This document shows positions 1 through 64,000 of a stretch of 64,000 bases of DNA, one piece after another. The DNA comes from Nitrosopumilaceae archaeon. Its GTDB lineage: Archaea; Thermoproteota; Nitrososphaeria; Nitrososphaerales; Nitrosopumilaceae. The first letter of the stretch is position 1. Every line of letters begins with the position of its first letter. The position numbers and the translations under genes were made by a program. The notes below the pieces were generated by a model. That model saw nothing but the letters and a program-made list of their open reading frames with translations. It did no database searches and was not told the DNA's origin. The DNA is taken from the NCBI GenBank assembly GCA_965214835.1, contig CBDCCK010000002.1, positions 896,001 through 960,000 of the forward strand, in the 5' to 3' direction.

Positions 1-1011
1 GTTGCATGCTCGCCCATACCGCAGTCTAAAGCCCCCCAGTCTGTTGGGCGTGGACAGGACGGAGCGGCCGGTGATGACTTCGCGCATTCTTTTGGCAGCG
101 GCGTCCTCCTCCTTGTCTCCCGCCTGAACGGCCCCCTTTAGATCATTGAGCCATTCCCACCCATCAAGATTGTACAGCTCGATTCTTTTGAGGAGTTTTT
201 TGGCACGTCCAATCAATCCGTCGTTTAGGACCCTCAGTGCTCCGCCCCGAACCCTGTCGGTCTTCATTCGTGCCATGCCCTTGTGATTTACAACCTCGTA
301 GGGATCGGTATCAACGCCGTCAAGCTCCACGGGAAGGTGTGAGATCACCGTGGCAATGTCGTCATCCAGTACATGAAACTGGAAGCTTCCGGCCTCCCTT
401 TCATAGATTCTTAGCTCCTCTACGAACCGACCGGTTTCGTCGTCAAATGAGTTGGCTTGGTACTCGCCCAGGCCTGCTGCCTTTCTAACATGATCCGCAA
501 TCAGCATGGTTACTGCGGATTCCGTACCTCCCGCAGAGCGCATCGGTCCCGCTATGGAGACGGACAGGTACTCAGTCGAGTCCTTGTTCTTTTTGATCGT
601 GACCTCGCTGATTCCCTGTAACGGGGCTATGGTAACGCCCTCCGTAACAACTGCGAGGCCCACCCGGACTGCAAGATCAAGTCTTTCCTCCAAAGTCGCA
701 TCCTGTGGAAGATACTTTCCACGTGCAATTTCCTCGGACATTATGAGCGCAGACAGCTCCTTTCCGTTGGTTTGGAGAAGATCCCGCAGTGGATCGGAGA
801 TGTCGATGTCGTGCATTTTTGCCACACGATCAGCCAGGTCAAAGGCTATTTTGGGCTCAACCATGCCCGAAGAGTCCACAAGTGTGGACTTGGCATCTGC
901 TGCCCTTTCAAATATTTTGTATGTGTCCTCGGACAGTACAGAGTAGTAGTTCCGGTAATAGTCTGGCATCTTCATGCCCCGAATTCTGTTTAGAGTGGTG
1001 TTGTCTGACAT
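1..1011 (-). CDS. polC: DNA polymerase D large subunit DP2 (5' part; runs off the window start)
   Basis: Absent from the ORF track and translated by hand from the ATG at 1011: MSDNTTLNRIRGMKMPDYY...AVRVGLAVVTEGVTIAPLQGI...AGPMRSAGGTESA...RVRGGALRVLNDG...GGFRLRYGRACN, which are DP2 N-terminal signatures. Confidence 0.95.
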   Translation of the reverse strand, partial: MSDNTTLNRIRGMKMPDYYRNYYSVLSEDTYKIFERAADAKSTLVDSSGMVEPKIAFDLADRVAKMHDIDISDPLRDLLQTNGKELSALIMSEEIARGKYLPQDATLEERLDLAVRVGLAVVTEGVTIAPLQGISEVTIKKNKDSTEYLSVSIAGPMRSAGGTESAVTMLIADHVRKAAGLGEYQANSFDDETGRFVEELRIYEREAGSFQFHVLDDDIATVISHLPVELDGVDTDPYEVVNHKGMARMKTDRVRGGALRVLNDGLIGRAKKLLKRIELYNLDGWEWLNDLKGAVQAGDKEEDAAAKRMREVITGRSVLSTPNRLGGFRLRYGRACN

Positions 1012-1767
1012 CTACTTCTTGACGGATTCGATGGCTTTTGCTATTTCGGTCAGTTTTTTGGAGCTTCCAGGTTTTTCCAACATCGTACCAATAACCAGCG
1101 CGTCTGCGCCGGATTGGGCTAGGGACTTGGCGGTCTTGGGATTATGGATGCCCCCACCTACGATTATGAAGCCCTTGAAGGTCCTTCTTACGGTTCTGAC
1201 CATCTCTGGTGTGACGCTGGTCTTGGCTCCCGAGCCGGCCTCCAGATAGACGAACCGCATGCCCAAAAACTGGGCAGCCAGTGAATATGCGGCTGCTATT
1301 TTGGGTTTTTCAAATGGAATTCCTCTTGCAGAGCCCACAAACCAGGCAGAGGTTCCCTCACCGATTATTAAATACGCGGTAGGCAGAGGTTCCAGTCCAA
1401 ATTTTAGGACGCTGGGAGCTCCCAAGGCCTGAGCTTGGGTGATAAAGTATGGGTTTTCAGAGTTCATTAACGAGCTAAAGAGAATGGCGTCTGCCTCTGG
1501 AACAATACCGGTTACGTTTCCAGGAAACAGAATGGTTGGGATTTTGATGTTTTTTTTAATGTTTTTTACCACCTTGGACATCTCCAATTGATCAGTGGCA
1601 GAAGAACCTCCAACCAGTATGGCCGAGGCCCCTATTTTTTCAACCTCGGCTGCCAGTTTTGAAGACGAGTCCGGGTCTGAAACTTCAGAGTCAATCAACA
1701 CGAAAAGCAGGGTGTTTTTCCTTTTTAATTCGGATTGCAGGTGGTCTTCTACGGTGTTTCTAGTCAT
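1012..1767 (-). CDS. Geranylgeranylglyceryl phosphate synthase (GGGPS)
   Basis: Motifs LIDSE, ILVGGS, ILFPG, YLEAGSGA and IVGGGI. The stop codon directly abuts the DP2 ATG. Confidence 0.95.
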   Translation of the reverse strand: MTRNTVEDHLQSELKRKNTLLFVLIDSEVSDPDSSSKLAAEVEKIGASAILVGGSSATDQLEMSKVVKNIKKNIKIPTILFPGNVTGIVPEADAILFSSLMNSENPYFITQAQALGAPSVLKFGLEPLPTAYLIIGEGTSAWFVGSARGIPFEKPKIAAAYSLAAQFLGMRFVYLEAGSGAKTSVTPEMVRTVRRTFKGFIIVGGGIHNPKTAKSLAQSGADALVIGTMLEKPGSSKKLTEIAKAIESVKK

Positions 1768-1832
1768 AAATCAGGTTCTAATCTAGCTCTTTAAAGTTTA
1801 ATTGGAACAATAGTATACAGGTTTGTATAGCT

Positions 1833-2195
1833 ATGTCGGGGTTTGGGTCTTCTAAATTTAATAATATCATAAGACAAATTATAGAAAAATCGTTGTTTAC
1901 AGAGCGACAAATTGAAATTATTTTAAATCAGAAGAACCTTAGTGAGTCCAAGTTTTCCATAACAAAGGGGGCGTACTACAGGCAGGTAAGCCAGTCCAGG
2001 AGCAAGTTGGTGGGTCTTTACTATTCAATCATTCTTTTGCGCGGACTAGGCGTGCTCTTGCCTGATGACATTGATGTGATAACAAGGCTTTCGGAACAGG
2101 TTTCCGTGATAAAAGATGGTGATGTTTTCCCTGAAAGAGAGGAGGAAGTCATTGATGTGATAGACAGGGTGGTCAGGCAGGCCTGCAATATGTGA
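1833..2195 (+). CDS. Hypothetical protein with an N-terminal HTH-like segment (Tfx/sigma-region-4-like)
   Basis: 120 aa ORF; FTERQIEII...ITKGAYYRQVSQSR resembles an HTH. The fold is inferred. Confidence 0.65.
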   Translation: MSGFGSSKFNNIIRQIIEKSLFTERQIEIILNQKNLSESKFSITKGAYYRQVSQSRSKLVGLYYSIILLRGLGVLLPDDIDVITRLSEQVSVIKDGDVFPEREEEVIDVIDRVVRQACNM

Positions 2196-2318
2196 TGGTT
2201 GGAGAGTTTGTGAATAAAATTTCGTGTTTGTTGTGATAATGTGGTGGTGTTTTTCTTTACCCATTAGGTAAATAATGTTTGTCCATATATGATAAATCAC
2301 CATGCATGATGTAGGATA

Positions 2319-2909
2319 GTGATGTTGGTAGAAATTCCCGATCCTGAAGTGATATTTGTGGTGGTTGTCGCGTTTTTAGTGGGGTTGGGTGGATTTTATG
2401 CATACTATAAAATACGGCCCTATGTTAATCTGAAGAGGGTGGAAATCGATCCCAGCCAACTGGCGCGCCTAGAGTATTACGAGCGTCAACTAATCGATAT
2501 GAAAATACGCCTAGATGCCCTAGGGTTGGATGATGGTGTTGTAAAAAAACCTCAAAAAGAACCAGGGGTCGAGGTGGGGATCAGGCAAGCTTCACAGGTT
2601 ATAGAAGATGTCCCACAAGTGAAGGTGGAGGTTGAAAAACAATCATCCCAGGCACAAAGGCTGCCCAACATGACCTCAAATGACGCCGTAGATTATGTGT
2701 TGCAACTAATCACAGACAAATCAATGACGTCACGTGATATACAAGTCACACTTGGAAGGAGTAGGGAGCACACTTCCAGGTTAATGAAGAGGTTGTTTGA
2801 GGGGGGTTATGTTGATCGAAATGTTAGTACAAAACCATATACTTACTCAATTACCGATAAAGGTAAGGAAAGAGTTGGTTTGGTTAAAGGTCCCATAACT
2901 GCTACATAA
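2319..2909 (+). CDS. Membrane-anchored winged-helix DNA-binding protein
   Basis: N-terminal TM helix (VIFVVVVAFLVGLGGFYAYY), coiled coil (RLEYYERQLIDMKIRLDAL), linker, then C-terminal wHTH (MTSRDIQVTLGRSREHTSRLMKRLFEGGYVDR...KPYTYSITDKG). Confidence 0.85.
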   Translation: MMLVEIPDPEVIFVVVVAFLVGLGGFYAYYKIRPYVNLKRVEIDPSQLARLEYYERQLIDMKIRLDALGLDDGVVKKPQKEPGVEVGIRQASQVIEDVPQVKVEVEKQSSQAQRLPNMTSNDAVDYVLQLITDKSMTSRDIQVTLGRSREHTSRLMKRLFEGGYVDRNVSTKPYTYSITDKGKERVGLVKGPITAT

Positions 2910-3119
2910 CCCCGGTTTTTTATAATTTTCCAAGTTCCACACAATGGGGTGGGGGGGTGATGTGTCAGCCAAAAACACAGGTTAGAGAACCAAAACTCAC
3001 CAGACCCTGCAGGGTTGCCCCTTTGTTGTGGTTTGGTTTGTTAGTTTTTCTTTATATTTTATTTAAATTTTTAAATTGTAAAGTTTTATTAATTATAATC
3101 ATTATAAATTATAATAAAA

Positions 3120-3281
3120 ATGTCTGCAGGTGGTTTGGAGGTTTTGGTAAAGATTTCATCGGTTGGTACCATATCACTACCAAAACAGTTTCGAAAGTAT
3201 ATGGACATGCAAAAAGGTGATTATGTTAAAGTTGTTATGGAAAGAGACCGTCTAATTATTAGAAGGGTTGTAATTAGTTAG
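3120..3281 (+). CDS. AbrB/MazE/SpoVT-family DNA-binding protein (53 aa)
   Basis: Below the ORF-track cutoff; hand translation MSAGGLEVLVKISSVGTISLPKQFRKYMDMQKGDYVKVVMERDRLIIRRVVIS fits the swapped-hairpin consensus. Confidence 0.85.
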   Translation: MSAGGLEVLVKISSVGTISLPKQFRKYMDMQKGDYVKVVMERDRLIIRRVVIS

Positions 3282-3665
3282 GTGGGGTTTTTGGCCCGTT
3301 TTTGTTATTTGATAGGTCCATTCCCTGCCTGATTTAACCCTGTTTACCCTGCCTTTTTCATTAAATCTTGATAAATATGTGGAAATTACACTGAGTTTGA
3401 TCGGCTCGTTATACTCATCCTCATATTTTTCAAGTAGGTCTGTAGAGGTGAATTTTCCTATTAAATAGAATTTGTTAATAATATTCCAGATTTTACCCCC
3501 AATAGAATCTAGGTTCTGTGGTTGAGATTCCTGTTCAACATCCATTATACCCATCGAATCCAATAATTTGAAAAGGCGTTCTCTGGTTATGTTTCCCTCT
3601 AATTTAAGATGAAGGGGATTACCATCAGAGTCTACCGTACCTATACTAATCTTATTTCTTACCAT
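3252..3665 (-). CDS. Hypothetical protein with C-terminal winged helix
   Basis: FTSTDLLEKYEDEYNEPIKLSVISTYLSRFNEKGRVNRVKSGREWTY is wHTH-like; the gene is divergent from cdc6 across oriC. Confidence 0.75.
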   Translation of the reverse strand: MVRNKISIGTVDSDGNPLHLKLEGNITRERLFKLLDSMGIMDVEQESQPQNLDSIGGKIWNIINKFYLIGKFTSTDLLEKYEDEYNEPIKLSVISTYLSRFNEKGRVNRVKSGREWTYQITKTGQKPHLTNYNPSNN

Positions 3666-4133
3666 ATGTGATCAATAAGGATTAATTATTAACCATTCAA
3701 TAGGTCTATAAAATTTTGTTAATAAACAGGGTTGTTAATATTGACTGCCTAGCCCACGCCTAGGGGGTTTTTTATTATTAACAATTTTTTAAAAAAAACT
3801 ACCAAAAATCCCTTGTTTTCATGCCTGGAGTGGAAATAAAGGGGTCAAAATTTGTATATTAACCATGTTAAGGGGTTGTTTAACACCTAGAGTGGAAATA
3901 AAGGGGTCAAAATAACCATTTTTTGTCAATTTTAACACCAGATTAACCTATCTGTCAAGCCAAAAAACCACCCACACACCTTTATTTCCACTCCTTTTTT
4001 TTTCAAATTTTTTTTAAGAAACTAAATCTAACCAAAAATAATTAATCATATACTGAATTTGAGTTGTTGTTTGATTCTATACAGTTCTAGGAGAGGTATT
4101 GTGGTAACTAATGGAAATAAAGGTGTGTGGGTG
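3666..4133. other. Replication origin oriC with four ORB-like repeats and AT-rich unwinding tracts
   Basis: CT(G/A)GAGTGGAAATAAAGGGGTCAAAA at 3825-3850 and 3887-3912, an inverted copy at 3969-3994, and TGGAAATAAAGGTGTGTGGGTG at 4112-4133. The region has A/T runs and lies directly upstream of cdc6. Confidence 0.9.
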
Positions 4134-5338
4134 TGTCTGGTGACCCGGTTGATAGGTTATTGGATGCTGCAGAAGGTGGCAAGTCCCTTATCAAAAACAG
4201 GGAAATTTTACATTTTGACTATATTCCAAACATAATTTTACATAGGGATGTTGAACAGGAGCGAGTCACACAATCATTACTTCCAATCCTAAAACAATCA
4301 AGGCCATCAAACCTTCTTGTATATGGAAAGCCGGGAACCGGCAAGACCCTTGTCGTAAGAAAGGTGTTGTTAAAAATCCAAGAAAGGGTGGAAAAAAGCA
4401 ACTTTCCAATCAAACTAGCATATGCAAACTCCAAGGTGGAAACCACCCTTTATGGATTGTTGGTTAGTTTGGGCAGGCAGTTGGGCCTGTCAGACAGGGA
4501 TCTACCATCAACAGGCCTGTCAATCAGTGAAGTCTTCAAACGTCTGCTGGCCAACATAAATAAAAACAAAACAAACGCGGTTTTTGTGATAGATGAAATT
4601 GACTATCTTGCTCACTTGGTCACCAAAACGGGAAAGGACATACTTTACCAACTAACCCGCGCAAACGAGAACCTAAAATCAGGCACGCTGACCATAATAG
4701 GCATCTCAAATGATCTCACCTTCAAAGAACGCCTGGATGCAAGGGTTATCAGCAGCCTCGGGGAAGAGGAGATTGTATTTACAAACTATTCGGTAGGCCA
4801 ACTTCGAAAAATCCTGGAAGGAAGGGTAAACGAGGCCTTTGAGAACTCCTCGATCGAAGAACCGGCATTGAATCTATGTGCTGCCATGGCAGGCCGCGAG
4901 CACGGTGACGCCAGACGGGCAATCGATCTACTCAGGGTTGCGGCTGAAACCGCCGAACGCCAACAATCCGACAAAATCACCGAACAACACATCCGTGACG
5001 CCTCCCAAAAAATCGAGGAAGACAAGGAGACGACGGCCCTCAAATCATACCCACTACATGAAAAACTCCTAATCATTGCCGTGATGCGGACTGCAGGATC
5101 ATCCACGGGCGGGATTTACACTGCATACAAGGCATTATGCAAGACAGTAAGGCAAAAGGAGCTAACCCAAAGACGGGTCACACAAATGCTCAGCGAGATA
5201 GAACTGTCCGGAATCATCTCGGGAAGACTAGTTCACCAGGGAATCCACGGCAGAACAAAAAAATTCAAGCTTACCATTCCACCAGAAATGGTAAAAGAGA
5301 CACTCAAAAACGATCTGTCCTTGGAGGACATCATCTAG
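4127..5338 (+). CDS. cdc6: Orc1/Cdc6 replication initiator
   Basis: Walker A YGKPGTGKT, Walker B VIDEID, GDARRAIDLL and a C-terminal wHTH. Confidence 0.97.
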   Translation: MGVSGDPVDRLLDAAEGGKSLIKNREILHFDYIPNIILHRDVEQERVTQSLLPILKQSRPSNLLVYGKPGTGKTLVVRKVLLKIQERVEKSNFPIKLAYANSKVETTLYGLLVSLGRQLGLSDRDLPSTGLSISEVFKRLLANINKNKTNAVFVIDEIDYLAHLVTKTGKDILYQLTRANENLKSGTLTIIGISNDLTFKERLDARVISSLGEEEIVFTNYSVGQLRKILEGRVNEAFENSSIEEPALNLCAAMAGREHGDARRAIDLLRVAAETAERQQSDKITEQHIRDASQKIEEDKETTALKSYPLHEKLLIIAVMRTAGSSTGGIYTAYKALCKTVRQKELTQRRVTQMLSEIELSGIISGRLVHQGIHGRTKKFKLTIPPEMVKETLKNDLSLEDII

Positions 5339-6768
5339 TCTTCAGAAAAGTCCTTCTTGTATACCTTGAAGGTCTTGAGATTTACAATAATGGCTATGCC
5401 TGGCGTAGGCGCCACGCCCACACTGCTTTGAAAGGGTGTTTGTGCCTGCCATGCGCCTGAGTTTACCAACAAGACGCCCTTGTACATATCCAAGCCCACC
5501 ACGTGCACATGTCCCATGTGAAGGACGTCCGGCACATCGTCAATGACCATCATGTCATCGGTCTCTGGGGCAATTGGCGTCTGTGAACCATAGATCGGAC
5601 TCATATGCCGCGCCATGATCAGGCGCCTCATCACGTTTACCGGCTTGTCATAGCTCAGACCGGGAGTCGTCTTGACAATATCGTCGATACTCTGTCCATG
5701 AAACATCAATATTTTGACCCCGTTTAAGGAAACCATTGCAGGATTGCCCAAAAGGTGGTAGTTTTCCCTCTCCCAAATGCTTTGGTTGTATTTCTGGGGC
5801 AATGCCGGTTGTGGGAGGGCGCGCCGGCCGGGATCGTGATTTCCTGTAATCATAAAGACCTTGACGTTCCTTGGAATTTTTGATAGCATTTCGTCCAACT
5901 TGGACAGTTGGGATTCTATTGTGGGGTGGACTAACTCCTTGTCTTGGTTTGGGTATATTCCGACCCCATCCACAACATCTCCCGCTATTAACACAAAGCG
6001 CACCTTCCGTGCTATTGGGTCCGGGGACTGGAGCCAGCCGGTAAAGGACTCAAACTGCCCCTCCATAAAATACCTGCTCCCGACATGCAAGTCCGAAAGG
6101 AGCACCGCATAGGCCTCGGTCTCTGAACGGTTGGAGGCCCTATCCGGAACGTCAGGCAGAATAATATCCCTCGCAATATATCCACCACTCTTGCCGGGGG
6201 CCGCCCTGACCACAACAAACTGGTCCAAGAGCAGGCCCCGCGCCTCCTCTTTGAGATCCTCATCAAACACAATGACCTCCATGGAGGATGAGGGATCCTC
6301 TATGACCAGCCTTACGATGCTACGCTCGGAACTGCGCTCGGTGACCAACCCACAGACGTATATGTCGTCCTTTGACTTTTCATCCACCACACTGGAAATC
6401 GACTTTAACATTCTTGACTCGGGACGGTCCGAAACGATTCGTTTTAACTTTGAGAACCTGCTTGCAAACAAGGAGTTGTACCCACTTACCCCCTCCGCAG
6501 AGGTGATGCTCTTGGTCGGATCAGACAGGATCTCAAAATCACCATCAATGGCACCATCATCCTTTATTCCCAGAAACTCCTCCAAGTCATCCTGGTTGAT
6601 GTGGTAGAGCCTCTGCCTGGCCTTCTCCTTGACCAGATCCTTGATGATCCTTTCTAACTCCCCGGCCTCAATCCTCCCCAGGACTTCAAAGGCATCCGGA
6701 TGTATCTGAAATCCCTTGCTCAGCGCATAGTTTAGCGCAAAAGACACCTCTCTGTTCAATAGAACCAA
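5335..6768 (-). CDS. polB: DNA polymerase D small subunit DP1 (proofreading exonuclease)
   Basis: OB fold plus calcineurin-like motifs SDLHVGS, AGDVVDG, GNHD, FHG and HMGHVH. Confidence 0.96.
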   Translation of the reverse strand: MVLLNREVSFALNYALSKGFQIHPDAFEVLGRIEAGELERIIKDLVKEKARQRLYHINQDDLEEFLGIKDDGAIDGDFEILSDPTKSITSAEGVSGYNSLFASRFSKLKRIVSDRPESRMLKSISSVVDEKSKDDIYVCGLVTERSSERSIVRLVIEDPSSSMEVIVFDEDLKEEARGLLLDQFVVVRAAPGKSGGYIARDIILPDVPDRASNRSETEAYAVLLSDLHVGSRYFMEGQFESFTGWLQSPDPIARKVRFVLIAGDVVDGVGIYPNQDKELVHPTIESQLSKLDEMLSKIPRNVKVFMITGNHDPGRRALPQPALPQKYNQSIWERENYHLLGNPAMVSLNGVKILMFHGQSIDDIVKTTPGLSYDKPVNVMRRLIMARHMSPIYGSQTPIAPETDDMMVIDDVPDVLHMGHVHVVGLDMYKGVLLVNSGAWQAQTPFQSSVGVAPTPGIAIIVNLKTFKVYKKDFSED

Positions 6769-6831
6769 ATATTGCGTGTTTTAATTAAACCTGCCCACCG
6801 TCCTGCCAACCCTCAAATATGATCGGCCTGG

Positions 6832-7377
6832 ATGAACAGTGTGAAAATCCGCATTGTGTTGTTTTTCATTTTTGTCGGCATCTTCTCTGCAGCGTACTCG
6901 GTAGGGGCCGAAACGGAGGTGTCAGAGGAGGAGGCTGAGATCTTCATGGAGGAGTTCAATGAGTTAATAGATGGAATTGATGGGTTTGGCATATTTGTAC
7001 ATAACACCATGCTTGCAGTTCCAATGTTTATTCCTGGATTCGGGGTGGCCTGGGGCCTGTTCTCTGCCTGGTCTACCGGCATGGCGTTTTCTGCAATCAC
7101 CACCACCACTCCGGAACTAATCGGCATACCCCCACTGGCAATACTGTATCTTTCACCCTTTGGAATCATGGAGCTTGCAGCCTATTCCCTGGGAATATCT
7201 AGGAGCTACATGTTGATTTATGCCATTGTAAGAAAAACACCACTAAAACCACAGTTCAAACCTGTCGGGATCGAGGTTGGAGTTGTGGTAGGCCTGTTGT
7301 TGGCTGGTGGATACCTAGAATTCTATGCAATAGAGCTGGCGATGGAGTCTAACCTTGAGATGCCGCCGGGCCTTTAG
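6832..7377 (+). CDS. SpoIIM-like membrane protein
   Basis: Multiple TM helices with IFVHN, PFGIMELAAY and LLAGGYLE motifs. Confidence 0.75.
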   Translation: MNSVKIRIVLFFIFVGIFSAAYSVGAETEVSEEEAEIFMEEFNELIDGIDGFGIFVHNTMLAVPMFIPGFGVAWGLFSAWSTGMAFSAITTTTPELIGIPPLAILYLSPFGIMELAAYSLGISRSYMLIYAIVRKTPLKPQFKPVGIEVGVVVGLLLAGGYLEFYAIELAMESNLEMPPGL

Positions 7378-7584
7378 GGGTTTTGCCTAGCCAGCCCAAA
7401 ACAACCCGTACTGATGGGTCGGGCGCTTACACAAACGTAGCCGTGACTTTCCTGCCTGGCCAAAGTGGCGTGGCCTCACAGTCGACAGTACGAGGCCCCC
7501 AAACCGTTTGGTTTAGATATACTGTTCCTTACATCTAAAATAATTTAGTAGTAAATTATAAACCAAACCTGGCGAAAAAACCTC

Positions 7585-8550
7585 ATGAATCCGGGCCTAG
7601 TCTTGCTTGCGACCGTTGCAGTGCTAGTTTTGGGCCTAGCCGCAGGCGACGCCCATGCGATATCTCCAAACCAATCCCTTGTCTTGGAAGGTGCGGGATA
7701 TCTTGCCACCGAGCGGACAATCAAGACCTCCGATCTGAACATTGTCCTGGAAACCGGCGCCCAGTCGGGAAGCAGAACCAGCATAGACATTGAAGGCGGC
7801 CTTGTGACAATCACCAACAACGACTATACCATTACTGGTTCCCAGGCATCATCATTGAGGGAGGGCAAGTACATTAGAATTTCAGCGACTGCAGAGTCCG
7901 CCGACGGCGGTGACGAGATAACAATTAGCGCACTGGGCAGGCTAATCCAAAACAGCAAAAGCGGCTCGATTTACACGTTTACCGGCAGGATCATAGACGG
8001 GGACACGACTTACAAGATTATCTATATTGGCCAACTCTCAAATGCACCCACACCGGCCACCACGGAAGGCCCTGCAGGGGAGATAACCGTTCACATCCTC
8101 AAGGGCGCATCAAACCCAGCCCTCACATCAAGCTATATCGGAAGGGACACCTACCAAAAAGGGGGATACTTTTCAGTTGACAGCCTGACTATCACTCCGG
8201 ACACGTCTGTTACGTTTGTAAACGACGATGTCGTGCCTCACACCCTGGTGAGTGGAACCGGCCTGGCGGCAACCGTCAGGATCAACTCGGGCGGATTTAT
8301 GCTGTGTGAATCTCAAGACGAGGCCCAAAGCGGCTCTAGCTATGTTGGAGATAACTGCGACTTTACGTTTGACGGCAGACTTGACAGCGGGGAAATTGCA
8401 CCGGGGGAATCATGGACTGCCACATTCGAGGAGATGGGCTTTTACAGGCTAATTGATCCTGCCTACCCCTGGATGAACCTCGTATCCTATACGTTTCCCG
8501 AGTCTGACACCCTGATCCTTAGACAAGACAGCAACCGACCGGGCAACTAA
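7585..8550 (+). CDS. Secreted protein with C-terminal cupredoxin-like domain
   Basis: Signal peptide; VTFVNDDVVPHTLVSG...DSGEIAPGESWTATFEEMGFYRLIDPAYPWM is a plastocyanin-like pattern. Confidence 0.75.
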   Translation: MNPGLVLLATVAVLVLGLAAGDAHAISPNQSLVLEGAGYLATERTIKTSDLNIVLETGAQSGSRTSIDIEGGLVTITNNDYTITGSQASSLREGKYIRISATAESADGGDEITISALGRLIQNSKSGSIYTFTGRIIDGDTTYKIIYIGQLSNAPTPATTEGPAGEITVHILKGASNPALTSSYIGRDTYQKGGYFSVDSLTITPDTSVTFVNDDVVPHTLVSGTGLAATVRINSGGFMLCESQDEAQSGSSYVGDNCDFTFDGRLDSGEIAPGESWTATFEEMGFYRLIDPAYPWMNLVSYTFPESDTLILRQDSNRPGN

Positions 8551-9263
8551 CCCCCCCACTGCCATTTGTAGTTCATGTACGAGTCCGGCTCCGTTTGGTC
8601 AAAAACCATTATGGAGAGGGGGGAAAACTCCACCCCCACCAACTCATCGACCACCCCCTGAAAATGCGTCTCATCACCGGTGGTCACCGCCTCAAACACG
8701 TGCACCTTCAGAGCGGAGGTGTCTATACCCATTTTTTTCAGGTACTGGGCTATCTCTGACGGCATAAAGTGTTTTTCAGGTATTTTTGGCCACGGCCTGG
8801 GAACCAGAACCACACTAAACCCGTCAACAATGGCCTTTACAAGCTCCAGTTTTTTCTCCTCAATGGGAGCCGTTACGTGAAGCGTGATCACCCTTGACTT
8901 GTCCAGCGGCACGGCAGTTCTTGCAGCGGCAACCTGCACCGAGCTGATTCCCGGAATTATGGTCACCTCTCCAAACAACTCTATCAACCTATCAACGACC
9001 TCTGATTCTGAAAAGCTAACATCCCCCGTAAAGGGGACAACCACGGTCTTTCCCCCGGGCCTTGACAGAACCTTACGGTACGCCTCCTCCTGGCTTGACA
9101 TTGTTACGGTAACGACCTCCTTGTTCTTCAAAAGATGCCTGATTGTCCTTAGCGTGTATTCGTATCCAATGATGATATCAGACTCGGAAATTATCTCCTC
9201 TGCCAGTCTTGTTACGTATTTTGGAGAGCCCGGACCCACGCCTACGGCATATACCTTTGACAA
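8547..9263 (-). CDS. cbiE: Cobalt-precorrin-7/precorrin-6Y C5-methyltransferase (CbiE-like)
   Basis: Tetrapyrrole methylase motifs VGVGPG, TGDVSFS and IIPGISSVQVAAAR. Confidence 0.8.
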   Translation of the reverse strand: MSKVYAVGVGPGSPKYVTRLAEEIISESDIIIGYEYTLRTIRHLLKNKEVVTVTMSSQEEAYRKVLSRPGGKTVVVPFTGDVSFSESEVVDRLIELFGEVTIIPGISSVQVAAARTAVPLDKSRVITLHVTAPIEEKKLELVKAIVDGFSVVLVPRPWPKIPEKHFMPSEIAQYLKKMGIDTSALKVHVFEAVTTGDETHFQGVVDELVGVEFSPLSIMVFDQTEPDSYMNYKWQWGG

Positions 9264-9264
9264 C

Positions 9265-9765
9265 CTATCTCGTAATCTTCTGTCTGTCTTTAATGTATTT
9301 TACAAACGGCTCCCAGTCCACCTTCATGAACTTGGTGGGATCCTTTGCCGGATACTTTACCCAGTCCTGGACTATGGAGTATTGATGCCGCTCAATTTTA
9401 CCGCCCCTTTGATACTCCACCGACAGGACACTGCCCCACGTCTTGTCCTCGTGGCCGATATCCAAGATGTCATCAAACCCCAAAACCACGTTTTTTTCAT
9501 TTTCTACATCCTCCCCAAAGTTCTCCTCGTCATATCCGTCATGAATGTTCATGACGTTTTTTGACTTGATAAGCATCACGACCTGTCTTGAGACGACTGC
9601 CTGCCACCACCTCATCTTTGCATCCGTCTTGTGGATGAAGGCCAAATGCCTGTCAGTCAGCACCAGCATGCCCTCCCTTCCCCCGATCGAGAGAAACTTC
9701 TTGGGCTCGCGCCACACCGATACTATGTGCGCCTGAATTTTCTCACCAAAATCCACATTTACCAT
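9265..9765 (-). CDS. Hypothetical protein (possible PH-like fold)
   Basis: 166 aa ORF immediately upstream of cbiE; GMLVLTDRHLAF is a bacterial PH-domain-like strand. Confidence 0.65.
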   Translation of the reverse strand: MVNVDFGEKIQAHIVSVWREPKKFLSIGGREGMLVLTDRHLAFIHKTDAKMRWWQAVVSRQVVMLIKSKNVMNIHDGYDEENFGEDVENEKNVVLGFDDILDIGHEDKTWGSVLSVEYQRGGKIERHQYSIVQDWVKYPAKDPTKFMKVDWEPFVKYIKDRQKITR

Positions 9766-9831
9766 TCACGGGCCCGCTCGTTAAAAACAATGTTGTCAGG
9801 GCTTTTATTTAACCCAGAAGGAGGGATCCTC

Positions 9832-11397
9832 ATGCGGAAACTCGTCCTCCTTGCGATTTTCAGCGCCTTTCTCGTGGGATTTTCTGGATCCAGCCACGGA
9901 CAGGCCCAGGACGTCGTCGTATTGCATACCCCGTCTGGAGAACTCGTCATAGAGTTTTTCCACGAGGATGCGCCCAACCACGTCGATAACTTCATCAGGC
10001 TGGCCGGCGAGGGGTTCTATGATCGCACCGTGTTTCACAGGATAATCTCTGGATTCATGATCCAGGGGGGCGATCCGCAAACAAAACCCGGGACATATGA
10101 TAGTACCACACAGTGGGGAACGGGAAATCCCGGATATCACATTGACGCGGAATTCAACGATATCAGTCATGTCAGGGGAATCGTCTCGATGGCAAGATCA
10201 AGTGATCCAGACAGTGCGGGCTCGCAGTTCTTTATAGTTCATAGGGATTCTGCCTTTCTAGATGGCAGCTATACCGTGTTTGGCCGGCTGGTAACGGCGG
10301 AGAGCTTTGAGACGCTTGACAGGATTGCGCAATTGGAAACCCCCCTCACACAAGGTACTGCATCACAAAACGAGCCGGGGGCCACCATTCCTGTGGACCG
10401 GGAAGGCGCCCAAATCCTCCGGGCCGAGGTACTGCCCAAATCCGAGGTCGATGATCTGATTGAGCTTGGAGAACCTGCACGCCTGGAAAACAACATCACT
10501 CTTCCTGACAACCAGGTATACTCCAACAAAAAACTGGGCGTAGAGTTCCTGGCACCTGTTGGATGGCTGCTACAGGAACCCCAAAAATCCAGGCCGGACG
10601 TTCCTGACATCGTGGCAGTAACACAGGGAACCGAGGGAATCAACCCCTCCATCTCAGTAACAATATCGTACTCTGGCGGCCAGTCACTGGACGACAAAAT
10701 AAGCGAGCGCAAGCAATCCATTCGACCGGCACTGGACTCTGGTGATCTGGAGTTGGTATCTGAGGAAAAAACCGATCTTTATGGCCGTGAAAGCTTTGTG
10801 CTGCTGGCAGACGGAACGTTTGATGACGGCGAGACCGCCGTAAATGTAAGGTTCAACGAGGTCACATTTCTTGAAAATGAAAAATTCTACGCACTAACAT
10901 ATACTGCCTCAGAAGGCGACTATGGATCCCACCTGGACGAGTTTGATCAGGCCGTAGAGACGTTCAGGACGCTTGAGGCAGAGGAGCAAACCCAAGCCAG
11001 CGCCGACGGCGGCCAGGACGGAGGGTGTCTTGTTGCAACTGCAGCATATGGCTCGGAGATGGCGCCGCAGGTTCAACTCCTCCGGGAAATCCGTGACAAC
11101 GCGGTGCTGAACACCCAGTCCGGCTCTGCATTCATGGCCGGATTCAGCCAGTTGTACTATTTGTTCTCCCCCACGGTTGCCGACTGGGAGCGGCAAAACC
11201 CCGCCTTCAAGGAGGCAGTAAGGATAGCAATTACACCACTGCTTTCCACCCTTGCGATTCTGAGCCATGTCGATATCGGCTCTGAGCACGAAATACTGGG
11301 CTATGGCCTAGGCGTTATTGCAATCAACGTCGGAATGTACCTAGTCGCGCCAGCGATGATCATCCGCAGGATTCTCAGAAAATATAATGGCGGCTAA
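9832..11397 (+). CDS. Secreted cyclophilin-type PPIase + PsbP-like domain + CFI-box-CTERM anchor
   Basis: Signal peptide from MRKLVLLA; FHRIISGFMIQGGDP and SAGSQFFI motifs; C-terminal GGCLVATAAYGSEMAPQVQLLREIRD followed by a TM helix. Confidence 0.9.
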   Translation: MRKLVLLAIFSAFLVGFSGSSHGQAQDVVVLHTPSGELVIEFFHEDAPNHVDNFIRLAGEGFYDRTVFHRIISGFMIQGGDPQTKPGTYDSTTQWGTGNPGYHIDAEFNDISHVRGIVSMARSSDPDSAGSQFFIVHRDSAFLDGSYTVFGRLVTAESFETLDRIAQLETPLTQGTASQNEPGATIPVDREGAQILRAEVLPKSEVDDLIELGEPARLENNITLPDNQVYSNKKLGVEFLAPVGWLLQEPQKSRPDVPDIVAVTQGTEGINPSISVTISYSGGQSLDDKISERKQSIRPALDSGDLELVSEEKTDLYGRESFVLLADGTFDDGETAVNVRFNEVTFLENEKFYALTYTASEGDYGSHLDEFDQAVETFRTLEAEEQTQASADGGQDGGCLVATAAYGSEMAPQVQLLREIRDNAVLNTQSGSAFMAGFSQLYYLFSPTVADWERQNPAFKEAVRIAITPLLSTLAILSHVDIGSEHEILGYGLGVIAINVGMYLVAPAMIIRRILRKYNGG

Positions 11398-11646
11398 GTC
11401 TATGATCATTCCTGGCGTACAGGGCCACCTCCTGACTGGTCGGACATGAATTTTGATGCAACCGTGATTTTCATGCCTGGCCGGCAAGAGGGCGTGACTT
11501 TGTGCCACTCCGATTCACACCGGCAAAGTGTGCCATAGTACGCACAATTGAAAATCGAACACTTTTGTGTAAAAACAGGCAACTATGTCAAATTATGATC
11601 GATTATTTTATGTTCATACTACGGCTCTACTGCGCTAGGCGGCCTA

Positions 11647-12102
11647 TCAGTCAGATTGTGCATGATCGCCAAATTTCAGAAGCTCCCTTGTTTTTACAAC
11701 GAAAATGTCTGCCATTTCTACCAGTTTCTTTCCCTGAGTTTCGGATATGGTTCCTGCTTGGCCGTACAAGGATTCATTTCGGCGCAATCTCGCCTTCCTA
11801 AATGCCCGAATGACATCTTGTGGTATTTTTGCAAAATATACCACCTCGATAAACGATACCACCGCCATGTGGTGTTCGTGACTCTTTGGCCTGTATCCAC
11901 GTGAAAACATCAATGCCCTGCCGGCCTGTAGCATCGCATTGTAGGCCGCATTGTGGGCCCAGCCCCATTCTTTAATCTCCGCCATTTTTTTAGCAGAGGC
12001 GACATCACTTATTGCAATTTGTACCTCGTTTTTGACCTGCTCGGTGTCGGCAGAGCCAAACTTTTCAACCAAATTCTTTCTTAATAGATCGCTTAAATTC
12101 AT
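11647..12102 (-). CDS. HEPN-domain protein
   Basis: AYNAMLQAGRAL...SHEHH...RLRRNESLY; overlaps the upstream MNT gene. Confidence 0.85.
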   Translation of the reverse strand: MNLSDLLRKNLVEKFGSADTEQVKNEVQIAISDVASAKKMAEIKEWGWAHNAAYNAMLQAGRALMFSRGYRPKSHEHHMAVVSFIEVVYFAKIPQDVIRAFRKARLRRNESLYGQAGTISETQGKKLVEMADIFVVKTRELLKFGDHAQSD

Positions 12103-12670
12103 TCTTGTCTCCTGCCGTCATTATTATGGGAGTCTTTAAAATTTCCCTTATCAGTGGAATCCGCTCGCTTGATTTTTGCCTGAATTCCTTTTCAGTCCAT
12201 ATTGAAATGTTGATCTCACGCCCGATATTTTTTTCAATTTTTGCAATTGAATACAGCACTGAATCCTCATTGACGTTGTCGCCGACTACCAGCATGTCCA
12301 CATCGCTTGTGGCCGTTTCCGTACCCCTTGCCACCGATCCGTATATGGCAGCGTACTTGATCCCCTCGCTGCAGTCATTACCCATCCCCTCACGTATCAC
12401 CTGTCCCACACTTTCGGTCTTGAGGAATATTCTTTTAAGATCATCCCAGATCGGAGACCTTCTCTCGGAACGGTACAGTACCATGTTTCCTTCCCTTCTG
12501 CTTTTCAGGAGACCGAGTGACTGCAGGTTGCTCAGTTCTTTTTGTGCCTGAACCGGGGAAACACCGACAACTCTTGACAGCTTGCGTATGTGGTACTCTG
12601 CATCTGGATTCAACAGAACCTGTTCAAGTATCCTTACCCTAGACTTTGATGTAAAGAGTCTCTCTAGCAT
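12065..12670 (-). CDS. wHTH-fused minimal nucleotidyltransferase (MNT)
   Basis: Likely start MLERLFTSKSRV at 12670; N-terminal wHTH, then YGSVARG...SDVDMLVV. Confidence 0.88.
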   Translation of the reverse strand: MLERLFTSKSRVRILEQVLLNPDAEYHIRKLSRVVGVSPVQAQKELSNLQSLGLLKSRREGNMVLYRSERRSPIWDDLKRIFLKTESVGQVIREGMGNDCSEGIKYAAIYGSVARGTETATSDVDMLVVGDNVNEDSVLYSIAKIEKNIGREINISIWTEKEFRQKSSERIPLIREILKTPIIMTAGDKNEFKRSIKKEFG

Positions 12671-12709
12671 TGTAAACCAAACATATACAAATGTAAATAA
12701 AAAGTTTAC
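12671..12709. promoter_or_regulatory. Putative promoter/operator of the MNT-HEPN operon
   Basis: AT-rich stretch with two imperfect palindromes 21 bp apart: TGTAAA-ccaaaca-TATACA (12671-12689) and TGTAAA-taaaaag-TTTAC (12692-12709). Confidence 0.45.
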
Positions 12710-12719
12710 GAAAGGATCT

Positions 12720-14126
12720 CCGCAGGCGATGTCAATCCACCCTCCACAGGCTTCATAGACCTCTTTTGCCTTGATTTTGGGCTCGCCGTCCCTAGTCTGC
12801 GTTGCCTGCTCTGCACCGTACTGCCTGGCGCTGTTGGAGTGTTGCTGCCAGAGCCACTTGATGTCCTCTTCTGACTGGCCGTGTGAGAGGCCGCCGCCCT
12901 CGATGATTTTTCTGGCCTCCTTGAGCAGGAGGTTCAATATCCTAGATTTCTCCCTTGGCTCGGTAAGCTGGGCGAGCAGCTGCTTGTTGTCGGTATCGCC
13001 CCCGAATATCTCTTCAAACCTGAACAGGGCGATCCGGCACAGATCCGCTTTTTTCATCTTTGGGAGCTCCGGCAGGGCATTGTATGAAAATAGTAGCCTG
13101 CCGGTAAACGTCATTGAATAGCTGTCCTGCCCTTGTGGTGCACGTAGATGTTCTCATCGCCCATGACTGGTGACTTTCACACTCGTGGATTTTAGGGCGC
13201 CCTCCGGTAAATCATAGAAGATATTGGCGTGCTTGCCGCCCAGATTCACGGCGGCAAAGCGGTCATGCTCAAGGGCCTGCCAGGGGATTGAGCTTACGGC
13301 GCTTCTGCCAAGGATTGCCTTGAGGACTTTTAGCAAGGTGCTCTTGCCGTCATGCCTGTCGCCCTGCAATAGGCAGTACTTGGGGACGCTTACCCTATTC
13401 TGCAGCAAGACGGAGGCGCAGAACTCAGAGGGCAGCCCTAGTGTCCGGATCCGGCATTATTTCCTCTAGGAATTTCAGGAATTTGGTAGACTCGCCTGCA
13501 TCCGGGACGAAATTGACGTCAAGCTGCCTGGTACTCAAAAACGGATTGTCGGGATCCTCATCTATCTTTCTGCCGGATTCTAGGTGGACGAACTCGTTCT
13601 TACAGTTCAGCAGATTGGGATCAGAATCAAAGTCCAGCCTTGAGGCCAGCGTCCTGTCCTTGATGTGTGAGATGATCTCGGAGCGCTCGTGGTTTGTCCG
13701 TGTCGGCCACGTCTGGGTTATGGCTGCCTTGAGCTCTGCCATCTCCCTTCCTGCATAGTGATAAACGCGGTTCTGTCTCAAGTAAACCTCACCGGTCTCC
13801 TTGAGTGTGATGATGTCGCGCTTTTTTCCCGCTAGGATCTGCATTGCCGTCTTGTACGGGTCAGGCCTCTCCTCCTCTGCGGATTCCTTGGGCTTCTTTT
13901 TGGTTTTCTTCTGCTGCTCCTCCAGCTGCAGGGCTGAGGCAAGCTTGGAATGTGCCATTACAGTATGTTCTATCTGCATCTTACAGTCTGCGTGTTCTGT
14001 TCTGTCCTCCTCCTTCTTGAGGTTGATCCATTTGCCGTGAGCCAAGCAGTACCGCGCGCCGTCGTCCATCTTAACCGTCCTAGTATACTCCCGGAGGTCA
14101 TGTCCCTTCTTTCTGCAGGAGCTCAA
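12720..14126 (-). pseudogene. Fragmented D5/P4-family primase-helicase (SF3)
   Basis: Three pieces: 13425-14126 (D5_N-like FDSDPNLLNCKN...KFLKFLEEI), 13154-13408 (degenerate Walker A QGDRHDGKSTLL) and about 12720-13114 (FTGRLLFSYNALP...RIALFRF). Confidence 0.8.
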
Positions 14127-14800
14127 TGCCTCGGATCATTCGTCCTTGGCATAGTCGCCATCGCAGGTGTTGCACCGGATCATCTCGATCCTCTTGCAGT
14201 CCTCACTTGACAGGAACCAAGACCTCCTGATAATAGTTGATTTTGCAGCCCCGTCGTTTGTGGCGATCCATGAGCAGGTCACCACTTAGCAGCCGATACG
14301 AGGCCGGGAACGTCCTGTTACAACCATGGCAGAAAACATAGGTTATTGATGGCCTCAAGAGTCCTCCCCCTCACCGTTTTTGGGCTCTGCATCACGTACA
14401 GAGCCAAGCCGCCTACCTGTAAGGTCGCAGATGTGGTTATCGCCTCGCCACCAGGCAACGGTCCTGTGTAATCTTCGAGACCTGAAATATGGACTTCTCT
14501 GAAATTATCATGCCTGAATCCTTCTTCTCTCAACGATGTCTGTTCCCCGTATGTCAAAAAGTCCCCTGGGTGAGAACCTGAACTGTAGCAACCGGGGCAG
14601 TTGGCTTTCTGCCGTCACCGCCTTTTCTTTGGATCGTCAGTTCGCCGAGTTTGAGGTTTCCCCTATCCGTGATTGAGGCCCCACCCATGCAACATTCTAT
14701 GACTTTGTCAATTGGCAAGACTGCCTACCTGTACGGGTGGGTTCTGTGTAATCTTCGCGATATGGATCTTCTCTGAATTGAGCTCAACCTGTTCTCTTAT

Positions 14801-14911
14801 CAGCTAAGTGAAAAGTACCCTGAAATCGAGCAAAAACAAAAACTGGGCACGAGGCGCAACGCCTCAGCAGCAAGGTAAAACAGCAAATCTCATTTACATT
14901 TCACTTAGCTG
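14801..14911. mobile_element. 111-bp MITE, family A, copy 1
   Basis: TIR CAGCTAAGTGAAA...TTTCACTTAGCTG with a 6-bp TSD TCTTAT; near-identical copy at 48996. Confidence 0.9.
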
Positions 14912-15090
14912 TCTTATGGGTCATGTAACGCTGCCGGGACGTGAGAGAATGCAATCATTCTGTATTCCTTTGTGGCCTACACTGCTTCCTAAAACAGGCA
15001 AAATACCTTTCAAATCATATGACTGAACTGATATCGGAGATGACCCGCACAGACAAATGCATTCCAAGACGATTCAAGAGTGGAACGAGC

Positions 15091-15345
15091 TCATTTCAAA
15101 TATTCGAGCAAAATCACCCTGAGTTGCTCTCTGCTCTTATCATGAAGAGGCTCGCCCGGATCAGTTCCAATAATGTTCCGCAACTTTCCTATCATAAATA
15201 TGTCCTCGACCATATTCTCAACAAGATGCTCACGTATTCTTTGCCGATCCCTGTTCTTGATCGCTGGAAGAAGTTCTCTGTATGATTCCATCTTCTTGTT
15301 CATGAAATCCAAAAAAACACCAGTTGCTTTGTCTTCTTCTTTCAT
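15091..15345 (-). CDS. Hypothetical protein (84 aa)
   Basis: Helical ORF starting 2 nt after the nuclease stop; no recognisable motif. Confidence 0.5.
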   Translation of the reverse strand: MKEEDKATGVFLDFMNKKMESYRELLPAIKNRDRQRIREHLVENMVEDIFMIGKLRNIIGTDPGEPLHDKSREQLRVILLEYLK

Positions 15346-15347
15346 GT

Positions 15348-15880
15348 CTACAGCACACTCTGTCTTCCACTCTGCCTTTTCTCTGTAACCGGCACCTGCA
15401 TGATGTTGCTGATCTGAGGCAGGTTTGGAAGCCTCCCGTCAAAATAGTCCATAATCGTGTAAATCTGAATCTTCGGATGTTCTGTACCTAGCGGCGTCTG
15501 GGTCATGCCGCCGGATGCGGCCTCCTTTTTCATTTCGGATGTGGGTTCTCTTACGCAGACAAATATGCCAAACCCCGCACCTTCGCACTCGACCGTTCCC
15601 TTGAGATCACGCACCATTGCAGGGCCTATCTGATTTCCTCCCTTTACGGAGACTATCACTTTCTCGTATTTGGGTTGTCCCCTAGAACCAGATCCTACAT
15701 GGATGTATCCCCTTCCGTCGATTCCCTTGTCCCTACCCTTCTTCTGGTTTGGCATTATGCCGTCTATCCTTGTGGCGGCCCACACCTCAAACTGGTACTT
15801 GTCACGTTTTGCCAGATCCTTTGCTGATTCGAGCGTAATCGGCATTCCCTTCACATCTGGCCTTACTCCGAATGCACTCT
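15348..15880 (-). pseudogene. Mrr-like restriction endonuclease domain, probably the C-terminal remnant of an MTase-REase fusion
   Basis: YQFEVWA...GRDKGIDGR...VIVSVKGG...MVRDLKGTV...GIFV; the 5' part is replaced by unrelated sequence next to a transposon end. Confidence 0.7.
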
Positions 15881-16094
15881 TCATGCGACGGTGCACTGGA
15901 CGGCCAGACCCCGGCAGAATCGGCCCTGATAAGCGTGGACGGCACAAACAAGTGGATGACGATAATCCAGAACGCCTCACTAAGTAAAAATTCAGCCTAG
16001 TCGTAAAAATCGAATCTGAAGAAGATCCATATTTCAGGTCTCGAAGATTACACAGAACCCAGGCATGTGGGATCCGAAAAGTAGTTCACCCCCC

Positions 16095-17060
16095 CTATCT
16101 GACATGATATTCCTCCCTGGTCTGCCCATCTATGACCGTTTCGCCCGCAGGGGGCATCTTGCGCTCATATGCCTGCGCCGGCGTCTCCCGGTTCTCCCGG
16201 TCAAGGGACATGTGGGGCCTGTCGTAGTTGTACCATTTCATGAACAGATCCATGGGATCGCTTGTTCTCATCATGATATCCTCAAACTCGTGCAGCTTGC
16301 GCTGTATCTCGCCGTGCAGCCTCTCGACCTTGCCGTTTGTCTGCGGGTGGCGCACCCCGGCAAGGACCTGCCGTATGCCTAGGGCCTCCAGGCTCTCCTC
16401 GAACTCGCTGTGCCCCCTCTTTGCGCCCTGTTTTTCGTTTGCATAGAACTGGCTTCCGTGGTCCGTCATTATGGAGGCGGGCCTGCCGTGCTTCTGCATG
16501 GCCCCGTCAAGCACCTTGAGGGCGTTTTCTGTAGTCGCGTTGTCAAATATGCCGTATCCGGTCACGAACCGGGATGCGTCGTCCTCGTAGCACAAAAACC
16601 ACCTGCCATCGTGCATTCCGCCGTGTATCTGCTTCCAATCGGTGTGCCACATGGAGTTGGAATACTCCATCTCCCAGCGCAGCCACCTGCGTTTTCTGCG
16701 CCCGTTGGGCTCGTCTCTGGCCATCCCTTCGTCCTTTAGCATGCCGTGCAGTGTATGTCGCGGGATATTAATCCCGGTCTTTTCCCTTATGAGATCCTGC
16801 AGGGATGCCGCACCCAGGTGCTCGGAGGGTCGCACCGAGAGGACCGCCGAGTGCTCCCTGCGCCCGGGCATGCCGTTCTGGGGCCTTCCCATCCGTGCGG
16901 GGTGCGATATGTCCTGTATGGTGCCTGACCTGTGCCGGGCCCACAGTTTCTGTACCCAGCGGACCGAGACGTTCATGGATTCGGCTATCTGGGCGTTTGT
17001 CATGTCTCCCTTTTGCTTTTGGCGTACTATCCACTGTACGCCTGACTTGTTTAGATTCAT
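16095..17060 (-). CDS. IS481-family transposase (copy A)
   Basis: HTH plus WHTDWK, EDDASR, TDHGSQF and PQTNGKVERLH. IRs TCCRAAAAGTAGTTCACCCC near 16073 and 17187-17206. Confidence 0.9.
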   Translation of the reverse strand: MNLNKSGVQWIVRQKQKGDMTNAQIAESMNVSVRWVQKLWARHRSGTIQDISHPARMGRPQNGMPGRREHSAVLSVRPSEHLGAASLQDLIREKTGINIPRHTLHGMLKDEGMARDEPNGRRKRRWLRWEMEYSNSMWHTDWKQIHGGMHDGRWFLCYEDDASRFVTGYGIFDNATTENALKVLDGAMQKHGRPASIMTDHGSQFYANEKQGAKRGHSEFEESLEALGIRQVLAGVRHPQTNGKVERLHGEIQRKLHEFEDIMMRTSDPMDLFMKWYNYDRPHMSLDRENRETPAQAYERKMPPAGETVIDGQTREEYHVR

Positions 17061-17209
17061 GTTGTTGGGGCGTGCAAGACTGACGTATTTACCAGCCCTT
17101 TTGCGCCAGACCCACACACCCTTGTTTCCAGTGGCATGCATGAGGCCCGTGCATCTGATCCTTACCGACTTTACACCCTCGGAGAAGGGGTGAACTACTT
17201 TTTGGATTA

Positions 17210-18177
17210 TAGATCGCACCATCACCGGTGTCCTCCTCCATCCATTTTGGGTTGCTTTTCCTGATCGCATCTGTGGCCTCCCTGTCGGAGAATGCTCGCA
17301 GCGGCGTCTCGTAGTTGTCTATATCCAGCGACCAGTGCAGCCTGTCCTCGTTGTAGTAGCCTATGTATGCAGACAGGCTCTCGTGGTTCCATATCTCCTC
17401 CTCGATGCTCCGATGGAAGCGTTCCAGCTTGCCGTTGGTCTGTGGGTGGTACGGCCTGGAGTTTATCAGCTCGATTCCGCAGTTGAGCAGCTCCTCCTCA
17501 AAGGCAGTGGGCCTCCACACGCCCTTGGGCGGACTCTTCTTTTTCTTTGGATCCGAGCGCGCCCCGACAAAGCACTTGCCGTTGTCTGATAAAATGGTTG
17601 CAGGCGCGCCGAACTGGGCCACGGCCTGCCGCAGGACCGCCACGACGTTCTCCGAGGTGGCCTCCCTGAACAGGCCCGCACCGGTCACGCACCGGGACGA
17701 ATCGTCCAGAAACGTGACTAGGTTGAGCCCTACAAAGCGCGGATCCTTCATGGTATGCCAGTCCACGTGCCACATGGCGTTGGAGTACCTGCGCTCAAAG
17801 CGGACGTATTTCCGGGGTCTGGATTTTGCAGGCGACGGCGTCACCAGCCCGTGCTCACTCATTATCCTGTATACCTCGCAGTAGCTTATATCGTGTTGTC
17901 TTCGCAGCCTCCTGGCCGTATGAACAACGCCTGCTGCACTGTGCTTGTGCTCCTCTAGGACGGCGCGCACGACACTGTCGGGAACCGGGGCGTTCCTTTT
18001 TCTTCCCGGCCTGAGCGGCACGTGGTGCGCACCACCCGTCTTCCTGAACCGGGCGTACATCCGCTGGACGTGTCTTTTTGTGACGCCTATCTCGGCGGCC
18101 ACCTCCGAGGGCCTTCGTCCCTTGGCACACTGCGTTACTGCGTATCTGATCTGCCTTGCCTTGAGCCTTGCAACCAT
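17210..18177 (-). CDS. IS481-family transposase (copy B; 3' end cut by copy A)
   Basis: WHVDWH, LDDSSR, SDNG and PQTNGKLERFH. The IR at 18233-18253 has only a partial partner (TAGATCGCAC) at 17210-17219. Confidence 0.88.
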
Positions 18178-18321
18178 CGGCTTTCTTGATCGGTAAAGCC
18201 TAAAGTAATCCTTTGCAATCCTCTTCAAATTAGTGCGATCTAATTTTCGTACAATAGAGATGTTGGGCATTGGCATGATTTTAGTTCAATTCAATATATT
18301 ACAGAAGGCAAAGAATGACAA

Positions 18322-18412
18322 CGATAGCGTTAGGGTACCGGTATGCCCTGCCGAGCTCAGACCTCGGTGGCGCCGACACACCATAGGGGTTCGAATCCCC
18401 TCGCTATCGCTA
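18322..18412 (+). tRNA. Atypical type-II tRNA(-like) gene with anticodon CAG
   Basis: Acceptor (C)GATAGCG/CGCTATC(G); D arm AGGGTA-CCGGTA-TGCCCT; anticodon arm CCGAG-CTCAGAC-CTCGG; 17-nt variable region; T arm AGGGG-TTCGAAT-CCCCT. A TATA-like AATATATTA lies at about 18293-18301. Confidence 0.8.
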
Positions 18413-18466
18413 TAATCTACTGGAGATGTTTCTTATAAAAAAGGTTGGGTTTGGGCGGTTTGTAAG

Positions 18467-20237
18467 GTACGAGGTCACCTACCCCCATCAATCAGGCACG
18501 AATTAGATGCATGATTGTGATCTTCGTGCCTAGCTGGCAGCCCCCGTCAATGATCTTGTCCCCTTCAAGCGCAATCCATGGACTGCAGGCCTGAATTTTT
18601 TCACGGATTGTGTAGATCTGCCGTACGAGGTCACCTACCCCTAGATTATTTTGGCTACCTCAGCCACGATGGACTTGTCCTGCAGCTTCCACGTCGACGT
18701 GCATGTGTTGAACCATCCATACCTGTTCATCCAGACCAGGCCGCCCTTGATCTGACCGCTTATCTTGCCCTGCAGTACGACGGGGCGCAGCGCCCGCTCT
18801 GCGTTATTGTTGGTGGGCTCTACGCCCTCGTATTCCAAGAACGCAAACAGGCCCGGCAGGGCATTGTACATCCTCTTGACAAGGGACTTTAGCGATTCAT
18901 CCTACGTATCCCTGTATCCGAACAGGATGTTGCGCATCATGGTCTCAAACAGCCGGCGCAGCTCCGGCGAGTGCCGTCCCATCAGTCCGTCGGCCGCCCT
19001 TATCCCCGTCCTCTCCTCGAGCTCCCGGAGATCCTTCTCGGACAGCTTGTCCCAGCCCTCAAGACACTCCTTGGCATCCTTGAACAGCTGCTGCATCTGC
19101 CGGTACAGGACTCCTGCAAACAGCAGGGCGCCCTTTTTCTGCGAGCCATACAGGAGGAACCGCAGCTCGTGCGCCCAGCACCGCTGGAGCCTTCCCAGCA
19201 GCCCGAACCTCTTGTATGCGGGATATCCGTCCGATGTGACGATGCCCCCGTACCCGCCCATGTACTGGTCCAGGATCCGGGCGCTCCTGGTGTCTGCATA
19301 TATCATGAACACGCCCACCGCCGACAGCATGGCCCACGCCCATCCCAGCCTGCCTGCCAGGTTGATCCCCGTCTCGTCTATGCAGACGGTCTTTGAGCTT
19401 CTTACCTCCTCTGCGATGGCCTCGGCAGGCGCCTTTGCGGCGTCGCAGACGCGTCCCATGCTGTTGATTGCAGTTGACTTTGACATGTGCACGCCCAGGA
19501 TATCTGACATGACGCCCCGGATCCTGTTGTATGGGACGCCCTCGCTGCGCAGCTTTGTGACGGCTGTGACTATACTCGTGTCGTAGCTGCCGCGTCGGGG
19601 CAGGTCGTTGGGGGCAGTATGTATGGTGCCGCATTTCGGGCACACTGCCCTCTGTGTCTCGTGGCGCGTCTCAGTCGTCTTTATCTTGAATCCTATCATG
19701 TCGCGCACCTGCGGCTTTTTCATGATCTCTGTGGTGGTGCCGCAACTGCACTCCGGCGCCCGTCCCCCCGGAAAGCAGTGTTTCTGTACCCTGGCGGGCC
19801 GGTGGGTGCGCGATACGCCCTTGTGGCCCTTCTGGCCGCCGGGCTTTTTCCTGTCCCCCTTGGCGCCGTCATTTCCTGCTGCAGCATCGGACCTGGCCCT
19901 CTCCCTTCTCCTCTGCGCCTTTTGCCTCTTCCACTCCAGCGAGTCTGCCGACGGGGGCGAGTTCTCGTTCTCGTAGTATCGGAGCCTGTTGCCCTGCTCC
20001 CTGATGGTCTTGTTTAGCTTTTCGATTATCTTGTCCTTCTTTTCGATTATCTTGTCACGCTCCTTGAGGTCCTTTTTTAGATTCCTTATCGTCTCCGTGG
20101 GCGATGCTGCAGATGCCTCGATCTTGCAGCATGTGAGGAGTTGACCTTTCATAATGCCTAGTCTACGCGATCATAGTATAAGGATCAGGTACAGTCAGTA
20201 ATGTTTACCCTACTGTGAGGGGTAGGTGACCTCATAC
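18467..20237 (-). mobile_element. IS66-family element with duplicated end; transposase 18641-20152 has one in-frame TAG
   Basis: IR GTACGAGGTCACCTACCCC at 18467 and again at 18623, partner at 20219-20237, 8-bp TSD TTTGTAAG. Motifs NSPPS, PGGQKGHKG, IDETG, SDGYPAY, QRCWAH and TNNNAERALR. Confidence 0.92.
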
Positions 20238-20240
20238 TTT

Positions 20241-20330
20241 GTAAGAGTTTACCTCTCCCCAGAGATACGGCGTGGCAGGCGTGATCATGAAGGCTCCGAC
20301 TAGCAGTGTAGCCTGGGGGTAAACTCTTAC
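20241..20330. mobile_element. ~90-bp MITE, family B (GTAA ends), copy 1
   Basis: TIR GTAAGAGTTTACC...GGTAAACTCTTAC; homologous copy at 49223-49314. Confidence 0.85.
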
Positions 20331-20486
20331 GGGCAGTTTACCATTAACGGTTAACGCCGGAATCGCCCCAGATCCTGCCAGAACCGAGCGCAGCAGGGCG
20401 GACTTGGGCATCTTGGCCTTGTGTGCAGCCGCGTCCAGAGCGTCCCACTCCTTGAGGATCAGCGGCATGCTTGCCCTTTTTGCCAT
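20331..20486 (-). pseudogene. Ribbon-helix-helix (CopG-like) protein, interrupted by MITE B
   Basis: MAKRASMPLILKEWDALDAAAHKAKMPKSALLRSVL has an RHH pattern. Confidence 0.5.
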
Positions 20487-20771
20487 CTTGGGTTAACGGT
20501 TAACCCTGCCCAGCTGGGTCTTGAGCTCCAGGTTCTCCCTGAGCACGTCGTCAATCCGGGCCTCAAGCCTGCCTATCTTCTGGGATGGGAATAGGCCCTC
20601 CTGCAGCACGTCGGTTAGCCGTTTACCCTTCTTTTTTGTCTAGCTGCATGGCTGCCGCCTAACCCATCAGAGCCCCTGAAAACCATGCGACGTCATCCGG
20701 ACCGGGGCGTGCAGGCGGGGCAGAAGTTCAGAAAAACGGAGTCCGCGGGCGGAACTACGCGACAGCCGCGG

Positions 20772-22121
20772 TCACCAGACATCGTCTACCTCGTCGAGAA
20801 CCCTGTACTCCTTTTCCACATCCTTTCTCATGAACTTTAGCCTTGAAATGTCCCTGCCAAACAGGACGTCTGCGGTCCAGTCCAGGAAGACCCTAAAGCG
20901 CTTGTCCCAGGTCGGAATTTTTGAAAGATAGACGTTTCTCCACAGAATCCAGGCAAGCAGCCCGTGGATGTTCATGCCCAAAAACAGCGCGATGCCGGTT
21001 CTTTTCCCGATGATGGCCATCTGGCCCCTAGACTTGTACTCGAACCTTTTCTTGCTTCTGTTTTCAAGCAGGGCCTGCAGGTTGTATGCCGCGACCTTGG
21101 CCTGGGCCTCGGCAATCTGCGCCGTTGGCGGAAACGGCCTCCTGCTCTCCGGATCCAAAAACAGCGCACAGTCCCCGATCGCAAAGACGCCCGGAAAGTC
21201 CCTCGCCTCCAAACTATCATCAACGATAATTTTTCCCTTTTCAGTCTTGAACAGCGAGCGCTTGATCGTGTTGACCGGGGTCACGCCTGCAGTCCAGATC
21301 ACGGTCCTGGTCCGTATTGATTCGGCCGGGCCGCCTGCCGCCCCGTCCCCCACAGGATCCAGTCCCTTGACCACCACCTCCTCGCCGTCAAAGCTTGTCA
21401 CCGCAGTCCTCAGCCTGATCTCGATTCCCTGCTCGGTCAGCTTGTCCTGGGCAAACGCAGCAAGGCTTTCAGAAAACCCGGGCAGTATTGCGGGCAGGGC
21501 CTCCAGAATGACGACCCGGATGTCCTTTGCCGAGATGTTCCGGTAATGCCTGGTGACGTCCACCAGCAGGCCCATCAACTCGCCTGCCGTCTCGACTCCG
21601 GCAAACCCTCCCCCCACCACAACAAAGGTGAGCAGGCTCTTCTTCAGGATCGGATCGGTCTCGTTTTCTGCCTGCTCAAGCATGTCAATCACCCTGTTTC
21701 TGACCAGGACCGCGTCATTGAGGGTCTTCATCTGATAGGCGTTTTTTTCCAAATCACTCATTCCAAAAAAATTGGTTTCGCTGCCCAACGCAACAACCAG
21801 ATAATCGTAATGGATCGAAACCCCGCGCCTGTCCCCGCTTCCCCACAGGTTCACGATTTTTCCATAGGGATCAATGTTCTTCACCCTGCCTTCATAAAAT
21901 ACCGCCTTTTGCGTAATCGTCCTGATTGGCATGACGATGTGCCTAGTCTCAATCATGCCAGATGCCACCTGGGGCAGCATCGGCGTGAACAGCAGGAAGT
22001 TATCCTCACTGACCAAAACAATCTCGACCCCGGCTTCGTCTCGAAGGCGACCCTCCAGCTGCCTAGTGCACTCTACCCCTGCAAACCCCCCGCCTAGAAC
22101 CACTATACGCTTTTTCCTCAT
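20772..22121 (-). CDS. Type II NADH dehydrogenase-like FAD oxidoreductase
   Basis: Two Rossmann motifs (LGGGFAG, VGGGFAGVE), WTAGV, AIGD and PTAQIA. Confidence 0.92.
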   Translation of the reverse strand: MRKKRIVVLGGGFAGVECTRQLEGRLRDEAGVEIVLVSEDNFLLFTPMLPQVASGMIETRHIVMPIRTITQKAVFYEGRVKNIDPYGKIVNLWGSGDRRGVSIHYDYLVVALGSETNFFGMSDLEKNAYQMKTLNDAVLVRNRVIDMLEQAENETDPILKKSLLTFVVVGGGFAGVETAGELMGLLVDVTRHYRNISAKDIRVVILEALPAILPGFSESLAAFAQDKLTEQGIEIRLRTAVTSFDGEEVVVKGLDPVGDGAAGGPAESIRTRTVIWTAGVTPVNTIKRSLFKTEKGKIIVDDSLEARDFPGVFAIGDCALFLDPESRRPFPPTAQIAEAQAKVAAYNLQALLENRSKKRFEYKSRGQMAIIGKRTGIALFLGMNIHGLLAWILWRNVYLSKIPTWDKRFRVFLDWTADVLFGRDISRLKFMRKDVEKEYRVLDEVDDVW

Positions 22122-22183
22122 TTGGATACCGCTACTGTCATGCCATGAAAAACACGCCCATATAAAAAAATCCGGCCCAATGC

Positions 22184-22852
22184 CTAGTTATTCCTGGTAA
22201 TTTCTCCCCTGAGTATCTCATATGCCCTTGATGCCTCTCTCTCGTTTAGAATTATGATTATGTTCTCCTGACTGAAATACGCGTTAACCAGCTCGATGCC
22301 ACTGTCATGCAAGACCTCTGCTACATATGAGACGACATCCGAGCGATTTTCATGGGGCGGTATCAGGATTTTGATCTTGGCCAAACCCGTACTGAACATC
22401 TCCTTCTGTCCAGAATATGCATCAAACAACCGCCTGATGGACTCCATGTCCTCTGTAAGCAGCCTAAAAGAGTCTGTCAGCCTAAAGAACTCGTAATCCT
22501 GGGATATCTGGGAGAACTTGTCAATCAATGACGCAGCCTCTGCCCTGTTCATGTCTCTGGTTGAAAACTTGATGTCCATGATGCCGTCAGTTAGTGAAAG
22601 CCTGGCATTTTTGAGAACCGACTCCTCCTCTATCCCCTCCGTCCTGTCAAAGGAATCCGCATAGCGCTTGATGGCCACCACGATGGTGTTCAGATTTACA
22701 CTGCCCTCAAGCTGCCTTTCGACCTCTGGTTGCAGCTTTACCGCCAGTGCGGTATAGTTGATCACATCCATTTTCATGCAATCATAGACGGATCGGTTCC
22801 TCGTTATCAACTCCCTTACGACCTCTGGAACCGATATCCCCGTAGTCCTCAT
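22184..22852 (-). CDS. Archaeal ACT-domain protein with N-terminal helical domain
   Basis: INYTALA...TIVVAIKRY N-terminus and an ACT-like C-terminus. Confidence 0.75.
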   Translation of the reverse strand: MRTTGISVPEVVRELITRNRSVYDCMKMDVINYTALAVKLQPEVERQLEGSVNLNTIVVAIKRYADSFDRTEGIEEESVLKNARLSLTDGIMDIKFSTRDMNRAEAASLIDKFSQISQDYEFFRLTDSFRLLTEDMESIRRLFDAYSGQKEMFSTGLAKIKILIPPHENRSDVVSYVAEVLHDSGIELVNAYFSQENIIIILNEREASRAYEILRGEITRNN

Positions 22853-22948
22853 GGATATATTATACGTGTCACTTATAATAGGCTTATGTAATTATACCGT
22901 CTAATATTCATAATACTTATATTATGTCATACATATTACATATACTAG

Positions 22949-23449
22949 GTGAATATGACAATGTTCTTCGACGATGAATATGACAGACTCTTCAAAAAAA
23001 TGTCAAGATCCTTCAATCTTGAAGACGTCCTAGGAGAGTTTGGAAATGCAGGTTCGCCTTCCGGACCACTTTATTACGGTTATACAATGACCGTTGGCCC
23101 AGACGGCAAACCGGTGATACGGGAGTATGGCAATGTTAGACCAAGATCACTGCCTGCTTCAAATGGACGTGAGCCACTAGTGGATACGATTGTCGATGAA
23201 AAAGACAACGTGGTCAAGCTAGTCGCCGAAATGCCCGGCGTTGAAAAAAACGACATCAAGGTTGTCGTAGAAGGAAAATCGGTCGACATCTCAGCTGAGC
23301 ACGGCGAGAAAAAATACCGAGTAAAGGTTCCTATCAAGGACAACGTTGACAAGGATTCTGCAGGGGCCACCTACAAGAACGGAGTCCTGGAGGTATCCTT
23401 CAAAAGGATTCAGGCCAAGCCTACGGGCAAAACACTGGAGGTAAACTAA
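22949..23449 (+). CDS. hsp20: Archaeal small heat-shock protein Hsp20
   Basis: YYGYTMTVGPDGKPVIREYGNV, REPLVD, AEMPGV and ATYKNGVLEV. Confidence 0.95.
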   Translation: MNMTMFFDDEYDRLFKKMSRSFNLEDVLGEFGNAGSPSGPLYYGYTMTVGPDGKPVIREYGNVRPRSLPASNGREPLVDTIVDEKDNVVKLVAEMPGVEKNDIKVVVEGKSVDISAEHGEKKYRVKVPIKDNVDKDSAGATYKNGVLEVSFKRIQAKPTGKTLEVN

Positions 23450-23475
23450 CCTCCTTCTTTTTTTGGTGATACGAT

Positions 23476-25605
23476 ATGAGTAAAACAGAACTGAAAATCG
23501 CAGAAATACCCCAGCAGCATGTTGGAAAGGGAAGGGCGATAATTGATCCAAAGGTCCTTGAGGAAAATAACTGGACCTCTGGACAGATAATCGAGTTGAC
23601 ATATAACAAAAAATCCCACGTGAAACTGTGGCCAGGAGCAACGTCAGACTATGATACTGGCACAATCAAAATTGACGGCGTGACCAGGCAAAACATCGGG
23701 GCGGGAATAGGAGACAGGGTATCCATCAAATCCGTAGAGGCGGATCCGGCAGAGCAGATCACGCTCTCCCCAACCGAAAAGGTTCGTGCCGGGGGCCTGC
23801 AAGAATACATGGCTCAAAACTACCTCAACCACGTGTTCACAACGGGCGATACCATCACCCTTAATACGCAGATGGGAGGCAAAATTCAGTTTGTCATAAC
23901 CAGTACAAAGCCCCCCAAGCCGGTAATTGTAACCGAGGACACCGAGTTCAAGCTTGGCTCGCTGACCAAGGCAGTGGACACGTCGGTTCCACGGGTCACC
24001 TATGATGATCTTGGCGGTCTAAAAACCGAGGTTCAAAAAATACGTGAGATGGTCGAGCTTCCAATGAGGCATCCGGAGATCTTTGAGAGGATAGGCGTGG
24101 AGGCGCCAAAGGGAGTCCTGCTGTACGGGCCACCTGGAACCGGAAAGACGCTGCTGGCAAAGGCCGTTGCGGGGGAGACCAATGCCAACTTTACCTCGCT
24201 GAGCGGTCCTGAAATAATGGGCAAGTATTACGGGGAAAGCGAGGAGCGCATCAGGGAAATCTTCAAGCAGGCAGAGGAGAACTCTCCGAGCATAGTGTTC
24301 ATTGACGAGATAGACTCCATTGCTCCAAAAAGGGACGAGGTCTCCGGCGAGGTGGAAAAAAGGATTGTTTCACAGCTTCTGACCCTGATGGACGGGATGA
24401 AATCCAGGGGAAAGGTGGTAGTCATTGCGGCCACCAACAGGCAGGACTCGATTGATCCTGCGCTGAGGCGCCCGGGAAGATTTGACAGGGAAATCGAGAT
24501 TGGAATTCCCGACGAGGAGGGCCGCCGGGACATCCTCAGTATCCATACAAGGGGAATGCCAATAGACGACAAGGCTGACCTAAATGAGGTATCGAAGATA
24601 ACCCACGGCTTTGTGGGGGCCGATCTTGAGATCCTCTCAAAGGAGGCGGCCATGCGCTCGTTACGGAGAATTCTGCCGGAAATAGACCTTGATCAGGAAA
24701 AGGTATCGCCTGAGATCCTGCAGAAGATCAGGGTTACCGGCGAGGACTTTAGGGACGCGCTAAAGGAGGTACGGCCCTCTGCCTTGCGGGAGGTACTGGT
24801 CCAGATTCCCAACATTACATGGAATGACGTGGGCGGACTGGAGGATCTCAAGGCCGAGCTTGAGGAATCCATAGAGTGGCCCCTCAAGCACGTAGAGGCA
24901 TTTGAGTACGCCGGAGTCCGGGCCCCCAGAGGAATCCTGCTTCACGGTTCGCCGGGAACCGGGAAGACGCTGATTGCAAAGGCTGTCGCAAAAATGACGG
25001 ACTCTAACTTCATCGGAATCAAGGGTCCGGAACTGCTTTCAAAATGGGTAGGCGAGTCTGAAAAGGGAGTGAGGGAGATCTTTAGAAAGGCGCGACAGGC
25101 TGCCCCCTGCATCATATTCTTTGACGAAATCGACGCAATAATTCCCAGGCGCGGCGGCTCTGACTCGGGCTCGCATGTGACCGAAAGCGTGGTGTCTCAG
25201 ATCCTGACCGAGATCGACGGGCTGGAGGAGCTGCAGGACGTGCTGATAATCGGTGCCACAAACCGGCTGGACATCATAGATCCTGCACTGCTGCGGCCCG
25301 GCAGGTTTGACAGAATAATCGAGGTGCCAAAACCAGACAAGGCAGGCAGGGAGCACATATTCAGGATACATACAAAAAACAAGCCGCTGGCACCAGACGT
25401 CAACCTTGCAAGGATGGCCGAGATCTCCGAGGGACTAAGCGGCGCAGAAATCGAGTCCGCTACAAACAGGGCCGCACTGGCATCCCTGAAGCGACATGTC
25501 AGCGGCGGATCTGAAAACGTAAAGGAAATCAGGATTACGCAGGAGGATCTGGCCGATGCAGTCAGGCTGGTCTCCCCCGGCCCCCTGCCGGGGAAGAGAT
25601 TTTAA
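23476..25605 (+). CDS. cdc48: CDC48/VCP-family AAA ATPase
   Basis: N domain plus two AAA modules ([16 protein letters not shown], DPALxRPGRFD). Confidence 0.96.
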
Positions 25606-25636
25606 CCCCCGAGCCAAAGCAAGACCCGGCATAACC

Positions 25637-25855
25637 TTGAAGCTTTACATTGATTTTGAGCCCTGTGATGAGTGCAGGACCATGATGCAGGAGCTAAACA
25701 GCCTGGAGATGGCGTTTGCCGACGAGGCAATCCGTGCCGACGAGTCTGCAAGATTCCTGCGCCATTTGACATACAACCATACCGAGGTCGTAAGGGGCGT
25801 CATGAAGGACCTGCCAAGGCAAAAAAGAGGCCAGGAATACGACTTTTTCAAGTGA
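25637..25855 (+). CDS. Small hypothetical protein with CxxC
   Basis: TTG start; LKLYIDFEPCDECR...RHLTYNH suggests metal binding. Confidence 0.65.
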   Translation: MKLYIDFEPCDECRTMMQELNSLEMAFADEAIRADESARFLRHLTYNHTEVVRGVMKDLPRQKRGQEYDFFK

Positions 25856-26199
25856 CATTTCGTGCTAGGCCACCTGCCCCTTCAGCCAGGCACGAATTAG
25901 CATGCATGACCATGGTTTTCATGTATGCCAGCAGGGTCCAACATACGATCAACATACGCGATGTCGGTGCAAGACCCGCACTCGCCGGGGCACGTAAACG
26001 ATGTCAGGCATTGCCGGATGAGGCATTCCACGTTCTGGGGCGATGTAGTCAACTCATAAAAAAAGTGGATAGTTTTGACAATTGCTTTTGGCCCAAGGGT
26101 CTAGGATCAGGCAAACCGTACGCGCATGCATGGAAAAACAGACAGAATTCGCGACATCGGGGGCAGATTCCTGCCAGGCAAGGCACCCATGCCTTTGCA

Positions 26200-26364
26200 A
26201 GGCGTACCAGACCGGCAAAAGGGAACGCGGCAGGCTGCCGTTGCGGTCAGCCCGTCAGGTATCGGAACATCTTTACCGGAAGGATCTCGCGCCTGGCAAA
26301 CAGCCTTCGCTTTATCTCCCTGTACCGTATCTCGACGGGGTTGAGTTCCGGCGTGTACGGTAGT
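26200..26364 (-). pseudogene. IS630 transposase C-terminal remnant
   Basis: LPYTPELNPVEIRYREIKRR; cut at an orphan ISL2-type end starting at 26365. The left boundary is approximate. Confidence 0.65.
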
Positions 26365-26482
26365 AGACCTCATGCGTAATCGGTTAAAATCAAAAAAACC
26401 AAGCAGCTTTTGCGTCATTTTTGGCAAATACGCACAAGGCCTACTGCCGATCTTTTGATCTACCTTCCGCGGTTTTGCCGCG

Positions 26483-27538
26483 TCATATTGTTTCCCTTAT
26501 CAGACGTACCAGGGACTCTGAGGCCACGTCGTTTGTAAGGTTCTTCATGGTGTGCCGCTTTCCCTGCAGGGCTATCTGCTCCCACCTTGGACTGTCCGGG
26601 TCGTCTAGATAGTCCTGAAACTTTCTGCGGTAGTTTCTCTGGTTGATAAAAATTGCCGTCTCCCCGTCACGAAACCCAAGATATCCGCCGTCGTTTTCAG
26701 GCGTCATTTCCATGAACGTAAGGCATCCTGCAGCGGTGGACTCGTAATACTTGATCGTGGGATAGTATCCGGTGGCGGCAATGGCCGTCCTGTACTGCGA
26801 CAGGTGTGTGATAAAATCGGGATGGCCGCCGTGCACGTATGTGATGGTTCCCGGTATGACTCCGGCATGATCCACATATGGCAGCTTTTTGCACATTTTT
26901 CTTAGCTTGTAGATGTTCCACACTGTACTGCGCCCTAACTTCATGGCATTGAGCATACGGCCAACGAGCGATTTGGGCTCTCCAAGCATGCCTGTAAGCA
27001 GGATGCGATCCTTTATCCTGTCTCCAAACGGCTTGCAGTACGGCAGATCCGGCTCGACGCCATATGTTATAGTCCTGTATTTGAAATCACCGGGAAAATG
27101 CCTGTAAAAATAACTGGAAGGCATGAAGTTAAAGTAGCAGTTGATCCTGTATTTTTCATGAAATCCGATCAGATCCCAGCTTTTTGCAAAGTGTGGATCG
27201 TGGGTATGGGCAACCACCGGGATGTCGGCTCTCCTTATGTTGTCAAGGCATGGCGTGCTCTTGTCGCTGTTTGTGCACAGTATCGCGTCGTACCTTCCAC
27301 GCAGTTTGAGCGTATCAAAGCTGTGCTCTGCGGGAAAATACCCCATGTCCAGGTTTTTGTTTCGCCGTAGCGCGTGGAAGAAGAAATAATACCTGTTGTT
27401 GATGGAGTTGTTTTTGCTATAGTATGGCCATGACGGCCTGTAGACAAAGGCGACCCTGATCCTGTTCCCCCCCACCTGACCTGTCATTTTGGCCTGCCCC
27501 CCACCATGGCAGCTCTTTCTGCTGTAGTACAGCTGCAC
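26483..27538 (-). CDS. Glycosyltransferase-like protein (CgeB/GT-B type)
   Basis: THDPH and TIKYYESTAAGCL...GFRDGETAIFIN...IALQGKRH C-terminal GT-B pattern. Confidence 0.7.
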   Translation of the reverse strand: MQLYYSRKSCHGGGQAKMTGQVGGNRIRVAFVYRPSWPYYSKNNSINNRYYFFFHALRRNKNLDMGYFPAEHSFDTLKLRGRYDAILCTNSDKSTPCLDNIRRADIPVVAHTHDPHFAKSWDLIGFHEKYRINCYFNFMPSSYFYRHFPGDFKYRTITYGVEPDLPYCKPFGDRIKDRILLTGMLGEPKSLVGRMLNAMKLGRSTVWNIYKLRKMCKKLPYVDHAGVIPGTITYVHGGHPDFITHLSQYRTAIAATGYYPTIKYYESTAAGCLTFMEMTPENDGGYLGFRDGETAIFINQRNYRRKFQDYLDDPDSPRWEQIALQGKRHTMKNLTNDVASESLVRLIRETI

Positions 27539-27779
27539 AAGCCATCTTGTACAGATCCCTGTCCTCGGTTTGTCATGCTCCGCACTTTTGCCTCACCATG
27601 TATCGGCAGCAGGATTTTCTGTATTTGCCTGCTGTATCTGCACCCGACAAGAAAACTCATCCCTAGATCCAATGTTGTTTCGTACTAGCCCAGATATATA
27701 GTGTGAAGCAAAAGCTTGTGAAGATCAAGATGTCATGGGATGCCTCGGAAAAGTCCAGGATTTCACGAACTTGTGTTTT

Positions 27780-28320
27780 TCACTATATGTAACCACGAAT
27801 CCTGCCTTCCTATATGTAGCCAGACTCATGGCGGTGCGGACGGTGGCGTGCGGATCTGCACGCTGGCCTCATTTGCCGAACAACTTGGCAGGTCGTACTC
27901 CGATACGCGACTGGCTGATACGGGCCGTGCATCTTGGCGCACAAGGCAGGTACGACATCAAGGGCCCGGCACCAAGATGTGGCTGGACACAGAGCAGCTT
28001 GAGCTGGTGCGTGCCGACTGATTGCAGGCCCGCGCAGCTGCGGATTCGAGTCGGAGGTGTGGACCACACCACTGCTTGCCTAGCACATCAGAAGAAAATA
28101 CGGTGTCAATTACGCCATCTCCAGCGTACACGATACCCTGCACAAGCTGGGCTTGTCATGCAGGAAACCCGTCATCCAAAACACCCAAAATCAGCCACGG
28201 AATCCGAGAAAAGGAAGTTCAAAAAAAGCTGGGCGGTGTGCGAGGTACTATTCGAAGAAGGGATACACGGTAATGATGGACGACGAGGCCTCGTTCATCC
28301 CGGGGCGGAACTGTGTTATG
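27780..28320 (+). pseudogene. Degenerate IS630 transposase
   Basis: ARLMAV...IRDWL...PKHPKSATESEKRKFKK with an A-run, then DEASF; several frameshifts. Confidence 0.6.
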
Positions 28321-28529
28321 TGGAAATAATGTCCGCTATCCATTGATGTCTCCCTCCATCCTTTTGGGGTCAGATTTCCTGATCGTATCCCTAGTCGTTT
28401 TATCCGAGAACGCCATGATGGGCGTCTGGCGGTTGGCTATGTCCAACCCAAAGTGCAGCCTGCGTTCGTTATACTCCACGTATACAGACAGGCTCTCATA
28501 GTGGTGTATTTCCTTCTCGATGGGGGGGG

Positions 28530-28660
28530 GGGGTTGTCGCCTAATTCCACTTGTTTGACCCAACCTGCACGTTTTTCTGAATTTCCACTCCTTTTACACG
28601 CCTGATCCATATGGCAGCTCAATGGTTTTCAGGAATTCTGATGAATTAGGCGACAACCCC
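28530..28660. mobile_element. ~130-bp MITE, family C, copy 1
   Basis: TIR GGGGTTGTCGCCTAATTC...GAATTAGGCGACAACCCC; TSD TCTCGATGG with an expanded G run on the left. Confidence 0.88.
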
Positions 28661-28790
28661 TCTCGATGGTACCGTGGAGTCGCTTCAGCTTGCCGTTGGT
28701 CTGCGGATGGTACGGTCTGGAGTTTATCAACCCGATTCCGCGATCCAAAAGCTCGGCCTCAAAGGCCGTCGGCTACCACATACCCCGAGG

Positions 28791-29984
28791 GGGGTTGTCC
28801 AATTTTTTTCCGCAGGCTGCCAATTTGCCCCCGATATAGGCAGTCTCAGACGGCAATATAGAGCACTTGGCGGCCCCGGACGGCCAGAACGGCGCATACA
28901 GCAACGCAAATATCCATGCAGGCCATACCTTACGGTAGTGTTGCGGTCCAACAGTACGGGATTTGTGATGATTTACACCGTAAGGTTGTAGCACAACACG
29001 CGAGCGAACAGCTCTACAGTGATGGTTCCGTCCAGCTTTGCACGCAGGACGGATCCAGCCCTTTCCTTCATTACCGAGAACAGGGACTCTGCCTGGCTCC
29101 TCTTGTGATAGGCCTGCCAGAACTCGTCTGGCCTGTCACGCAGCCACTGCAGCATCCTGGCCCGGGCGCCAAACCCGCGTGGCTTTTCATGCCCCTTTGC
29201 CGGCTTTATGACAGGTCCGCGGCCGCTCTTTGCAATCAGCTCGCAGTTTTTGTACGAGTCGTATGCCGAATCCAGCGCCACGATTCCGTATCCGCCCTTG
29301 GGGATGCGGCTCATCATGCGGGCAAACTCCGGCGAGTCCCCCGACGTGCCCGGCGTGGCCTCAAATGACAGTATCTTGCCCCCGATTGCAGCAATTGCGT
29401 GCAGTTTTGCAAAGTCGTGTCCGGTCACCTCCCCATGTTTTGCGTGGCTCCAGCTCTTGTACTTGCGGAGGCCGAATCCCGTCGAGTCGCCGTGCAGGTC
29501 CGCTATGCGCTCGCCTTCGGACATGGCCAGTACGACCTCGTCCATAAAGTCCTTGCCCATTCTCCAGAGCATGGTCATCCTGTTGTGCAGCGTCGACTTG
29601 GAGAGCGTACGACTCAGGCCGCATCTCCTGAGATCGTCCGGGTTTGACTCCAGGTGCGTGACCATCCTCCTGTAGGACAGGCGATTCTCGATTCTGAGGA
29701 TCGCAATGCGTATGGCAGACCACGCAAGGCCGGCATCGATTCCCGTTTCGGCGGCCATCTTCTTGGCCACCCTGCGTACGATCTTTCCCAGGTTCCTCCT
29801 TGTCCTCTTCTTGCGGGAGCTCTCCTGCCTGCGCTTTTGCTCGTAAAGGCGGTTATAGTCCGTGTCCTTCCTGTTGTTGCTCATTGGGATATCCAGGATC
29901 GGCAGATCAAAATCATTTTCGGCGCCGTGCGCTCATGATCTATAAGCTTGTCGGTCGTTTTGCGGAAATTTTTTGGACAACCCC
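28791..29984 (-). mobile_element. IS4/IS5-superfamily element; transposase ORF 28973-29884
   Basis: TIR GGGGTTGTCCAA...TTGGACAACCCC, 9-bp TSD ACCCCGAGG, DDE motifs GDSTGF, LDSAYDS and YHKRSQAESLFS. Confidence 0.9.
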
Positions 29985-30457
29985 ACCCCGAGGCACCGTC
30001 TTTTTGTTCCTGTCCCCGTTAAAGCACATGTCGTTGTCTGAGAGTATCGTGGCAGGCGTGCCAAACCTACCTATGACATCCCTGAGCACGGCTACCGCAT
30101 TCTCAGAGGTGGCCTCGGTGAAGACCTGTGCTGCCACCATGCACCTAGAAGCATCATCCAGATACGTGGCCAGCTTGAGCCCCCTGAACCTAGGATCCTT
30201 CATCTCATGCCAGCCTGCGTGCCACATGGCATTAGAATAGATACGTTCATACTGCAGCCACTTCTTTTGGCATGACTTGGCATCTGATGCAGCAACGAGT
30301 CCCTGCTCCTTCATCATCCGATATACGCGATTGTAGCTTATAGCGTGACCTGCATCCTGCAGGCGCATGGCCGTACGCATCACGCCTATGTGCTTGAGTG
30401 TATGTCAAGGACTGCCTGCACCTAGTCTGACGGGGGTTGTTGCAAAAAAAAATTCAT

Positions 30458-31412
30458 GGTAATACGTAATCATTTGGCCGAGCAAAAAACAGATAATACG
30501 ACCAGCATTCGTGCAAGTCGTGCCTAGCACAGATCCAATAAAACTGGCCAACAGCATGTCAAAAAGTAGGGTCTATTTTCGGCACGCCAGATGGAATGGA
30601 AGGAGGACATGTCCCAAATGCGAGTGCAGGGGGGGGTCTATCACACAGGAGATCGATTCCGGTGTAAAAGATGCTGGTATAGGTTCGACGAGTTTACTGG
30701 CACATACTTGGCAAGGATCAGGCTTCCACCCAACACGGTAATCCTTCTGCTGTATCTGTTTTCGGTAGGAGTTCCGGCATACAGGCTACGATTTAGCATA
30801 AACGTCAGTCTTAGGTCCATAGAACATGCGTTCATGGTGTTTCGCGATGCCATATACGAGGCCGCAATCAGAGAGATGAAAATGCTGTCTGGAGACATAG
30901 AATTTGATGAGGCGATGTTCGGGGGACATCGTAAAGGAAAGCGTGGCTGGGGTGCCGAAGGCAAGACGATCGTATTTGGAATATATGCGAGAAGCGGACA
31001 GGTAATGACGTTTCCAGTACCTGACCGAAAACGCACCACTCTCCGGCCGCTGATCGAAAAGCACACCAAGGCAGGTTCGCTATACTATACAGACGAGCAT
31101 GCTGCATATGCGTTTCTCTCCACCAGGGGAATGCACAAGACGGTAACCCACAGCAACGACGAGTTTGTACGTGATGTAAATATCCACAGCAACGACGAGT
31201 TTGTACGTGATGTAAATATCCACATCAATGGAATGGAGGGGTTCTGGAGCTATGCCAAACACTGGATGTACCAGTACCGTGGGATTCGAAAACGGTACTT
31301 TCCCCTTTATTTGAAGGAGGTAGAGTTCAGATTCAACCATCGAGACGAGGATTTGTTTCCGGTATTGGTGGATCTGTTAGTAAATCGCTCGGCCAAATGA
31401 CTACGTATTACC
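30458..31412 (+). mobile_element. IS1595-family element (frameshifted transposase, about 30556-31400)
   Basis: IR GGTAATACGTAATCATTTGGCCGAGC and its reverse, flanked by AATTCAT. Zn ribbon CPKC..CKRC, EFDE, YTDE, HINGMEGFWS and YLKEVEFRFN. Confidence 0.92.
31149..31220 (+). repeat. Perfect 36-bp tandem duplication inside the IS1595 transposase
   Basis: CACAGCAACGACGAGTTTGTACGTGATGTAAATATC twice (HSNDEFVRDVNI x2). Confidence 0.95.
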
Positions 31413-31800
31413 AATTCATTTTTGGAATTCATGAAAACCGTTGAGATGCCATATGATTAGGCGTGCAAAAGGGCGAAAATTCAGAAAAACGTGCAGATTG
31501 GGTCAAACAAGTGGAGTTAGGCAACAACCCCGGTCTGACGGTACCGGGCGTAAACCCATCCCACGTGTCGTGGTGTCACATTCATGTCCCGGGTCAGTGA
31601 TGTGGCGCTCTTTTCCGGCAATTACGGCACAGGACGACATGATCTCCTTGTCCGACATTTTTCTTGTCACGTCTTTGATCGGCACAGTCTGAAATAATCC
31701 TCAAGTACGCCTAATCTCGGATGGAACTAATTTTCATACGATACACGCTTTTCAAGTAATATTAGAAAATTTTAAGAAAAGCAACAAATCCCCCTCTATT

Positions 31801-32232
31801 ATGAACCGTCTCGCGCTTGTAGCCATCGCCCTGTCACTGATAATGATATCCGTTCATGAGGCACAGGCCAAAGAGGCCCCAACCGAGCCCGGACCCCCGG
31901 CAATTCCGCAGCCAGAGCCCAAGCCGCAGCCCATACCCTCACCCGTACCCGAGCCGATAGAGGATCCGTTTCCAGAAGAGTCCGACTCGGAAAAGGTAAA
32001 ACGGCTGACCCGGGAAAACCAGGATCTCAGAGCTGCAAACTCCAAACTAGCTGCAGACATTGAGGTGCTAAAATCAGAGAAGCTGCAGCTGCAAAACAAA
32101 GTCGAGGAGCTGACTCTCTACATTGTGGAGCTGCATGGTGTGATCCAAGAGCAGCTAGACGAGATTCTTCTACTGACACAGCAGATCACACAGACGATCT
32201 TTGCGAACATGATTGCAGAGAACCGTGCGTGA
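31801..32232 (+). CDS. Secreted Pro-rich/coiled-coil hypothetical protein
   Basis: Signal peptide, PEPKPQPIPSPVPEP linker and heptad repeats. Confidence 0.75.
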   Translation: MNRLALVAIALSLIMISVHEAQAKEAPTEPGPPAIPQPEPKPQPIPSPVPEPIEDPFPEESDSEKVKRLTRENQDLRAANSKLAADIEVLKSEKLQLQNKVEELTLYIVELHGVIQEQLDEILLLTQQITQTIFANMIAENRA

Positions 32233-32235
32233 AGG

Positions 32236-32430
32236 TCATGCCTTTTTTATGGATTCCAGGGAGTGTCCCCTGTTGACGACCATCTGGATGACTGCACTGG
32301 CAGGATAGTCTATGCCGTGCTCCTCCTCAAAGTGGCTTCTCAGCTTTTCAACCAGCGAAACGCTTGGTTCCCCATCTAACTTGTAATCACACTCGAATCC
32401 ATAATCCTGGCATGAAAGTATTGTGCTCAC
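32236..32430 (-). CDS. DUF1059-like small metal-binding protein
   Basis: LSCQDYGFECDY...HFEEEHG. Confidence 0.8.
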   Translation of the reverse strand: MSTILSCQDYGFECDYKLDGEPSVSLVEKLRSHFEEEHGIDYPASAVIQMVVNRGHSLESIKKA

Positions 32431-32694
32431 TAGACGACCGTACTGGTCTGGATATAAAAATCATGACTGCGGCCCTGATCAGTTTGTTTTCTGCGTACCG
32501 TGTTTTTGCCATAACGCCCGACTCGGCTGGTCTGATGAAGGTCACGGGATCCGTGCCTCTGGCACCCGGGCATCCATACAAGTCCGCCACCCCTTAGTGC
32601 CTGTGAATGCCCCGGCTGCAGATGCTGGGGGCCCGTGCCGGGAATTTTTACCGTGCTAGCTGATCACCGGATCTGGAAATCCCCGCGGGGAGGA

Positions 32695-33006
32695 TCACCG
32701 GTGTAGTCTGTGCCAGCTGAGCCTCTTTTCTATGGCGTCAATATACTGGGAGCTAAAGTCACTGAACAGCCTTATCTTGCGCTGTGGAAGCGCCATTGCC
32801 CCCGGCCTTGAGTTGACCTCCCTGTGGACGCATATCTGCCGGATCTTTAACCCATCCAACTCCCCAACATCCCTTCCTTCCAGGCCTGCAGTCAGCTCCT
32901 TCATCTCTGACTCTAGCATCTGCCTTATCGCATCCAAATCTGGTTCTGCACCCAGTATCTCACGGACTTTGATTCTGCCAAACGCAAGATCATTGAGGCC
33001 CGTCAT
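32695..33006 (-). CDS. Hypothetical protein
   Basis: Likely start at MTGLNDLAF (approximate); REVNSRPGAMALPQRKI; divergent from the J-domain gene. Confidence 0.6.
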   Translation of the reverse strand: MTGLNDLAFGRIKVREILGAEPDLDAIRQMLESEMKELTAGLEGRDVGELDGLKIRQICVHREVNSRPGAMALPQRKIRLFSDFSSQYIDAIEKRLSWHRLHR

Positions 33007-33099
33007 TGCCCTAGGACTTATCCCGGTTCCTATAAACCCAGTTCCCACAAACCAAACATAATAAACTAGAAGTATGGTTTTCTTCAAGGGTAATCCTGT

Positions 33100-34245
33100 A
33101 TGGAGAGTAACTTTGAGATTTTGGGCATTTCTAATGATTCCACACAGCATGAAATCCGGGAGGCATTTCGAAAACTGGCACTGAGGCACCACTCGGATCG
33201 CGGAGGCGAGGACGAGCAGTTTAAAAAAATCAAGCAGGCATACGAGGATCTAAAGCTCGGAAAAAAATACCCCGATACGGACGAGGAGCAAAAGAGAAAG
33301 TCCAGGGTCTACTCCGGAGATTCGGATGATGATATCATAAAAAAGAACAGGCTTCTTGCAGAGGAGATCTCAAGGGACATGAAAAACGCAGAGGAGTGGA
33401 TCGCCGCGCTCAGCCGCTCCAACTCAAGCGACACGCGTCTTTTTGGATCAAAGACGCTGGGGGAAATCGAGTTTGAAAGAAAGACATCGGGGGCAGTTTC
33501 CATCAGGGGCAACTACATGGCAGGAAGGCTGACCTATGACGGGCCTATACTCATGCAGGGCAACGTCACAAGCCCCTCGTGGAGTCCCGAGCACTCCACC
33601 GTGATCAGACTCACCAGGGGCGACTTTAAGATGGTAAATCCGATAGACAACAAGTACAAGGTTGAAAACGGCTCCAAGATCGTAGTTGATGACGGGGACA
33701 TTGTTATTGGAAACGCGTTTGGCAGAAAGGATCGGATACAGGATCCGGGCGGAAGGGTGGGACTGTACAACACAAGGGAGCACAGGACCGAGCTCAACGC
33801 CCCAAACGGCAAGGTAATCATTGAAAATGCAGTCAATACCGTGTCAATCAATGGGGATACCGTAATCGCGCTGAACCTAGAAGATGATGTAAAATTACGG
33901 GGAAGGGAGATCCTGATTTATGGCAGCAAGGTGACATACGACGTGGAGATCGAGCTGGCAAAAAACGGGACGCTTCGCTTCTTTGAGGGCTTTTCCGTCC
34001 AGGGACTGAGTGATGACTGCTTTATCAAGCTTGACAACGGGAAGTCCATCAGGATGTATGACATCAAGACCAAGAGAATCAGGGATTTGCCTAGGGAATT
34101 TGTCCCAAATTCGGGCAGCTTCGGCAGGGACGATACCATGGTGGGCAAGGGATTCACCATAACATATGACATGCTGGATGGTCTGGCAAGACCTGCGAGC
34201 AAATCCGGCGGCTGGGCGTCCCGGCTTGGATTTGGCAGGGACTGA
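33100..34245 (+). CDS. J-domain (DnaJ-like) protein with beta-rich C-terminal region
   Basis: FEILGIS...IREAFRKLALRHHSDRGG...FKKIKQAYEDL. Confidence 0.85.
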   Translation: MESNFEILGISNDSTQHEIREAFRKLALRHHSDRGGEDEQFKKIKQAYEDLKLGKKYPDTDEEQKRKSRVYSGDSDDDIIKKNRLLAEEISRDMKNAEEWIAALSRSNSSDTRLFGSKTLGEIEFERKTSGAVSIRGNYMAGRLTYDGPILMQGNVTSPSWSPEHSTVIRLTRGDFKMVNPIDNKYKVENGSKIVVDDGDIVIGNAFGRKDRIQDPGGRVGLYNTREHRTELNAPNGKVIIENAVNTVSINGDTVIALNLEDDVKLRGREILIYGSKVTYDVEIELAKNGTLRFFEGFSVQGLSDDCFIKLDNGKSIRMYDIKTKRIRDLPREFVPNSGSFGRDDTMVGKGFTITYDMLDGLARPASKSGGWASRLGFGRD

Positions 34246-34288
34246 CACTGCTAGTTGAGGAAAAATAAATTAAAAATGATTGGACGTT

Positions 34289-34588
34289 CTAGTCGACTAG
34301 TTCAGTCCAACCTTTCACGAAGACAGAGTTCTTGTAGAGTGGAACCGGTTGTCCAACGGTAAAGTCCATCGGCCTCATCCAGAATATTGCCTTTGTTGGG
34401 CAAACGCCGATGCATGCCCCATCGGAGATGCATCTTTCCGGGTAAAAGACAAACGCCTTACCTCTCTTCCAGCCTTCTACTGGTTTTACTCTAAGGACAT
34501 CAGGACCTAGTGACGTACAGATTTCCACACAGAGTGCGCATCCGATACACATTTGTTCGCTGATGTCAGGAATAATTCCTACTGGCAT
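34289..34588 (-). CDS. 4Fe-4S dicluster-type ferredoxin
   Basis: CIGCALCVEIC and CISDGACIGVCP. Confidence 0.92.
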   Translation of the reverse strand: MPVGIIPDISEQMCIGCALCVEICTSLGPDVLRVKPVEGWKRGKAFVFYPERCISDGACIGVCPTKAIFWMRPMDFTVGQPVPLYKNSVFVKGWTELVD

Positions 34589-34693
34589 AACGATATTTTT
34601 CAGGAATCGGATCTTAATATAACTTGCCCAAAAACGGGAGATTATAACGGCGTTTGTGAATTTTATAACACCGTTTGAAATCCTGATCGCGTT

Positions 34694-35266
34694 TTACAGG
34701 CAAAAGACTTTCTCGGTACTGTTTTCCCTCGAGAGCGCCTCAAGCTGAATGCCGTTTTGCCTGCGCACAAAAAATTTCGAGATCAGTCCGGAATCCAAGA
34801 CGTGCCTTCCAGTGGGATGCAGTATCCAGCCCTCGCCCTCCCTGAGCCTTGCCACGCTACAGAGGAAGATCTTCCCCCCCGCAGCTCTGATGGAGCTTGA
34901 CAGCATCATCATGCACGAGTTTGCATACATTCCCGAATCCCTTTCATCAAACACGCTAAAAAACCCGTTTAGCGAGTCAACGATCAGAACCGTCTGCTGC
35001 GAGGATGCACGCGTGGCCAGCTCCTTGAACGTACCCACCCAGTTCTGCCTGTCGGGGGAATAAATCCGCAGGTTGTCCCCCCTTGGAACCATCTCCGAGT
35101 TTACGTATCCAGTAAACAACTGATCAAAGTCCAGCAGCATGACCGGGTCCGTGCAGGCGCCAATTATTCTCCCTATTGCCGCCTCCTTGGCAAAGGCGTC
35201 ATGGCACAGGACCGAGTTGACATGGTTTGGAAAGCAAGCCAGCACACCGTCAGGATTTTTATCCAA
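34694..35266 (-). CDS. Hypothetical protein, degenerate RecA/P-loop-like
   Basis: MLLDFD and VLIVDSLNGF strands are present, but no intact Walker A. Confidence 0.55.
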   Translation of the reverse strand: MDKNPDGVLACFPNHVNSVLCHDAFAKEAAIGRIIGACTDPVMLLDFDQLFTGYVNSEMVPRGDNLRIYSPDRQNWVGTFKELATRASSQQTVLIVDSLNGFFSVFDERDSGMYANSCMMMLSSSIRAAGGKIFLCSVARLREGEGWILHPTGRHVLDSGLISKFFVRRQNGIQLEALSRENSTEKVFCL

Positions 35267-35295
35267 CAGAAGCCCATTCCCCTGCAGATATAATA

Positions 35296-36450
35296 ATGAA
35301 CTTGGATTCAGACGACATCATAAGCGACTTTGTCCACGGGGATAAAATTTACCTGAACAGCGCCTCGGTCTCCCTGATGCCCGTACAAAGCGTGGACGCA
35401 ATGAGGGAGTTTCTGGTACAATACAGCTCGATTGGACCCGATTCTGCATCATCGGGATCCTTCGTGGCTGAAAAATTCAGGAGCGCCAGGAAGGTAATAT
35501 CCCAGATCATCAACTCCGAGCCCGACGAGGTGGTCATGACCCAGAGCGTGACTGACGGGGTAAACCTCGTCGCAAGCGGCCTTTCGGTCTCGCCCAGCTC
35601 GGAGATCATCATCAGGGGGCTGTCCCACGAGCATCATGCAAACTTTTACCCCTGGCTGAAGCTTGGCAAAAAATGTAGGCTGCGAAACATCGAAATCGAC
35701 AAGAACGGATTCTTCGATCTTGACTGCCTGCAAAGAGCGCTAAATCCAGACACAAAGCTGGTTGCGCTGAGCCATGCGCTGTACAACACGGGGGCCATTC
35801 TGCCCGTGGAGCGGGCAGGCCACCTTGCAAGCGAGAGACAGGTTCCGTACTTTGTTGATGCGGCCCAGACGGTCGGCTGCACGAATCTTGCAGATGTCAA
35901 AAGGATCAGGTGCGACTTTATGTCCTTTAACGGCTCAAAGTGGCTGTGCGGCCCGATGGGCACCGGGATTTTCTACTGCAGGCGGCAGTCAGGCGGGCTG
36001 CTAGAGCCGGCAGCCATCGGCGGCGAGTCTGCAATTCTGCATGAGGATGACCGGCTGGCATACAGGGGGCTGCCCTACAAATTCCAGACGGGATTTAGGA
36101 ACTATGTCGGCCTGGTAGGTCTAGAGTCGTCGGCAAGATACGTATCCGGATTCGGGCTAGACAACATACGCAAAAAAATCACCGGGCTTGCGGGCCTTCT
36201 CCGCCAAGAGCTGCAGAAAATTCCCGGCGTCACCTTGTACGGGCCGGCCGAGGAGGAGCGGCGCACCAGCATAGTCTCCTTCTCGATTGACGGCCTTGAG
36301 CCAAAATACGTGGCTGAAAGGCTTGACAAGGACGGCGTTGTACTGGCGGTACGTGAAATCATGGAGCGCAAAATAGTCCGCGCCTCGCCGCACCTGTTCA
36401 ACTCCGAGCACGAGATGCTCAGGGTCGCCGAGCTGGTAAGGAGGCTATGA
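35296..36450 (+). CDS. Class V PLP-dependent aminotransferase (cysteine desulfurase-like)
   Basis: IYLNSAS, EHHAN, VDAAQ, NGSKWLCGPMGTG and RASPHLFN. Confidence 0.9.
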   Translation: MNLDSDDIISDFVHGDKIYLNSASVSLMPVQSVDAMREFLVQYSSIGPDSASSGSFVAEKFRSARKVISQIINSEPDEVVMTQSVTDGVNLVASGLSVSPSSEIIIRGLSHEHHANFYPWLKLGKKCRLRNIEIDKNGFFDLDCLQRALNPDTKLVALSHALYNTGAILPVERAGHLASERQVPYFVDAAQTVGCTNLADVKRIRCDFMSFNGSKWLCGPMGTGIFYCRRQSGGLLEPAAIGGESAILHEDDRLAYRGLPYKFQTGFRNYVGLVGLESSARYVSGFGLDNIRKKITGLAGLLRQELQKIPGVTLYGPAEEERRTSIVSFSIDGLEPKYVAERLDKDGVVLAVREIMERKIVRASPHLFNSEHEMLRVAELVRRL

Positions 36451-36705
36451 TCCTCCCTGCTCCTCGATGACCATCATCGTCAGCGTCGACTGGACCTTGG
36501 GAATCTTTCTGATCTTGTTGGTAATGACTGAGCGGAGAAGATCCGCCCTGTCTGCGGTTACCTTTATCACGATATCATACACGCCATAAACCCCCTGAAC
36601 CTCGTACCTTAGCTCGTTTTCGGCATCCAGAATCTGCCTGACCTCCGCAATGATTGACTCGTCTGAGCCCAGGTCTGAATTCAGCAGGACGTACGCAGTA
36701 GGCAC
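36445..36705 (-). CDS. Lrp/AsnC ligand-binding (RAM) domain protein
   Basis: AYVLLN...VYGVYDIVIKV...IRKIPKVQSTLTM. Confidence 0.9.
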   Translation of the reverse strand: MPTAYVLLNSDLGSDESIIAEVRQILDAENELRYEVQGVYGVYDIVIKVTADRADLLRSVITNKIRKIPKVQSTLTMMVIEEQGGS

Positions 36706-36784
36706 ACTCGGGATTGCCCATGTGAATATTTAACCTTTGATTAGATCAAAAAACGATTTATCCTGACCCTGCCTACCCAACTGC

Positions 36785-37426
36785 ATGCTGGTAGACCTCA
36801 CACTGCCCATATCCGAGGACCTGCCGGGCTTTCCCGGCTCGCCTGCCCCGGGGTTTCTAAGCTGGTCTGATCTCAAGGAGGACGGCTACAACCTGGAGCT
36901 GCTGTTCATGAGCAGCCACTCTGGCACCCATATTGACGCCCCGTACCATTTTGTGCGCAACGGGCAGACCGTAGACGAGGTTCCCGTAGAGCGCCTGATG
37001 AGGACCGCAATCCTGATAAAAGCCCCCAAGGCGGCAAACGGGGAGATCTCCAAGTCCGACATTATATCATTTGAGCAAAAAAACAGAGTCATTCCGGATC
37101 AGAGCACGGTAATCTTTCACACAGGCTGGCAGAAAAACCTGTCTCGGAAAAACTATTTCACGCAAAACCCCGGACTCTCAAAGGCTGCCGCAAGGTACCT
37201 GGCCTCCAAGCATACCAACCTCGTAGGCATCGACTCGCCCAGCATTGATCCCGGAAGGGATCACGGATTCGGCGCGCATCACCTTCTCTTGAAAAACGAC
37301 ATCCTGATAGTGGAGAACCTCTCAAACCTGGAAAAGATCAGGCAGGTCGAGTTTTCCTTTACCGCCCTGCCCCTGAGGCTGAACGGCGCCTCGGGCTCGC
37401 CGGTAAGGGCCGTTGGGGCCTATTGA
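36785..37426 (+). CDS. Cyclase family (kynurenine formamidase-like) protein
   Basis: HSGTHIDAPYHF, GIDSPS, ENL and GSPVRA. Confidence 0.92.
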   Translation: MLVDLTLPISEDLPGFPGSPAPGFLSWSDLKEDGYNLELLFMSSHSGTHIDAPYHFVRNGQTVDEVPVERLMRTAILIKAPKAANGEISKSDIISFEQKNRVIPDQSTVIFHTGWQKNLSRKNYFTQNPGLSKAAARYLASKHTNLVGIDSPSIDPGRDHGFGAHHLLLKNDILIVENLSNLEKIRQVEFSFTALPLRLNGASGSPVRAVGAY

Positions 37427-38475
37427 ACCAGATGAAGGCGGTTTCTCTTGTAGTCTTTTGCCAGCCTGCCCGTTATTGGAATCGGATGCCCGCACCTGCA
37501 CGCGTTGTCGGGATCCAGATTCCACTCCTCTATGTCAAACCCGTGCCTCTTGACTGCTATGGCGCCGCACTCCGGGCAGTAGGTGTGCTCTAGGGGGTGG
37601 CCCGGGACGTTTCCTAGGTATGCATACTGCAGGCCCTCCTCCTTGGCAATCCGGTGGTGCCTCTCCAGCGTCTCGATCGGCGTCTGCCCGAACTCCATCA
37701 TCTTATAGTCCGGATGAAACCTCAGAAAATGAATCGGCATGTCTGGGCCGAACTCGTCGTATACGAACCTGCACAGCCTTCTCGCATACTCCAGGCTGTC
37801 CCCCACCCCGGGAACTATCAAATCCGTGATTTCCACGTGGATGTCGGTCTTGTCCCTTATCTCCACCAGCGAGTCAAAGACCGGCCCCGGATCCGGCACC
37901 CCTATGTATCTCCTGGTAAAGACCGGCTCTGCGCTTCCCTTGAAATCCACCGTTATGCAGTCAAGGAACTCGGACATCATCTTGACGGTATCGGGGGTGT
38001 CGTATCCGTTTGAGACAAAAACGTTGTACAGTCCGTTTTCCCTGGCCAGGATCCCGCAGTCCCGGGCAAACTCGATGAAGATGGACGGCTCGTTGTACGT
38101 GTATGCTATGCCGTCTGCGTTGTTCCAAAGCGCCTCCTGCACCACCTGCAGGGGGGTCATGTCGGCCCCCTCCACCTTTCGCCTCTGGCTGATGTCGTGG
38201 TTCTGGCAGTATCTGCACAGCCAGTTGCACCCGGCAGTCGCAATCGAGAAGACCCTCGAGCCCGGCCTATAGTGCACGACCGGCTTTTTCTCCACGGGGT
38301 CAACATGTCCTGCGATGACCTTTCCATATGCGAACAGCTCCAGTTTTCCGGAGACGTTGCCCCTTATCCCGCAGAGCCCTATCTGGCCCTTTCCGATTTC
38401 ACAGTACCTTGCACATGCAGTACAGCGAACCCTTTGATCCCCCAGTTTCTCGTAAAGAGATGCCTCCTTGCCCAT
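37420..38475 (-). CDS. amrS: AmmeMemoRadiSam system radical SAM enzyme
   Basis: CTACARYC, DPVEKKP, GCNWLCRYCQN, YTYNEP, RFHP and TYCPEC. Confidence 0.92.
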   Translation of the reverse strand: MGKEASLYEKLGDQRVRCTACARYCEIGKGQIGLCGIRGNVSGKLELFAYGKVIAGHVDPVEKKPVVHYRPGSRVFSIATAGCNWLCRYCQNHDISQRRKVEGADMTPLQVVQEALWNNADGIAYTYNEPSIFIEFARDCGILARENGLYNVFVSNGYDTPDTVKMMSEFLDCITVDFKGSAEPVFTRRYIGVPDPGPVFDSLVEIRDKTDIHVEITDLIVPGVGDSLEYARRLCRFVYDEFGPDMPIHFLRFHPDYKMMEFGQTPIETLERHHRIAKEEGLQYAYLGNVPGHPLEHTYCPECGAIAVKRHGFDIEEWNLDPDNACRCGHPIPITGRLAKDYKRNRLHLVQ

Positions 38476-38551
38476 GGTTGATGTCAGTTTGCGTGAAATT
38501 TAAGCGGATCCCGCCGCAATCCTAAAACGGCGGTGACATCCCAGCCCAGCC

Positions 38552-39046
38552 ATGAGCAGACCCGGAAACATCTGGAGGAGGGTTCACGGCAGGATTACAA
38601 AAAAGCCGACCAACTTTTCATGGGTGATAGGGGGCAAGCTGGCAGGCTCTGGAATGCCCACCTCCCCTGCTGAGTTTGACTGGATAGTGGGACAGGGCAT
38701 ATCCTCGATTGTGACCATGACCGAGGGCGCCCTGCCTGAGGGCTGGACGCAAAAGGTGGACTATCTCCATGTTCCGACCCCCGATCTTACCGCGCCCGGC
38801 ATGGATGAGATCGACGCCGCCGTGGAGTTCATCCATGATCAGATCGGACGCAAAAAACCCGTACTGGTACACTGTGCTGCCGGGATGGGCCGCGCAGGCA
38901 CGATTCTTGCCTGCTACCACGTGAAATATCTCAGTTATTCGGGCCCCGCAGCAATCGAAAAGATACGCAGGGAGCGCCCGGGCTCGATTCAGTCTGACAT
39001 GCAGGAGATTGCCATCTCGCTGTATGAAAAGCACGTAAGGGGCTAG
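38552..39046 (+). CDS. Dual-specificity protein phosphatase
   Basis: VHCAAGMGRAG CX5R motif and RPGSIQ. Confidence 0.93.
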   Translation: MSRPGNIWRRVHGRITKKPTNFSWVIGGKLAGSGMPTSPAEFDWIVGQGISSIVTMTEGALPEGWTQKVDYLHVPTPDLTAPGMDEIDAAVEFIHDQIGRKKPVLVHCAAGMGRAGTILACYHVKYLSYSGPAAIEKIRRERPGSIQSDMQEIAISLYEKHVRG

Positions 39047-39189
39047 TTCTGGACCAGCTCGGAGACCAGTTTTCCATCCACGACGGTTATCCTGACGGAC
39101 TTGTTTTCCTGAAAGACCAAGACAAGCTCGCCGTCTGCCTCCTCGACCTTTACAAGCTCGACCATCTTTATCGGATCAAATTTCCCCAT
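39043..39189 (-). CDS. Small hypothetical protein (48 aa)
   Basis: Hand translation MGKFDPIKMVELVKVEEADGELVLVFQENKSVRITVVDGKLVSELVQN. Confidence 0.7.
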   Translation of the reverse strand: MGKFDPIKMVELVKVEEADGELVLVFQENKSVRITVVDGKLVSELVQN

Positions 39190-39201
39190 TTCTGACCCCC
39201 T

Positions 39202-39354
39202 CTATTCCGGTATTGAGACGGTTTCAATCCTTCCGTCACTGGCCTTTATGAACATGAACCTGTTGTCCTTGAAGATGATCGTTATTCCGCCCTCCTTGTC
39301 CGGCTCCTCGACCTCAAGTACCGGCTGTCCCAAGAGTCCGTCGTATTTTGCCAT
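39202..39354 (-). CDS. Small hypothetical protein (50 aa)
   Basis: MAKYDGLLGQPVLEVEEPDKEGGITIIFKDNRFMFIKASDGRIETVSIPE. Confidence 0.72.
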   Translation of the reverse strand: MAKYDGLLGQPVLEVEEPDKEGGITIIFKDNRFMFIKASDGRIETVSIPE

Positions 39355-39383
39355 GGTTGTATACAGTCCCTGCTCCTTATATC

Positions 39384-39920
39384 CTAATTGATTACCAGCT
39401 CGAACTCCCCTGCAGAGTTCCTTATGCTGTCCGAGTCGGCATAGTCGTGCTTTTGCCATGATGCAGACACCCTGGCACCGATCCTGTGCCTGCCCCTTCC
39501 CAGCTCCGATGCCTTGAACCTGAACTCCTCGTCAAAGTCAAACAGTTCCTGCCTGACCTCCTCCTCTGTCAGTCTGATGTAGGGAACAAAGTTCTTTGCG
39601 ACCTGGACCCAGACCCTCTTTTCCTTCATCGGGTTTACCAGCTTTGGGTTGCGCGTCCAAAAGATGGACGCCTTTCTGTAGGCGTCTATCGGGGTTCCGA
39701 GCTCCTTTTTCTTGAATCCCCCGGAGGTTAGTTTTATCCCGTATTTCATCTTGAACAGGTTGTCGTTGTTGTCGTACGCATCAGTCCAGTTCCTCTCGTT
39801 AAAGGCCTCCCTGATTGCTCCCCGGACCGCGAATCTTACGTTGATGGTAACGGTCTCGCCTTCCGAGTATTCCTCCTTTGAGGTGGCCAGCTCTACATCC
39901 CCTATGTGGCTTTCATCCAT
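39384..39920 (-). CDS. Hypothetical protein (beta-sandwich-like)
   Basis: 178 aa ORF, co-oriented with the two small genes downstream. Confidence 0.7.
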   Translation of the reverse strand: MDESHIGDVELATSKEEYSEGETVTINVRFAVRGAIREAFNERNWTDAYDNNDNLFKMKYGIKLTSGGFKKKELGTPIDAYRKASIFWTRNPKLVNPMKEKRVWVQVAKNFVPYIRLTEEEVRQELFDFDEEFRFKASELGRGRHRIGARVSASWQKHDYADSDSIRNSAGEFELVIN

Positions 39921-40084
39921 TATTTATGATGTCCTGCCCGCCCTTAAAATACCAAGCGTCATTGGTTTTGGAATTTGTTTCCAAAGACCGGATAATATCA
40001 CGTGGCTGTGGTGACGATTAAAAGTTCTTGGACACATGCGGGTGTGAACCATGCAGGAAGACGCCCTTTGATGATCAAAGACTC

Positions 40085-40720
40085 TCAACTGCCGCCATAT
40101 GCGGCCGACTCCTTAGATTGTTTGACGAACTCATCCTCGTGGAAGACGTATTCCAACTTGCATTCCCTTTCGATATTCTGACGGTGTTCCTCGGTCCCCC
40201 TGAACAGCAGGGACATCAGGGCCCTGCACTCATATCCGTGCTCCCGTACCTGACGTATCGCAGTCATGGCAGACATCCCGCTTGTAATCACGTCATCTAT
40301 GATGACTACCGGGGACGTGATCCTTCCCTCAATCATCTTCCGCGTCCCGTGCGTTTTTGGCGCCTTGCGGACATAAAAGGAGGCAATCAGGGGATTCGAA
40401 GGATCCCTCTGATGCTCTAGATAACTTAGCTGTGAAACCGCCGTAGCAATTGGGATGGAGCCTGATTCCAATCCCCCCGCCGCTCTTACGCCTGGGATCT
40501 CCTTGATGTAGCGATAGAATACTCTTGCAACTGCATTGATTCCCTCCGGATCTCCGTTTAGCAGCCTTAGATCGAAATAGAACTTGCTTTCGGCACCGGA
40601 TGCCAGCTTGAACGGCTTGTCTGGGGAATATTGAAAGGCCTTGGTCTTTACTAGTAATTCTGCCAGTCTTTGCCTGTCTGCTTCAAATTCAGAGGACAAG
40701 CTCGTCATTGAACAAAACAC
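40085..40720 (-). CDS. pyrE: Orotate phosphoribosyltransferase
   Basis: FKLASG..S.FYFD, YVRKAPKTHG and VVIIDDVITSGMS. Confidence 0.92.
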   Translation of the reverse strand: MFCSMTSLSSEFEADRQRLAELLVKTKAFQYSPDKPFKLASGAESKFYFDLRLLNGDPEGINAVARVFYRYIKEIPGVRAAGGLESGSIPIATAVSQLSYLEHQRDPSNPLIASFYVRKAPKTHGTRKMIEGRITSPVVIIDDVITSGMSAMTAIRQVREHGYECRALMSLLFRGTEEHRQNIERECKLEYVFHEDEFVKQSKESAAYGGS

Positions 40721-40895
40721 CTACCAGACAAATTAGCTCCTGAACCTGGCAACAACACAGATCTGTCATGGAAACCATGATCTAGATTCTCCCACATCCT
40801 CGGTTCGTAATAACACGGGCCCCTATATGATCCAAAGTGATCTGGCCACGTGGTTTTGGCTCAGGCGGGCCGGAATTCTGCGTAATTTGCCGTTT

Positions 40896-41510
40896 TTAGC
40901 TGAAAATTGCCATCAGCTGATCCATCCTCTCCCCTGTCAGACCCTGATAACGACTCATCCGATCCCTCAGCGAGATCCAGTCACACGTTGAAACAAACTC
41001 AATACCCTGATCAGAAAGAGCGGTTTTTGAAGGGTTTTCATCAACAAATGAAACCACGCAGGAAATCGGAACCTGCCGCTGCAAGAACACCCCGATTGCC
41101 TTCATTACCTGCTGTTGACTGACTGAGTATGGGATTACTAGACAGCATGGAGCCGCCTCTGGCCTGACAAGCTGAAAAAACGCCTCCCCGCGATGCTCCA
41201 AACCATAGCTGTAAAATGGCAAGTTTTCTTCAGACGATGCCTGTGCTGCAAAAGCCGTCAGCGATGGATCATTTTCGGCAAATCCTATCACGGATTTGCA
41301 GCCTGACTGCCTGATGTATGTCTGCAGCAGCCTTAGTGCAGCTTTCCTCAAATGTCTTGGCTGCTCAAACAATGCGGTTGATACATGCCTGCCGTCCTCC
41401 CTTACGTTGAATGCGTCGTCACTGGAAAACACGTTAAACGCCAGGCTGTCTGAAATCATTTGCTTAAAACCGCCAATCGCCTGTACATCCATAATACCCG
41501 TACAAATCAC
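40896..41510 (-). CDS. Degenerate phosphoribosyltransferase-like protein
   Basis: Secondary-structure order parallels PyrE, but the PRPP loop is replaced by CLVIPYSVSQQQ. Confidence 0.5.
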   Translation of the reverse strand: MICTGIMDVQAIGGFKQMISDSLAFNVFSSDDAFNVREDGRHVSTALFEQPRHLRKAALRLLQTYIRQSGCKSVIGFAENDPSLTAFAAQASSEENLPFYSYGLEHRGEAFFQLVRPEAAPCCLVIPYSVSQQQVMKAIGVFLQRQVPISCVVSFVDENPSKTALSDQGIEFVSTCDWISLRDRMSRYQGLTGERMDQLMAIFS

Positions 41511-41751
41511 GCGTTATTTTTAGTAAGCTTGGACTAGTACGATGCGTGCCCTACCGCGCATTTTTCAGGCACTCAACCTTCTGCTTGAGACCGATGTTTT
41601 TCATTTACACGTGCACAACTACCGGGCCGCTTGAAAATCTAACCGCGGGAACGGGGCTCTGCCTGTAAAAGCAAACACTCCTGCTTCCATCAACTGGTAA
41701 CAGACTGCAAGGCCATGGTTTATATCTGCAATAGGATCCCTCTCCGATCAC

Positions 41752-42030
41752 ATGAACGCCGAAGTGATTAACGCCTCAAAGACAGAAGTGAATTTATCAA
41801 TAACCCAGTCTGATATCGGCACACTATACATAGTACAGCACGAGCTGCTCAAAAATTCTCGTACCGAGTATGCAGGCGTCATTGTCAAGCATCCCTTGAC
41901 CAACGAGTGCTGGATGAGGGTGGCGACAAAAAACAACCCCGTGCAAGAAATCTCCAAGGCCACGGATTCGGCCATAAAACAGACAGAGGATCTGGAAAAA
42001 TTATTTAATTCAAACATTCAGGTAAGCTAG
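41752..42030 (+). CDS. rpoL: RNA polymerase subunit Rpo11 (RpoL)
   Basis: DIGTLYIVQHEL...YAGVIVKHPL; directly upstream of TFS. Confidence 0.85.
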   Translation: MNAEVINASKTEVNLSITQSDIGTLYIVQHELLKNSRTEYAGVIVKHPLTNECWMRVATKNNPVQEISKATDSAIKQTEDLEKLFNSNIQVS

Positions 42031-42348
42031 ATGAAATTCTGCCCCTCATGTGAAGTCAGGCTAAAGAAAGGCGATTCGGGACTAAAGTGTCCACAATGTG
42101 ATTATGTGGAAGGCAGAAACAAATCGGCTGCAAAAAAGCCGGCCGTAGAGGAGCCCGGAGTACCTGAAATCAATGTACTAGATGAAGGCGAGGGGAAGGA
42201 GACACTTCCGACCATCAAGATTGACTGTGAGAAATGCGGGCATGACGAGGCCGTGTGGTGGATGCTGCAAACGAGGAGTGCCGATGAGGCAACCACGCAG
42301 TTTTACCGCTGTGTAAAATGCAGTCATACGTGGCGGAACTACGATTAA
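42031..42348 (+). CDS. tfs: Transcription factor S
   Basis: MKFCPSC and QTRSADE...FYRCVKCSHTWR. Confidence 0.95.
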   Translation: MKFCPSCEVRLKKGDSGLKCPQCDYVEGRNKSAAKKPAVEEPGVPEINVLDEGEGKETLPTIKIDCEKCGHDEAVWWMLQTRSADEATTQFYRCVKCSHTWRNYD

Positions 42349-42382
42349 ACTTTTAACGCCCGATACACGGATACAGAACAAC

Positions 42383-43129
42383 TTGGCATTTTCGGCTAAA
42401 ACCAGCGGCTCTGATGATCTAAAGGCCATCATATCGGCCATCTCGACGCTGGTAGAGGAGGCGACCTTTGTCGCAACTGCGGAGGGAATCACATTCAGGG
42501 GGATGGATCCCTCCCACGTGGCCCTTATTGATATTTCCTGGCCCAATTCGGCCTTTGAAAAATACGAGTGCGACAGCGACATCAAGTTTGGCGTAAGAAT
42601 TGACGAATTCTCAAAGCTCATCAAGCGTGCAGACAAAAAGGACCCCATCGAGATCAGCATCTCCGATGAAAACATGCTCCTAGTCACAATCGGCAAGAAC
42701 AAAAAATACAAGATGAGGCTGATCGAAAGCTCCGCAACCGACACGCCGCTGCCAAAGATCCCGTATGACTCAAAGATCGTCCTGACCTCTGCACGGTTTG
42801 ACAAGATCCTAGGCGACGTGCAGGTCGTCTCTGACTATCTGACCATTGGCAGCAAGGGGGAAAAGGCCGAGTTCTCCGGCAAGGGAGACTCTGGAGAGGT
42901 TGCAATCGAGCTGGATGCCTCCGTGGATGAACTAGAGGAGATGACATGTGATGAAAACAGTACCGGTACGTACAGCCTAGAGTATCTTAATCCCGTAGTC
43001 AAGGCAGTTGGGAGCACTGCCGGAACGATCACGTGCGAGTATTCAAGCGCAAAGCCGCTGAGGATTGAGTTCAAGGTAGCCAACGTGGGAAGAATCCACT
43101 TTTACCTGGCCCCGCGTGTAGAGAGTTAA
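42383..43129 (+). CDS. pcn: PCNA sliding clamp
   Basis: MDPSHVALI, YSLEYL and FYLAPR. Confidence 0.97.
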   Translation: MAFSAKTSGSDDLKAIISAISTLVEEATFVATAEGITFRGMDPSHVALIDISWPNSAFEKYECDSDIKFGVRIDEFSKLIKRADKKDPIEISISDENMLLVTIGKNKKYKMRLIESSATDTPLPKIPYDSKIVLTSARFDKILGDVQVVSDYLTIGSKGEKAEFSGKGDSGEVAIELDASVDELEEMTCDENSTGTYSLEYLNPVVKAVGSTAGTITCEYSSAKPLRIEFKVANVGRIHFYLAPRVES

Positions 43130-43163
43130 AGCATTTAAGGACAATAACCGGGGTTATACTGAG

Positions 43164-44567
43164 TTGCGTCTGGTAATCAAGTTCGGTGGAACGTCGATAG
43201 CATCGGCAGACAACATCAAGAGCGTTGCAAGGTTCCTTCGATCCGCATCCAAGTCCAACCAGATAGTCGGTGTCTGCTCTGCCATTGACGGAACAACCGA
43301 TGATCTCCTGGGGATCTCACGCTCCATACAAAAGGACAAGCAGGGCGATGCCCAGAAAACCGTCGCCAACATAATATCTGATCATAAAAAAATCGCCAAG
43401 GCGTGCATCACAAAGGCGGTCATACGCAAAAAGCTGCTTGGCTCCCTTGAGCGGGATTTCTCGGAGCTGAGATCCCTAGTTGACGGGGTGTCGCTTCTGG
43501 GCGAGATTACTCCCAGATCCCTGGACTACCTGCTGTCCTTTGGGGAGAGAATGTCGGTAAAGATCATCTCTGCTGCAGTCTCGGATCTGGGCAGGAAATC
43601 GTCGGCGTTTTCCGGCAAGGAGATCGGCATAGTGACTGACTCTAACTTCGGTGAGTCAAAGCCGCTGATGGATACGACGCGCCTCCGAGTCTCAAAAAAC
43701 GTCGAGGAGCTGTTCGGGAAGAAATCCATTCCCGTCATAGGGGGCTTTGCGGGCGCCGACCAGCACGGGCATGTGACGACCTTCGGCAGGGGCGGCTCTG
43801 ACTATACTGCCACGACAATCGGCGTCTGCATCCGGGCAGACGAGATCTGGCTGATGAGCGACGTGGACGGACTGATGACGGCCGATCCAAAGATCGTAAA
43901 AGACGCAAAGGTGCTCAAGGAGGTGTCCTATGTCGAGGCAATGGAGATGGCGCTGTTTGGCGCAAAGCAGATCCATCCGCGGACGTTTGAGCCCCTCCTG
44001 TCCAGGAAGATACCGATGCGCATCCGAAACACCTTCAATACCGGCCACGAGGGAACCCTTGTTACTGCAACCCCGGACGCCTCGACCAAAAAAACGGTAA
44101 AGTGCGTAAGTACCATCCCGCATAACGGGCTGATTGACGTGCGGGGCGGCAGCATGGTGGGCTCCCCCGGCACTGCCGCCAAAATCTTTGCCACGCTGGC
44201 AAGGGCCGGGGTCAACGTGATGATGATCTCGCAGAATCCATCCGAGTCCAGCATAACCATAGTGGTAAAGAAGACTAACCTGGATCGGGCCGTCCATGCC
44301 CTGGAGGTCGAACACCTGGGAAAAATCATCAAAAAGCTGGAGGTCACATCCGACGTCGCAATAGTCGCACTCATTGGCGCAGGAATGAGGGGGACTGCCG
44401 GCGTCGCCTCCAAGGTCTTCGGGGCTACGGCAGGCAAAAGACTCAACGTTGTAATGATAACCCAGGGGTCATCTGAGCTTAATCTTGCCTTTGTAGTCGG
44501 GGATCAGGACGCGGGGACTGCCGTACAGGCCATCCATGACGAGTTTGAGCTTGCCAAAATCAACTAA
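43164..44567 (+). CDS. lysC: Aspartate kinase
   Basis: KFGGTS, GRGGSDYTA, DVDGLMTADP and two ACT domains. Confidence 0.95.
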   Translation: MRLVIKFGGTSIASADNIKSVARFLRSASKSNQIVGVCSAIDGTTDDLLGISRSIQKDKQGDAQKTVANIISDHKKIAKACITKAVIRKKLLGSLERDFSELRSLVDGVSLLGEITPRSLDYLLSFGERMSVKIISAAVSDLGRKSSAFSGKEIGIVTDSNFGESKPLMDTTRLRVSKNVEELFGKKSIPVIGGFAGADQHGHVTTFGRGGSDYTATTIGVCIRADEIWLMSDVDGLMTADPKIVKDAKVLKEVSYVEAMEMALFGAKQIHPRTFEPLLSRKIPMRIRNTFNTGHEGTLVTATPDASTKKTVKCVSTIPHNGLIDVRGGSMVGSPGTAAKIFATLARAGVNVMMISQNPSESSITIVVKKTNLDRAVHALEVEHLGKIIKKLEVTSDVAIVALIGAGMRGTAGVASKVFGATAGKRLNVVMITQGSSELNLAFVVGDQDAGTAVQAIHDEFELAKIN

Positions 44568-44807
44568 ATCACCCGTGTCAAAGACACCCGCGGACAACAC
44601 ATGCCTGCCCGCGATACCGGGGTGGCTGGCCTTCAGCTAAGCCAACCTTTGCCCGGTTCTCCTAGATGTAACCAGGTTCATGGAAGTGGAGACGACCAGG
44701 TGCGGATCTGCTAGCCTGAACCGCTGCTAGCCTGGAACCGCTTTATGGGGAGCTTTTGGGAAGACCCTAGAAAAAAGGTTTTAAGCGGATTTTCAGCTGT
44801 GATCTCA

Positions 44808-46283
44808 TTGAAGAAACTCGTTCTGTCAGTCCTGATAATCGGCATTATATCCGGAGCCGTACTGATTCCAAGCCTTGCGCAGGATCCCGCCGATGCAAAG
44901 TCCACAAAAAAGATTCATTTTACGAAAACATACGTCTCATCACAGGATCCGGGACGGGGGCACGAGGGCCACCAGCTGGCCATGCTGCTGTCCCCGAGGG
45001 ACGGAATAATCTATGACGGTTCCCTTACCTTTGTAGCTGACAGGCCCGTGCGGGTCGCCATCCTGCATGAGATTGATCCGTCCGAATCCAGGGGCCAGCC
45101 CGTCTGGACCGTGGACGGAAATGCCATCTACGGCATAAGCATCATTGACAATGACGGCGCATCAGGCTCCTTTGAGTTTACGGGCGCCGCGCTTGCACTG
45201 CACAGTCCTGATCCCGAGCCCTTTGCAGCCACTGCAAGTATAGACGGATGGATTCGGGGCGGCGCCGTAGATCTTGTAATACAAAAAATCGAGGTACTGC
45301 ACAGGCCGCAGGCGGTAGATCTCTACCGGGCAAACGTCCCTGCAACAATACCCATGCACAACGGACTGTATAACGGAAACCAGACACTGTACATAATCAC
45401 CGATGCCAGCGATGAGGAACTAGCGCAGACGATATCCGAACAGCAGGACTGGAATGTCGAGGTATCGGCGCCGCTGGCCCATGCCCCGGAGTCAATGCTG
45501 GGGGAGGCCTATTTCTTTACAAACGGGATTCATGGAAGCGGACTGTATGGATTCCAGGATGAGATACTTTCCAGCACGCCCGAGCAGCACGAGGAGTACA
45601 GCGCACTCCGAAAGGCAGTAAACGTATCGTGGAAGCTTGGACAGAATCCTGACACGCTAAACTCTGTAGATGATGTGATGCAGGCCGAAAAAAACGGCAG
45701 AATAGAAATCGAGGAGACCGGCGTTATTGTAAACGCGCCCCAGATCGTGTGGCCGGAGGGGCAGATGCCGGTTCGCAGCGACGGCCCCGTCTCTGACGAT
45801 ACGCCGCACGGAGGGGGCCAAATCCTGGAAATCAACGAAGAGGAGAGTACCGTGACATTTGTGGCCCACCGGGGCTGGGGGCCTGACGGCAGGACGATCT
45901 ACTATATCGTGACTGACGCCACTCCCTCGGGTCCTGCCGAGGCGATGGGTGTGGTAGACGCGCCGACCTCGGCGGAGCTGATTGCAAACGCGGCCGCAAT
46001 AGACCTGTACCAGTTCAAAAACGGCCTTGAGGGCACCGGCCCGCTTGGATTCCAGCCTGGAATCTCGGTTTCTGCCCCGGGCGACGAAACCTACAGCCCC
46101 ATGTGGAGGATATTCCTGGTGGAATGGAATGACGAGGACGAGGCACGCCTGCTGGAGACCGTTGACGATATCAATTCCGCAAAGGGCGACGGGACGGTGA
46201 CCGTCAGCATTGCACGGCCCACAAACAGCGAGCATGTCGTGAACTGTCCCTTCATCGATCCGTTTCAAAGCAAGATGCCATGA
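44808..46283 (+). CDS. Secreted protein with two tandem YSP(M/L)W...VNxP domains (DUF7482-like, from recall)
   Basis: Signal peptide; repeated (L/Y)YI(I/V)TDA...YS(AL/PM)...VN(A/C)P units. Confidence 0.7.
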   Translation: MKKLVLSVLIIGIISGAVLIPSLAQDPADAKSTKKIHFTKTYVSSQDPGRGHEGHQLAMLLSPRDGIIYDGSLTFVADRPVRVAILHEIDPSESRGQPVWTVDGNAIYGISIIDNDGASGSFEFTGAALALHSPDPEPFAATASIDGWIRGGAVDLVIQKIEVLHRPQAVDLYRANVPATIPMHNGLYNGNQTLYIITDASDEELAQTISEQQDWNVEVSAPLAHAPESMLGEAYFFTNGIHGSGLYGFQDEILSSTPEQHEEYSALRKAVNVSWKLGQNPDTLNSVDDVMQAEKNGRIEIEETGVIVNAPQIVWPEGQMPVRSDGPVSDDTPHGGGQILEINEEESTVTFVAHRGWGPDGRTIYYIVTDATPSGPAEAMGVVDAPTSAELIANAAAIDLYQFKNGLEGTGPLGFQPGISVSAPGDETYSPMWRIFLVEWNDEDEARLLETVDDINSAKGDGTVTVSIARPTNSEHVVNCPFIDPFQSKMP

Positions 46284-46480
46284 GGTGTTCAATAGCTTGC
46301 ACAACTGCGCCTGAACGCGTAAAAACAGCTGGGTTTCTTGTACCTAAAACCAGGGTTATGCAACAAGCTAGGGCTCAAGGAAACTTGATAAATGGACACG
46401 CCCAAATGGACACGAGATGAACACGCCAAGAAATATGGCATGTTTAAAAGCCTCAAATATGACATGGATATCAGGGATGA

Positions 46481-46878
46481 ATGAACATGGGATTTTCTGA
46501 AAAAGCCATACTCAGGGCACTTGCAAAAAACAGGGGCGACAAGACCCTTACGCTGAACTGGTTCCGCAAGTGGTATATGATCAAGGACTCGCCAGATGAG
46601 CGCGACTTGATCAAGGTACTGGACGCGGCCCCGGGGGAGTGGAACATGAAAAGGGAGAAGTTCCTAGACACCTGGGGAAAGCCCCTGCCTCCTGGCGAGG
46701 CCTGGAAAAGCCCGCTTGATGTGTGGGTAGAACTGGAAAACCACCCAGAATCACAGCCGTCTCATTAGACTTTATGCGTAATCGGCTCAGATCTGGGATT
46801 ATTACGAACAAATTCATCTTATTCAGGTAGATTACGCATAAAGTCTATTATAGCGAACAAGCCCAAATGATATCATGA
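46481..46878 (+). pseudogene. Hypothetical gene truncated by MITE D
   Basis: Removing the MITE and one ATT restores ...SQPSHYSEQAQMIS*, whose stop overlaps the next ATG. Confidence 0.55.
46767..46846. mobile_element. 80-bp MITE, family D (ISL2-type ends)
   Basis: TIR AGACTTTATGCGTAAT...ATTACGCATAAAGTCT, TSD ATT; ends match the element at 51335-53052. Confidence 0.9.
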
Positions 46879-47048
46879 GCCAGAATGATGGGAATAAACA
46901 GCACGGCAAGAAGCTACTTGATTCCAAAGATCCATACCTGACCGACGATCTCAAAAAAATCCTCAAGGGGCCACTGGCGCAGGATATGGTAAGGCATGGA
47001 ATCAGTCCACTGTCGGCTGCCCTCTGGGTACGCAATCGCTTGTACTAG
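46875..47048 (+). CDS. Small hypothetical protein (57 aa)
   Basis: MSQNDGNKQHGKKLLDSKDPYLTDDLKKILKGPLAQDMVRHGISPLSAALWVRNRLY; ATGA overlap with the upstream gene. Confidence 0.5.
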   Translation: MSQNDGNKQHGKKLLDSKDPYLTDDLKKILKGPLAQDMVRHGISPLSAALWVRNRLY

Positions 47049-47114
47049 ACATTCCTGACGCCCCATTTCAAAACCTCAAGGGATAAATTATCTCGGTACG
47101 ACACTAGACGTGCC

Positions 47115-47912
47115 TTGGGCGGAAAACTCTACATCGTGGGCGTCGGGCCCGGACATCATGACCACATGACCTACAGGGCCAGGCAGGCCATTGAGGAGAG
47201 CGATACAATAGTCGGCTATGAGACCTATGTCAACCTGGTATCTGATCTAATCGGGGGAAAGGAGGTTCACCGCTATGCCATGACGCAGGAGGTCGAGCGC
47301 GCACACCAGTGCATTGATCTGGCAAAGTCCGGCAGGACCGTCTCCCTAGTCTCAAGCGGCGATCCCGGGATCTACGGCATGGCCGGGCTGATCTACGAGA
47401 CCCTGGCGGCCGCCGGCTGGGATCCCAAAGACGGACTGCCCGTCGAGGTCATCCCCGGCGTCTCTGCACTGAACTCGTGCGCCTCGATCATAGGCTCCCC
47501 GCTGATGACCGATTTTGCCGTATTGAGCATGAGTGATCTGCTGGTCCCCTGGGAGATAATCACAAAGAGGGTGGAGGCCGCAGCGCGGGGGGACTTTGTC
47601 ATGGTGATCTACAACCCCTCAAGCAAAAAGCGCATACACCAGCTGCGCGATGCGAGAAAGATCATCTTGAGGTACAGGAGGCCGGCGACCCCAGTTGCAA
47701 TAATCAAGGGCGCGTTTCGCGAGTCGGAGAGCGTAATCCTTACCGACCTAGAAAACATGGAGAGCCATGCAGACAAGCTGGGCATGATCAGTACAGTGAT
47801 TGTCGGAAACTCGTCCACCTACACGTACCGGGATCTCATGATCAATCCCCGGGGATACAAGTCAAAGTACAATCTGGAGGAGCAGGCAGGCCCGGATCCC
47901 GGGGCTCAGTAG
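47115..47912 (+). CDS. cobJ: Precorrin-3B C17-methyltransferase (CobJ/CbiH)
   Basis: VGVGPG, SSGDPGIYGMAG, SMSDLLVPW, YNPSS and NPRGY. Confidence 0.93.
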   Translation: MGGKLYIVGVGPGHHDHMTYRARQAIEESDTIVGYETYVNLVSDLIGGKEVHRYAMTQEVERAHQCIDLAKSGRTVSLVSSGDPGIYGMAGLIYETLAAAGWDPKDGLPVEVIPGVSALNSCASIIGSPLMTDFAVLSMSDLLVPWEIITKRVEAAARGDFVMVIYNPSSKKRIHQLRDARKIILRYRRPATPVAIIKGAFRESESVILTDLENMESHADKLGMISTVIVGNSSTYTYRDLMINPRGYKSKYNLEEQAGPDPGAQ

Positions 47913-48949
47913 CTCCCCCTTATTGCGTTGCACAGCTCCTCGCTCAGGCCGAGCCTTTCCCGTATCGGGGAGACTGTCCTGATCAGGTACTCCCCCAATG
48001 CCTGCTTCAGATCCGTCGGATGGAGCCTCCCGCCCCCAAAGTCCGACTCTAGCTCCTCATAGCTGGAGTAGCTCACGTTTCCACCAAACTTTTGGGGCCG
48101 CTCGACATCAAACTCGGAGAACTCGTGGAAGACTATGTGCCTTGCAATCTCAAGCAGGGGGTTGTTCTGGACATTTCCCTCCTCGCACCACGATTTTTTT
48201 ATCTTGCCTCTGATCTCGTCATCCGTATCGTGGATGAACACGCTTGAGCCGGGATCGGACTTGCTCATCTTTGCCGGCTGCCCGTCTGCGGGATCCGCTG
48301 GCCTTGTCAGGCCCGGAAGCAGCCTGTGGTGGACTGCCACCGGGACCTTCCAGTTCATCTTTGGAAAGACCTCCCGCGCCAGCATGTGGATCTTCCTTTG
48401 ATCCATCCCCGCATGCGCGATATCCACGCCCAGGGAGTGGATGTCGACTGCCTGCATCGGCGGGTAGAGCAGCTTTGCAAGATCCACCCTCTCCCCGTCC
48501 TCTGAGCGGCCCATGATCGTCAGCGTCCTCATGGTCCTTGCAAGCGACATGTGCTTTGCAAAGCGCACTATCTCCGCCCAGTACTCCTTCCTGGAGTCAT
48601 ACAGCTCCGAGCCCAGCCTTACGTTTACTCCGGGACATACGAGCCTGAATGCGTCCTCATAATACCGGGATACCCTTGATATGGCATCCCAGTCCCCTCC
48701 CAGCTTGTCGTTGATTACCGTGTGCCAGTCTGCAAGAAAGACCGTGCAGTTTACACCCGCCTTGATAAAGTCGTTTATCTTAAATCCCGTGCTGATCAGG
48801 CTTCCCAGGTGCAGGAACCCGGAGATCTCCAGGCCGATATAGTGCCTCGGGCTTGAGTTTGTCTTGAACAGCTCGGTCAGCTCCTCCTCTTTGACAACCT
48901 CCTCTGTGGGCGGCCTTGCGACCAGCTCCACCCTCTCCGTTACATCCAC
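47906..48949 (-). CDS. tyrS: Tyrosyl-tRNA synthetase
   Basis: YIGLEISGFLHLGS, YPPMQAVD, AGMDQRKIH and KMSKS. Confidence 0.96.
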   Translation of the reverse strand: MDVTERVELVARPPTEEVVKEEELTELFKTNSSPRHYIGLEISGFLHLGSLISTGFKINDFIKAGVNCTVFLADWHTVINDKLGGDWDAISRVSRYYEDAFRLVCPGVNVRLGSELYDSRKEYWAEIVRFAKHMSLARTMRTLTIMGRSEDGERVDLAKLLYPPMQAVDIHSLGVDIAHAGMDQRKIHMLAREVFPKMNWKVPVAVHHRLLPGLTRPADPADGQPAKMSKSDPGSSVFIHDTDDEIRGKIKKSWCEEGNVQNNPLLEIARHIVFHEFSEFDVERPQKFGGNVSYSSYEELESDFGGGRLHPTDLKQALGEYLIRTVSPIRERLGLSEELCNAIRGSY

Positions 48950-48995
48950 ACCATCACAGCTCCGGCTGGTAACCCTATAAAGTTACTTGGGGGCG

Positions 48996-49106
48996 CAGCT
49001 AAGTGAAAAGTACCCCTAAATCGAGCAAAAACAAAAACTGGGCGTGAGGCGCAACGCCTCAGTAGCAAGGCAAAACAGCAAATCTAATTTACATTTCACT
49101 TAGCTG
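48996..49106. mobile_element. 111-bp MITE, family A, copy 2
   Basis: Same TIR and body as 14801-14911; no clear TSD. Confidence 0.88.
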
Positions 49107-49222
49107 GGGAAGGCCGGCGGGAGACTGCCGGGGACGCGGCGCGGGGGCGTGATCACGGGAACCGCGACCGGCAGCGCCAAGCGGCAGGGCAGGACCATTA
49201 AACAGCTAAACAAGACCATTGA

Positions 49223-49314
49223 GTAAGAGCTTACCTCTCCCCCGAGATACGGCGTAGCAGGCGTGATCATGGGAGCTCTGGCCAGCAGTGTAGCCTAGTG
49301 GGGTAAACTCTTGC
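49223..49314. mobile_element. MITE family B, copy 2
   Basis: GTAAGAGCTTACC...GGTAAACTCTTGC with 9-bp TSD GACCATTGA. Confidence 0.88.
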
Positions 49315-49448
49315 GACCATTGAAAAGCGCGACAAGACCATCAGGGAGCAGGGCAACAGGCTCAGATACTACGAGAACGAGAACTCGCCCCCGTCGGCGG
49401 ACTCGCTGGCGTGGAAGGAGCAAAAGGCGCAGAGGAGAAAGGAAAGGG

Positions 49449-50701
49449 TGATCTGGACCCCGTATTTTCGAACCACTTTTTGGGCGTTTTTGCGTAGCTC
49501 TGGCATCATCATTTGCCTGCCTCCCTTTGGTGCCGTACGACGAACTCCATCGGAGTGAGATATCCAAGTGAGGAGTGTATTCTGTCATGGTTATAGTCCC
49601 TAAATGCCTCCCTTATGACGTCTGAGGCGTCCTGGAAGGAGTCAAATTCATGGGGCCACAGGTATTCCCTCTTGATGCTTCCGTGAAACGACTCTATGTG
49701 GCCGTTTTGTTCTGGCGTCCTGTATGCTATGAGCTCGTGTCTTATTCCCAGCTGTTTCAGGGACTCCCTGAACATGCGCGACGTATACTGAGAACCGTTG
49801 TCTGTCCGCAGGGTCAGCATGCTGCAGTCCGGATCTGCTGCCGATACCGCATCGAGTACGGCCTGAACCGCATTCTCCTTTTGCGCCGTGGTATCAAAGG
49901 AGTATGCAAGCCACCTGCGCGAAAAGGCATCAAGTACGTTGAAACAGTAGCACCAGCCGTCCCCGCCGCAGTCCACGTATGTGATGTCTGCCTGCCACAG
50001 CCGGTTGGGGGCATCTGGCCTTGTAAGCTTGCGCGAGGCCCGTATTATGTCGTTTTTGGTCTTTTTGGGCTCGATCCAGCCTATCTGGCGGTAGATTCGC
50101 TGTATCTTTTTGCGGTTTACGCGCACGCCAGTCTCGCGCAATATCTGGTTTGCCATCCTCCGGGTTCCGTACGTCGGCCTTTTCTTGCCTATGGTACGTA
50201 TGATTGAGACCGTCCCGGGGTCGGCTTTTCTGGCTCGTCTGTCGGCGTCCTTCCTGGCGTAATACCAGGTGCCCTTTGAGACGCCGCAGTATTCCAGGGC
50301 TGTATTGAGGCTCATCTTCTGGTGGCAGATCTGTACGGCATTCATCCTTTGCTCAGCTCCATTGTTTTTTTTAAAGCGTCACAGGCCACTGCATACTCGC
50401 CTATGATGCGTTTGAGATTCTGGTTCTCCTTTTGCAGGGCAGCCGCTGCCTTGTCATTCCGGCCCAGGATGGATGCCTTGCCGCCCTCGACGAACCTGTC
50501 CATCCACCTGCCAAACGTGGTGGGCGCGATGTTGTGCTTGCGGCACAGCTCGGCAGTGCTGATGCTGGTCTTGATGGACTCCATCACTATGTCTGTTTTT
50601 TCGGCCAATGTGAACTTTTGTTTTTTCATGCCCCGTATGCCCTCCTGTCACATACAAATTCTACGCATTTGGGTGGTTCGAATTTTATGGGGTCCTCACC
50701 A
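49449..50701 (-). mobile_element. IS3-family element (orfA 50342-50629, orfB 49509-50345)
   Basis: TG...CA ends, TSD AGGG, A8 slippery run near the end of orfA; WQADITY, TDNGSQY and NGHIESFH. Confidence 0.93.
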
Positions 50702-50945
50702 AGGGCCCAGTCCGATGCTGCAGCCGTGGAGGACGGCGCCAAGGGGGACGGGAAAGAGCCCGGCGGCCAAAAGGGCCACAAGGGCACATCACATATCCAC
50801 CGGCCCACCAGGGTACAGAAACACTGCTTTCCGGGTGGACGGGCACCAGTGTGCAAGTGCGGCACCACCACGGAGATCGCAAAAAGACCGCAGGTGCGCG
50901 ACATGATGGGGTTTGAGATCGTACAACTTCAGGTCCTTTTTATAC

Positions 50946-51026
50946 TGACAGTCAAACATTTTTGGGCAGCATCTTATGATCAGATGCCCCTGCGAACATG
51001 GATGAACATCAGACATTTGTGATCAG
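50946..51026. repeat. ~80-bp repeat with an inverted copy at the window end (about 63920-64000)
   Basis: TGACAG...GGGCAGCATCTTATGATCAGATGCCCCTGC...CATCAGACATTTGTGA is matched in reverse complement by 63920-64000. Confidence 0.8.
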
Positions 51027-51146
51027 ATATTGCAGGTTTGGAATTTACGGGAGTGACATAATATCGGCATCTTGGTCAAAGAATTTCGATGGAAATCTTT
51101 TTTGATCTTGCCTGTCTGATGTAACATATGGACTCCAAAGCCGTGC

Positions 51147-54100
51147 TTGCACACTACGGATCCTGTAAAGGCACTTGTCATGATCATGGAGCAGGATGAG
51201 AAGATCTCCGGGCTGGAAAAAGAACTCTCTATTGTCAAGAAGGAGAATGCTGATGTCAAGAAGGAGAATGCTGAGCTTCAGGCAAGGCTTGCCATGTACG
51301 AGAGTCCCAACATGCCCACGCCCACGCCGTCATTAGACCTTATGCGTAAACGAAATTAGCGGCGATGCCCCCGGCGCACGGGCTACAAATGAGGCAAGTC
51401 AGGGCCGGCGCACGCGCGACTGTACCTTACAACGTTGAAAATATTTGATCAAAACCACAACTATTTTCAGACGATTGATTTAGATCCGGGATCCATTCTC
51501 GCATAAGAGTAATGGCAAAGTCCGAGACCGAGCAGATACGACTGCTGAAGAAGAGAATCGAGCAGTACGAGAAGGAGAAGGTACAGGACAGGAAGGAGAA
51601 GGCGCGGGACAAAAAGAAGATCAAGAAGTATGAGAAGAGGATCAAGAGGCACGAGAAGAAGAGCAGGCAGGAGAGGAAGGAGAAGGCGCGGGACAGGACG
51701 GAGAGGATGCAGTACAGGAAGGAGATCAGAGAGTACGAGAAGAAGAGCAGGCAGGACGGCAGGAGGCAGGAGCGGGATCAGGAGAGGATAGGGCAGCTGG
51801 AACAGCAGCTGGACGCCGAGCGCCGGATGTGGCCCGCAACCTGGGATGACGACAGGCGCTCCGCGGACAACGCCGCCCTCATGCACAGGCTCGAGGTGCT
51901 CGATGACATAATCGGTGGCGGGTCCCTGCAGCCCACCACGTCGATGAACCTCCGCCAGTTTGACTACATATATGACCGGTTTACGAAGCTTGCCAAAAAG
52001 CACACAGAAGGCCCCCTGTTCTCAGAAGACGAGGACAACTTGCCCGGAAACCGGTGCAAGCTGTCCTACCGCCACGCCCTGCTGATGTCGCTGATGCGCA
52101 AGTACGGAAACCCGACACAGGAGCAGCTTGCGGCATTCTTTGGCATAGACCAGAGCACCGTATGCAGGTACCTCAGGTATTGCGACATGATATTCACCAA
52201 GATACTGCCCACGCCGGACGCCGTATCGCGAAAGATACGAAACGCCCGCACGATCAAGGAAGTCAAGAAGATCGTCCCGGATCTGACCGTGATTGTAGAC
52301 GGCACGCACATCGACATACAGCGCCCCACAGACAAGGAGCCAAGAAAGGAGGCATACTCTGGCAAGAAGAAGAGCTTTACGCGCAACACCCAGGTGATTG
52401 CCGACAAGAAGGGACTGGCGATGTATGCAAGCAAGTCGGCGCCCGGAAGCACGCACGACCTCACCATGATAAAGAACAACCCACCGGATCTGGGAATCCT
52501 GACTGCCAGGATGCGCAGCAACAGAAAGCACCCCGAGGACGAGAAGGTAAAGATGTTCTCTGATCTGGGATACATGGGAATCGAGGAGGTGTATCCCGGG
52601 GCCACATCCGTGCAGCCCGACAAGAAGCCAAGGAAAGGCAAGCTTACAAAGAAACAGAAAGCGCAGAACAGGAGGATAAGCAGCAAGAGGGTGACAGTAG
52701 AGCACGCCATAGGACGGATAAAGCAGTACAAGCGGATGCGTGATCCGTACGACGGGACCGCCGAGGAGTTCGACAGGGAGTTCCAGGTGACGGCCGGGCT
52801 TGCCAACTTTAGGCTGCTGTGGGACAAGCGGAACAAGAAGCTCATGCATGGGTTCTGATACCACGATACGGAGCGCATTGCGGCGCCACACGATGCCGCA
52901 CTATACTGTAGTTTTTACCAGCTGTAATGGCTCGTAGCTGCACTATATACGGACTCTGCCGCCCTCATACACGTCATGTGATGCCGTCAGCCTTGCATGT
53001 ATGGCCGGCCACCGTCGGAATATTTCGATCCGGTCGATTACGCATAAGGTCTATTATACAATGATGCCAGAAGAAAGTTCAGGGAGAAAAGGGGCGAGGA
53101 TCCCGGCGGCAGTCCCGGCGATGCTGCTCGGGGCAAGAAACGCGGCCCTCCGTGCGGACACCATGGTACATCGCACGGCAACCGGCCATCCATGACATTA
53201 AGGTACGATCTTGGCTCCAAAATATGCCCAAAGTGCAACATCCAGTTACGGATGCTCAAGCCGATCCACAAGCTTGTCAACGACCTGGACGGTTTTATGC
53301 GCATGATTACTGCCAATGCCATCATCCAAAACGCGGTGTGTCCACAGTGCAATACCGTGCATGTCGCAGCTACCCCGTTTCTAAGCGGCACGTCACTTGG
53401 GCCCGTCTCACTCTCTCTAATCATGATGTTCTTTGAGAAGGGAAACACAGACGAGGACATTGCAGAGTACTTTCAGTATATGTTTGGATTCAGGATGGCC
53501 CCAAATACCGTGACTGCCGCCCGGCACGCAGTGGCAGAGGCGATTCAACAAAACATGATACAACGCATACAGTCGTTCATTGCGGGCAGGCCGTGGATAC
53601 AGATGGACGAGACCGGCTTTAAGCGCGGCGACGGACACATGGGATACGTCTGGGTGCTCAACTGTGAGGGGGCGTGCTTTGTGGTCTTTGCAGATTCCCG
53701 GTCCTCTGAGGTACTGCACACGCACTTTGGATGGCTGGATCCCAAGACTCCCATAGTCGTAGACGGGCTGGCCCAGTACAAGCTGTTCTTTGTGATAATC
53801 CAGAGGTGCTGGAGGCACCTTCTGGCATATGCAGAAAAGCTTGCAGTAAAGATGCCCGAAGGCGATAATGAGAAAAGGTATGACTTGCTGCTGGAATTTT
53901 ACAGGAAGATAGATAAAATCAAGACGCTTGCGCCGCTTACATGCATGGAGCTTTCCAGGGAAGTATACAAAATAATCAACCCGTATGAGGACGTTCACGT
54001 GCGTACACACCTGCTAAACACCATGCCCAACATGTTTACGTGTCTGGCGCATCGGGGAATGCCGCTGCACAACAACGATACGGAGCGGTGCATACGCGAC

Positions 54101-54463
54101 GGGATCATACCGCAGCGCAATGCGCGCCACAAGATCGTAACTGACGGGGGAAGAAAGACGGCTTCTGCACTGCTGACGTTCTCGATGACATGCCGCAAGC
54201 AGAATATACATCCTGCCGGCGGACTCTTGAAATACCTGCGGAATCCGGGCTGGGATATCTTTGCAGAAGCAGGAGATGATGATGCGCGCCTGCTGTACTC
54301 GCTTGTCAATACGGACGGTACAAGATACAGCGTCTTTGAGTGTCCCGGGCCGTCGCCGGCGTGGCCGCCTGTAGTCGATGATGACGCAGGCAGTGAAGGA
54401 GGAGCGGTACGCCGGGACCAGACGGCCGTCGTACCAGTAGCAGCTCCGATAGTAACAACATGA
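51147..54463 (+). pseudogene. IS66-family transposase interrupted by an ISL2-type element
   Basis: Excising 51335-53052 plus one ATT restores ...PTPS-L-YNDARRKF...; motifs MDETG, QRCWRH and HNNDTERCIR. Confidence 0.88.
51335..53052 (+). mobile_element. IS5-family (ISL2 group) element; transposase 51512-52858
   Basis: TIR AGACCTTATGCGTAA, TSD ATT; IVDGTH, YSGKKK, STHD, SDLGYMG and RVTVEHAIGRIK. Confidence 0.92.
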
Positions 54464-54767
54464 TCCGTCTGGCGCCTACGGGACGGCGTAACCCGTAGCT
54501 TCATGTCAAAGAATCCGACTGTGTAGGCAAGCCTGCCAGTCAACAACGCCTGGCAAATCTGACAATGCTGGTTTCCTGCAGGTGCCGTCTGCCAATAATC
54601 TGTTGTCTGCGCGCTGCCGGTCTTGCATATGCAAGGGACGTGTGATAATGATGTAGCGGGTCTGTCACAGCAGATGCAGAAGGATCAAAAAGTTCCGGGC
54701 AAAAAGTTTCCTAGTCAGTATAAAAAGGACCTGATGTTGTACCTTTGTTTTTGTTTTCGTCTTCTTC

Positions 54768-56027
54768 TGGTGAGGACCCCGCTAGAATAGGAACGCTTTT
54801 TCTCGCACACTTTTTGAATAAGGAGGTCGAATCACAAATATGACCAAGAAAACATGGAGTACACAGGACAAGATAGGGATAGTCATGGAACACCTTAACA
54901 CCAACATCGAAACAGCAGAGCTGTGCTGCCGCCACAACCTCTCCCCCAGGACGTTTTACCAGTGGAGGAAACGCTTTTTGCAGGGCGGACGCGCATCGCT
55001 GTCAGGCAGCGGCCCTGCAACGGCCAAAGGCAGGCTCCAAAAGGAGAACGAATCGCTTAAACATATCATCGGCGAATATGCCATAGCCAATGCGCTTTTA
55101 AAAAAAACCTTGGAGGCAGGCAAAAGGTGAACGTTGCAATACTGCCAAGGGAGAAGGGCTGGAGCATGGACAAAACCCTGCAGTACAGCGGCGCCTCCAG
55201 AACGGCGTGGTACCACGTAAAAAAGCAGCAAAGACCGACAGAACCGGATCCGCAAACGGTCTTGCTTGTCAGGGGGATCGGCGACAAGAGGCCCACATAC
55301 GGCACGCGCCGCATGGCAGCGCAGATATCCCGCCGGACTGGCGTGCCGACAAACCGCAAGAAGATACAGCAGATATACCGCAATATAGGCTGGATTGCAC
55401 CTCCTAAAAGGGCCAAAAACGACGTAATACGAGCCGGAAAAAGGGACAGGTTCAAGCCCACAGGACCAAACCGGCTGTGGGAGACTGACATCACATACGT
55501 CTGGTGCGGTGTTGATGGGTGGTGCTACTGCTTTAACGTAATTGACACGTTCACCCGGAAGTGGATAACATATGTCTTTGACACACAGGCCACCGCACAG
55601 GTCGCAGTCGAGTCACTGACAAGGGCAGTCTCTACAATCACGGCAGACGAGGCGCACAGGCTGCTGGTCAGAAGACGCGACAACGGCATCCAGTGCACGA
55701 GCCGCCAGTTCAAGGAGAGTATAAAGATTCTGGGAGTCCGGTGCGAGTACATCTGGTACAACACGCCAGAACAGAACGGCCATGTCGAGTCCTTCCACAA
55801 GACCCTCAAAAAGGAGTACGTCTGGCCGCATGACTTTGCCAGGTTCCAGGATGCCGAGGCCGTCTTGGCAGAGGCATTTGAGGACTATAACTCCAAGAGG
55901 ATCCACTCGGCACTGGGATATCTGACACCGGACGAGTTCGTCCGGAAAATGCAGGAGGTGCCGCAAAAGTGAGCGATCAAAGTGTGCATAAAATGTCGCC
56001 AAAATCGTTCCTACTTACAGGGGTTCA
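54768..56027 (+). mobile_element. IS3-family element (orfA 54840-55130, orfB 55127-55972)
   Basis: TGGTGAGGACCCC...GGGGTTCA ends, TSD CTTC, TTTAAAAAAAAC slippery site; WETDITY, DNG and NGHVESFH. Confidence 0.92.
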
Positions 56028-58407
56028 CTTCAACCTGTCAGGACGCGGACCGCTCCTTCTGCTTGTTGCAATACTGGCGCTTTCTGCCTATACGCACCTG
56101 TGGAATCCGGCAGGATTTCCAGTCTGGCACTTTGATGAGGGGATTTACATAGGTCATGCCTTGGACGCCATGGAACACAAGATACTGTCAGACATACACG
56201 ACCACCCGTTCCTTGGCTGGACGATGCTAGCGGGGTTCCTGCATTTCATTGGATATCCAGACTCCATTGTCACGTCCACGGATCCATTCTCGCCTGACAT
56301 GATTTACGGGGCGCCGCGCATCCTCATGGGCCTGCTTGCAGTCTTGGACACCTTTCTGATCTACAAGATAGCCGAGAAGGGCTTTGGGCGCAGGGCAGCA
56401 CCTATCGCAGCTGCCCTGTTTGCGGTAATGCCTGTATCGCTGATGCTCAGAATGGTCCTGCTGGACTCGATCCTCCTCCCGTTTATCCTGTCTTCAATCC
56501 TGCTTGCCATGCACGCACGTGGTTCTGATCAGAAGGGCGACCAGTCCCACGGGGGAGAGAAGGAACCGCTGCCACCGGTTCCGGGCAGGAAGACCCGCCT
56601 GCTGATTGTCCTGTCGGGCGTCTGCATGGGATGCGCCATACTGACCAAGATCCCCTCGTTTGCGATGATCCCACTGGTTCTTGTTTTGGTCTGGTCGGCC
56701 GGCAAAAGGCCGGAACGGATCCTGACGTGGCTTGTACCCGTGATCCTGATCGCGGCAGCATGGCCCGCGTCTGCCGCATTGGAGGGCGAGCTTGATCAGT
56801 GGATCAACGGCGTCCTGTGGCAGGCAGACAGGGACGGTCAACGCATGCTGGACGCGCTGCGGCAACACATACCGATAGCCCTAGTGCAGGGCCAGGATCC
56901 TGACATACTGACCCATCCTGCGATCCTGCTGGTGGCCGCGGCGCAGATGCTTGCAGTGGATCCTATCATGATGTCGCTGGGAACCGCAGGACTCGTCTTT
57001 GCGGCCGTCACGCGCAACAGGTTTCTGATATTGTGGGTCGTGCCCGTCCTCCTGTTCTTCGGATCAATCGGATACGTGGCGTGGTTCCACCTGGGAATGC
57101 TGTGGACTGCGATGTGTGTTGCCGCCGCCGCACTGATCCACAGTGTAATGGAAAGGACATCTGCGGGAAGGTGGGGTCCGAGGGGGCAGCGCACGCTGCT
57201 GCTGGCGACCGTACTTGTGATCACAGCGCTCGGCCTGTCCACGTCGGGCATGCTTGTACACTGGGACGCGGCATCTGCGTACTCTGAGGCGATATCCTTT
57301 ACACTGCAAAGATATGCGTACTCTGAGGTGGGAATACTTACTAAACCGTTTCCGGAATCGGCGATACCGGGCATCAACAATTTTACCAATTCCGGCATGT
57401 ACGTGACTGATTGGTACGCGCCACTGCAAAAAACCAAAAAGATCGTAATGATAGACTCTGCCGGCAGAATCAGCGGGTATCGGAACGTGGTGGAGGCGAC
57501 CAGCCGCGGCGTCGACAATGCCATACCCCCGGAATCAGATCGGCGTCAGCGGTATCTGGAGATATATGACGGCAGCGGCAGGGTGGCCGAGTTTGAGAGC
57601 CCCCCAAAACCTGACACACTGATACCGTCGATGGTTTTACCACGCGTCAAGCACGGCGTGGATGTGGCGGAGTGGAACCCGCCCGGGTGGGTCTCCCTGC
57701 CCACGTACGGTCCCGCCGGCCGGGCCCTCCACCTTGATGGCACCGCATACGTTACACTTGCCGCCACGCCCGGCCTCGATCTTGGCGGAACCGATCAGTT
57801 CAGCATAGCCTTTTGGATCAAAATACTGGGCTCAGGAGATCCCGACTCGCCGATCATATCAAAGGCGGACGCGGCCGGGCAGCGGGGTATCGTCGTGTGG
57901 AACAACCCCAACGGCAAGGTCTCCCTCCGGATGGCAGACGACGCGTCGAACCAGATCAAGGTCAATACATTCTCTGACCTATCGGACGGCCGCTGGCATC
58001 ATGTCGTGTTTACGTATGACGGCTCCGGGGACAGAGGCGGACTCGACGTGTACGTGGACGGACAGATCGACAACCTGCGCGGGCGCAGTACGTCGCTGAC
58101 CGGATCCGCCGCAAACGATCATCTGCTTGCAATAGGCGCCGGCAGCACAGGCAAGGGGCCTGCGCAGGATACCACATTGGATGGCATCATGATATACTCG
58201 ACACGGCTTCCTGCCGGCTACATATCTGGCGTTCATGAGTGCCACGTGGAGATGGCCACCGTACCGGCCGCCGGAGGAGGCGGCGATCATGCGTGCATGG
58301 GAGACTATGACGATGCACTCCTGGTGTACCTGGAGTTCGAGGGAGACCTGTCGGACTCCTCGGGCGGGGGAGGCGGCACGGCGCACGGGAGTGTCAGGTA
58401 TACATAG
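55969..58407 (+). CDS. ArnT/PMT-like GT-C membrane glycosyltransferase fused to a LamG/ConA-like domain
   Basis: HFDEGIY, DHPFLG, many TM helices and AILTKIP; C-terminal FSIAFWIK...DGRWHHVVFTYDG...VYVDG. The present start lies inside the IS3 end. Confidence 0.85.
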   Translation: MSDQSVHKMSPKSFLLTGVHFNLSGRGPLLLLVAILALSAYTHLWNPAGFPVWHFDEGIYIGHALDAMEHKILSDIHDHPFLGWTMLAGFLHFIGYPDSIVTSTDPFSPDMIYGAPRILMGLLAVLDTFLIYKIAEKGFGRRAAPIAAALFAVMPVSLMLRMVLLDSILLPFILSSILLAMHARGSDQKGDQSHGGEKEPLPPVPGRKTRLLIVLSGVCMGCAILTKIPSFAMIPLVLVLVWSAGKRPERILTWLVPVILIAAAWPASAALEGELDQWINGVLWQADRDGQRMLDALRQHIPIALVQGQDPDILTHPAILLVAAAQMLAVDPIMMSLGTAGLVFAAVTRNRFLILWVVPVLLFFGSIGYVAWFHLGMLWTAMCVAAAALIHSVMERTSAGRWGPRGQRTLLLATVLVITALGLSTSGMLVHWDAASAYSEAISFTLQRYAYSEVGILTKPFPESAIPGINNFTNSGMYVTDWYAPLQKTKKIVMIDSAGRISGYRNVVEATSRGVDNAIPPESDRRQRYLEIYDGSGRVAEFESPPKPDTLIPSMVLPRVKHGVDVAEWNPPGWVSLPTYGPAGRALHLDGTAYVTLAATPGLDLGGTDQFSIAFWIKILGSGDPDSPIISKADAAGQRGIVVWNNPNGKVSLRMADDASNQIKVNTFSDLSDGRWHHVVFTYDGSGDRGGLDVYVDGQIDNLRGRSTSLTGSAANDHLLAIGAGSTGKGPAQDTTLDGIMIYSTRLPAGYISGVHECHVEMATVPAAGGGGDHACMGDYDDALLVYLEFEGDLSDSSGGGGGTAHGSVRYT

Positions 58408-58742
58408 ACATTTATGTTAAAAACACCCGCTCAGAGCGGCGGCGCTTCAAGTTTCTTTTGATCCGTGCCTGTTTGGCCGCCGTATGATTTGGCTAACACT
58501 GCTTGGGGTGGTACGCACACCACTACGGCGGTCACATCATCACATCCTAATGCGGATCATTATTGGGTGGGTGGGGGCGCAGAGAGTTGATTCGAAATTA
58601 GCAAACTCTGATTATTTGTCAACGAATTTGTATAGAACGGCTCAAAACACCAACAAAATACAAACTATCTGTGCAATTACATGAAAAATTCACACTGTTT
58701 CTAATTTCGGATCATCTCTCAGGTGCATCTTCCCGGCTCCGG

Positions 58743-59921
58743 TCAGTCAGGATGATCTTGGGGGGGGGGGTGATGGTGGTGGGCCGAGTCGGGGATGTGC
58801 TGCGCACGGACGCCGCTTGCCTGGCAGTCCAGACTCACATTGCTGCACAGGCTCCTCATGTACCGATCCAGCTGTCTGCCTGACCGATCAATTGACAGTC
58901 TTTTGAGGTAGTGCAGTCGTCCTTGCATGGCAACGCGCCTCCGGAGGACGTCGTCGTCTCTCAGCTGCAAGATGCACCGGGCCAGCTCCTCAGGCGAGTT
59001 GGACTGCACCAGCATGCAGTTCTCCTTGTCGACCAGGCCGGCCTCGCGCGTCGTGGGCGTGCTTAACGTAATCAAGGGCTTGGCCGATGACAGGGCCTGG
59101 TTAATCTTGTTGGGCATGGATCCCTTCATCTTGTCGTTTATCTGGAACAGTCCGAGGCACACGTCGCTACCCTGTATGCATTCTAGCAGCGGTGACGACG
59201 TCAAGAGTCCTAAGAATCTCATGTTGGACAGGCGGTTTTGCTTGGCGTACTGTCTGATTTCGTCCTCGCCTTGGCCGCTGCCACAGAAGACAAACGTTAT
59301 GTCCTTTTCATCGGACAGCTGCCTGGCGGCCTTTGCTATGGCCTCTACGCCAGACATGGGAATGAACGTCCCAAAATACAGCACGACGAACTCGTCCGTC
59401 CTCTCCTTGAACGGAAGCGGCGCAAAAAGCGGCTCGTATGCGGCAGGCCAGAGCCGGCGAAACTTTTCCCTAGGCAGGCCATATTCCCTGACAAAGAATT
59501 CGATCTGAAAGGTGCTTTCCATCACTACCAGATCCGCCCACCTGCAGGCGGTTTTTTCTGCAAAGCGGACGAATTTTGCCCTCAGCGAGTTTTTGTGGAT
59601 TTTTTTGCGGTAGGTCACTAGCGTCTCGTAGATCAACAGCGTAGGAAAATACACGATCGGCTTTTTGTGGATCAGCTTGGCAAGCGGGAGCGTGACTATT
59701 CCCTTCCACGGGATTATCATCACGTCATAGTCGATTCTCCTGTGCTTTAGGAACAGCCGAATATACGCTCCAATGACCTGGCCGTAGGAATCGCAGTGCT
59801 CATGACACTCCGCCGTTTCATGTCCCTGCGACTCGCAGATTGCCTTTAGCAGCTCTCCACTATTGTTCGACGGAATACCGTTAGCCGATCTAACATAGGA
59901 GCCAAAGAGACACACCCTCAA
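58743..59921 (-). CDS. Glycosyltransferase family 4 (GT-B)
   Basis: VLYFGTFIPMSGVE, GSG, SDVCLGLF...MPNKINQALSSAKPLIT. Confidence 0.88.
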   Translation of the reverse strand: MRVCLFGSYVRSANGIPSNNSGELLKAICESQGHETAECHEHCDSYGQVIGAYIRLFLKHRRIDYDVMIIPWKGIVTLPLAKLIHKKPIVYFPTLLIYETLVTYRKKIHKNSLRAKFVRFAEKTACRWADLVVMESTFQIEFFVREYGLPREKFRRLWPAAYEPLFAPLPFKERTDEFVVLYFGTFIPMSGVEAIAKAARQLSDEKDITFVFCGSGQGEDEIRQYAKQNRLSNMRFLGLLTSSPLLECIQGSDVCLGLFQINDKMKGSMPNKINQALSSAKPLITLSTPTTREAGLVDKENCMLVQSNSPEELARCILQLRDDDVLRRRVAMQGRLHYLKRLSIDRSGRQLDRYMRSLCSNVSLDCQASGVRAQHIPDSAHHHHPPPQDHPD

Positions 59922-60124
59922 TGGTATTCAGAGCATATCTTGAAATAATATCTTTTCTGTTGCCATCGGGATTGGTGGCGATGGTGCGACATAATTTTCA
60001 TATAATACAATACGACACATATCTGGATTGAAAGAGTTTACCCCTCAGGCGACATTACTGGTCGGAGCATTCCTGATCACGCTTGCTGTGCCGTATCTCA
60101 TTGGAGGGGCAGACTCTCATCTGG

Positions 60125-60140
60125 ATTACGCATAAAGTCT
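60125..60140. repeat. Orphan ISL2-type right end
   Basis: ATTACGCATAAAGTCT, identical to the right end of MITE D. Confidence 0.8.
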
Positions 60141-60166
60141 AATAAAGACAAAATTTCCAAGTATTT

Positions 60167-61582
60167 CAGTACTTCCTAGATGTACTTTTGCAGACCCGAC
60201 ACGGCACCTCCGCTACTTTCCGCGATCGTTTACAAACGAGTCGGCCGCATCGACAATGCACGCGACAAACAGCATCATGGTAAACCCCTTCCCTCCTGCA
60301 AATCCGTCCCACTTGGATTCCACGTCTATGAACACGGCAGTCCTCCACAGGTTGTACAGTATGACAGACATATAGAACAGCAGCAGCCTGACGACCGGGG
60401 AATTGCTGCACGTCTTGCCCATTATCCCCTTGATCACCCTGAACCCGGTCTCGATTCCCCACCGACTGCGGTACTCCTCCGGTATCTGCTCAATGACTGC
60501 CTCTGCACTTTTAGCAGACATGTTGGTGGCAAAGACCAGATACCTGTCGGCTATGGTCTCTTCTGCCTTGTCCTTCTTTGCTGCTGCCGTGCCGTCCTTT
60601 TCTACCTCGTCCTTTTCCACAATGACTAGCCTGAATGTGGCGCTCTTGCCGTCCTTGTTGGTCATTGTATATTTTGATACCGCACCGCGTTCTCCGCGGT
60701 CATGCTCCTCTATTGCCGCCACTATCCTCCTGTTCTTGACGGCAGGCATGATGTAGCTGCCCGTGCTTGTTTCTGCAGCCCTCATGCAGTCCACGTTAAA
60801 GAACCCGCGGTCATACAGGAACGTCTTGATCCTCATCCCTGATCTGGACGCCTTGCGGATCATTTTAGGCACGAAATCGGCCAGTTTTGCCTCTTTTGGA
60901 AGCTGCAGCGAGGAAAGCACGAGGTCAGACCCGTCATCTGATCCTATTCCGTGCATGGTAATGTGCGAGAGAAACGTCGACGTGCCGTTCTTGGGCTTTG
61001 ACTTTCTGGCGATATCCTCCAGGCCCTTGCCATAGTATTCCACGTCGGTAACGTCCACTGCCACGACGTCCGTGTTGTGCAGCATGCCTGACCTGCGGGC
61101 GCACCTTACCGTATGCTGCAGCATGGAGCTGCACCACTTTTGCGCATCATCCAGGCTGACGCCCCGGATCGCCTTTAGGATCCAGTCCGGACTAGGCGTA
61201 CGGCAACTATACGCGCCGCCCTTGGAGGCAGCCCCGTCGTCATGCTGCTGCCTGCTGCATTTTGAGGCCCGCCTGCGAAGGTGCGTCACGGCAGATTCTG
61301 CAAACATCCTCCTCTCAGACATGAAATATAGAACGCGCAGTGCGTCGATGTGGTCATACACTGCGTTGCGACTCTTTGAGACGGCCAGCCCGAGCTTGGG
61401 AAACCGCCGTCGCAATGTTTTAAACTGTCTCGATGTTATGTCAAACTGGTGTGCAAACACGTCGTTTTGTGTTGGTATCATGATGATGGTTGGCACACCG
61501 CCTGATCTATAGTATGATGGTCAAAAAATCTCGGCAAATTGCGTAATTATCGTGCCTGCAAAAGTACATCGAGGAACTACTG
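60167..61582 (-). mobile_element. ISH3-like (IS4 superfamily) element; transposase 60213-61496
   Basis: IR CAGTACTTCCTAGATGTACTTTTGCAG / CTGCAAAAGTACATCGAGGAACTACTG flanked by ATTT; AVDVTDVEYYG, YDRGFF and YRSRWGIETGFR. Confidence 0.9.
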
Positions 61583-61662
61583 ATTTGTAAGTTGTATGGT
61601 TCCGTTTAGAGGCGGAGAGAAAAGAGACGCCACCCACAAAAAAATCAGTGTAATTTCCCTTA

Positions 61663-62768
61663 TAGCAACGAGCATAAGTCTTTGAGCCAAAACAAGGTCA
61701 TTCGAAAGGTATAATGATCACGTAACTGGCGCAGTATGTATGACAAAAGAAACAGACATTCTGTCAGAGGCCATGCGCAAAGAAAAGGATGTCAAAGTCT
61801 ACAAGAAGATCATGGCGCTGATGTTTGTGCTAGAAGACGACATGGGCGTACCCGAGACTGCAAGAAAGATCCGGTGCAGTGAGAATTCCGTGCGCAACTG
61901 GCTGGCGAGGTTTTCGGAGGGCGGCATAGACGGTCTCCGGGATCTTCCCCGTTCCGGATGCAGACCAAAGGTGGACAGAGAAAGTATTGCAGCCATAATG
62001 GATCTGTCCACTGCATGCAAAAGTACCGATGTCATGACGGTACGCGATGACATAAGGAATGCCACCGGGATAGAATACAGCATAGAGCATGTCCGAAGAC
62101 TGATGTGCCAGCACGGCCTGTCGCGCCGCAAGGTGCAAAACATACATGTCAACCATGCCACCCCAAGCTCGGTATACTCGTGGCAGCGATACCTTGAAAA
62201 CGTGCGGATTCCGTGCCTGAAAAACGACGGTTTTACGCTGGTGTCATCTGATGAGGCGTTCTTCGTGCAGGGCGCATACGACAGATACGTGTGGGGTCCG
62301 GTCGGCACCAGAAGCGTGGCATCGTATTCGGGGGACCACACAAAGGTGGCCGTGTTTGGAAGCATCGCAGAAGACGGCAGAAGGCTATTCAGGACGTTTA
62401 CGGGATCGTTTACGTCGGTGCAGTTCATAGAATGTCTGGAGGCGCTGCGCATCAAGTTTGGCAAGGTTGCAGTCTTTTGCGATAGGTGGAGTGTGCACAG
62501 ATCTACTGATGTCGCAGAATATCTGGCGGGCCATCCCGACGTCAGACTGATAATGATTCCGAAAGGATCGCCGTACCTCAATATCGTGGAAGAATGCTGG
62601 AACCTGGGCAAACATTTTGTTTTCAGGGGGATAGTGTACAGAAGGATCAGCGAGCTGCGGCACACCATATCCGAATATTATAGGACGGTGTCATTTGCCC
62701 ACCTTTGCATGTACAAGTACATTTACAGATCGCCGGTCAAAGACCTCAATTACTTGTGACCGTTGCTA
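61663..62768 (+). mobile_element. IS630-family element; transposase 61740-62759
   Basis: IR TAGCAACG...CGTTGCTA flanked by TA; HTH, DLPRSG, SDEAFF, CDRWSVH and SPYLNIVEECW. Confidence 0.92.
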
Positions 62769-62782
62769 TACCATAGTATCTA

Positions 62783-63871
62783 TACTGATGACCATTGAAA
62801 ATTTCGCCTGATTGCACGCCTTGTGAAGGTTTATAGATCTCCATCCATGGCCATCCTGACATGAACAAGAAGAAAACCCTCACGGATGCCATGTGTGTCG
62901 AAAAGGATAACAGAGTTTATACCAGAATCATGGCGGTGCGCTCCGTGCTGCTTGGCAACACCACCGCACATACCGCGGAGATTGCCGACGTGACACAGCG
63001 TACAGTACAGATGTGGATCAATAGATTCGAGCTTGACGGCATCGACGGCCTCCGTGACTCCCCTGACAGGGGCAGAAAGCCAAAGGTTCCAGTCAGCAGG
63101 ATAAAAAAGATCGCCACAAAGTTGCGCAGGATGGAAAAGCTCACCCCGAAGAAGCTGTGCAACTGGGTGCGCCGCAGGCTGCATGTCACATACAGCGTGG
63201 GAAGCATCAGAAGAATCCTGCGCACGATGGGATTCTCGCTAAAGACGTCAACCACCAAGCTGGCAGATGCTGCCGACGCAAAGGCGGTAAGACGGTGGCA
63301 GGGGGCGGCAAGAACCGCGATTAAGCTTGCAAAAAGGCGCGGATTTAGGATAACCGTACAGGACGAATCGATATTCGTCAGTACGGGAAGGGACGGCAGA
63401 AAGTTCTGGTCGCCAGTGGGGGACAGGATCGAGGTGCAACGATCCGGCAGAAGGGAGCACGTCGTGGTATACGGAACGATTGCAGACGACGGAACCCGGC
63501 TGATGCGCACGTACGACAAGTTCAACAGTGCAAACTTTGTGCATTATCTCAAGCAGGCGCACAAAAAGTGGGGAAAGGTTCTGATTGTGATGGACAACGC
63601 AGCACAGGACCGGAAAGGTCCGCAGATACCTAAAGAAAAATCCCGACGTTGTCTTGCTGTACCTGCCAGTAGCTAGGCCGGAGCTGAGCGTCATAGAGGC
63701 AGTCTGGAAGGATGCCAAGTACAGGCTGGTTACATCGGCATTTTACGAGACGGTAGATCACCTCAAAAGGGCCGTCTCGGAATACTTTAGGACGTGTTCC
63801 ATCAAGGTTGACATCTACAAGTATCTTGAGCGCAGCGTGTAATCAGGCGAAATTTTCAATGATCATCAGTA
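62783..63871 (+). mobile_element. IS630-family element; frameshifted transposase 62861-63842
   Basis: About 30-bp IR TACTGATGACCATTGAAAATTTCGCCTGATT flanked by TA; QDESIF and MDNAAQ, then a frameshift before PELSVIEAVW. Confidence 0.9.
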
Positions 63872-64000
63872 TAGGATGCCGATAATGGATCATCCCAGCA
63901 AATTCCAATCCTGCAATGACTGGTCACAAATGTCTGATGCTCAGCCATGTCTGCAGGGGCATTTGATCATAAGATGCTGCCCAGAAAAATTGGCTTGTCA

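Follow-up and report, generated by a model that had tools for sequence, protein, structure and literature searches.

What do the small genes packed beside the replication origin of a Nitrosopumilaceae archaeon do, and do they act on the origin or chiefly on themselves? The window, i.e., the whole 64,000-nucleotide stretch analysed here, opens with the N-terminus of DP2 (1-1011, minus strand; gene call) and a GGGPS gene of the PcrB family (1012-1767, minus strand; PF01884, E 3e-51), which is the left neighbour of, and divergent from, o120 (1833-2195, plus strand; 120 aa, HTH-like). There follow o196 (start at 2319 or 2322, end at 2909, plus strand; 196 aa), a SpoVT/AbrB-type gene (3120-3281, plus strand; 53 aa, PF04014 and TIGR01439), o137 (3252-3665, minus strand; 137 aa, wHTH), which diverges from cdc6 across oriC, the Orc1/Cdc6 initiator gene (4127-5338, plus strand; Cdc6_lid E 8e-25, Cdc6_C E 3e-18) and DP1 (5335-6768, minus strand; gene call). 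A sequence-only reading had seen four small putative DNA-binding genes between DP2-GGGPS and oriC-cdc6 and proposed that they tether or segregate the origin. Gene calls, together with Pfam and structure models, bear out the four genes; the original observation holds, and its support is now stronger than the sequence alone had given it.

The spacer between o137 and cdc6 (461 nt, 32% GC) has the features by which an archaeal oriC is recognised, being A/T-rich, carrying inverted ORB repeats and lying beside orc1/cdc6, and we treat it as a candidate origin. Its core (3817-4133) holds four ORB-like repeats in an inverted arrangement around an A/T-rich stretch (3817-3851, 3879-3913, the inverted 3969-3994, and 4112-4133); as the fourth repeat and the beginning of the cdc6 ORF overlap, it is uncertain which codon cdc6 starts from. 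Across 30 loci, the o137-cdc6 spacers (16.9 kb in all) contain 65 copies of the ORB core GTGGAAA, compared with 25 in 144 kb of other sequence. The origin of ammonia-oxidising archaea has been placed at ORB repeats before cdc6 (PMC5797428, PMC4010727), and the single origin of N. maritimus was mapped experimentally by others, as cited in PMC4010727 and PMC5333045.

To follow the gene order in relatives, we used an order-level sample of 41 genomes from 17 families, the window's own included; 34 of the 40 relatives supplied the 35 loci that were fetched. Genes o196, o137 and cdc6 were each present in 38 of the 41 genomes and o120 in 35, with o120 adjoining o196 in 34/34 loci, o196 adjoining o137 in 30/32 and o137 adjoining cdc6 in 31/31. 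The collinear order o120-o196-o137-oriC-cdc6 was kept in 28 of 35 order-level and 12 of 19 class-level loci. Adjacency of o137 and cdc6 extended to 18/18 class-level loci and, among 19 loci from other classes, to all 12 that hold both genes; the full order DP2-GGGPS-o120-o196-o137-cdc6 recurred in four loci of other classes (L075, L079, L083, L084). Presence of o137 amounted to 70/81 class genomes and 81/121 phylum genomes. Linkage to the origin, which the sequence-only reading had left to a synteny check, therefore reaches far beyond close relatives for o120, o196 and o137, with two qualifications. First, the AbrB-type gene (28.3 vs. 24.7 for PF04014, 31.9 vs. 28.3 for TIGR01439), which shares 30 nt with the 3' end of o137, was found by tblastn in loci of the window's family only (18 including the window), making it an add-on to the cassette. 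Second, the o120-o196 pair is displaced in some genomes: in G022 and G011 the pair and its array (described below) lie at 59 kb and 7 kb, respectively, from oriC, and in family f33 the pair is 489-590 kb away from o137. In the rearranged G022, G011 and G021 the pair remains with GGGPS-DP2 and not with cdc6, and in the first two o137 remains with cdc6.

The protein that made tethering conceivable is o196, read earlier as a membrane helix joined to a wHTH. Both parts are indeed predicted: a hydrophobic helix (residues 10-28) is followed by a variable charged linker and a wHTH at about residues 126-181. Among 55 orthologues, 49 have a hydrophobic N-terminal 19-mer (KD at least 1.6; 2.39 in the window's own, residues 10-28), and in 50 the charge is higher after the anchor than before it, the N-side flank being acidic and the C-side basic. 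The DNA-binding part matches HTH_27 above its cut-off (25.1 vs. 22.2 bits), with TrmB found in 27/29 and HTH_27 in 23/29 orthologues at E<=0.01, and the alignment shows an invariant R-E-H-x-x-R within the recognition helix. As predicted, o196 would be held in the membrane by an N-out/C-in helix with only about 9 residues outside, and would probably dimerise through a short a/d zipper read by eye at about residues 50-70. On prediction, it falls within the transmembrane transcription regulators as a survey defines them (a DNA-binding domain plus at least one membrane region; PMC10269533), a recognised class in archaea that the survey reports as most commonly single-pass and enriched in Thermoproteota; the o196 family may already be counted there without comment. 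In a large protein collection the only labels were 'winged helix DNA-binding protein', 'MarR family' or 'hypothetical'.

The other two widespread proteins are less easily placed. For o120 the structure model consists of five helices (pLDDT 87.5), whose residues 16-70 weakly resemble, on model superposition, an HTH of the LuxR, sigma-region-4 or EnfR type: VIA-align gave Z-scores of 5.5 for EsrB (LuxR-type), 4.6 for EnfR (8hno) and 4.4 for DosR, which are within the range of chance helical matches, with rmsd values of 2.3-2.5 over 47-56 residues for EsrB and EnfR. An ESM Atlas lead pointed to Sigma70_r4 (score 0.80), and neither Pfam nor Foldseek with the o120 model returned a match. EnfR of Thermococcus onnurineus is a dimeric archaeal repressor that reads a promoter pseudo-palindrome (PDB 8hno; PMC10570040); the role we propose for o120 is similar, but the two share no sequence similarity and their C-terminal helices differ. 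The o137 model has a small, low-confidence beta-beta-alpha N-domain and then a wHTH (residues 55-120), for which Foldseek listed ArsR, MarR, Fur, MecI and AspA (probability 1.0, E ~4e-3). Penicillinase_R falls below its cut-off on the window's o137 (20.2 vs. 22.6); at E<=0.01 it matches 19 of the 29 orthologues, the best of them at 1e-7. A sequence search for relatives of solved structure yielded none for o120 and generic, weak wHTH entries for o196 and o137; hhalign found no match between o120 and o196, and related o196 to the o137 wHTH with a probability of 37%. The four proteins gave no Pfam match at E<=0.1 to the ParB/Srx N-terminal domain and no Pfam match to a MerR-type HTH.

The sequence-only reading had also pointed to a dense GTGAT cluster, and this proved to be real. 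Over the entire window GTGAT is not enriched (139 copies vs. 133 in shuffles), but nine copies fall within 2076-2353 (Poisson tail 3e-8), eight of them on the plus strand (2076, 2106, 2119, 2157, 2192, 2233, 2319 and 2349) and one on the minus strand (2296). Dinucleotide shuffles of 2040-2360 averaged 1.85 copies and had 7 at most, so that nine were reached in 0/5000. In clustering, GTGAT ranked 10th of 512 five-mers, most higher-ranked words being A/T-rich and from the origin region. This is the densest GTGAT cluster of the 3.22-Mb genome, the runner-up holding 6 copies, and its positions recur in relatives. The claim that the array overlaps the genes also stands, with its placement corrected: four copies lie within the o120 ORF, a fifth across the o120 stop, two in the spacer, one at the o196 start and one inside o196.

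Is the cluster a DNA feature at all? It could be a by-product of the o120 peptide or an element acting at the RNA level, since two of the copies inside o120 encode a repeated I-D-V-I peptide and the mRNA strand carries 199 of the 244 copies counted in 28 loci. We consider this very improbable. Synonymous choice favours the motif, low-GC genomes included: valine before Ile or Met in the o120 C-terminus is encoded by GTG in 67 of 80 cases, compared with 23 of 82 in cdc6, and relative synonymous entropy is 0.38 for motif codons vs. 0.65 for other codons. From the o120 3' end to the o196 start GTGAT density is 26.4/kb vs. 2.96/kb for the rest (28 loci, GC 25-61%), and fixed positions are shared by 16-18 of 23 family loci. 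Moreover, copies persist in non-coding promoters phylum-wide, in both orientations and as palindromes. An RNA element at the array was set aside separately: an Rfam search of 1700-4300 at E<=1 gave no family save a chance miRNA entry, and folding of 2060-2360 gave z = -1.03. The read data sets listed over 1800-4200 comprise four DNA-type sets from one study and no RNA set.

The array belongs to the o196 promoter. In the 90 nt 5' of o196 we counted 72 GTGAT copies vs. 8.8 expected in the family, 37 vs. 4.1 in the order, 24 vs. 3.1 in the class and 17 vs. 1.9 in the phylum. By contrast, there was no enrichment 5' of o120 (0-2 copies in 90 nt vs. 9.3, 4.1, 3.1 and 1.9 expected) or of o137, and none in the origin spacer. 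De novo 5-mer enrichment in distant loci was weak until confined to these 90 nt 5' of o196. Five co-oriented copies lie upstream, two others flank a TATA-like box, and a further two or three are found at the start or beyond it; in the window, an imperfect palindrome ATGAT-AA-ATCAC (2289-2300, from the promoter alignment) surrounds the TATA-like GATAAAT, about 27 nt 5' of the o196 ATG. ATCAC recurs at -60 to -15 of o196 in 19 of 23 family loci, and perfect GTGAT-N0-3-ATCAC palindromes occur in L031, L034, L035 and L039; both orientations together with perfect palindromes are what would be expected of a dimeric DNA binder. The long array is confined mostly to the window's family and a few sister families, other families having 2-6 copies at the promoter. 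In families f33 and f39, where the o120 stop overlaps the o196 start and GTGAT between them is absent, two copies and one copy, respectively, were found 5' of o120. GTGAT can be regarded as a selected, conserved DNA feature (fixed positions, synonymous bias and phylum-wide promoter enrichment). A place for the array within the origin is not supported: GTGAT is unenriched in the origin spacer, and the array moves with o120-o196 when the block breaks.

Each of the three widespread genes has an upstream motif of its own. For o120 this is a perfect palindrome, TATACA-N4-TGTATA (1814-1829), a candidate operator ending 4 nt 5' of the ATG and downstream of an A/T-rich box (1787-1804, plus strand) that is nearly invariant among family loci and may be read as BRE/TATA; the spacing suggests a transcription start and a leaderless mRNA at the locus. 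Of 65 loci sampled phylum-wide, 42 have an exact TACA-N4-TGTA close to where o120 begins, against a background of 4 in 428 kb. In the window's own genome this shorter motif occurs 20 times vs. ~39 expected, and the full palindrome occurs in none of the others. For o137 the motif is a set of GTT(A/C)AC repeats at the oriC edge: 39 copies of GTT[AC]AC vs. 2.4 expected 5' of o137 in the family, 18 vs. 1.3 in the order and 25 vs. 1.7 in the class. In the window, the o137-side edge of the origin spacer (3686-3790) has degenerate GTTAAC-type repeats, including TTGTTAAT at 3716, 3732 and 3777 (minus strand), and all 4 window copies of that word lie within 3472-3784. Neither the GTGAT cluster nor the full palindrome has a second copy in the genome, and GTGAT pairs show no preferred spacing. 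The sequence-only reading had counted binding at no site but the protein's own promoter as a sign against tethering; the absence of a second cluster fits that picture.

Co-occurrence ties these motifs to genes. Repeats of the GTT(A/C)AC type accompany o137 in family f22, where a profile search of two genomes (99% and 95% complete) gave no match to o196, and also in L059-L063. In family f26, in which o137 was not detected, o120 and o196 stand next to cdc6 together with both of the pair's motifs. The repeats are thus linked to o137, and GTGAT and the palindrome to the o120-o196 pair; as o120 and o196 always occur together, either member could be the reader of GTGAT or of the palindrome. The wHTH repressors BlaI, MecI and CopY read TACA/TGTA palindromes, which the candidate o120 operator resembles (its spacer being N4), and the palindrome could instead point to o137 as a protein of that type. 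However, it persists in f26, where o137 was not found, which argues against o137 as its only reader. In its model, moreover, o137 has an additional N-terminal domain and lacks the C-terminal dimerisation domain of those repressors.

The constancy of the left neighbour raises another possibility, namely that o120 and o196 sense the state of the membrane and control lipid synthesis through GGGPS, their place beside the origin being a historical accident. GGGPS adjoins o120 in every locus holding both (32/32 in the order, 9/9 in the class, 4/4 in the phylum), the rearranged pair follows GGGPS-DP2, and a membrane-embedded helix could report the state of the bilayer. We nevertheless hold this to be quite improbable: the 90 nt 5' of o120 that are not enriched in GTGAT cover most of the divergent GGGPS promoter spacer, the palindrome lies 4-19 nt before the o120 start and so on the o120 side of that spacer, L055-L058 keep the pair with GGGPS absent from the locus, and o196 has so little beyond the membrane.

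Being the gene most tightly tied to oriC-cdc6, o137 invites a different reading, in which the cassette regulates initiation: on GTT(A/C)AC at the oriC edge it would modulate Cdc6/ORB loading or cdc6 transcription, with o120 and o196 coupling this control to a membrane or cell-cycle state. Its unbroken adjacency to cdc6 where both are present, its staying with cdc6 when the pair departs, and the position of its repeats, within the origin spacer and some tens of bp away from the ORBs, all favour this, and there is a precedent in the winged-helix initiator gene whiP, which adjoins Sulfolobus oriC3 (PMC4010727, PMC5333045). We still regard it as rather unlikely. No likeness to Cdt1 or WhiP was seen (no Cdt1 family in Pfam at E<=0.1 or among the Foldseek matches listed, the latter being ordinary repressors and Pfam giving weak Penicillinase_R); in 7 of the 19 loci at phylum level, o137 lacks a cdc6 gene within 5 kb; and the repeats are most simply read as the seat of a repressor ahead of its own gene.

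Taken together, we judge it somewhat more probable than its negation that o120, o196 and o137, joined in the window's family by the AbrB-type gene, form an ancient, self-contained and autoregulated DNA-binding cassette parked beside oriC. Most likely, each upstream motif is an operator by which the cassette keeps its own expression down. The one at o196 would, in the window's family, have expanded into an array of 9-13 mostly co-oriented copies, extending ~120 bp back into the o120 frame and there fixing codon choice; by occupying this array, membrane-held o196 would keep at the membrane a site that is 1.5 kb away from the ORB repeats. Two points speak against the plainest form of this reading. 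First, 9-13 sites in 280 bp exceed the needs of a simple repressor; five of them belong to the gene next door upstream (four within the ORF, the fifth at the stop codon). Second, a regulator with clear sites only at its own gene has no visible output, and self-regulation by itself leaves that unexplained.

The same excess is what a centromere-like site would explain. Here, membrane-anchored o196 would bind the array and attach the origin-proximal chromosome to the membrane for positioning or segregation, with no motor ATPase, and autoregulation would be a side effect, as in plasmid partition loci. The array is larger than one promoter needs and is the sole such cluster in 3.22 Mb; its co-oriented repeats on both sides of the promoter recall the parC iterons of plasmid R1; the predicted anchor and the o120-o196 pairing are kept phylum-wide; the pair stands beside cdc6 even in f26, and when displaced can remain near the origin (59 kb in a 1.7-Mb genome). 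A literature search, a review included (PMC7617429), found no other origin-segregation system described for the group. Against this stand the lack of GTGAT enrichment within oriC, the restriction of the long array mostly to one family and a few sisters, the distance of the f33 pair from o137 (with one f33 locus, L068, having no cdc6 within 5 kb of o137), the near-complete f22 genomes in which o196 was not detected, and the origin-adjacent haloarchaeal oapABC, reported to drive vesicle formation and not replication (PMC10927574). Origin tethering or segregation is thus a minority hypothesis, and we rate the centromere-like site as unlikely, if the likeliest of the alternatives. Slightly less probable again, on a par with control of initiation, is a motor-less chromosome anchor in which membrane-embedded o196 on the iteron-like array fastens the newly replicated origin region to the envelope and o120 and o137 control its amount and connect it with Cdc6-dependent initiation.

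Whichever reading is correct, a deeply conserved gene set with three motifs and a predicted anchor lies right at the one origin of a group that is abundant worldwide, and three proteins, three 10-20-bp probes and one array make concrete experiments possible. To our knowledge, the positioning, segregation and timing of origins in archaea are largely unknown beyond the Sulfolobus and haloarchaeal models. If the chromosome anchor were true, it would be the first archaeal origin-tethering system, common to ammonia oxidisers and many of their relatives in the phylum, and a direct molecular form of the membrane-attached origin of the old replicon model. Even a membrane-bound regulator that merely regulates itself would be unusual for an array written into its neighbour's codons and a gene order surviving across classes. 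Our search, beyond whose reach lay subscription-only papers and supplementary files, did not find a published description of the cassette.

Among known systems, o196 resembles ToxR/TcpP/CadC-type and archaeal membrane-bound regulators (PMC10269533) in being a small protein that joins a DNA-binding domain to a predicted membrane helix. It differs from them in its short external part with no obvious sensor, in having the anchor N-terminal and the wHTH C-terminal, and in being locked into an oriC-side cassette with clear sites at its own gene only. That function cannot be read from position alone is the lesson of haloarchaeal oapABC/arvABC, which lie beside the main origin and were first assumed to be replicative, but encode a small GTPase and partners (PMC10927574); both are conserved origin-side groups, and their proteins are unrelated to those of the cassette. 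Origin-proximal repeated sites bound by a dedicated protein are also described for archaeal SegAB (review PMC7617429). The cassette, unlike SegAB, ParB-parS and RacA-ram, has one tight cluster instead of sites across the origin domain, and no ATPase partner. In bacteria, ParB-parS and RacA-ram likewise pair origin-proximal repeats with a dedicated protein, and RacA, with an N-terminal MerR-type HTH and a long coiled coil, ties the origin region to the membrane by binding its partner DivIVA; o196, by contrast, has a C-terminal wHTH and a membrane helix of its own, and its attachment would be direct. In parMRC of plasmid R1, short co-oriented repeats around a promoter act as both operator and centromere beside the gene of a small ribbon-helix-helix binder, whose partner is an actin-like NTPase. 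The cassette shares with parMRC an array flanking the o196 promoter in a tightly self-contained locus; the ORFs between GGGPS and cdc6 include no NTPase, actin-like or ParA-like, its candidate binders are wHTH or HTH proteins, with o196 predicted to be membrane-anchored, and its locus is chromosomal and phylum-wide.

Positions 1-6768 of the window hold, in order, the N-terminal part of DP2 (-), GGGPS (-), o120 (1833-2195, +; an HTH-like protein of 120 aa), directly after it o196 (2322-2909, +; a predicted membrane-anchored wHTH protein), a 53-aa AbrB-type gene (3120-3281, +), o137 (3252-3665, -; a wHTH protein), an A/T-rich spacer of 461 nt (32% GC) with four ORB-like origin repeats in inverted arrangement, cdc6 (4127-5338, +) and DP1 (-). 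In a comparison of 30 orthologous spacers, GTGGAAA, the ORB core, was about 22 times denser in the spacer (65 in 16.9 kb) than in the flanks (25 in 144 kb). For ammonia-oxidising archaea, published work places the origin at ORB repeats preceding cdc6, with one mapped origin in N. maritimus (PMC5797428, PMC4010727, PMC5333045). Gene order, ORB enrichment and published origin placement together show that the sequence-only reading was right both in its list of genes and in setting them beside oriC. The fourth ORB-like repeat (4112-4133) overlaps the GTG assumed to start cdc6 (4127), so the true start codon may lie further downstream.

The entire cassette and oriC fall within a low-GC island (window 1600-4400; 0.32-0.45 vs 0.52 for the whole window) across which GC skew is positive, and the cassette genes are A/T-richer than their neighbours. 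The AbrB gene and o137 are convergent and overlap by 30 nt (3252-3281), with a terminator-like hairpin nearby (3280-3301). Elsewhere in the window we noted AAG/GAG-rich (Lys/Glu-type) tandem repeats of 21 and 84 nt at 51233-51777, the site of an AGAAG cluster, a 36-nt tandem repeat at 31148-31228 (2.2 copies, 97% identity), a run-rich CCCCC cluster near 28522 (10 in 300 nt) and, as the only tRNA, an 88-nt tRNA-Leu(CAG) at 18323-18410.

We followed this arrangement through the tiers of the genome search (family, order, class and phylum); because the genomes share ancestry and so are not independent samples, the counts should be read as a description of conservation rather than as statistical tests. 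Among the 41 genomes of the order (17 families, including the window's own), o196, cdc6 and o137 each had a match in 38 and o120 in 35. In 35 loci fetched from 34 of the 40 relatives, adjacency was kept for o120-o196 in 34/34, GGGPS-o120 in 32/32, o137-cdc6 in 31/31 and o196-o137 in 30/32 cases, with the full chain in 28/35. Six relatives contributed no locus because of missing matches or short contigs (G002, G013, G026, G028, G031 and G039), and for three of them (G013, G028 and G039) the match coordinates give the same gene order. Among 19 loci from other orders of the class, o196-o137 (13/13) and o137-cdc6 (18/18) were likewise adjacent and the full chain was found in 12. Where the chain is broken, o120-o196 are separated from o137-cdc6 by 59 kb (genome G022) or 7 kb (G011), or the cdc6-DP1 segment is inverted relative to them (G021); in all three o120-o196 remain with GGGPS-DP2, and in the first two o137 remains with cdc6-DP1. 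The roughly 7 kb in G011, a complete genome of the window's own family, is an insertion between o137 and o196 (locus L044, 2300-9400).

Across the phylum sample, the o137 and o196 profiles each matched 81/121 genomes. A hand count from the two match tables gave 52 genomes of other classes holding both, in which the genes lay within 0.5 kb of each other (35/52), 1-5 kb apart (5/52), about 13 kb apart (5/52; family f39) or far apart or on different contigs (7/52; mostly family f33). In these classes o137 adjoins cdc6 in 12/19 fetched loci, o120 lies directly upstream of o196 in 8/8 further loci picked by their o196 match, and four loci (L075, L079, L083, L084) keep the whole DP2-GGGPS-o120-o196-o137-cdc6 order. 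The origin linkage described for the window thus extends through the order and class to other classes. In family f26 of another class (L091-L093) the order is o120, o196, about 550 nt and cdc6, with o137 not found. The gene order common to several classes means that the cassette is older than their split; o120-o196 form an obligate pair, and o137-oriC-cdc6 a second tight unit. Literature searches, which did not reach supplementary files, found no description of the cassette.

The GTGAT cluster to which the sequence-only reading drew attention (2076-2353, 9 copies) is real: 0/5000 local shuffles reached nine copies, and elsewhere in the 3.22-Mb genome no 300-nt segment holds more than 6. In the window and 27 relatives, with locus GC from 25 to 61%, the segment that begins 160 nt before the end of o120 and ends 40 nt into o196 contains 237 copies in 8,982 nt, and the remainder of the same loci 424 in 143,371 nt. 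Across 23 family loci, copies recur at set distances from the o120 stop (-119, -89 and -76 in 18 each, -38 in 16, -3 in 17), and 17/23 carry one on the o196 start; about 27 nt ahead of the o196 ATG, 19/23 have a TATA-like GATAAAT flanked by one or two ATCAC. We ruled out that the motif is a by-product of the o120 peptide: valine before Ile/Met is encoded by GTG in 67/80 cases in the o120 C-terminus vs 23/82 in cdc6, and synonymous entropy is lower in motif codons (0.38 vs 0.65; Mann-Whitney p = 0.007, which overstates the evidence because the sequences are related).

In the 90 nt upstream of o196, GTGAT/ATCAC was enriched in the family (72 observed, 8.8 expected), order (37 vs 4.1), class (24 vs 3.1) and phylum (17 vs 1.9), and neither o120 nor o137 showed such enrichment in its upstream region; from family to phylum, this is a motif of the o196 promoter. 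Regulation of the neighbouring GGGPS by the o120/o196 pair is weakened as an explanation because the region upstream of o120 is without GTGAT. It is mainly in the window's family, along with a few sister families, that the long array extends into o120. In f33 and f39, o120 and o196 overlap with no GTGAT between them, and two copies (f33) or one (f39) lie upstream of o120. A GTGATC word also precedes the o137 start codon by 2-3 nt in the window (3668-3672), in a GATC-rich stretch, and does so in 6 of about 30 loci (L014, L016, L018, L024, L025, L043).

GTGAT occurs in both orientations and as perfect palindromes (e.g., GTGAT-N2-ATCAC or ATCAC-GTGAT-ATCAC, the latter in compact form before o196 in L091 and L092 of f26), which points to a putative dimeric DNA-binding protein as its reader rather than an RNA signal; Rfam and folding yielded no RNA element at the cluster.

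Two further motifs had escaped the sequence-only reading. A perfect TATACA-N4-TGTATA (1814-1829), a single copy in the genome, stops 4 nt ahead of the o120 ATG, and 42/65 loci across the phylum have an exact copy of its core TACA-N4-TGTA close to the o120 start, against a background of 4 in 428 kb; one-mismatch variants account for many of the remaining 23. The 110 nt preceding o137, at the end of the origin spacer that borders this gene, carry repeated GTT(A/C)AC words at the family (39 observed, 2.4 expected), order (18 vs 1.3), class (25 vs 1.7) and phylum (5 vs 1.4) levels, and were not enriched upstream of o120 or o196 (at most 3 vs 2.2 expected). The window's own copies are degenerate; TTGTTAAT occurs four times in the 64-kb window, each time within 3472-3784, and GTTAA is the window's second most clustered 5-mer.

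Motifs were assigned to proteins solely by co-occurrence. Family f26, in which o137 was not found, retains o120 and o196 together with the palindrome and the GTGAT cluster, and two loci of family f22 (L059, L060) keep o137 with GTT(A/C)AC-type repeats, a search of two f22 genomes having yielded no o196. This distribution suggests that GTT(A/C)AC goes with o137, and the palindrome and GTGAT, jointly, with the o120/o196 pair. BlaI/CopY-type proteins read TACA/TGTA, which by analogy would suggest o137 as reader of the palindrome; its retention in f26 argues against o137 as the sole reader.

In o196, a strongly hydrophobic stretch (residues 10-28) lies between an acidic N-terminus and a basic segment, a pattern found across orthologues in 49/55 (hydropathy) and 50/55 (charge), with a seemingly mis-set start codon in at least one of the misses (L074). 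By the positive-inside rule, the flanking charges predict an N-out/C-in topology with the remainder of the protein cytoplasmic. Three heptads picked out by eye, with L/Y/L/M/L/L in the a/d positions, a variable charged linker and a wHTH above the Pfam HTH_27 cut-off follow; R-E-H-x-x-R is invariant in the recognition helix (29 sequences), and relatives carry generic public names only. Outside the window, the o196 wHTH profile has another match, a weak one (G000:C2:2549166-2549396, E 6e-7), inside a 429-aa open frame, and genome G007 has a similar one. For o120, Pfam matched no family; its confident five-helix model (pLDDT 87.5) gave weak matches over residues 16-70 to LuxR-type, sigma-region-4 and EnfR HTH units (Z 4.4-5.5), and ESM Atlas a lead to Sigma70_r4 (score 0.80). 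The o137 model shows a clear wHTH, of BlaI/MecI/CopY flavour in 19/29 orthologues, and a low-confidence beta-beta-alpha N-domain. The 53-aa protein is a bona fide SpoVT/AbrB domain with tblastn matches confined to the window's own family.

The best-supported reading is a self-contained, negatively autoregulated cassette. The candidate operators lie on or just downstream of TATA-like boxes, and the GTGAT cluster and full palindrome are found nowhere else in the genome. If o196 binds the array and is inserted as predicted, the occupied array, which lies 1.5 kb from the ORBs, would be held at the membrane by the o196 anchor. That such a tether serves a function at the origin, as the sequence-only reading had proposed, is less likely: the unique and over-sized array, the conserved anchor and the very old adjacency would fit it, but GTGAT is not enriched in oriC, the array follows o120-o196 rather than the origin, and in some lineages o120-o196 lie far from o137 or o196 was not found. 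The haloarchaeal oap genes, moreover, show that genes next to an origin can serve a different process.

Follow-up and report, generated by a model that had tools for sequence, protein, structure and literature searches.

A CAG-anticodon tRNA gene of non-canonical build between insertion sequences in a Nitrosopumilaceae-like archaeal chromosome

We analyzed a 64-kb stretch of archaeal DNA, hereafter the window, and found that its only tRNA gene, which carries the anticodon CAG, is a genuine tRNA gene of non-canonical build. Our tentative preference, held with slightly less than even confidence, is that this gene is an accessory passenger associated with mobile DNA and similar to tRNASec and to the allo-tRNAs, rather than the working tRNA-Leu(CAG) of the host, and that it does little decoding. 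The window belongs to an archaeal chromosome near a likely replication origin and encodes orc1/cdc6, both PolD subunits, PCNA, and TyrRS. The best named relatives of its CDC48, from Nitrosopumilus, Nitrosarchaeum, and Nitrosopumilaceae, are about 80% identical to it, and other relatives of this protein reach 84 to 91%. From these similarities, we assign the host to the Nitrososphaeria (thaumarchaeal) and reject a methanogen or another euryarchaeon; it is Nitrosopumilaceae-like, with a G+C content of about 52%. The orc1/cdc6 gene (4127-5338) is adjacent to that of the PolD small subunit, and directly upstream of it, at 3817-4133, we also observed four origin-recognition-box-like repeats (core GAGTGGAAATAAAGGGGT; three direct and one inverted) in a region of 38% G+C that is likely a replication origin.

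The gene was detected by two methods. ARAGORN, whose use had been proposed in an earlier note on this DNA, reported a single tRNA in the 64-kb window, a tRNA-Leu(cag) at 18323-18410 on the plus strand. The Rfam tRNA model RF00005 matched 18323-18409 over its full length (model positions 1 to 71 of 71) with 37.8 bits, compared to a gathering score of 29; the E-value was 2.8e-6 in a search of 801 nt and 3.3e-5 in a search of 9.6 kb. When Rfam was run on the whole window at the gathering score, no match was listed, and the gene was probably lost to the speed filters. Two ordinary tRNAs scored in the same way gave 55.7 and 64.8 bits. In addition, the folding of the 91-nt stretch was beaten by only 3 of 200 shuffled sequences (z of -2.6).

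In the 7/5 reading, the gene occupies 18323-18409 on the plus strand, with G18409 as the discriminator and no encoded CCA. The acceptor stem has 7 bp (GAUAGCG/CGCUAUC, with G1-C72) and is followed by U8 and U9. The D arm (18332-18349) consists of a 4-bp stem, AGGG/CCCU, that can be extended to 6 bp, and the loop UACCGGUAUG. After G26 comes the anticodon arm, in which the stem CCGAG/CUCGG closes the loop CUCAGAC (with U33 and A37; CAG at 18358-18360). The T arm, AGGGG-UUCGAAU-CCCCU, contains five Watson-Crick pairs. The earlier note had described perfectly paired acceptor, anticodon, and T stems, and this description held: the plain cloverleaf has 21 pairs, every one of them Watson-Crick, and both ARAGORN and RF00005 recognize the structure. 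The discriminator was also read correctly there as a G followed by CTA. The variable region (18368-18384) is 17 nt long and forms at best a marginal helix, in which UGG/CCA is joined by one G-C pair across a C.A mismatch, with the loop CCGACA. It is left unpaired in the ARAGORN drawing and yields -1.6 kcal/mol when folded alone. We considered an intron as the cause of the long variable region and rejected it, as inspection of the sequence revealed no bulge-helix-bulge motif.

The same sequence can be drawn in a second form. An eighth acceptor pair, C18322-G18409, gives an 8/5 reading in which C18410 becomes the discriminator. The D stem reaches 6 bp through U14-G21 and A15-U20b, leaving the loop CCGGUA, which holds G18 and G19, and a possible G26-U44 pair extends the anticodon stem to 6 bp. 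The earlier note had pointed out the longer acceptor stem and the 6-bp D stem around CCGGTA, and both can indeed be formed. The fold with all of these extensions has a predicted energy of -33.0 to -34.8 kcal/mol, compared to -26.4 to -28.2 kcal/mol for the plain cloverleaf, while the unconstrained optimum of the sequence, at -37.6 kcal/mol, is not a cloverleaf. The extras of the 8/5 form are single pairs that could have arisen by chance, with a probability of a few per cent for all four by a rough estimate, and this counts against the accessory reading. A 9/4 branch cannot form, with A18321 lying opposite C18410.

The bases that permit the longer D stem are themselves unusual. U14 and G21 replace the invariant A14 and A21 and can pair with each other, whereas the gene retains U8, G18, G19, and U33, together with the T loop and a possible A15-U48 pair. 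As a control, we used 152 tRNAs called by ARAGORN in 119 fetched loci; these loci are nearly all bacterial and were gathered by a motif match, and tRNA position 14 was read by proxy as sequence position 14. A14 was present in 149 of the 152 tRNAs; two of the exceptions are apparently shifted in their start by one base, and the third is an aberrant sequence (L086). T8 was present in 151 of the 152, and all 13 ordinary Leu tRNAs of the control carry A73. The U in place of A14, which the earlier note had singled out, is thus very unusual. The U-G pair formed by the two altered invariant bases adjoins an A-U pair, and the bases listed above are kept; as far as a single sequence can tell, this pattern suggests an alternative D arm more than random decay. 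The aberrant control sequence lies at 287-384 (minus strand) of a contig from an uncultured Actinomycetes MAG; ARAGORN calls it a "tRNA-Leu(cag)" of 98 nt, but its acceptor stem is poorly paired, the Rfam tRNA model does not match it at the gathering score, and it bears no evident relation to the tRNA of the window.

These features bear on one of the alternatives, namely, that an ordinary class-II tRNA gene without any special origin has been copied and has decayed into a functionless pseudogene. The lost helix of the variable arm, with its C.A mismatch, the modest Rfam score, and the many broken genes nearby would all agree with decay. However, decay should strike the other helices too, and all of them are fully paired; furthermore, the other invariant bases that we checked are intact, and the changes at A14 and A21 complement each other. 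We give the pseudogene explanation little probability.

Whether such a tRNA could be charged with leucine can be judged by known identity rules. According to PMC9976931, Leu identity depends critically on A73 in all systems tested (E. coli, yeast, human, and the archaeon H. volcanii), and the H. volcanii identity set also includes the variable-arm loop bases A47c and G47d, plus U47h. The same paper states that changing A73 to G73 swaps Leu for Ser identity, that Ser identity rests mainly on the variable arm, and that G73 and, second to it, G30-C40 are strong determinants for the bacterial-type and archaeal SerRS. These rules bear out the statement of the earlier note that A73 is the Leu identity element and that G73, together with a long variable arm, suits SerRS. 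Among the Leu marks, our tRNA possesses the CAG anticodon, but it lacks A73 (having G18409 instead) and has no variable-arm helix that would present A47c/G47d and U47h. The Ser marks are likewise incomplete. G73 is present in the 7/5 reading and gives way to C18410 in the 8/5 reading, the G30-C40 pair is replaced by A18354-U18364 (A30-U40), the anticodon reads a Leu codon instead of a Ser codon, and the variable region has the right length, 17 nt, with a marginal helix. Given G73, G1-C72, A30-U40, and the barely helical variable arm, LeuRS should reject this tRNA, and SerRS would be the favored enzyme, for which the tRNA would be a mediocre substrate at best.

A tRNA with a CAG anticodon and Ser-type marks raises the question of what CUG means in the host. 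In 17 native genes of the window, CTG accounts for 252 of 551 Leu codons (46%), or about 4.1% of the codons overall, and 16 mobile genes use it for 180 of their 361 Leu codons. The CDC48 gene uses CTG for 32 of its 57 Leu codons. We aligned CDC48 with 116 of 120 retrieved homologues, after dropping two that were identical to the query and two outside the range of 650 to 760 amino acids. At the 32 CTG sites, the mean fraction of Leu among the homologues was 0.84 and that of Ser was 0.00, and the remaining Leu codons gave the same values. The earlier note had entertained a recoding of CUG to Ser, and these data refute it, since CUG is the commonest Leu codon and is aligned with Leu, never with Ser, in the CDC48 homologues. 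For the same reason, in the reading that we prefer, the CAG tRNA cannot be decoding much.

The lineage provides a point of comparison for CUG decoding. CTG makes up a fraction of 0.045 of the Leu codons in N. maritimus (PMC6000648, supplementary file 7), the only thaumarchaeon in Table S3 of that study, and one tRNA for CTG is given among the 44 tRNAs of this species (PMC6000648, supplementary file 6). The share of 0.46 in our host is about 10 times as high. The demand for CUG decoding has thus shifted about 10-fold within the wider lineage, and the host needs far more of it than N. maritimus does. This single CTG-reading tRNA of N. maritimus leads us to expect that the lineage inherited a canonical Leu-CAG gene vertically. 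The accessory reading assumes such a separate, canonical tRNA-Leu(CAG) in the host genome, which is one of its weaknesses.

The usage of CUG also weighs on the possibility that the gene encodes an active, Ser-accepting CUG decoder, which would cause low-level Leu-to-Ser mistranslation without recoding. G73, the class-II-length variable region, and G1-C72 fit a Ser-type identity, and U33, a purine at position 37, the T loop, and G18 G19 are kept. Moreover, Ser insertion in E. coli by allo-tRNAs that carry sense anticodons is reported in PMC5389517. On the other hand, with CUG at 4.1% of all codons and 46% of the Leu codons, and kept as Leu, any appreciable activity would be very costly. In addition, the tRNA has A30-U40 where SerRS prefers G30-C40, and its variable arm, the main basis of Ser identity, is nearly unpaired. 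The 8/5 form would have C as the discriminator, and a 13-bp branch is normally not accepted by elongation factors (PMC5389517). We consider an active mistranslator quite unlikely, only a little less so than a pseudogene.

We next turn to the position of the gene. It lies in an islet of 221 nt (18243-18463) between two IS ends, with flanks of 33% and 37% G+C, and no other copy of the islet is present within the 64-kb window. The IS insertions begin 80 nt upstream and 55 nt downstream of the tRNA and leave its short flanks intact. On the left is an IS481 element (element B; 17210-18242, minus strand), whose transposase frame (17089-18276; 395 amino acids; identified with NCBIfam and Pfam) is open and whose terminal inverted repeat of 10 nt, TAGATCGCAC, is found at 17210-17219 and 18233-18242. 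It abuts a second IS481 element (element A; 16072-17207, minus strand) with 21-nt inverted repeats and an open transposase frame. On the right is an IS66 element (18464-20240, minus strand), with one end duplicated (18464-18485 and 18623-18642) and the other at 20218-20240. The two copies of the duplicated end stand in direct orientation, 156 nt apart, and share 19 identical nucleotides, which suggests that one IS66 element inserted into the end of an older copy. The tRNA is not part of any of these elements: the inverted repeat of IS481 element B stops at 18242, the IS66 end begins at 18464, and nothing similar adjoins the further copies of these IS in the window.

The nearest native-looking genes are those for a cyclophilin, which ends at 11397, and for an NDH-2-like oxidoreductase (20772-22121), so that the tRNA lies within 9,374 nt of mobile debris (11398-20771). 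The cyclophilin-type isomerase (9631-11397; 588 amino acids) carries a CFI-box-CTERM domain near its C terminus, an unusual combination. The left part of the debris contains a decayed element (11647-14135, minus strand) with a HEPN gene (11647-12117), an MNT-type nucleotidyltransferase, and a gene with D5_N, DUF5906, and primase C-terminal domains that is broken by a single frameshift and a single in-frame stop. The debris further contains an Mrr-like ORF and a fragment of a restriction endonuclease. A segment of 1.6 kb (14460-16061) is bounded by inverted repeats of 34 nt that are 97% complementary (14460-14493 and 16026-16059); it holds an Mrr/PD-(D/E)XK-like ORF (15348-15980) and a third, partial copy of the end (14738-14760). 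Either a transposable element of no assigned class or a pair of MITEs may explain this segment. The earlier note had placed the tRNA among decaying genes. This is true of the primase island further to the left, whereas the three transposase ORFs adjoining the tRNA are open (391, 395, and 416 amino acids), with the IS66 ORF matching its family profile in part. The density of IS in the window is very high overall, with at least 12 transposase ORFs from seven families (IS481, IS66, IS5, IS1595, IS3, ISH3, and IS630) in 64 kb. Several of these are nested or decayed, such as the IS481 copy at 28347-30387, which an IS5 element splits, and the IS66 fragments at 49223-50919 and 25867-25909.

The claim that the tRNA resides in a decayed mobile island therefore stood only with regard to its location. 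The gene is within mobile debris, but it is not shown to be the cargo of an element: we found no att-like repeat of the tRNA beyond 12 nt in the window, where the matches of 11 to 12 nt are at the level of chance, no tRNA fragments in 11300-20900, and no integrase domain in profile searches of the window and the debris. This argues against the accessory reading, as no such feature ties the tRNA to an element. Furthermore, of 68 integrated elements of thaumarchaea, 39 target tRNA genes (PMC6563490). Because such elements usually enter tRNA genes, the tRNA of the window would be expected to be a target rather than cargo.

The debris offers material for another alternative, in which the gene encodes a tRNA-like RNA that serves mobile or defense genes, for example, as a decoy or regulator of an RNase toxin or as a docking site for an integrase. 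The HEPN ORF and the MNT-type nucleotidyltransferase domain (11647-13153) constitute a toxin-antitoxin-like pair 6.2 kb from the tRNA; we observed that the nucleotidyltransferase frame is continuous, without a stop, from a P4/D5-type primase C-terminal remnant and an ArsR-like HTH. Three IS elements adjoin the tRNA, and allo-tRNAs often occur near toxin-antitoxin genes (PMC5389517). However, unrelated debris separates the toxin-antitoxin pair from the tRNA, and no repeat, integrase, or nuclease is linked to the gene. A role of this kind appears very unlikely to us.

The signals around the gene are compatible with its expression. The TATA-like box described in the earlier note is present as the A/T box AATATATTA at 18293-18301 on the plus strand, at -30 to -22, and is a candidate archaeal TATA element; such an A/T run at -35 to -18 occurs at 2.5% of the window positions. 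Downstream, a TTTCTT at 18429-18434 (plus strand), 20 to 25 nt beyond the 3' end, is a weak candidate for an oligo-T terminator. Given an A/T box at the distance of an archaeal TATA element and this downstream TTTCTT, we infer that transcription of the gene is plausible.

A preserved promoter-like box would also be expected of a housekeeping gene, and one alternative holds that this is simply the tRNA-Leu(CAG) of the host, charged with Leu under lineage-specific identity rules and surrounded by debris that gathered at an integration hot spot. Several observations that we took from the gene and its surroundings would fit an essential gene equally well, namely, the 21 of 21 Watson-Crick pairs, the well-spaced A/T box, and the flanks preserved between the IS ends, and they count against the accessory reading to that extent. 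The demand for a CAG tRNA is high with CUG as the major Leu codon, the preference of thaumarchaeal elements for tRNA genes would account for the debris, and this is the sole tRNA in 64 kb. Against this, the gene has G73, while A73 determines Leu identity in all of the systems examined in PMC9976931, one of them archaeal. U14/G21, A10, and the AU-rich acceptor stem also speak against a housekeeping tRNA, as does a variable arm that is nearly without a helix, yet whose loop sequence archaeal LeuRS reads. Finally, the Rfam score is low beside those of ordinary tRNAs. On balance, we regard a housekeeping tRNA-Leu(CAG) as unlikely, the least so of the alternatives set out here.

Relatives of the gene could decide whether its odd fold has been under selection. 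We scanned genomes with the loose pattern ACCGGT-gap-CTCAG-gap-GGTTCRAATCC and obtained at least 119 loci. The CTCAG motif is very common in the D loops of ordinary tRNAs. Among the loci listed, only 3 of the 152 tRNAs hold the pattern within one tRNA, and none of them is related to the tRNA of the window. BLAST searches of the tRNA with its flanks against plasmid and phage collections returned no match, and when the open frame running across the tRNA was used as a protein query, no candidate was returned, although the window's own frame was also absent from the matches. With no homologue recovered in these searches, the odd fold has no support from covariation, which weighs against the accessory reading as well. 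Among the titles listed in literature searches, none concerned an allo-tRNA from archaea or an archaeal tRNA in which the anticodon conflicts with the charging marks.

We nevertheless favor, tentatively, the accessory passenger as the explanation of these data. In this model, the gene would be an accessory gene associated with mobile DNA that corresponds, by its shape and its setting, to the allo-tRNAs of bacteria. Its product would be rejected by LeuRS and, if charged at all, would probably be charged by SerRS. Most likely, the tRNA would be silent, poorly matured, or poorly charged, and the gene would now be a stranded passenger whose helices are still intact. A bolder version of this model, which we view as a long shot, would make the gene the first archaeal member of a class of tRNASec-shaped, allo-tRNA-like molecules, borne by an element, charged by SerRS, and reading the commonest Leu codon. 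Its level would be low or conditional, and it would act as a mistranslator of a selfish or toxic kind or else as bait for the RNases of toxin-antitoxin or defense modules.

tRNAs in which the anticodon and the charging marks are discordant are the raw material of changes in the genetic code, and they have been documented in bacteria, phages, yeasts, nematodes, and organelles. If the proposed reading is true, a Sec-shaped CAG tRNA in an archaeon would allow a direct test of the ways in which a dangerous tRNA is tolerated or silenced by the cell. If the gene instead encodes a working Leu tRNA, the identity rules for Leu in archaea need revision; if it is inert, the gene is an ordinary relic.

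Finally, we compared the tRNA with known systems. With a canonical archaeal tRNA-Leu(CAG), it shares the CAG anticodon, the class-II length, G18 G19, a normal T loop, and a possible A15-U48 pair. It differs in having G73 instead of A73 and U14/G21 instead of A14/A21 and in forming no stable variable helix, so that the earlier note was right in stating that typical archaeal tRNA-Leu features are missing. The yeasts of the CUG clade have a Ser-type tRNA with the Leu anticodon CAG, and CUG is rare and reassigned in these organisms. In contrast to the situation of this yeast tRNA-Ser(CAG), CUG is the commonest Leu codon of our host and is kept as Leu.

The drawable form of the tRNA resembles bacterial tRNASec in that its acceptor stem has 8 bp and its T stem 5 bp, in its two linker bases, in its long variable region, and in having a 6-bp D stem that abuts a 6-bp anticodon stem with no base 26. 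It differs from tRNASec in its anticodon, CAG instead of UCA, and in its D loop, which has 6 nt and is not a tetraloop. tRNASec has the 8/5 arrangement in bacteria and 9/4 in archaea (PMC7609411), and the archaeal form, with its longer D stem, is thus further removed, the ninth pair being impossible here. In Rfam, the general tRNA model was kept as the best match of the clan, ahead of the tRNA-Sec model, and no Sec machinery was seen in the 64-kb window. Another parallel is provided by the nev-tRNAs of nematodes, class-II tRNAs whose anticodons do not match their charging identity and which are eukaryotic, conserved in their clade, and expressed (PMC3333845). Our tRNA, known from its gene, is likewise a class-II tRNA whose anticodon disagrees with its identity marks.

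The closest resemblance is to the bacterial allo-tRNAs. In PMC5389517, these are defined by a 12-bp branch that is split 8/4 or 9/3 and are reported from Clostridia, Proteobacteria, and Acidobacteria only; their acceptor and anticodon stems are lengthened, the D stem and the variable arm are long, position 73 is mostly G or U, and the anticodons are sense anticodons. They often lie close to toxin-antitoxin systems or transposon ORFs, and the authors suspect that many of them play no part in translation. The tRNA of the window is 7/5 or 8/5 in place of the defining 8/4 or 9/3, and its likeness to allo-tRNAs is one of shape and setting. It also differs in its D loop of 6 nt instead of a tetraloop, in its nearly unpaired variable arm, and in its archaeal host. 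In shape, it shares with them a variable region of class-II length, the possibility of a long D stem and of longer acceptor and anticodon stems, and, in the 7/5 reading, G73. The setting is similar as well: a sense anticodon conflicts with the identity marks, transposons lie around the gene, and a toxin-antitoxin pair is located nearby.
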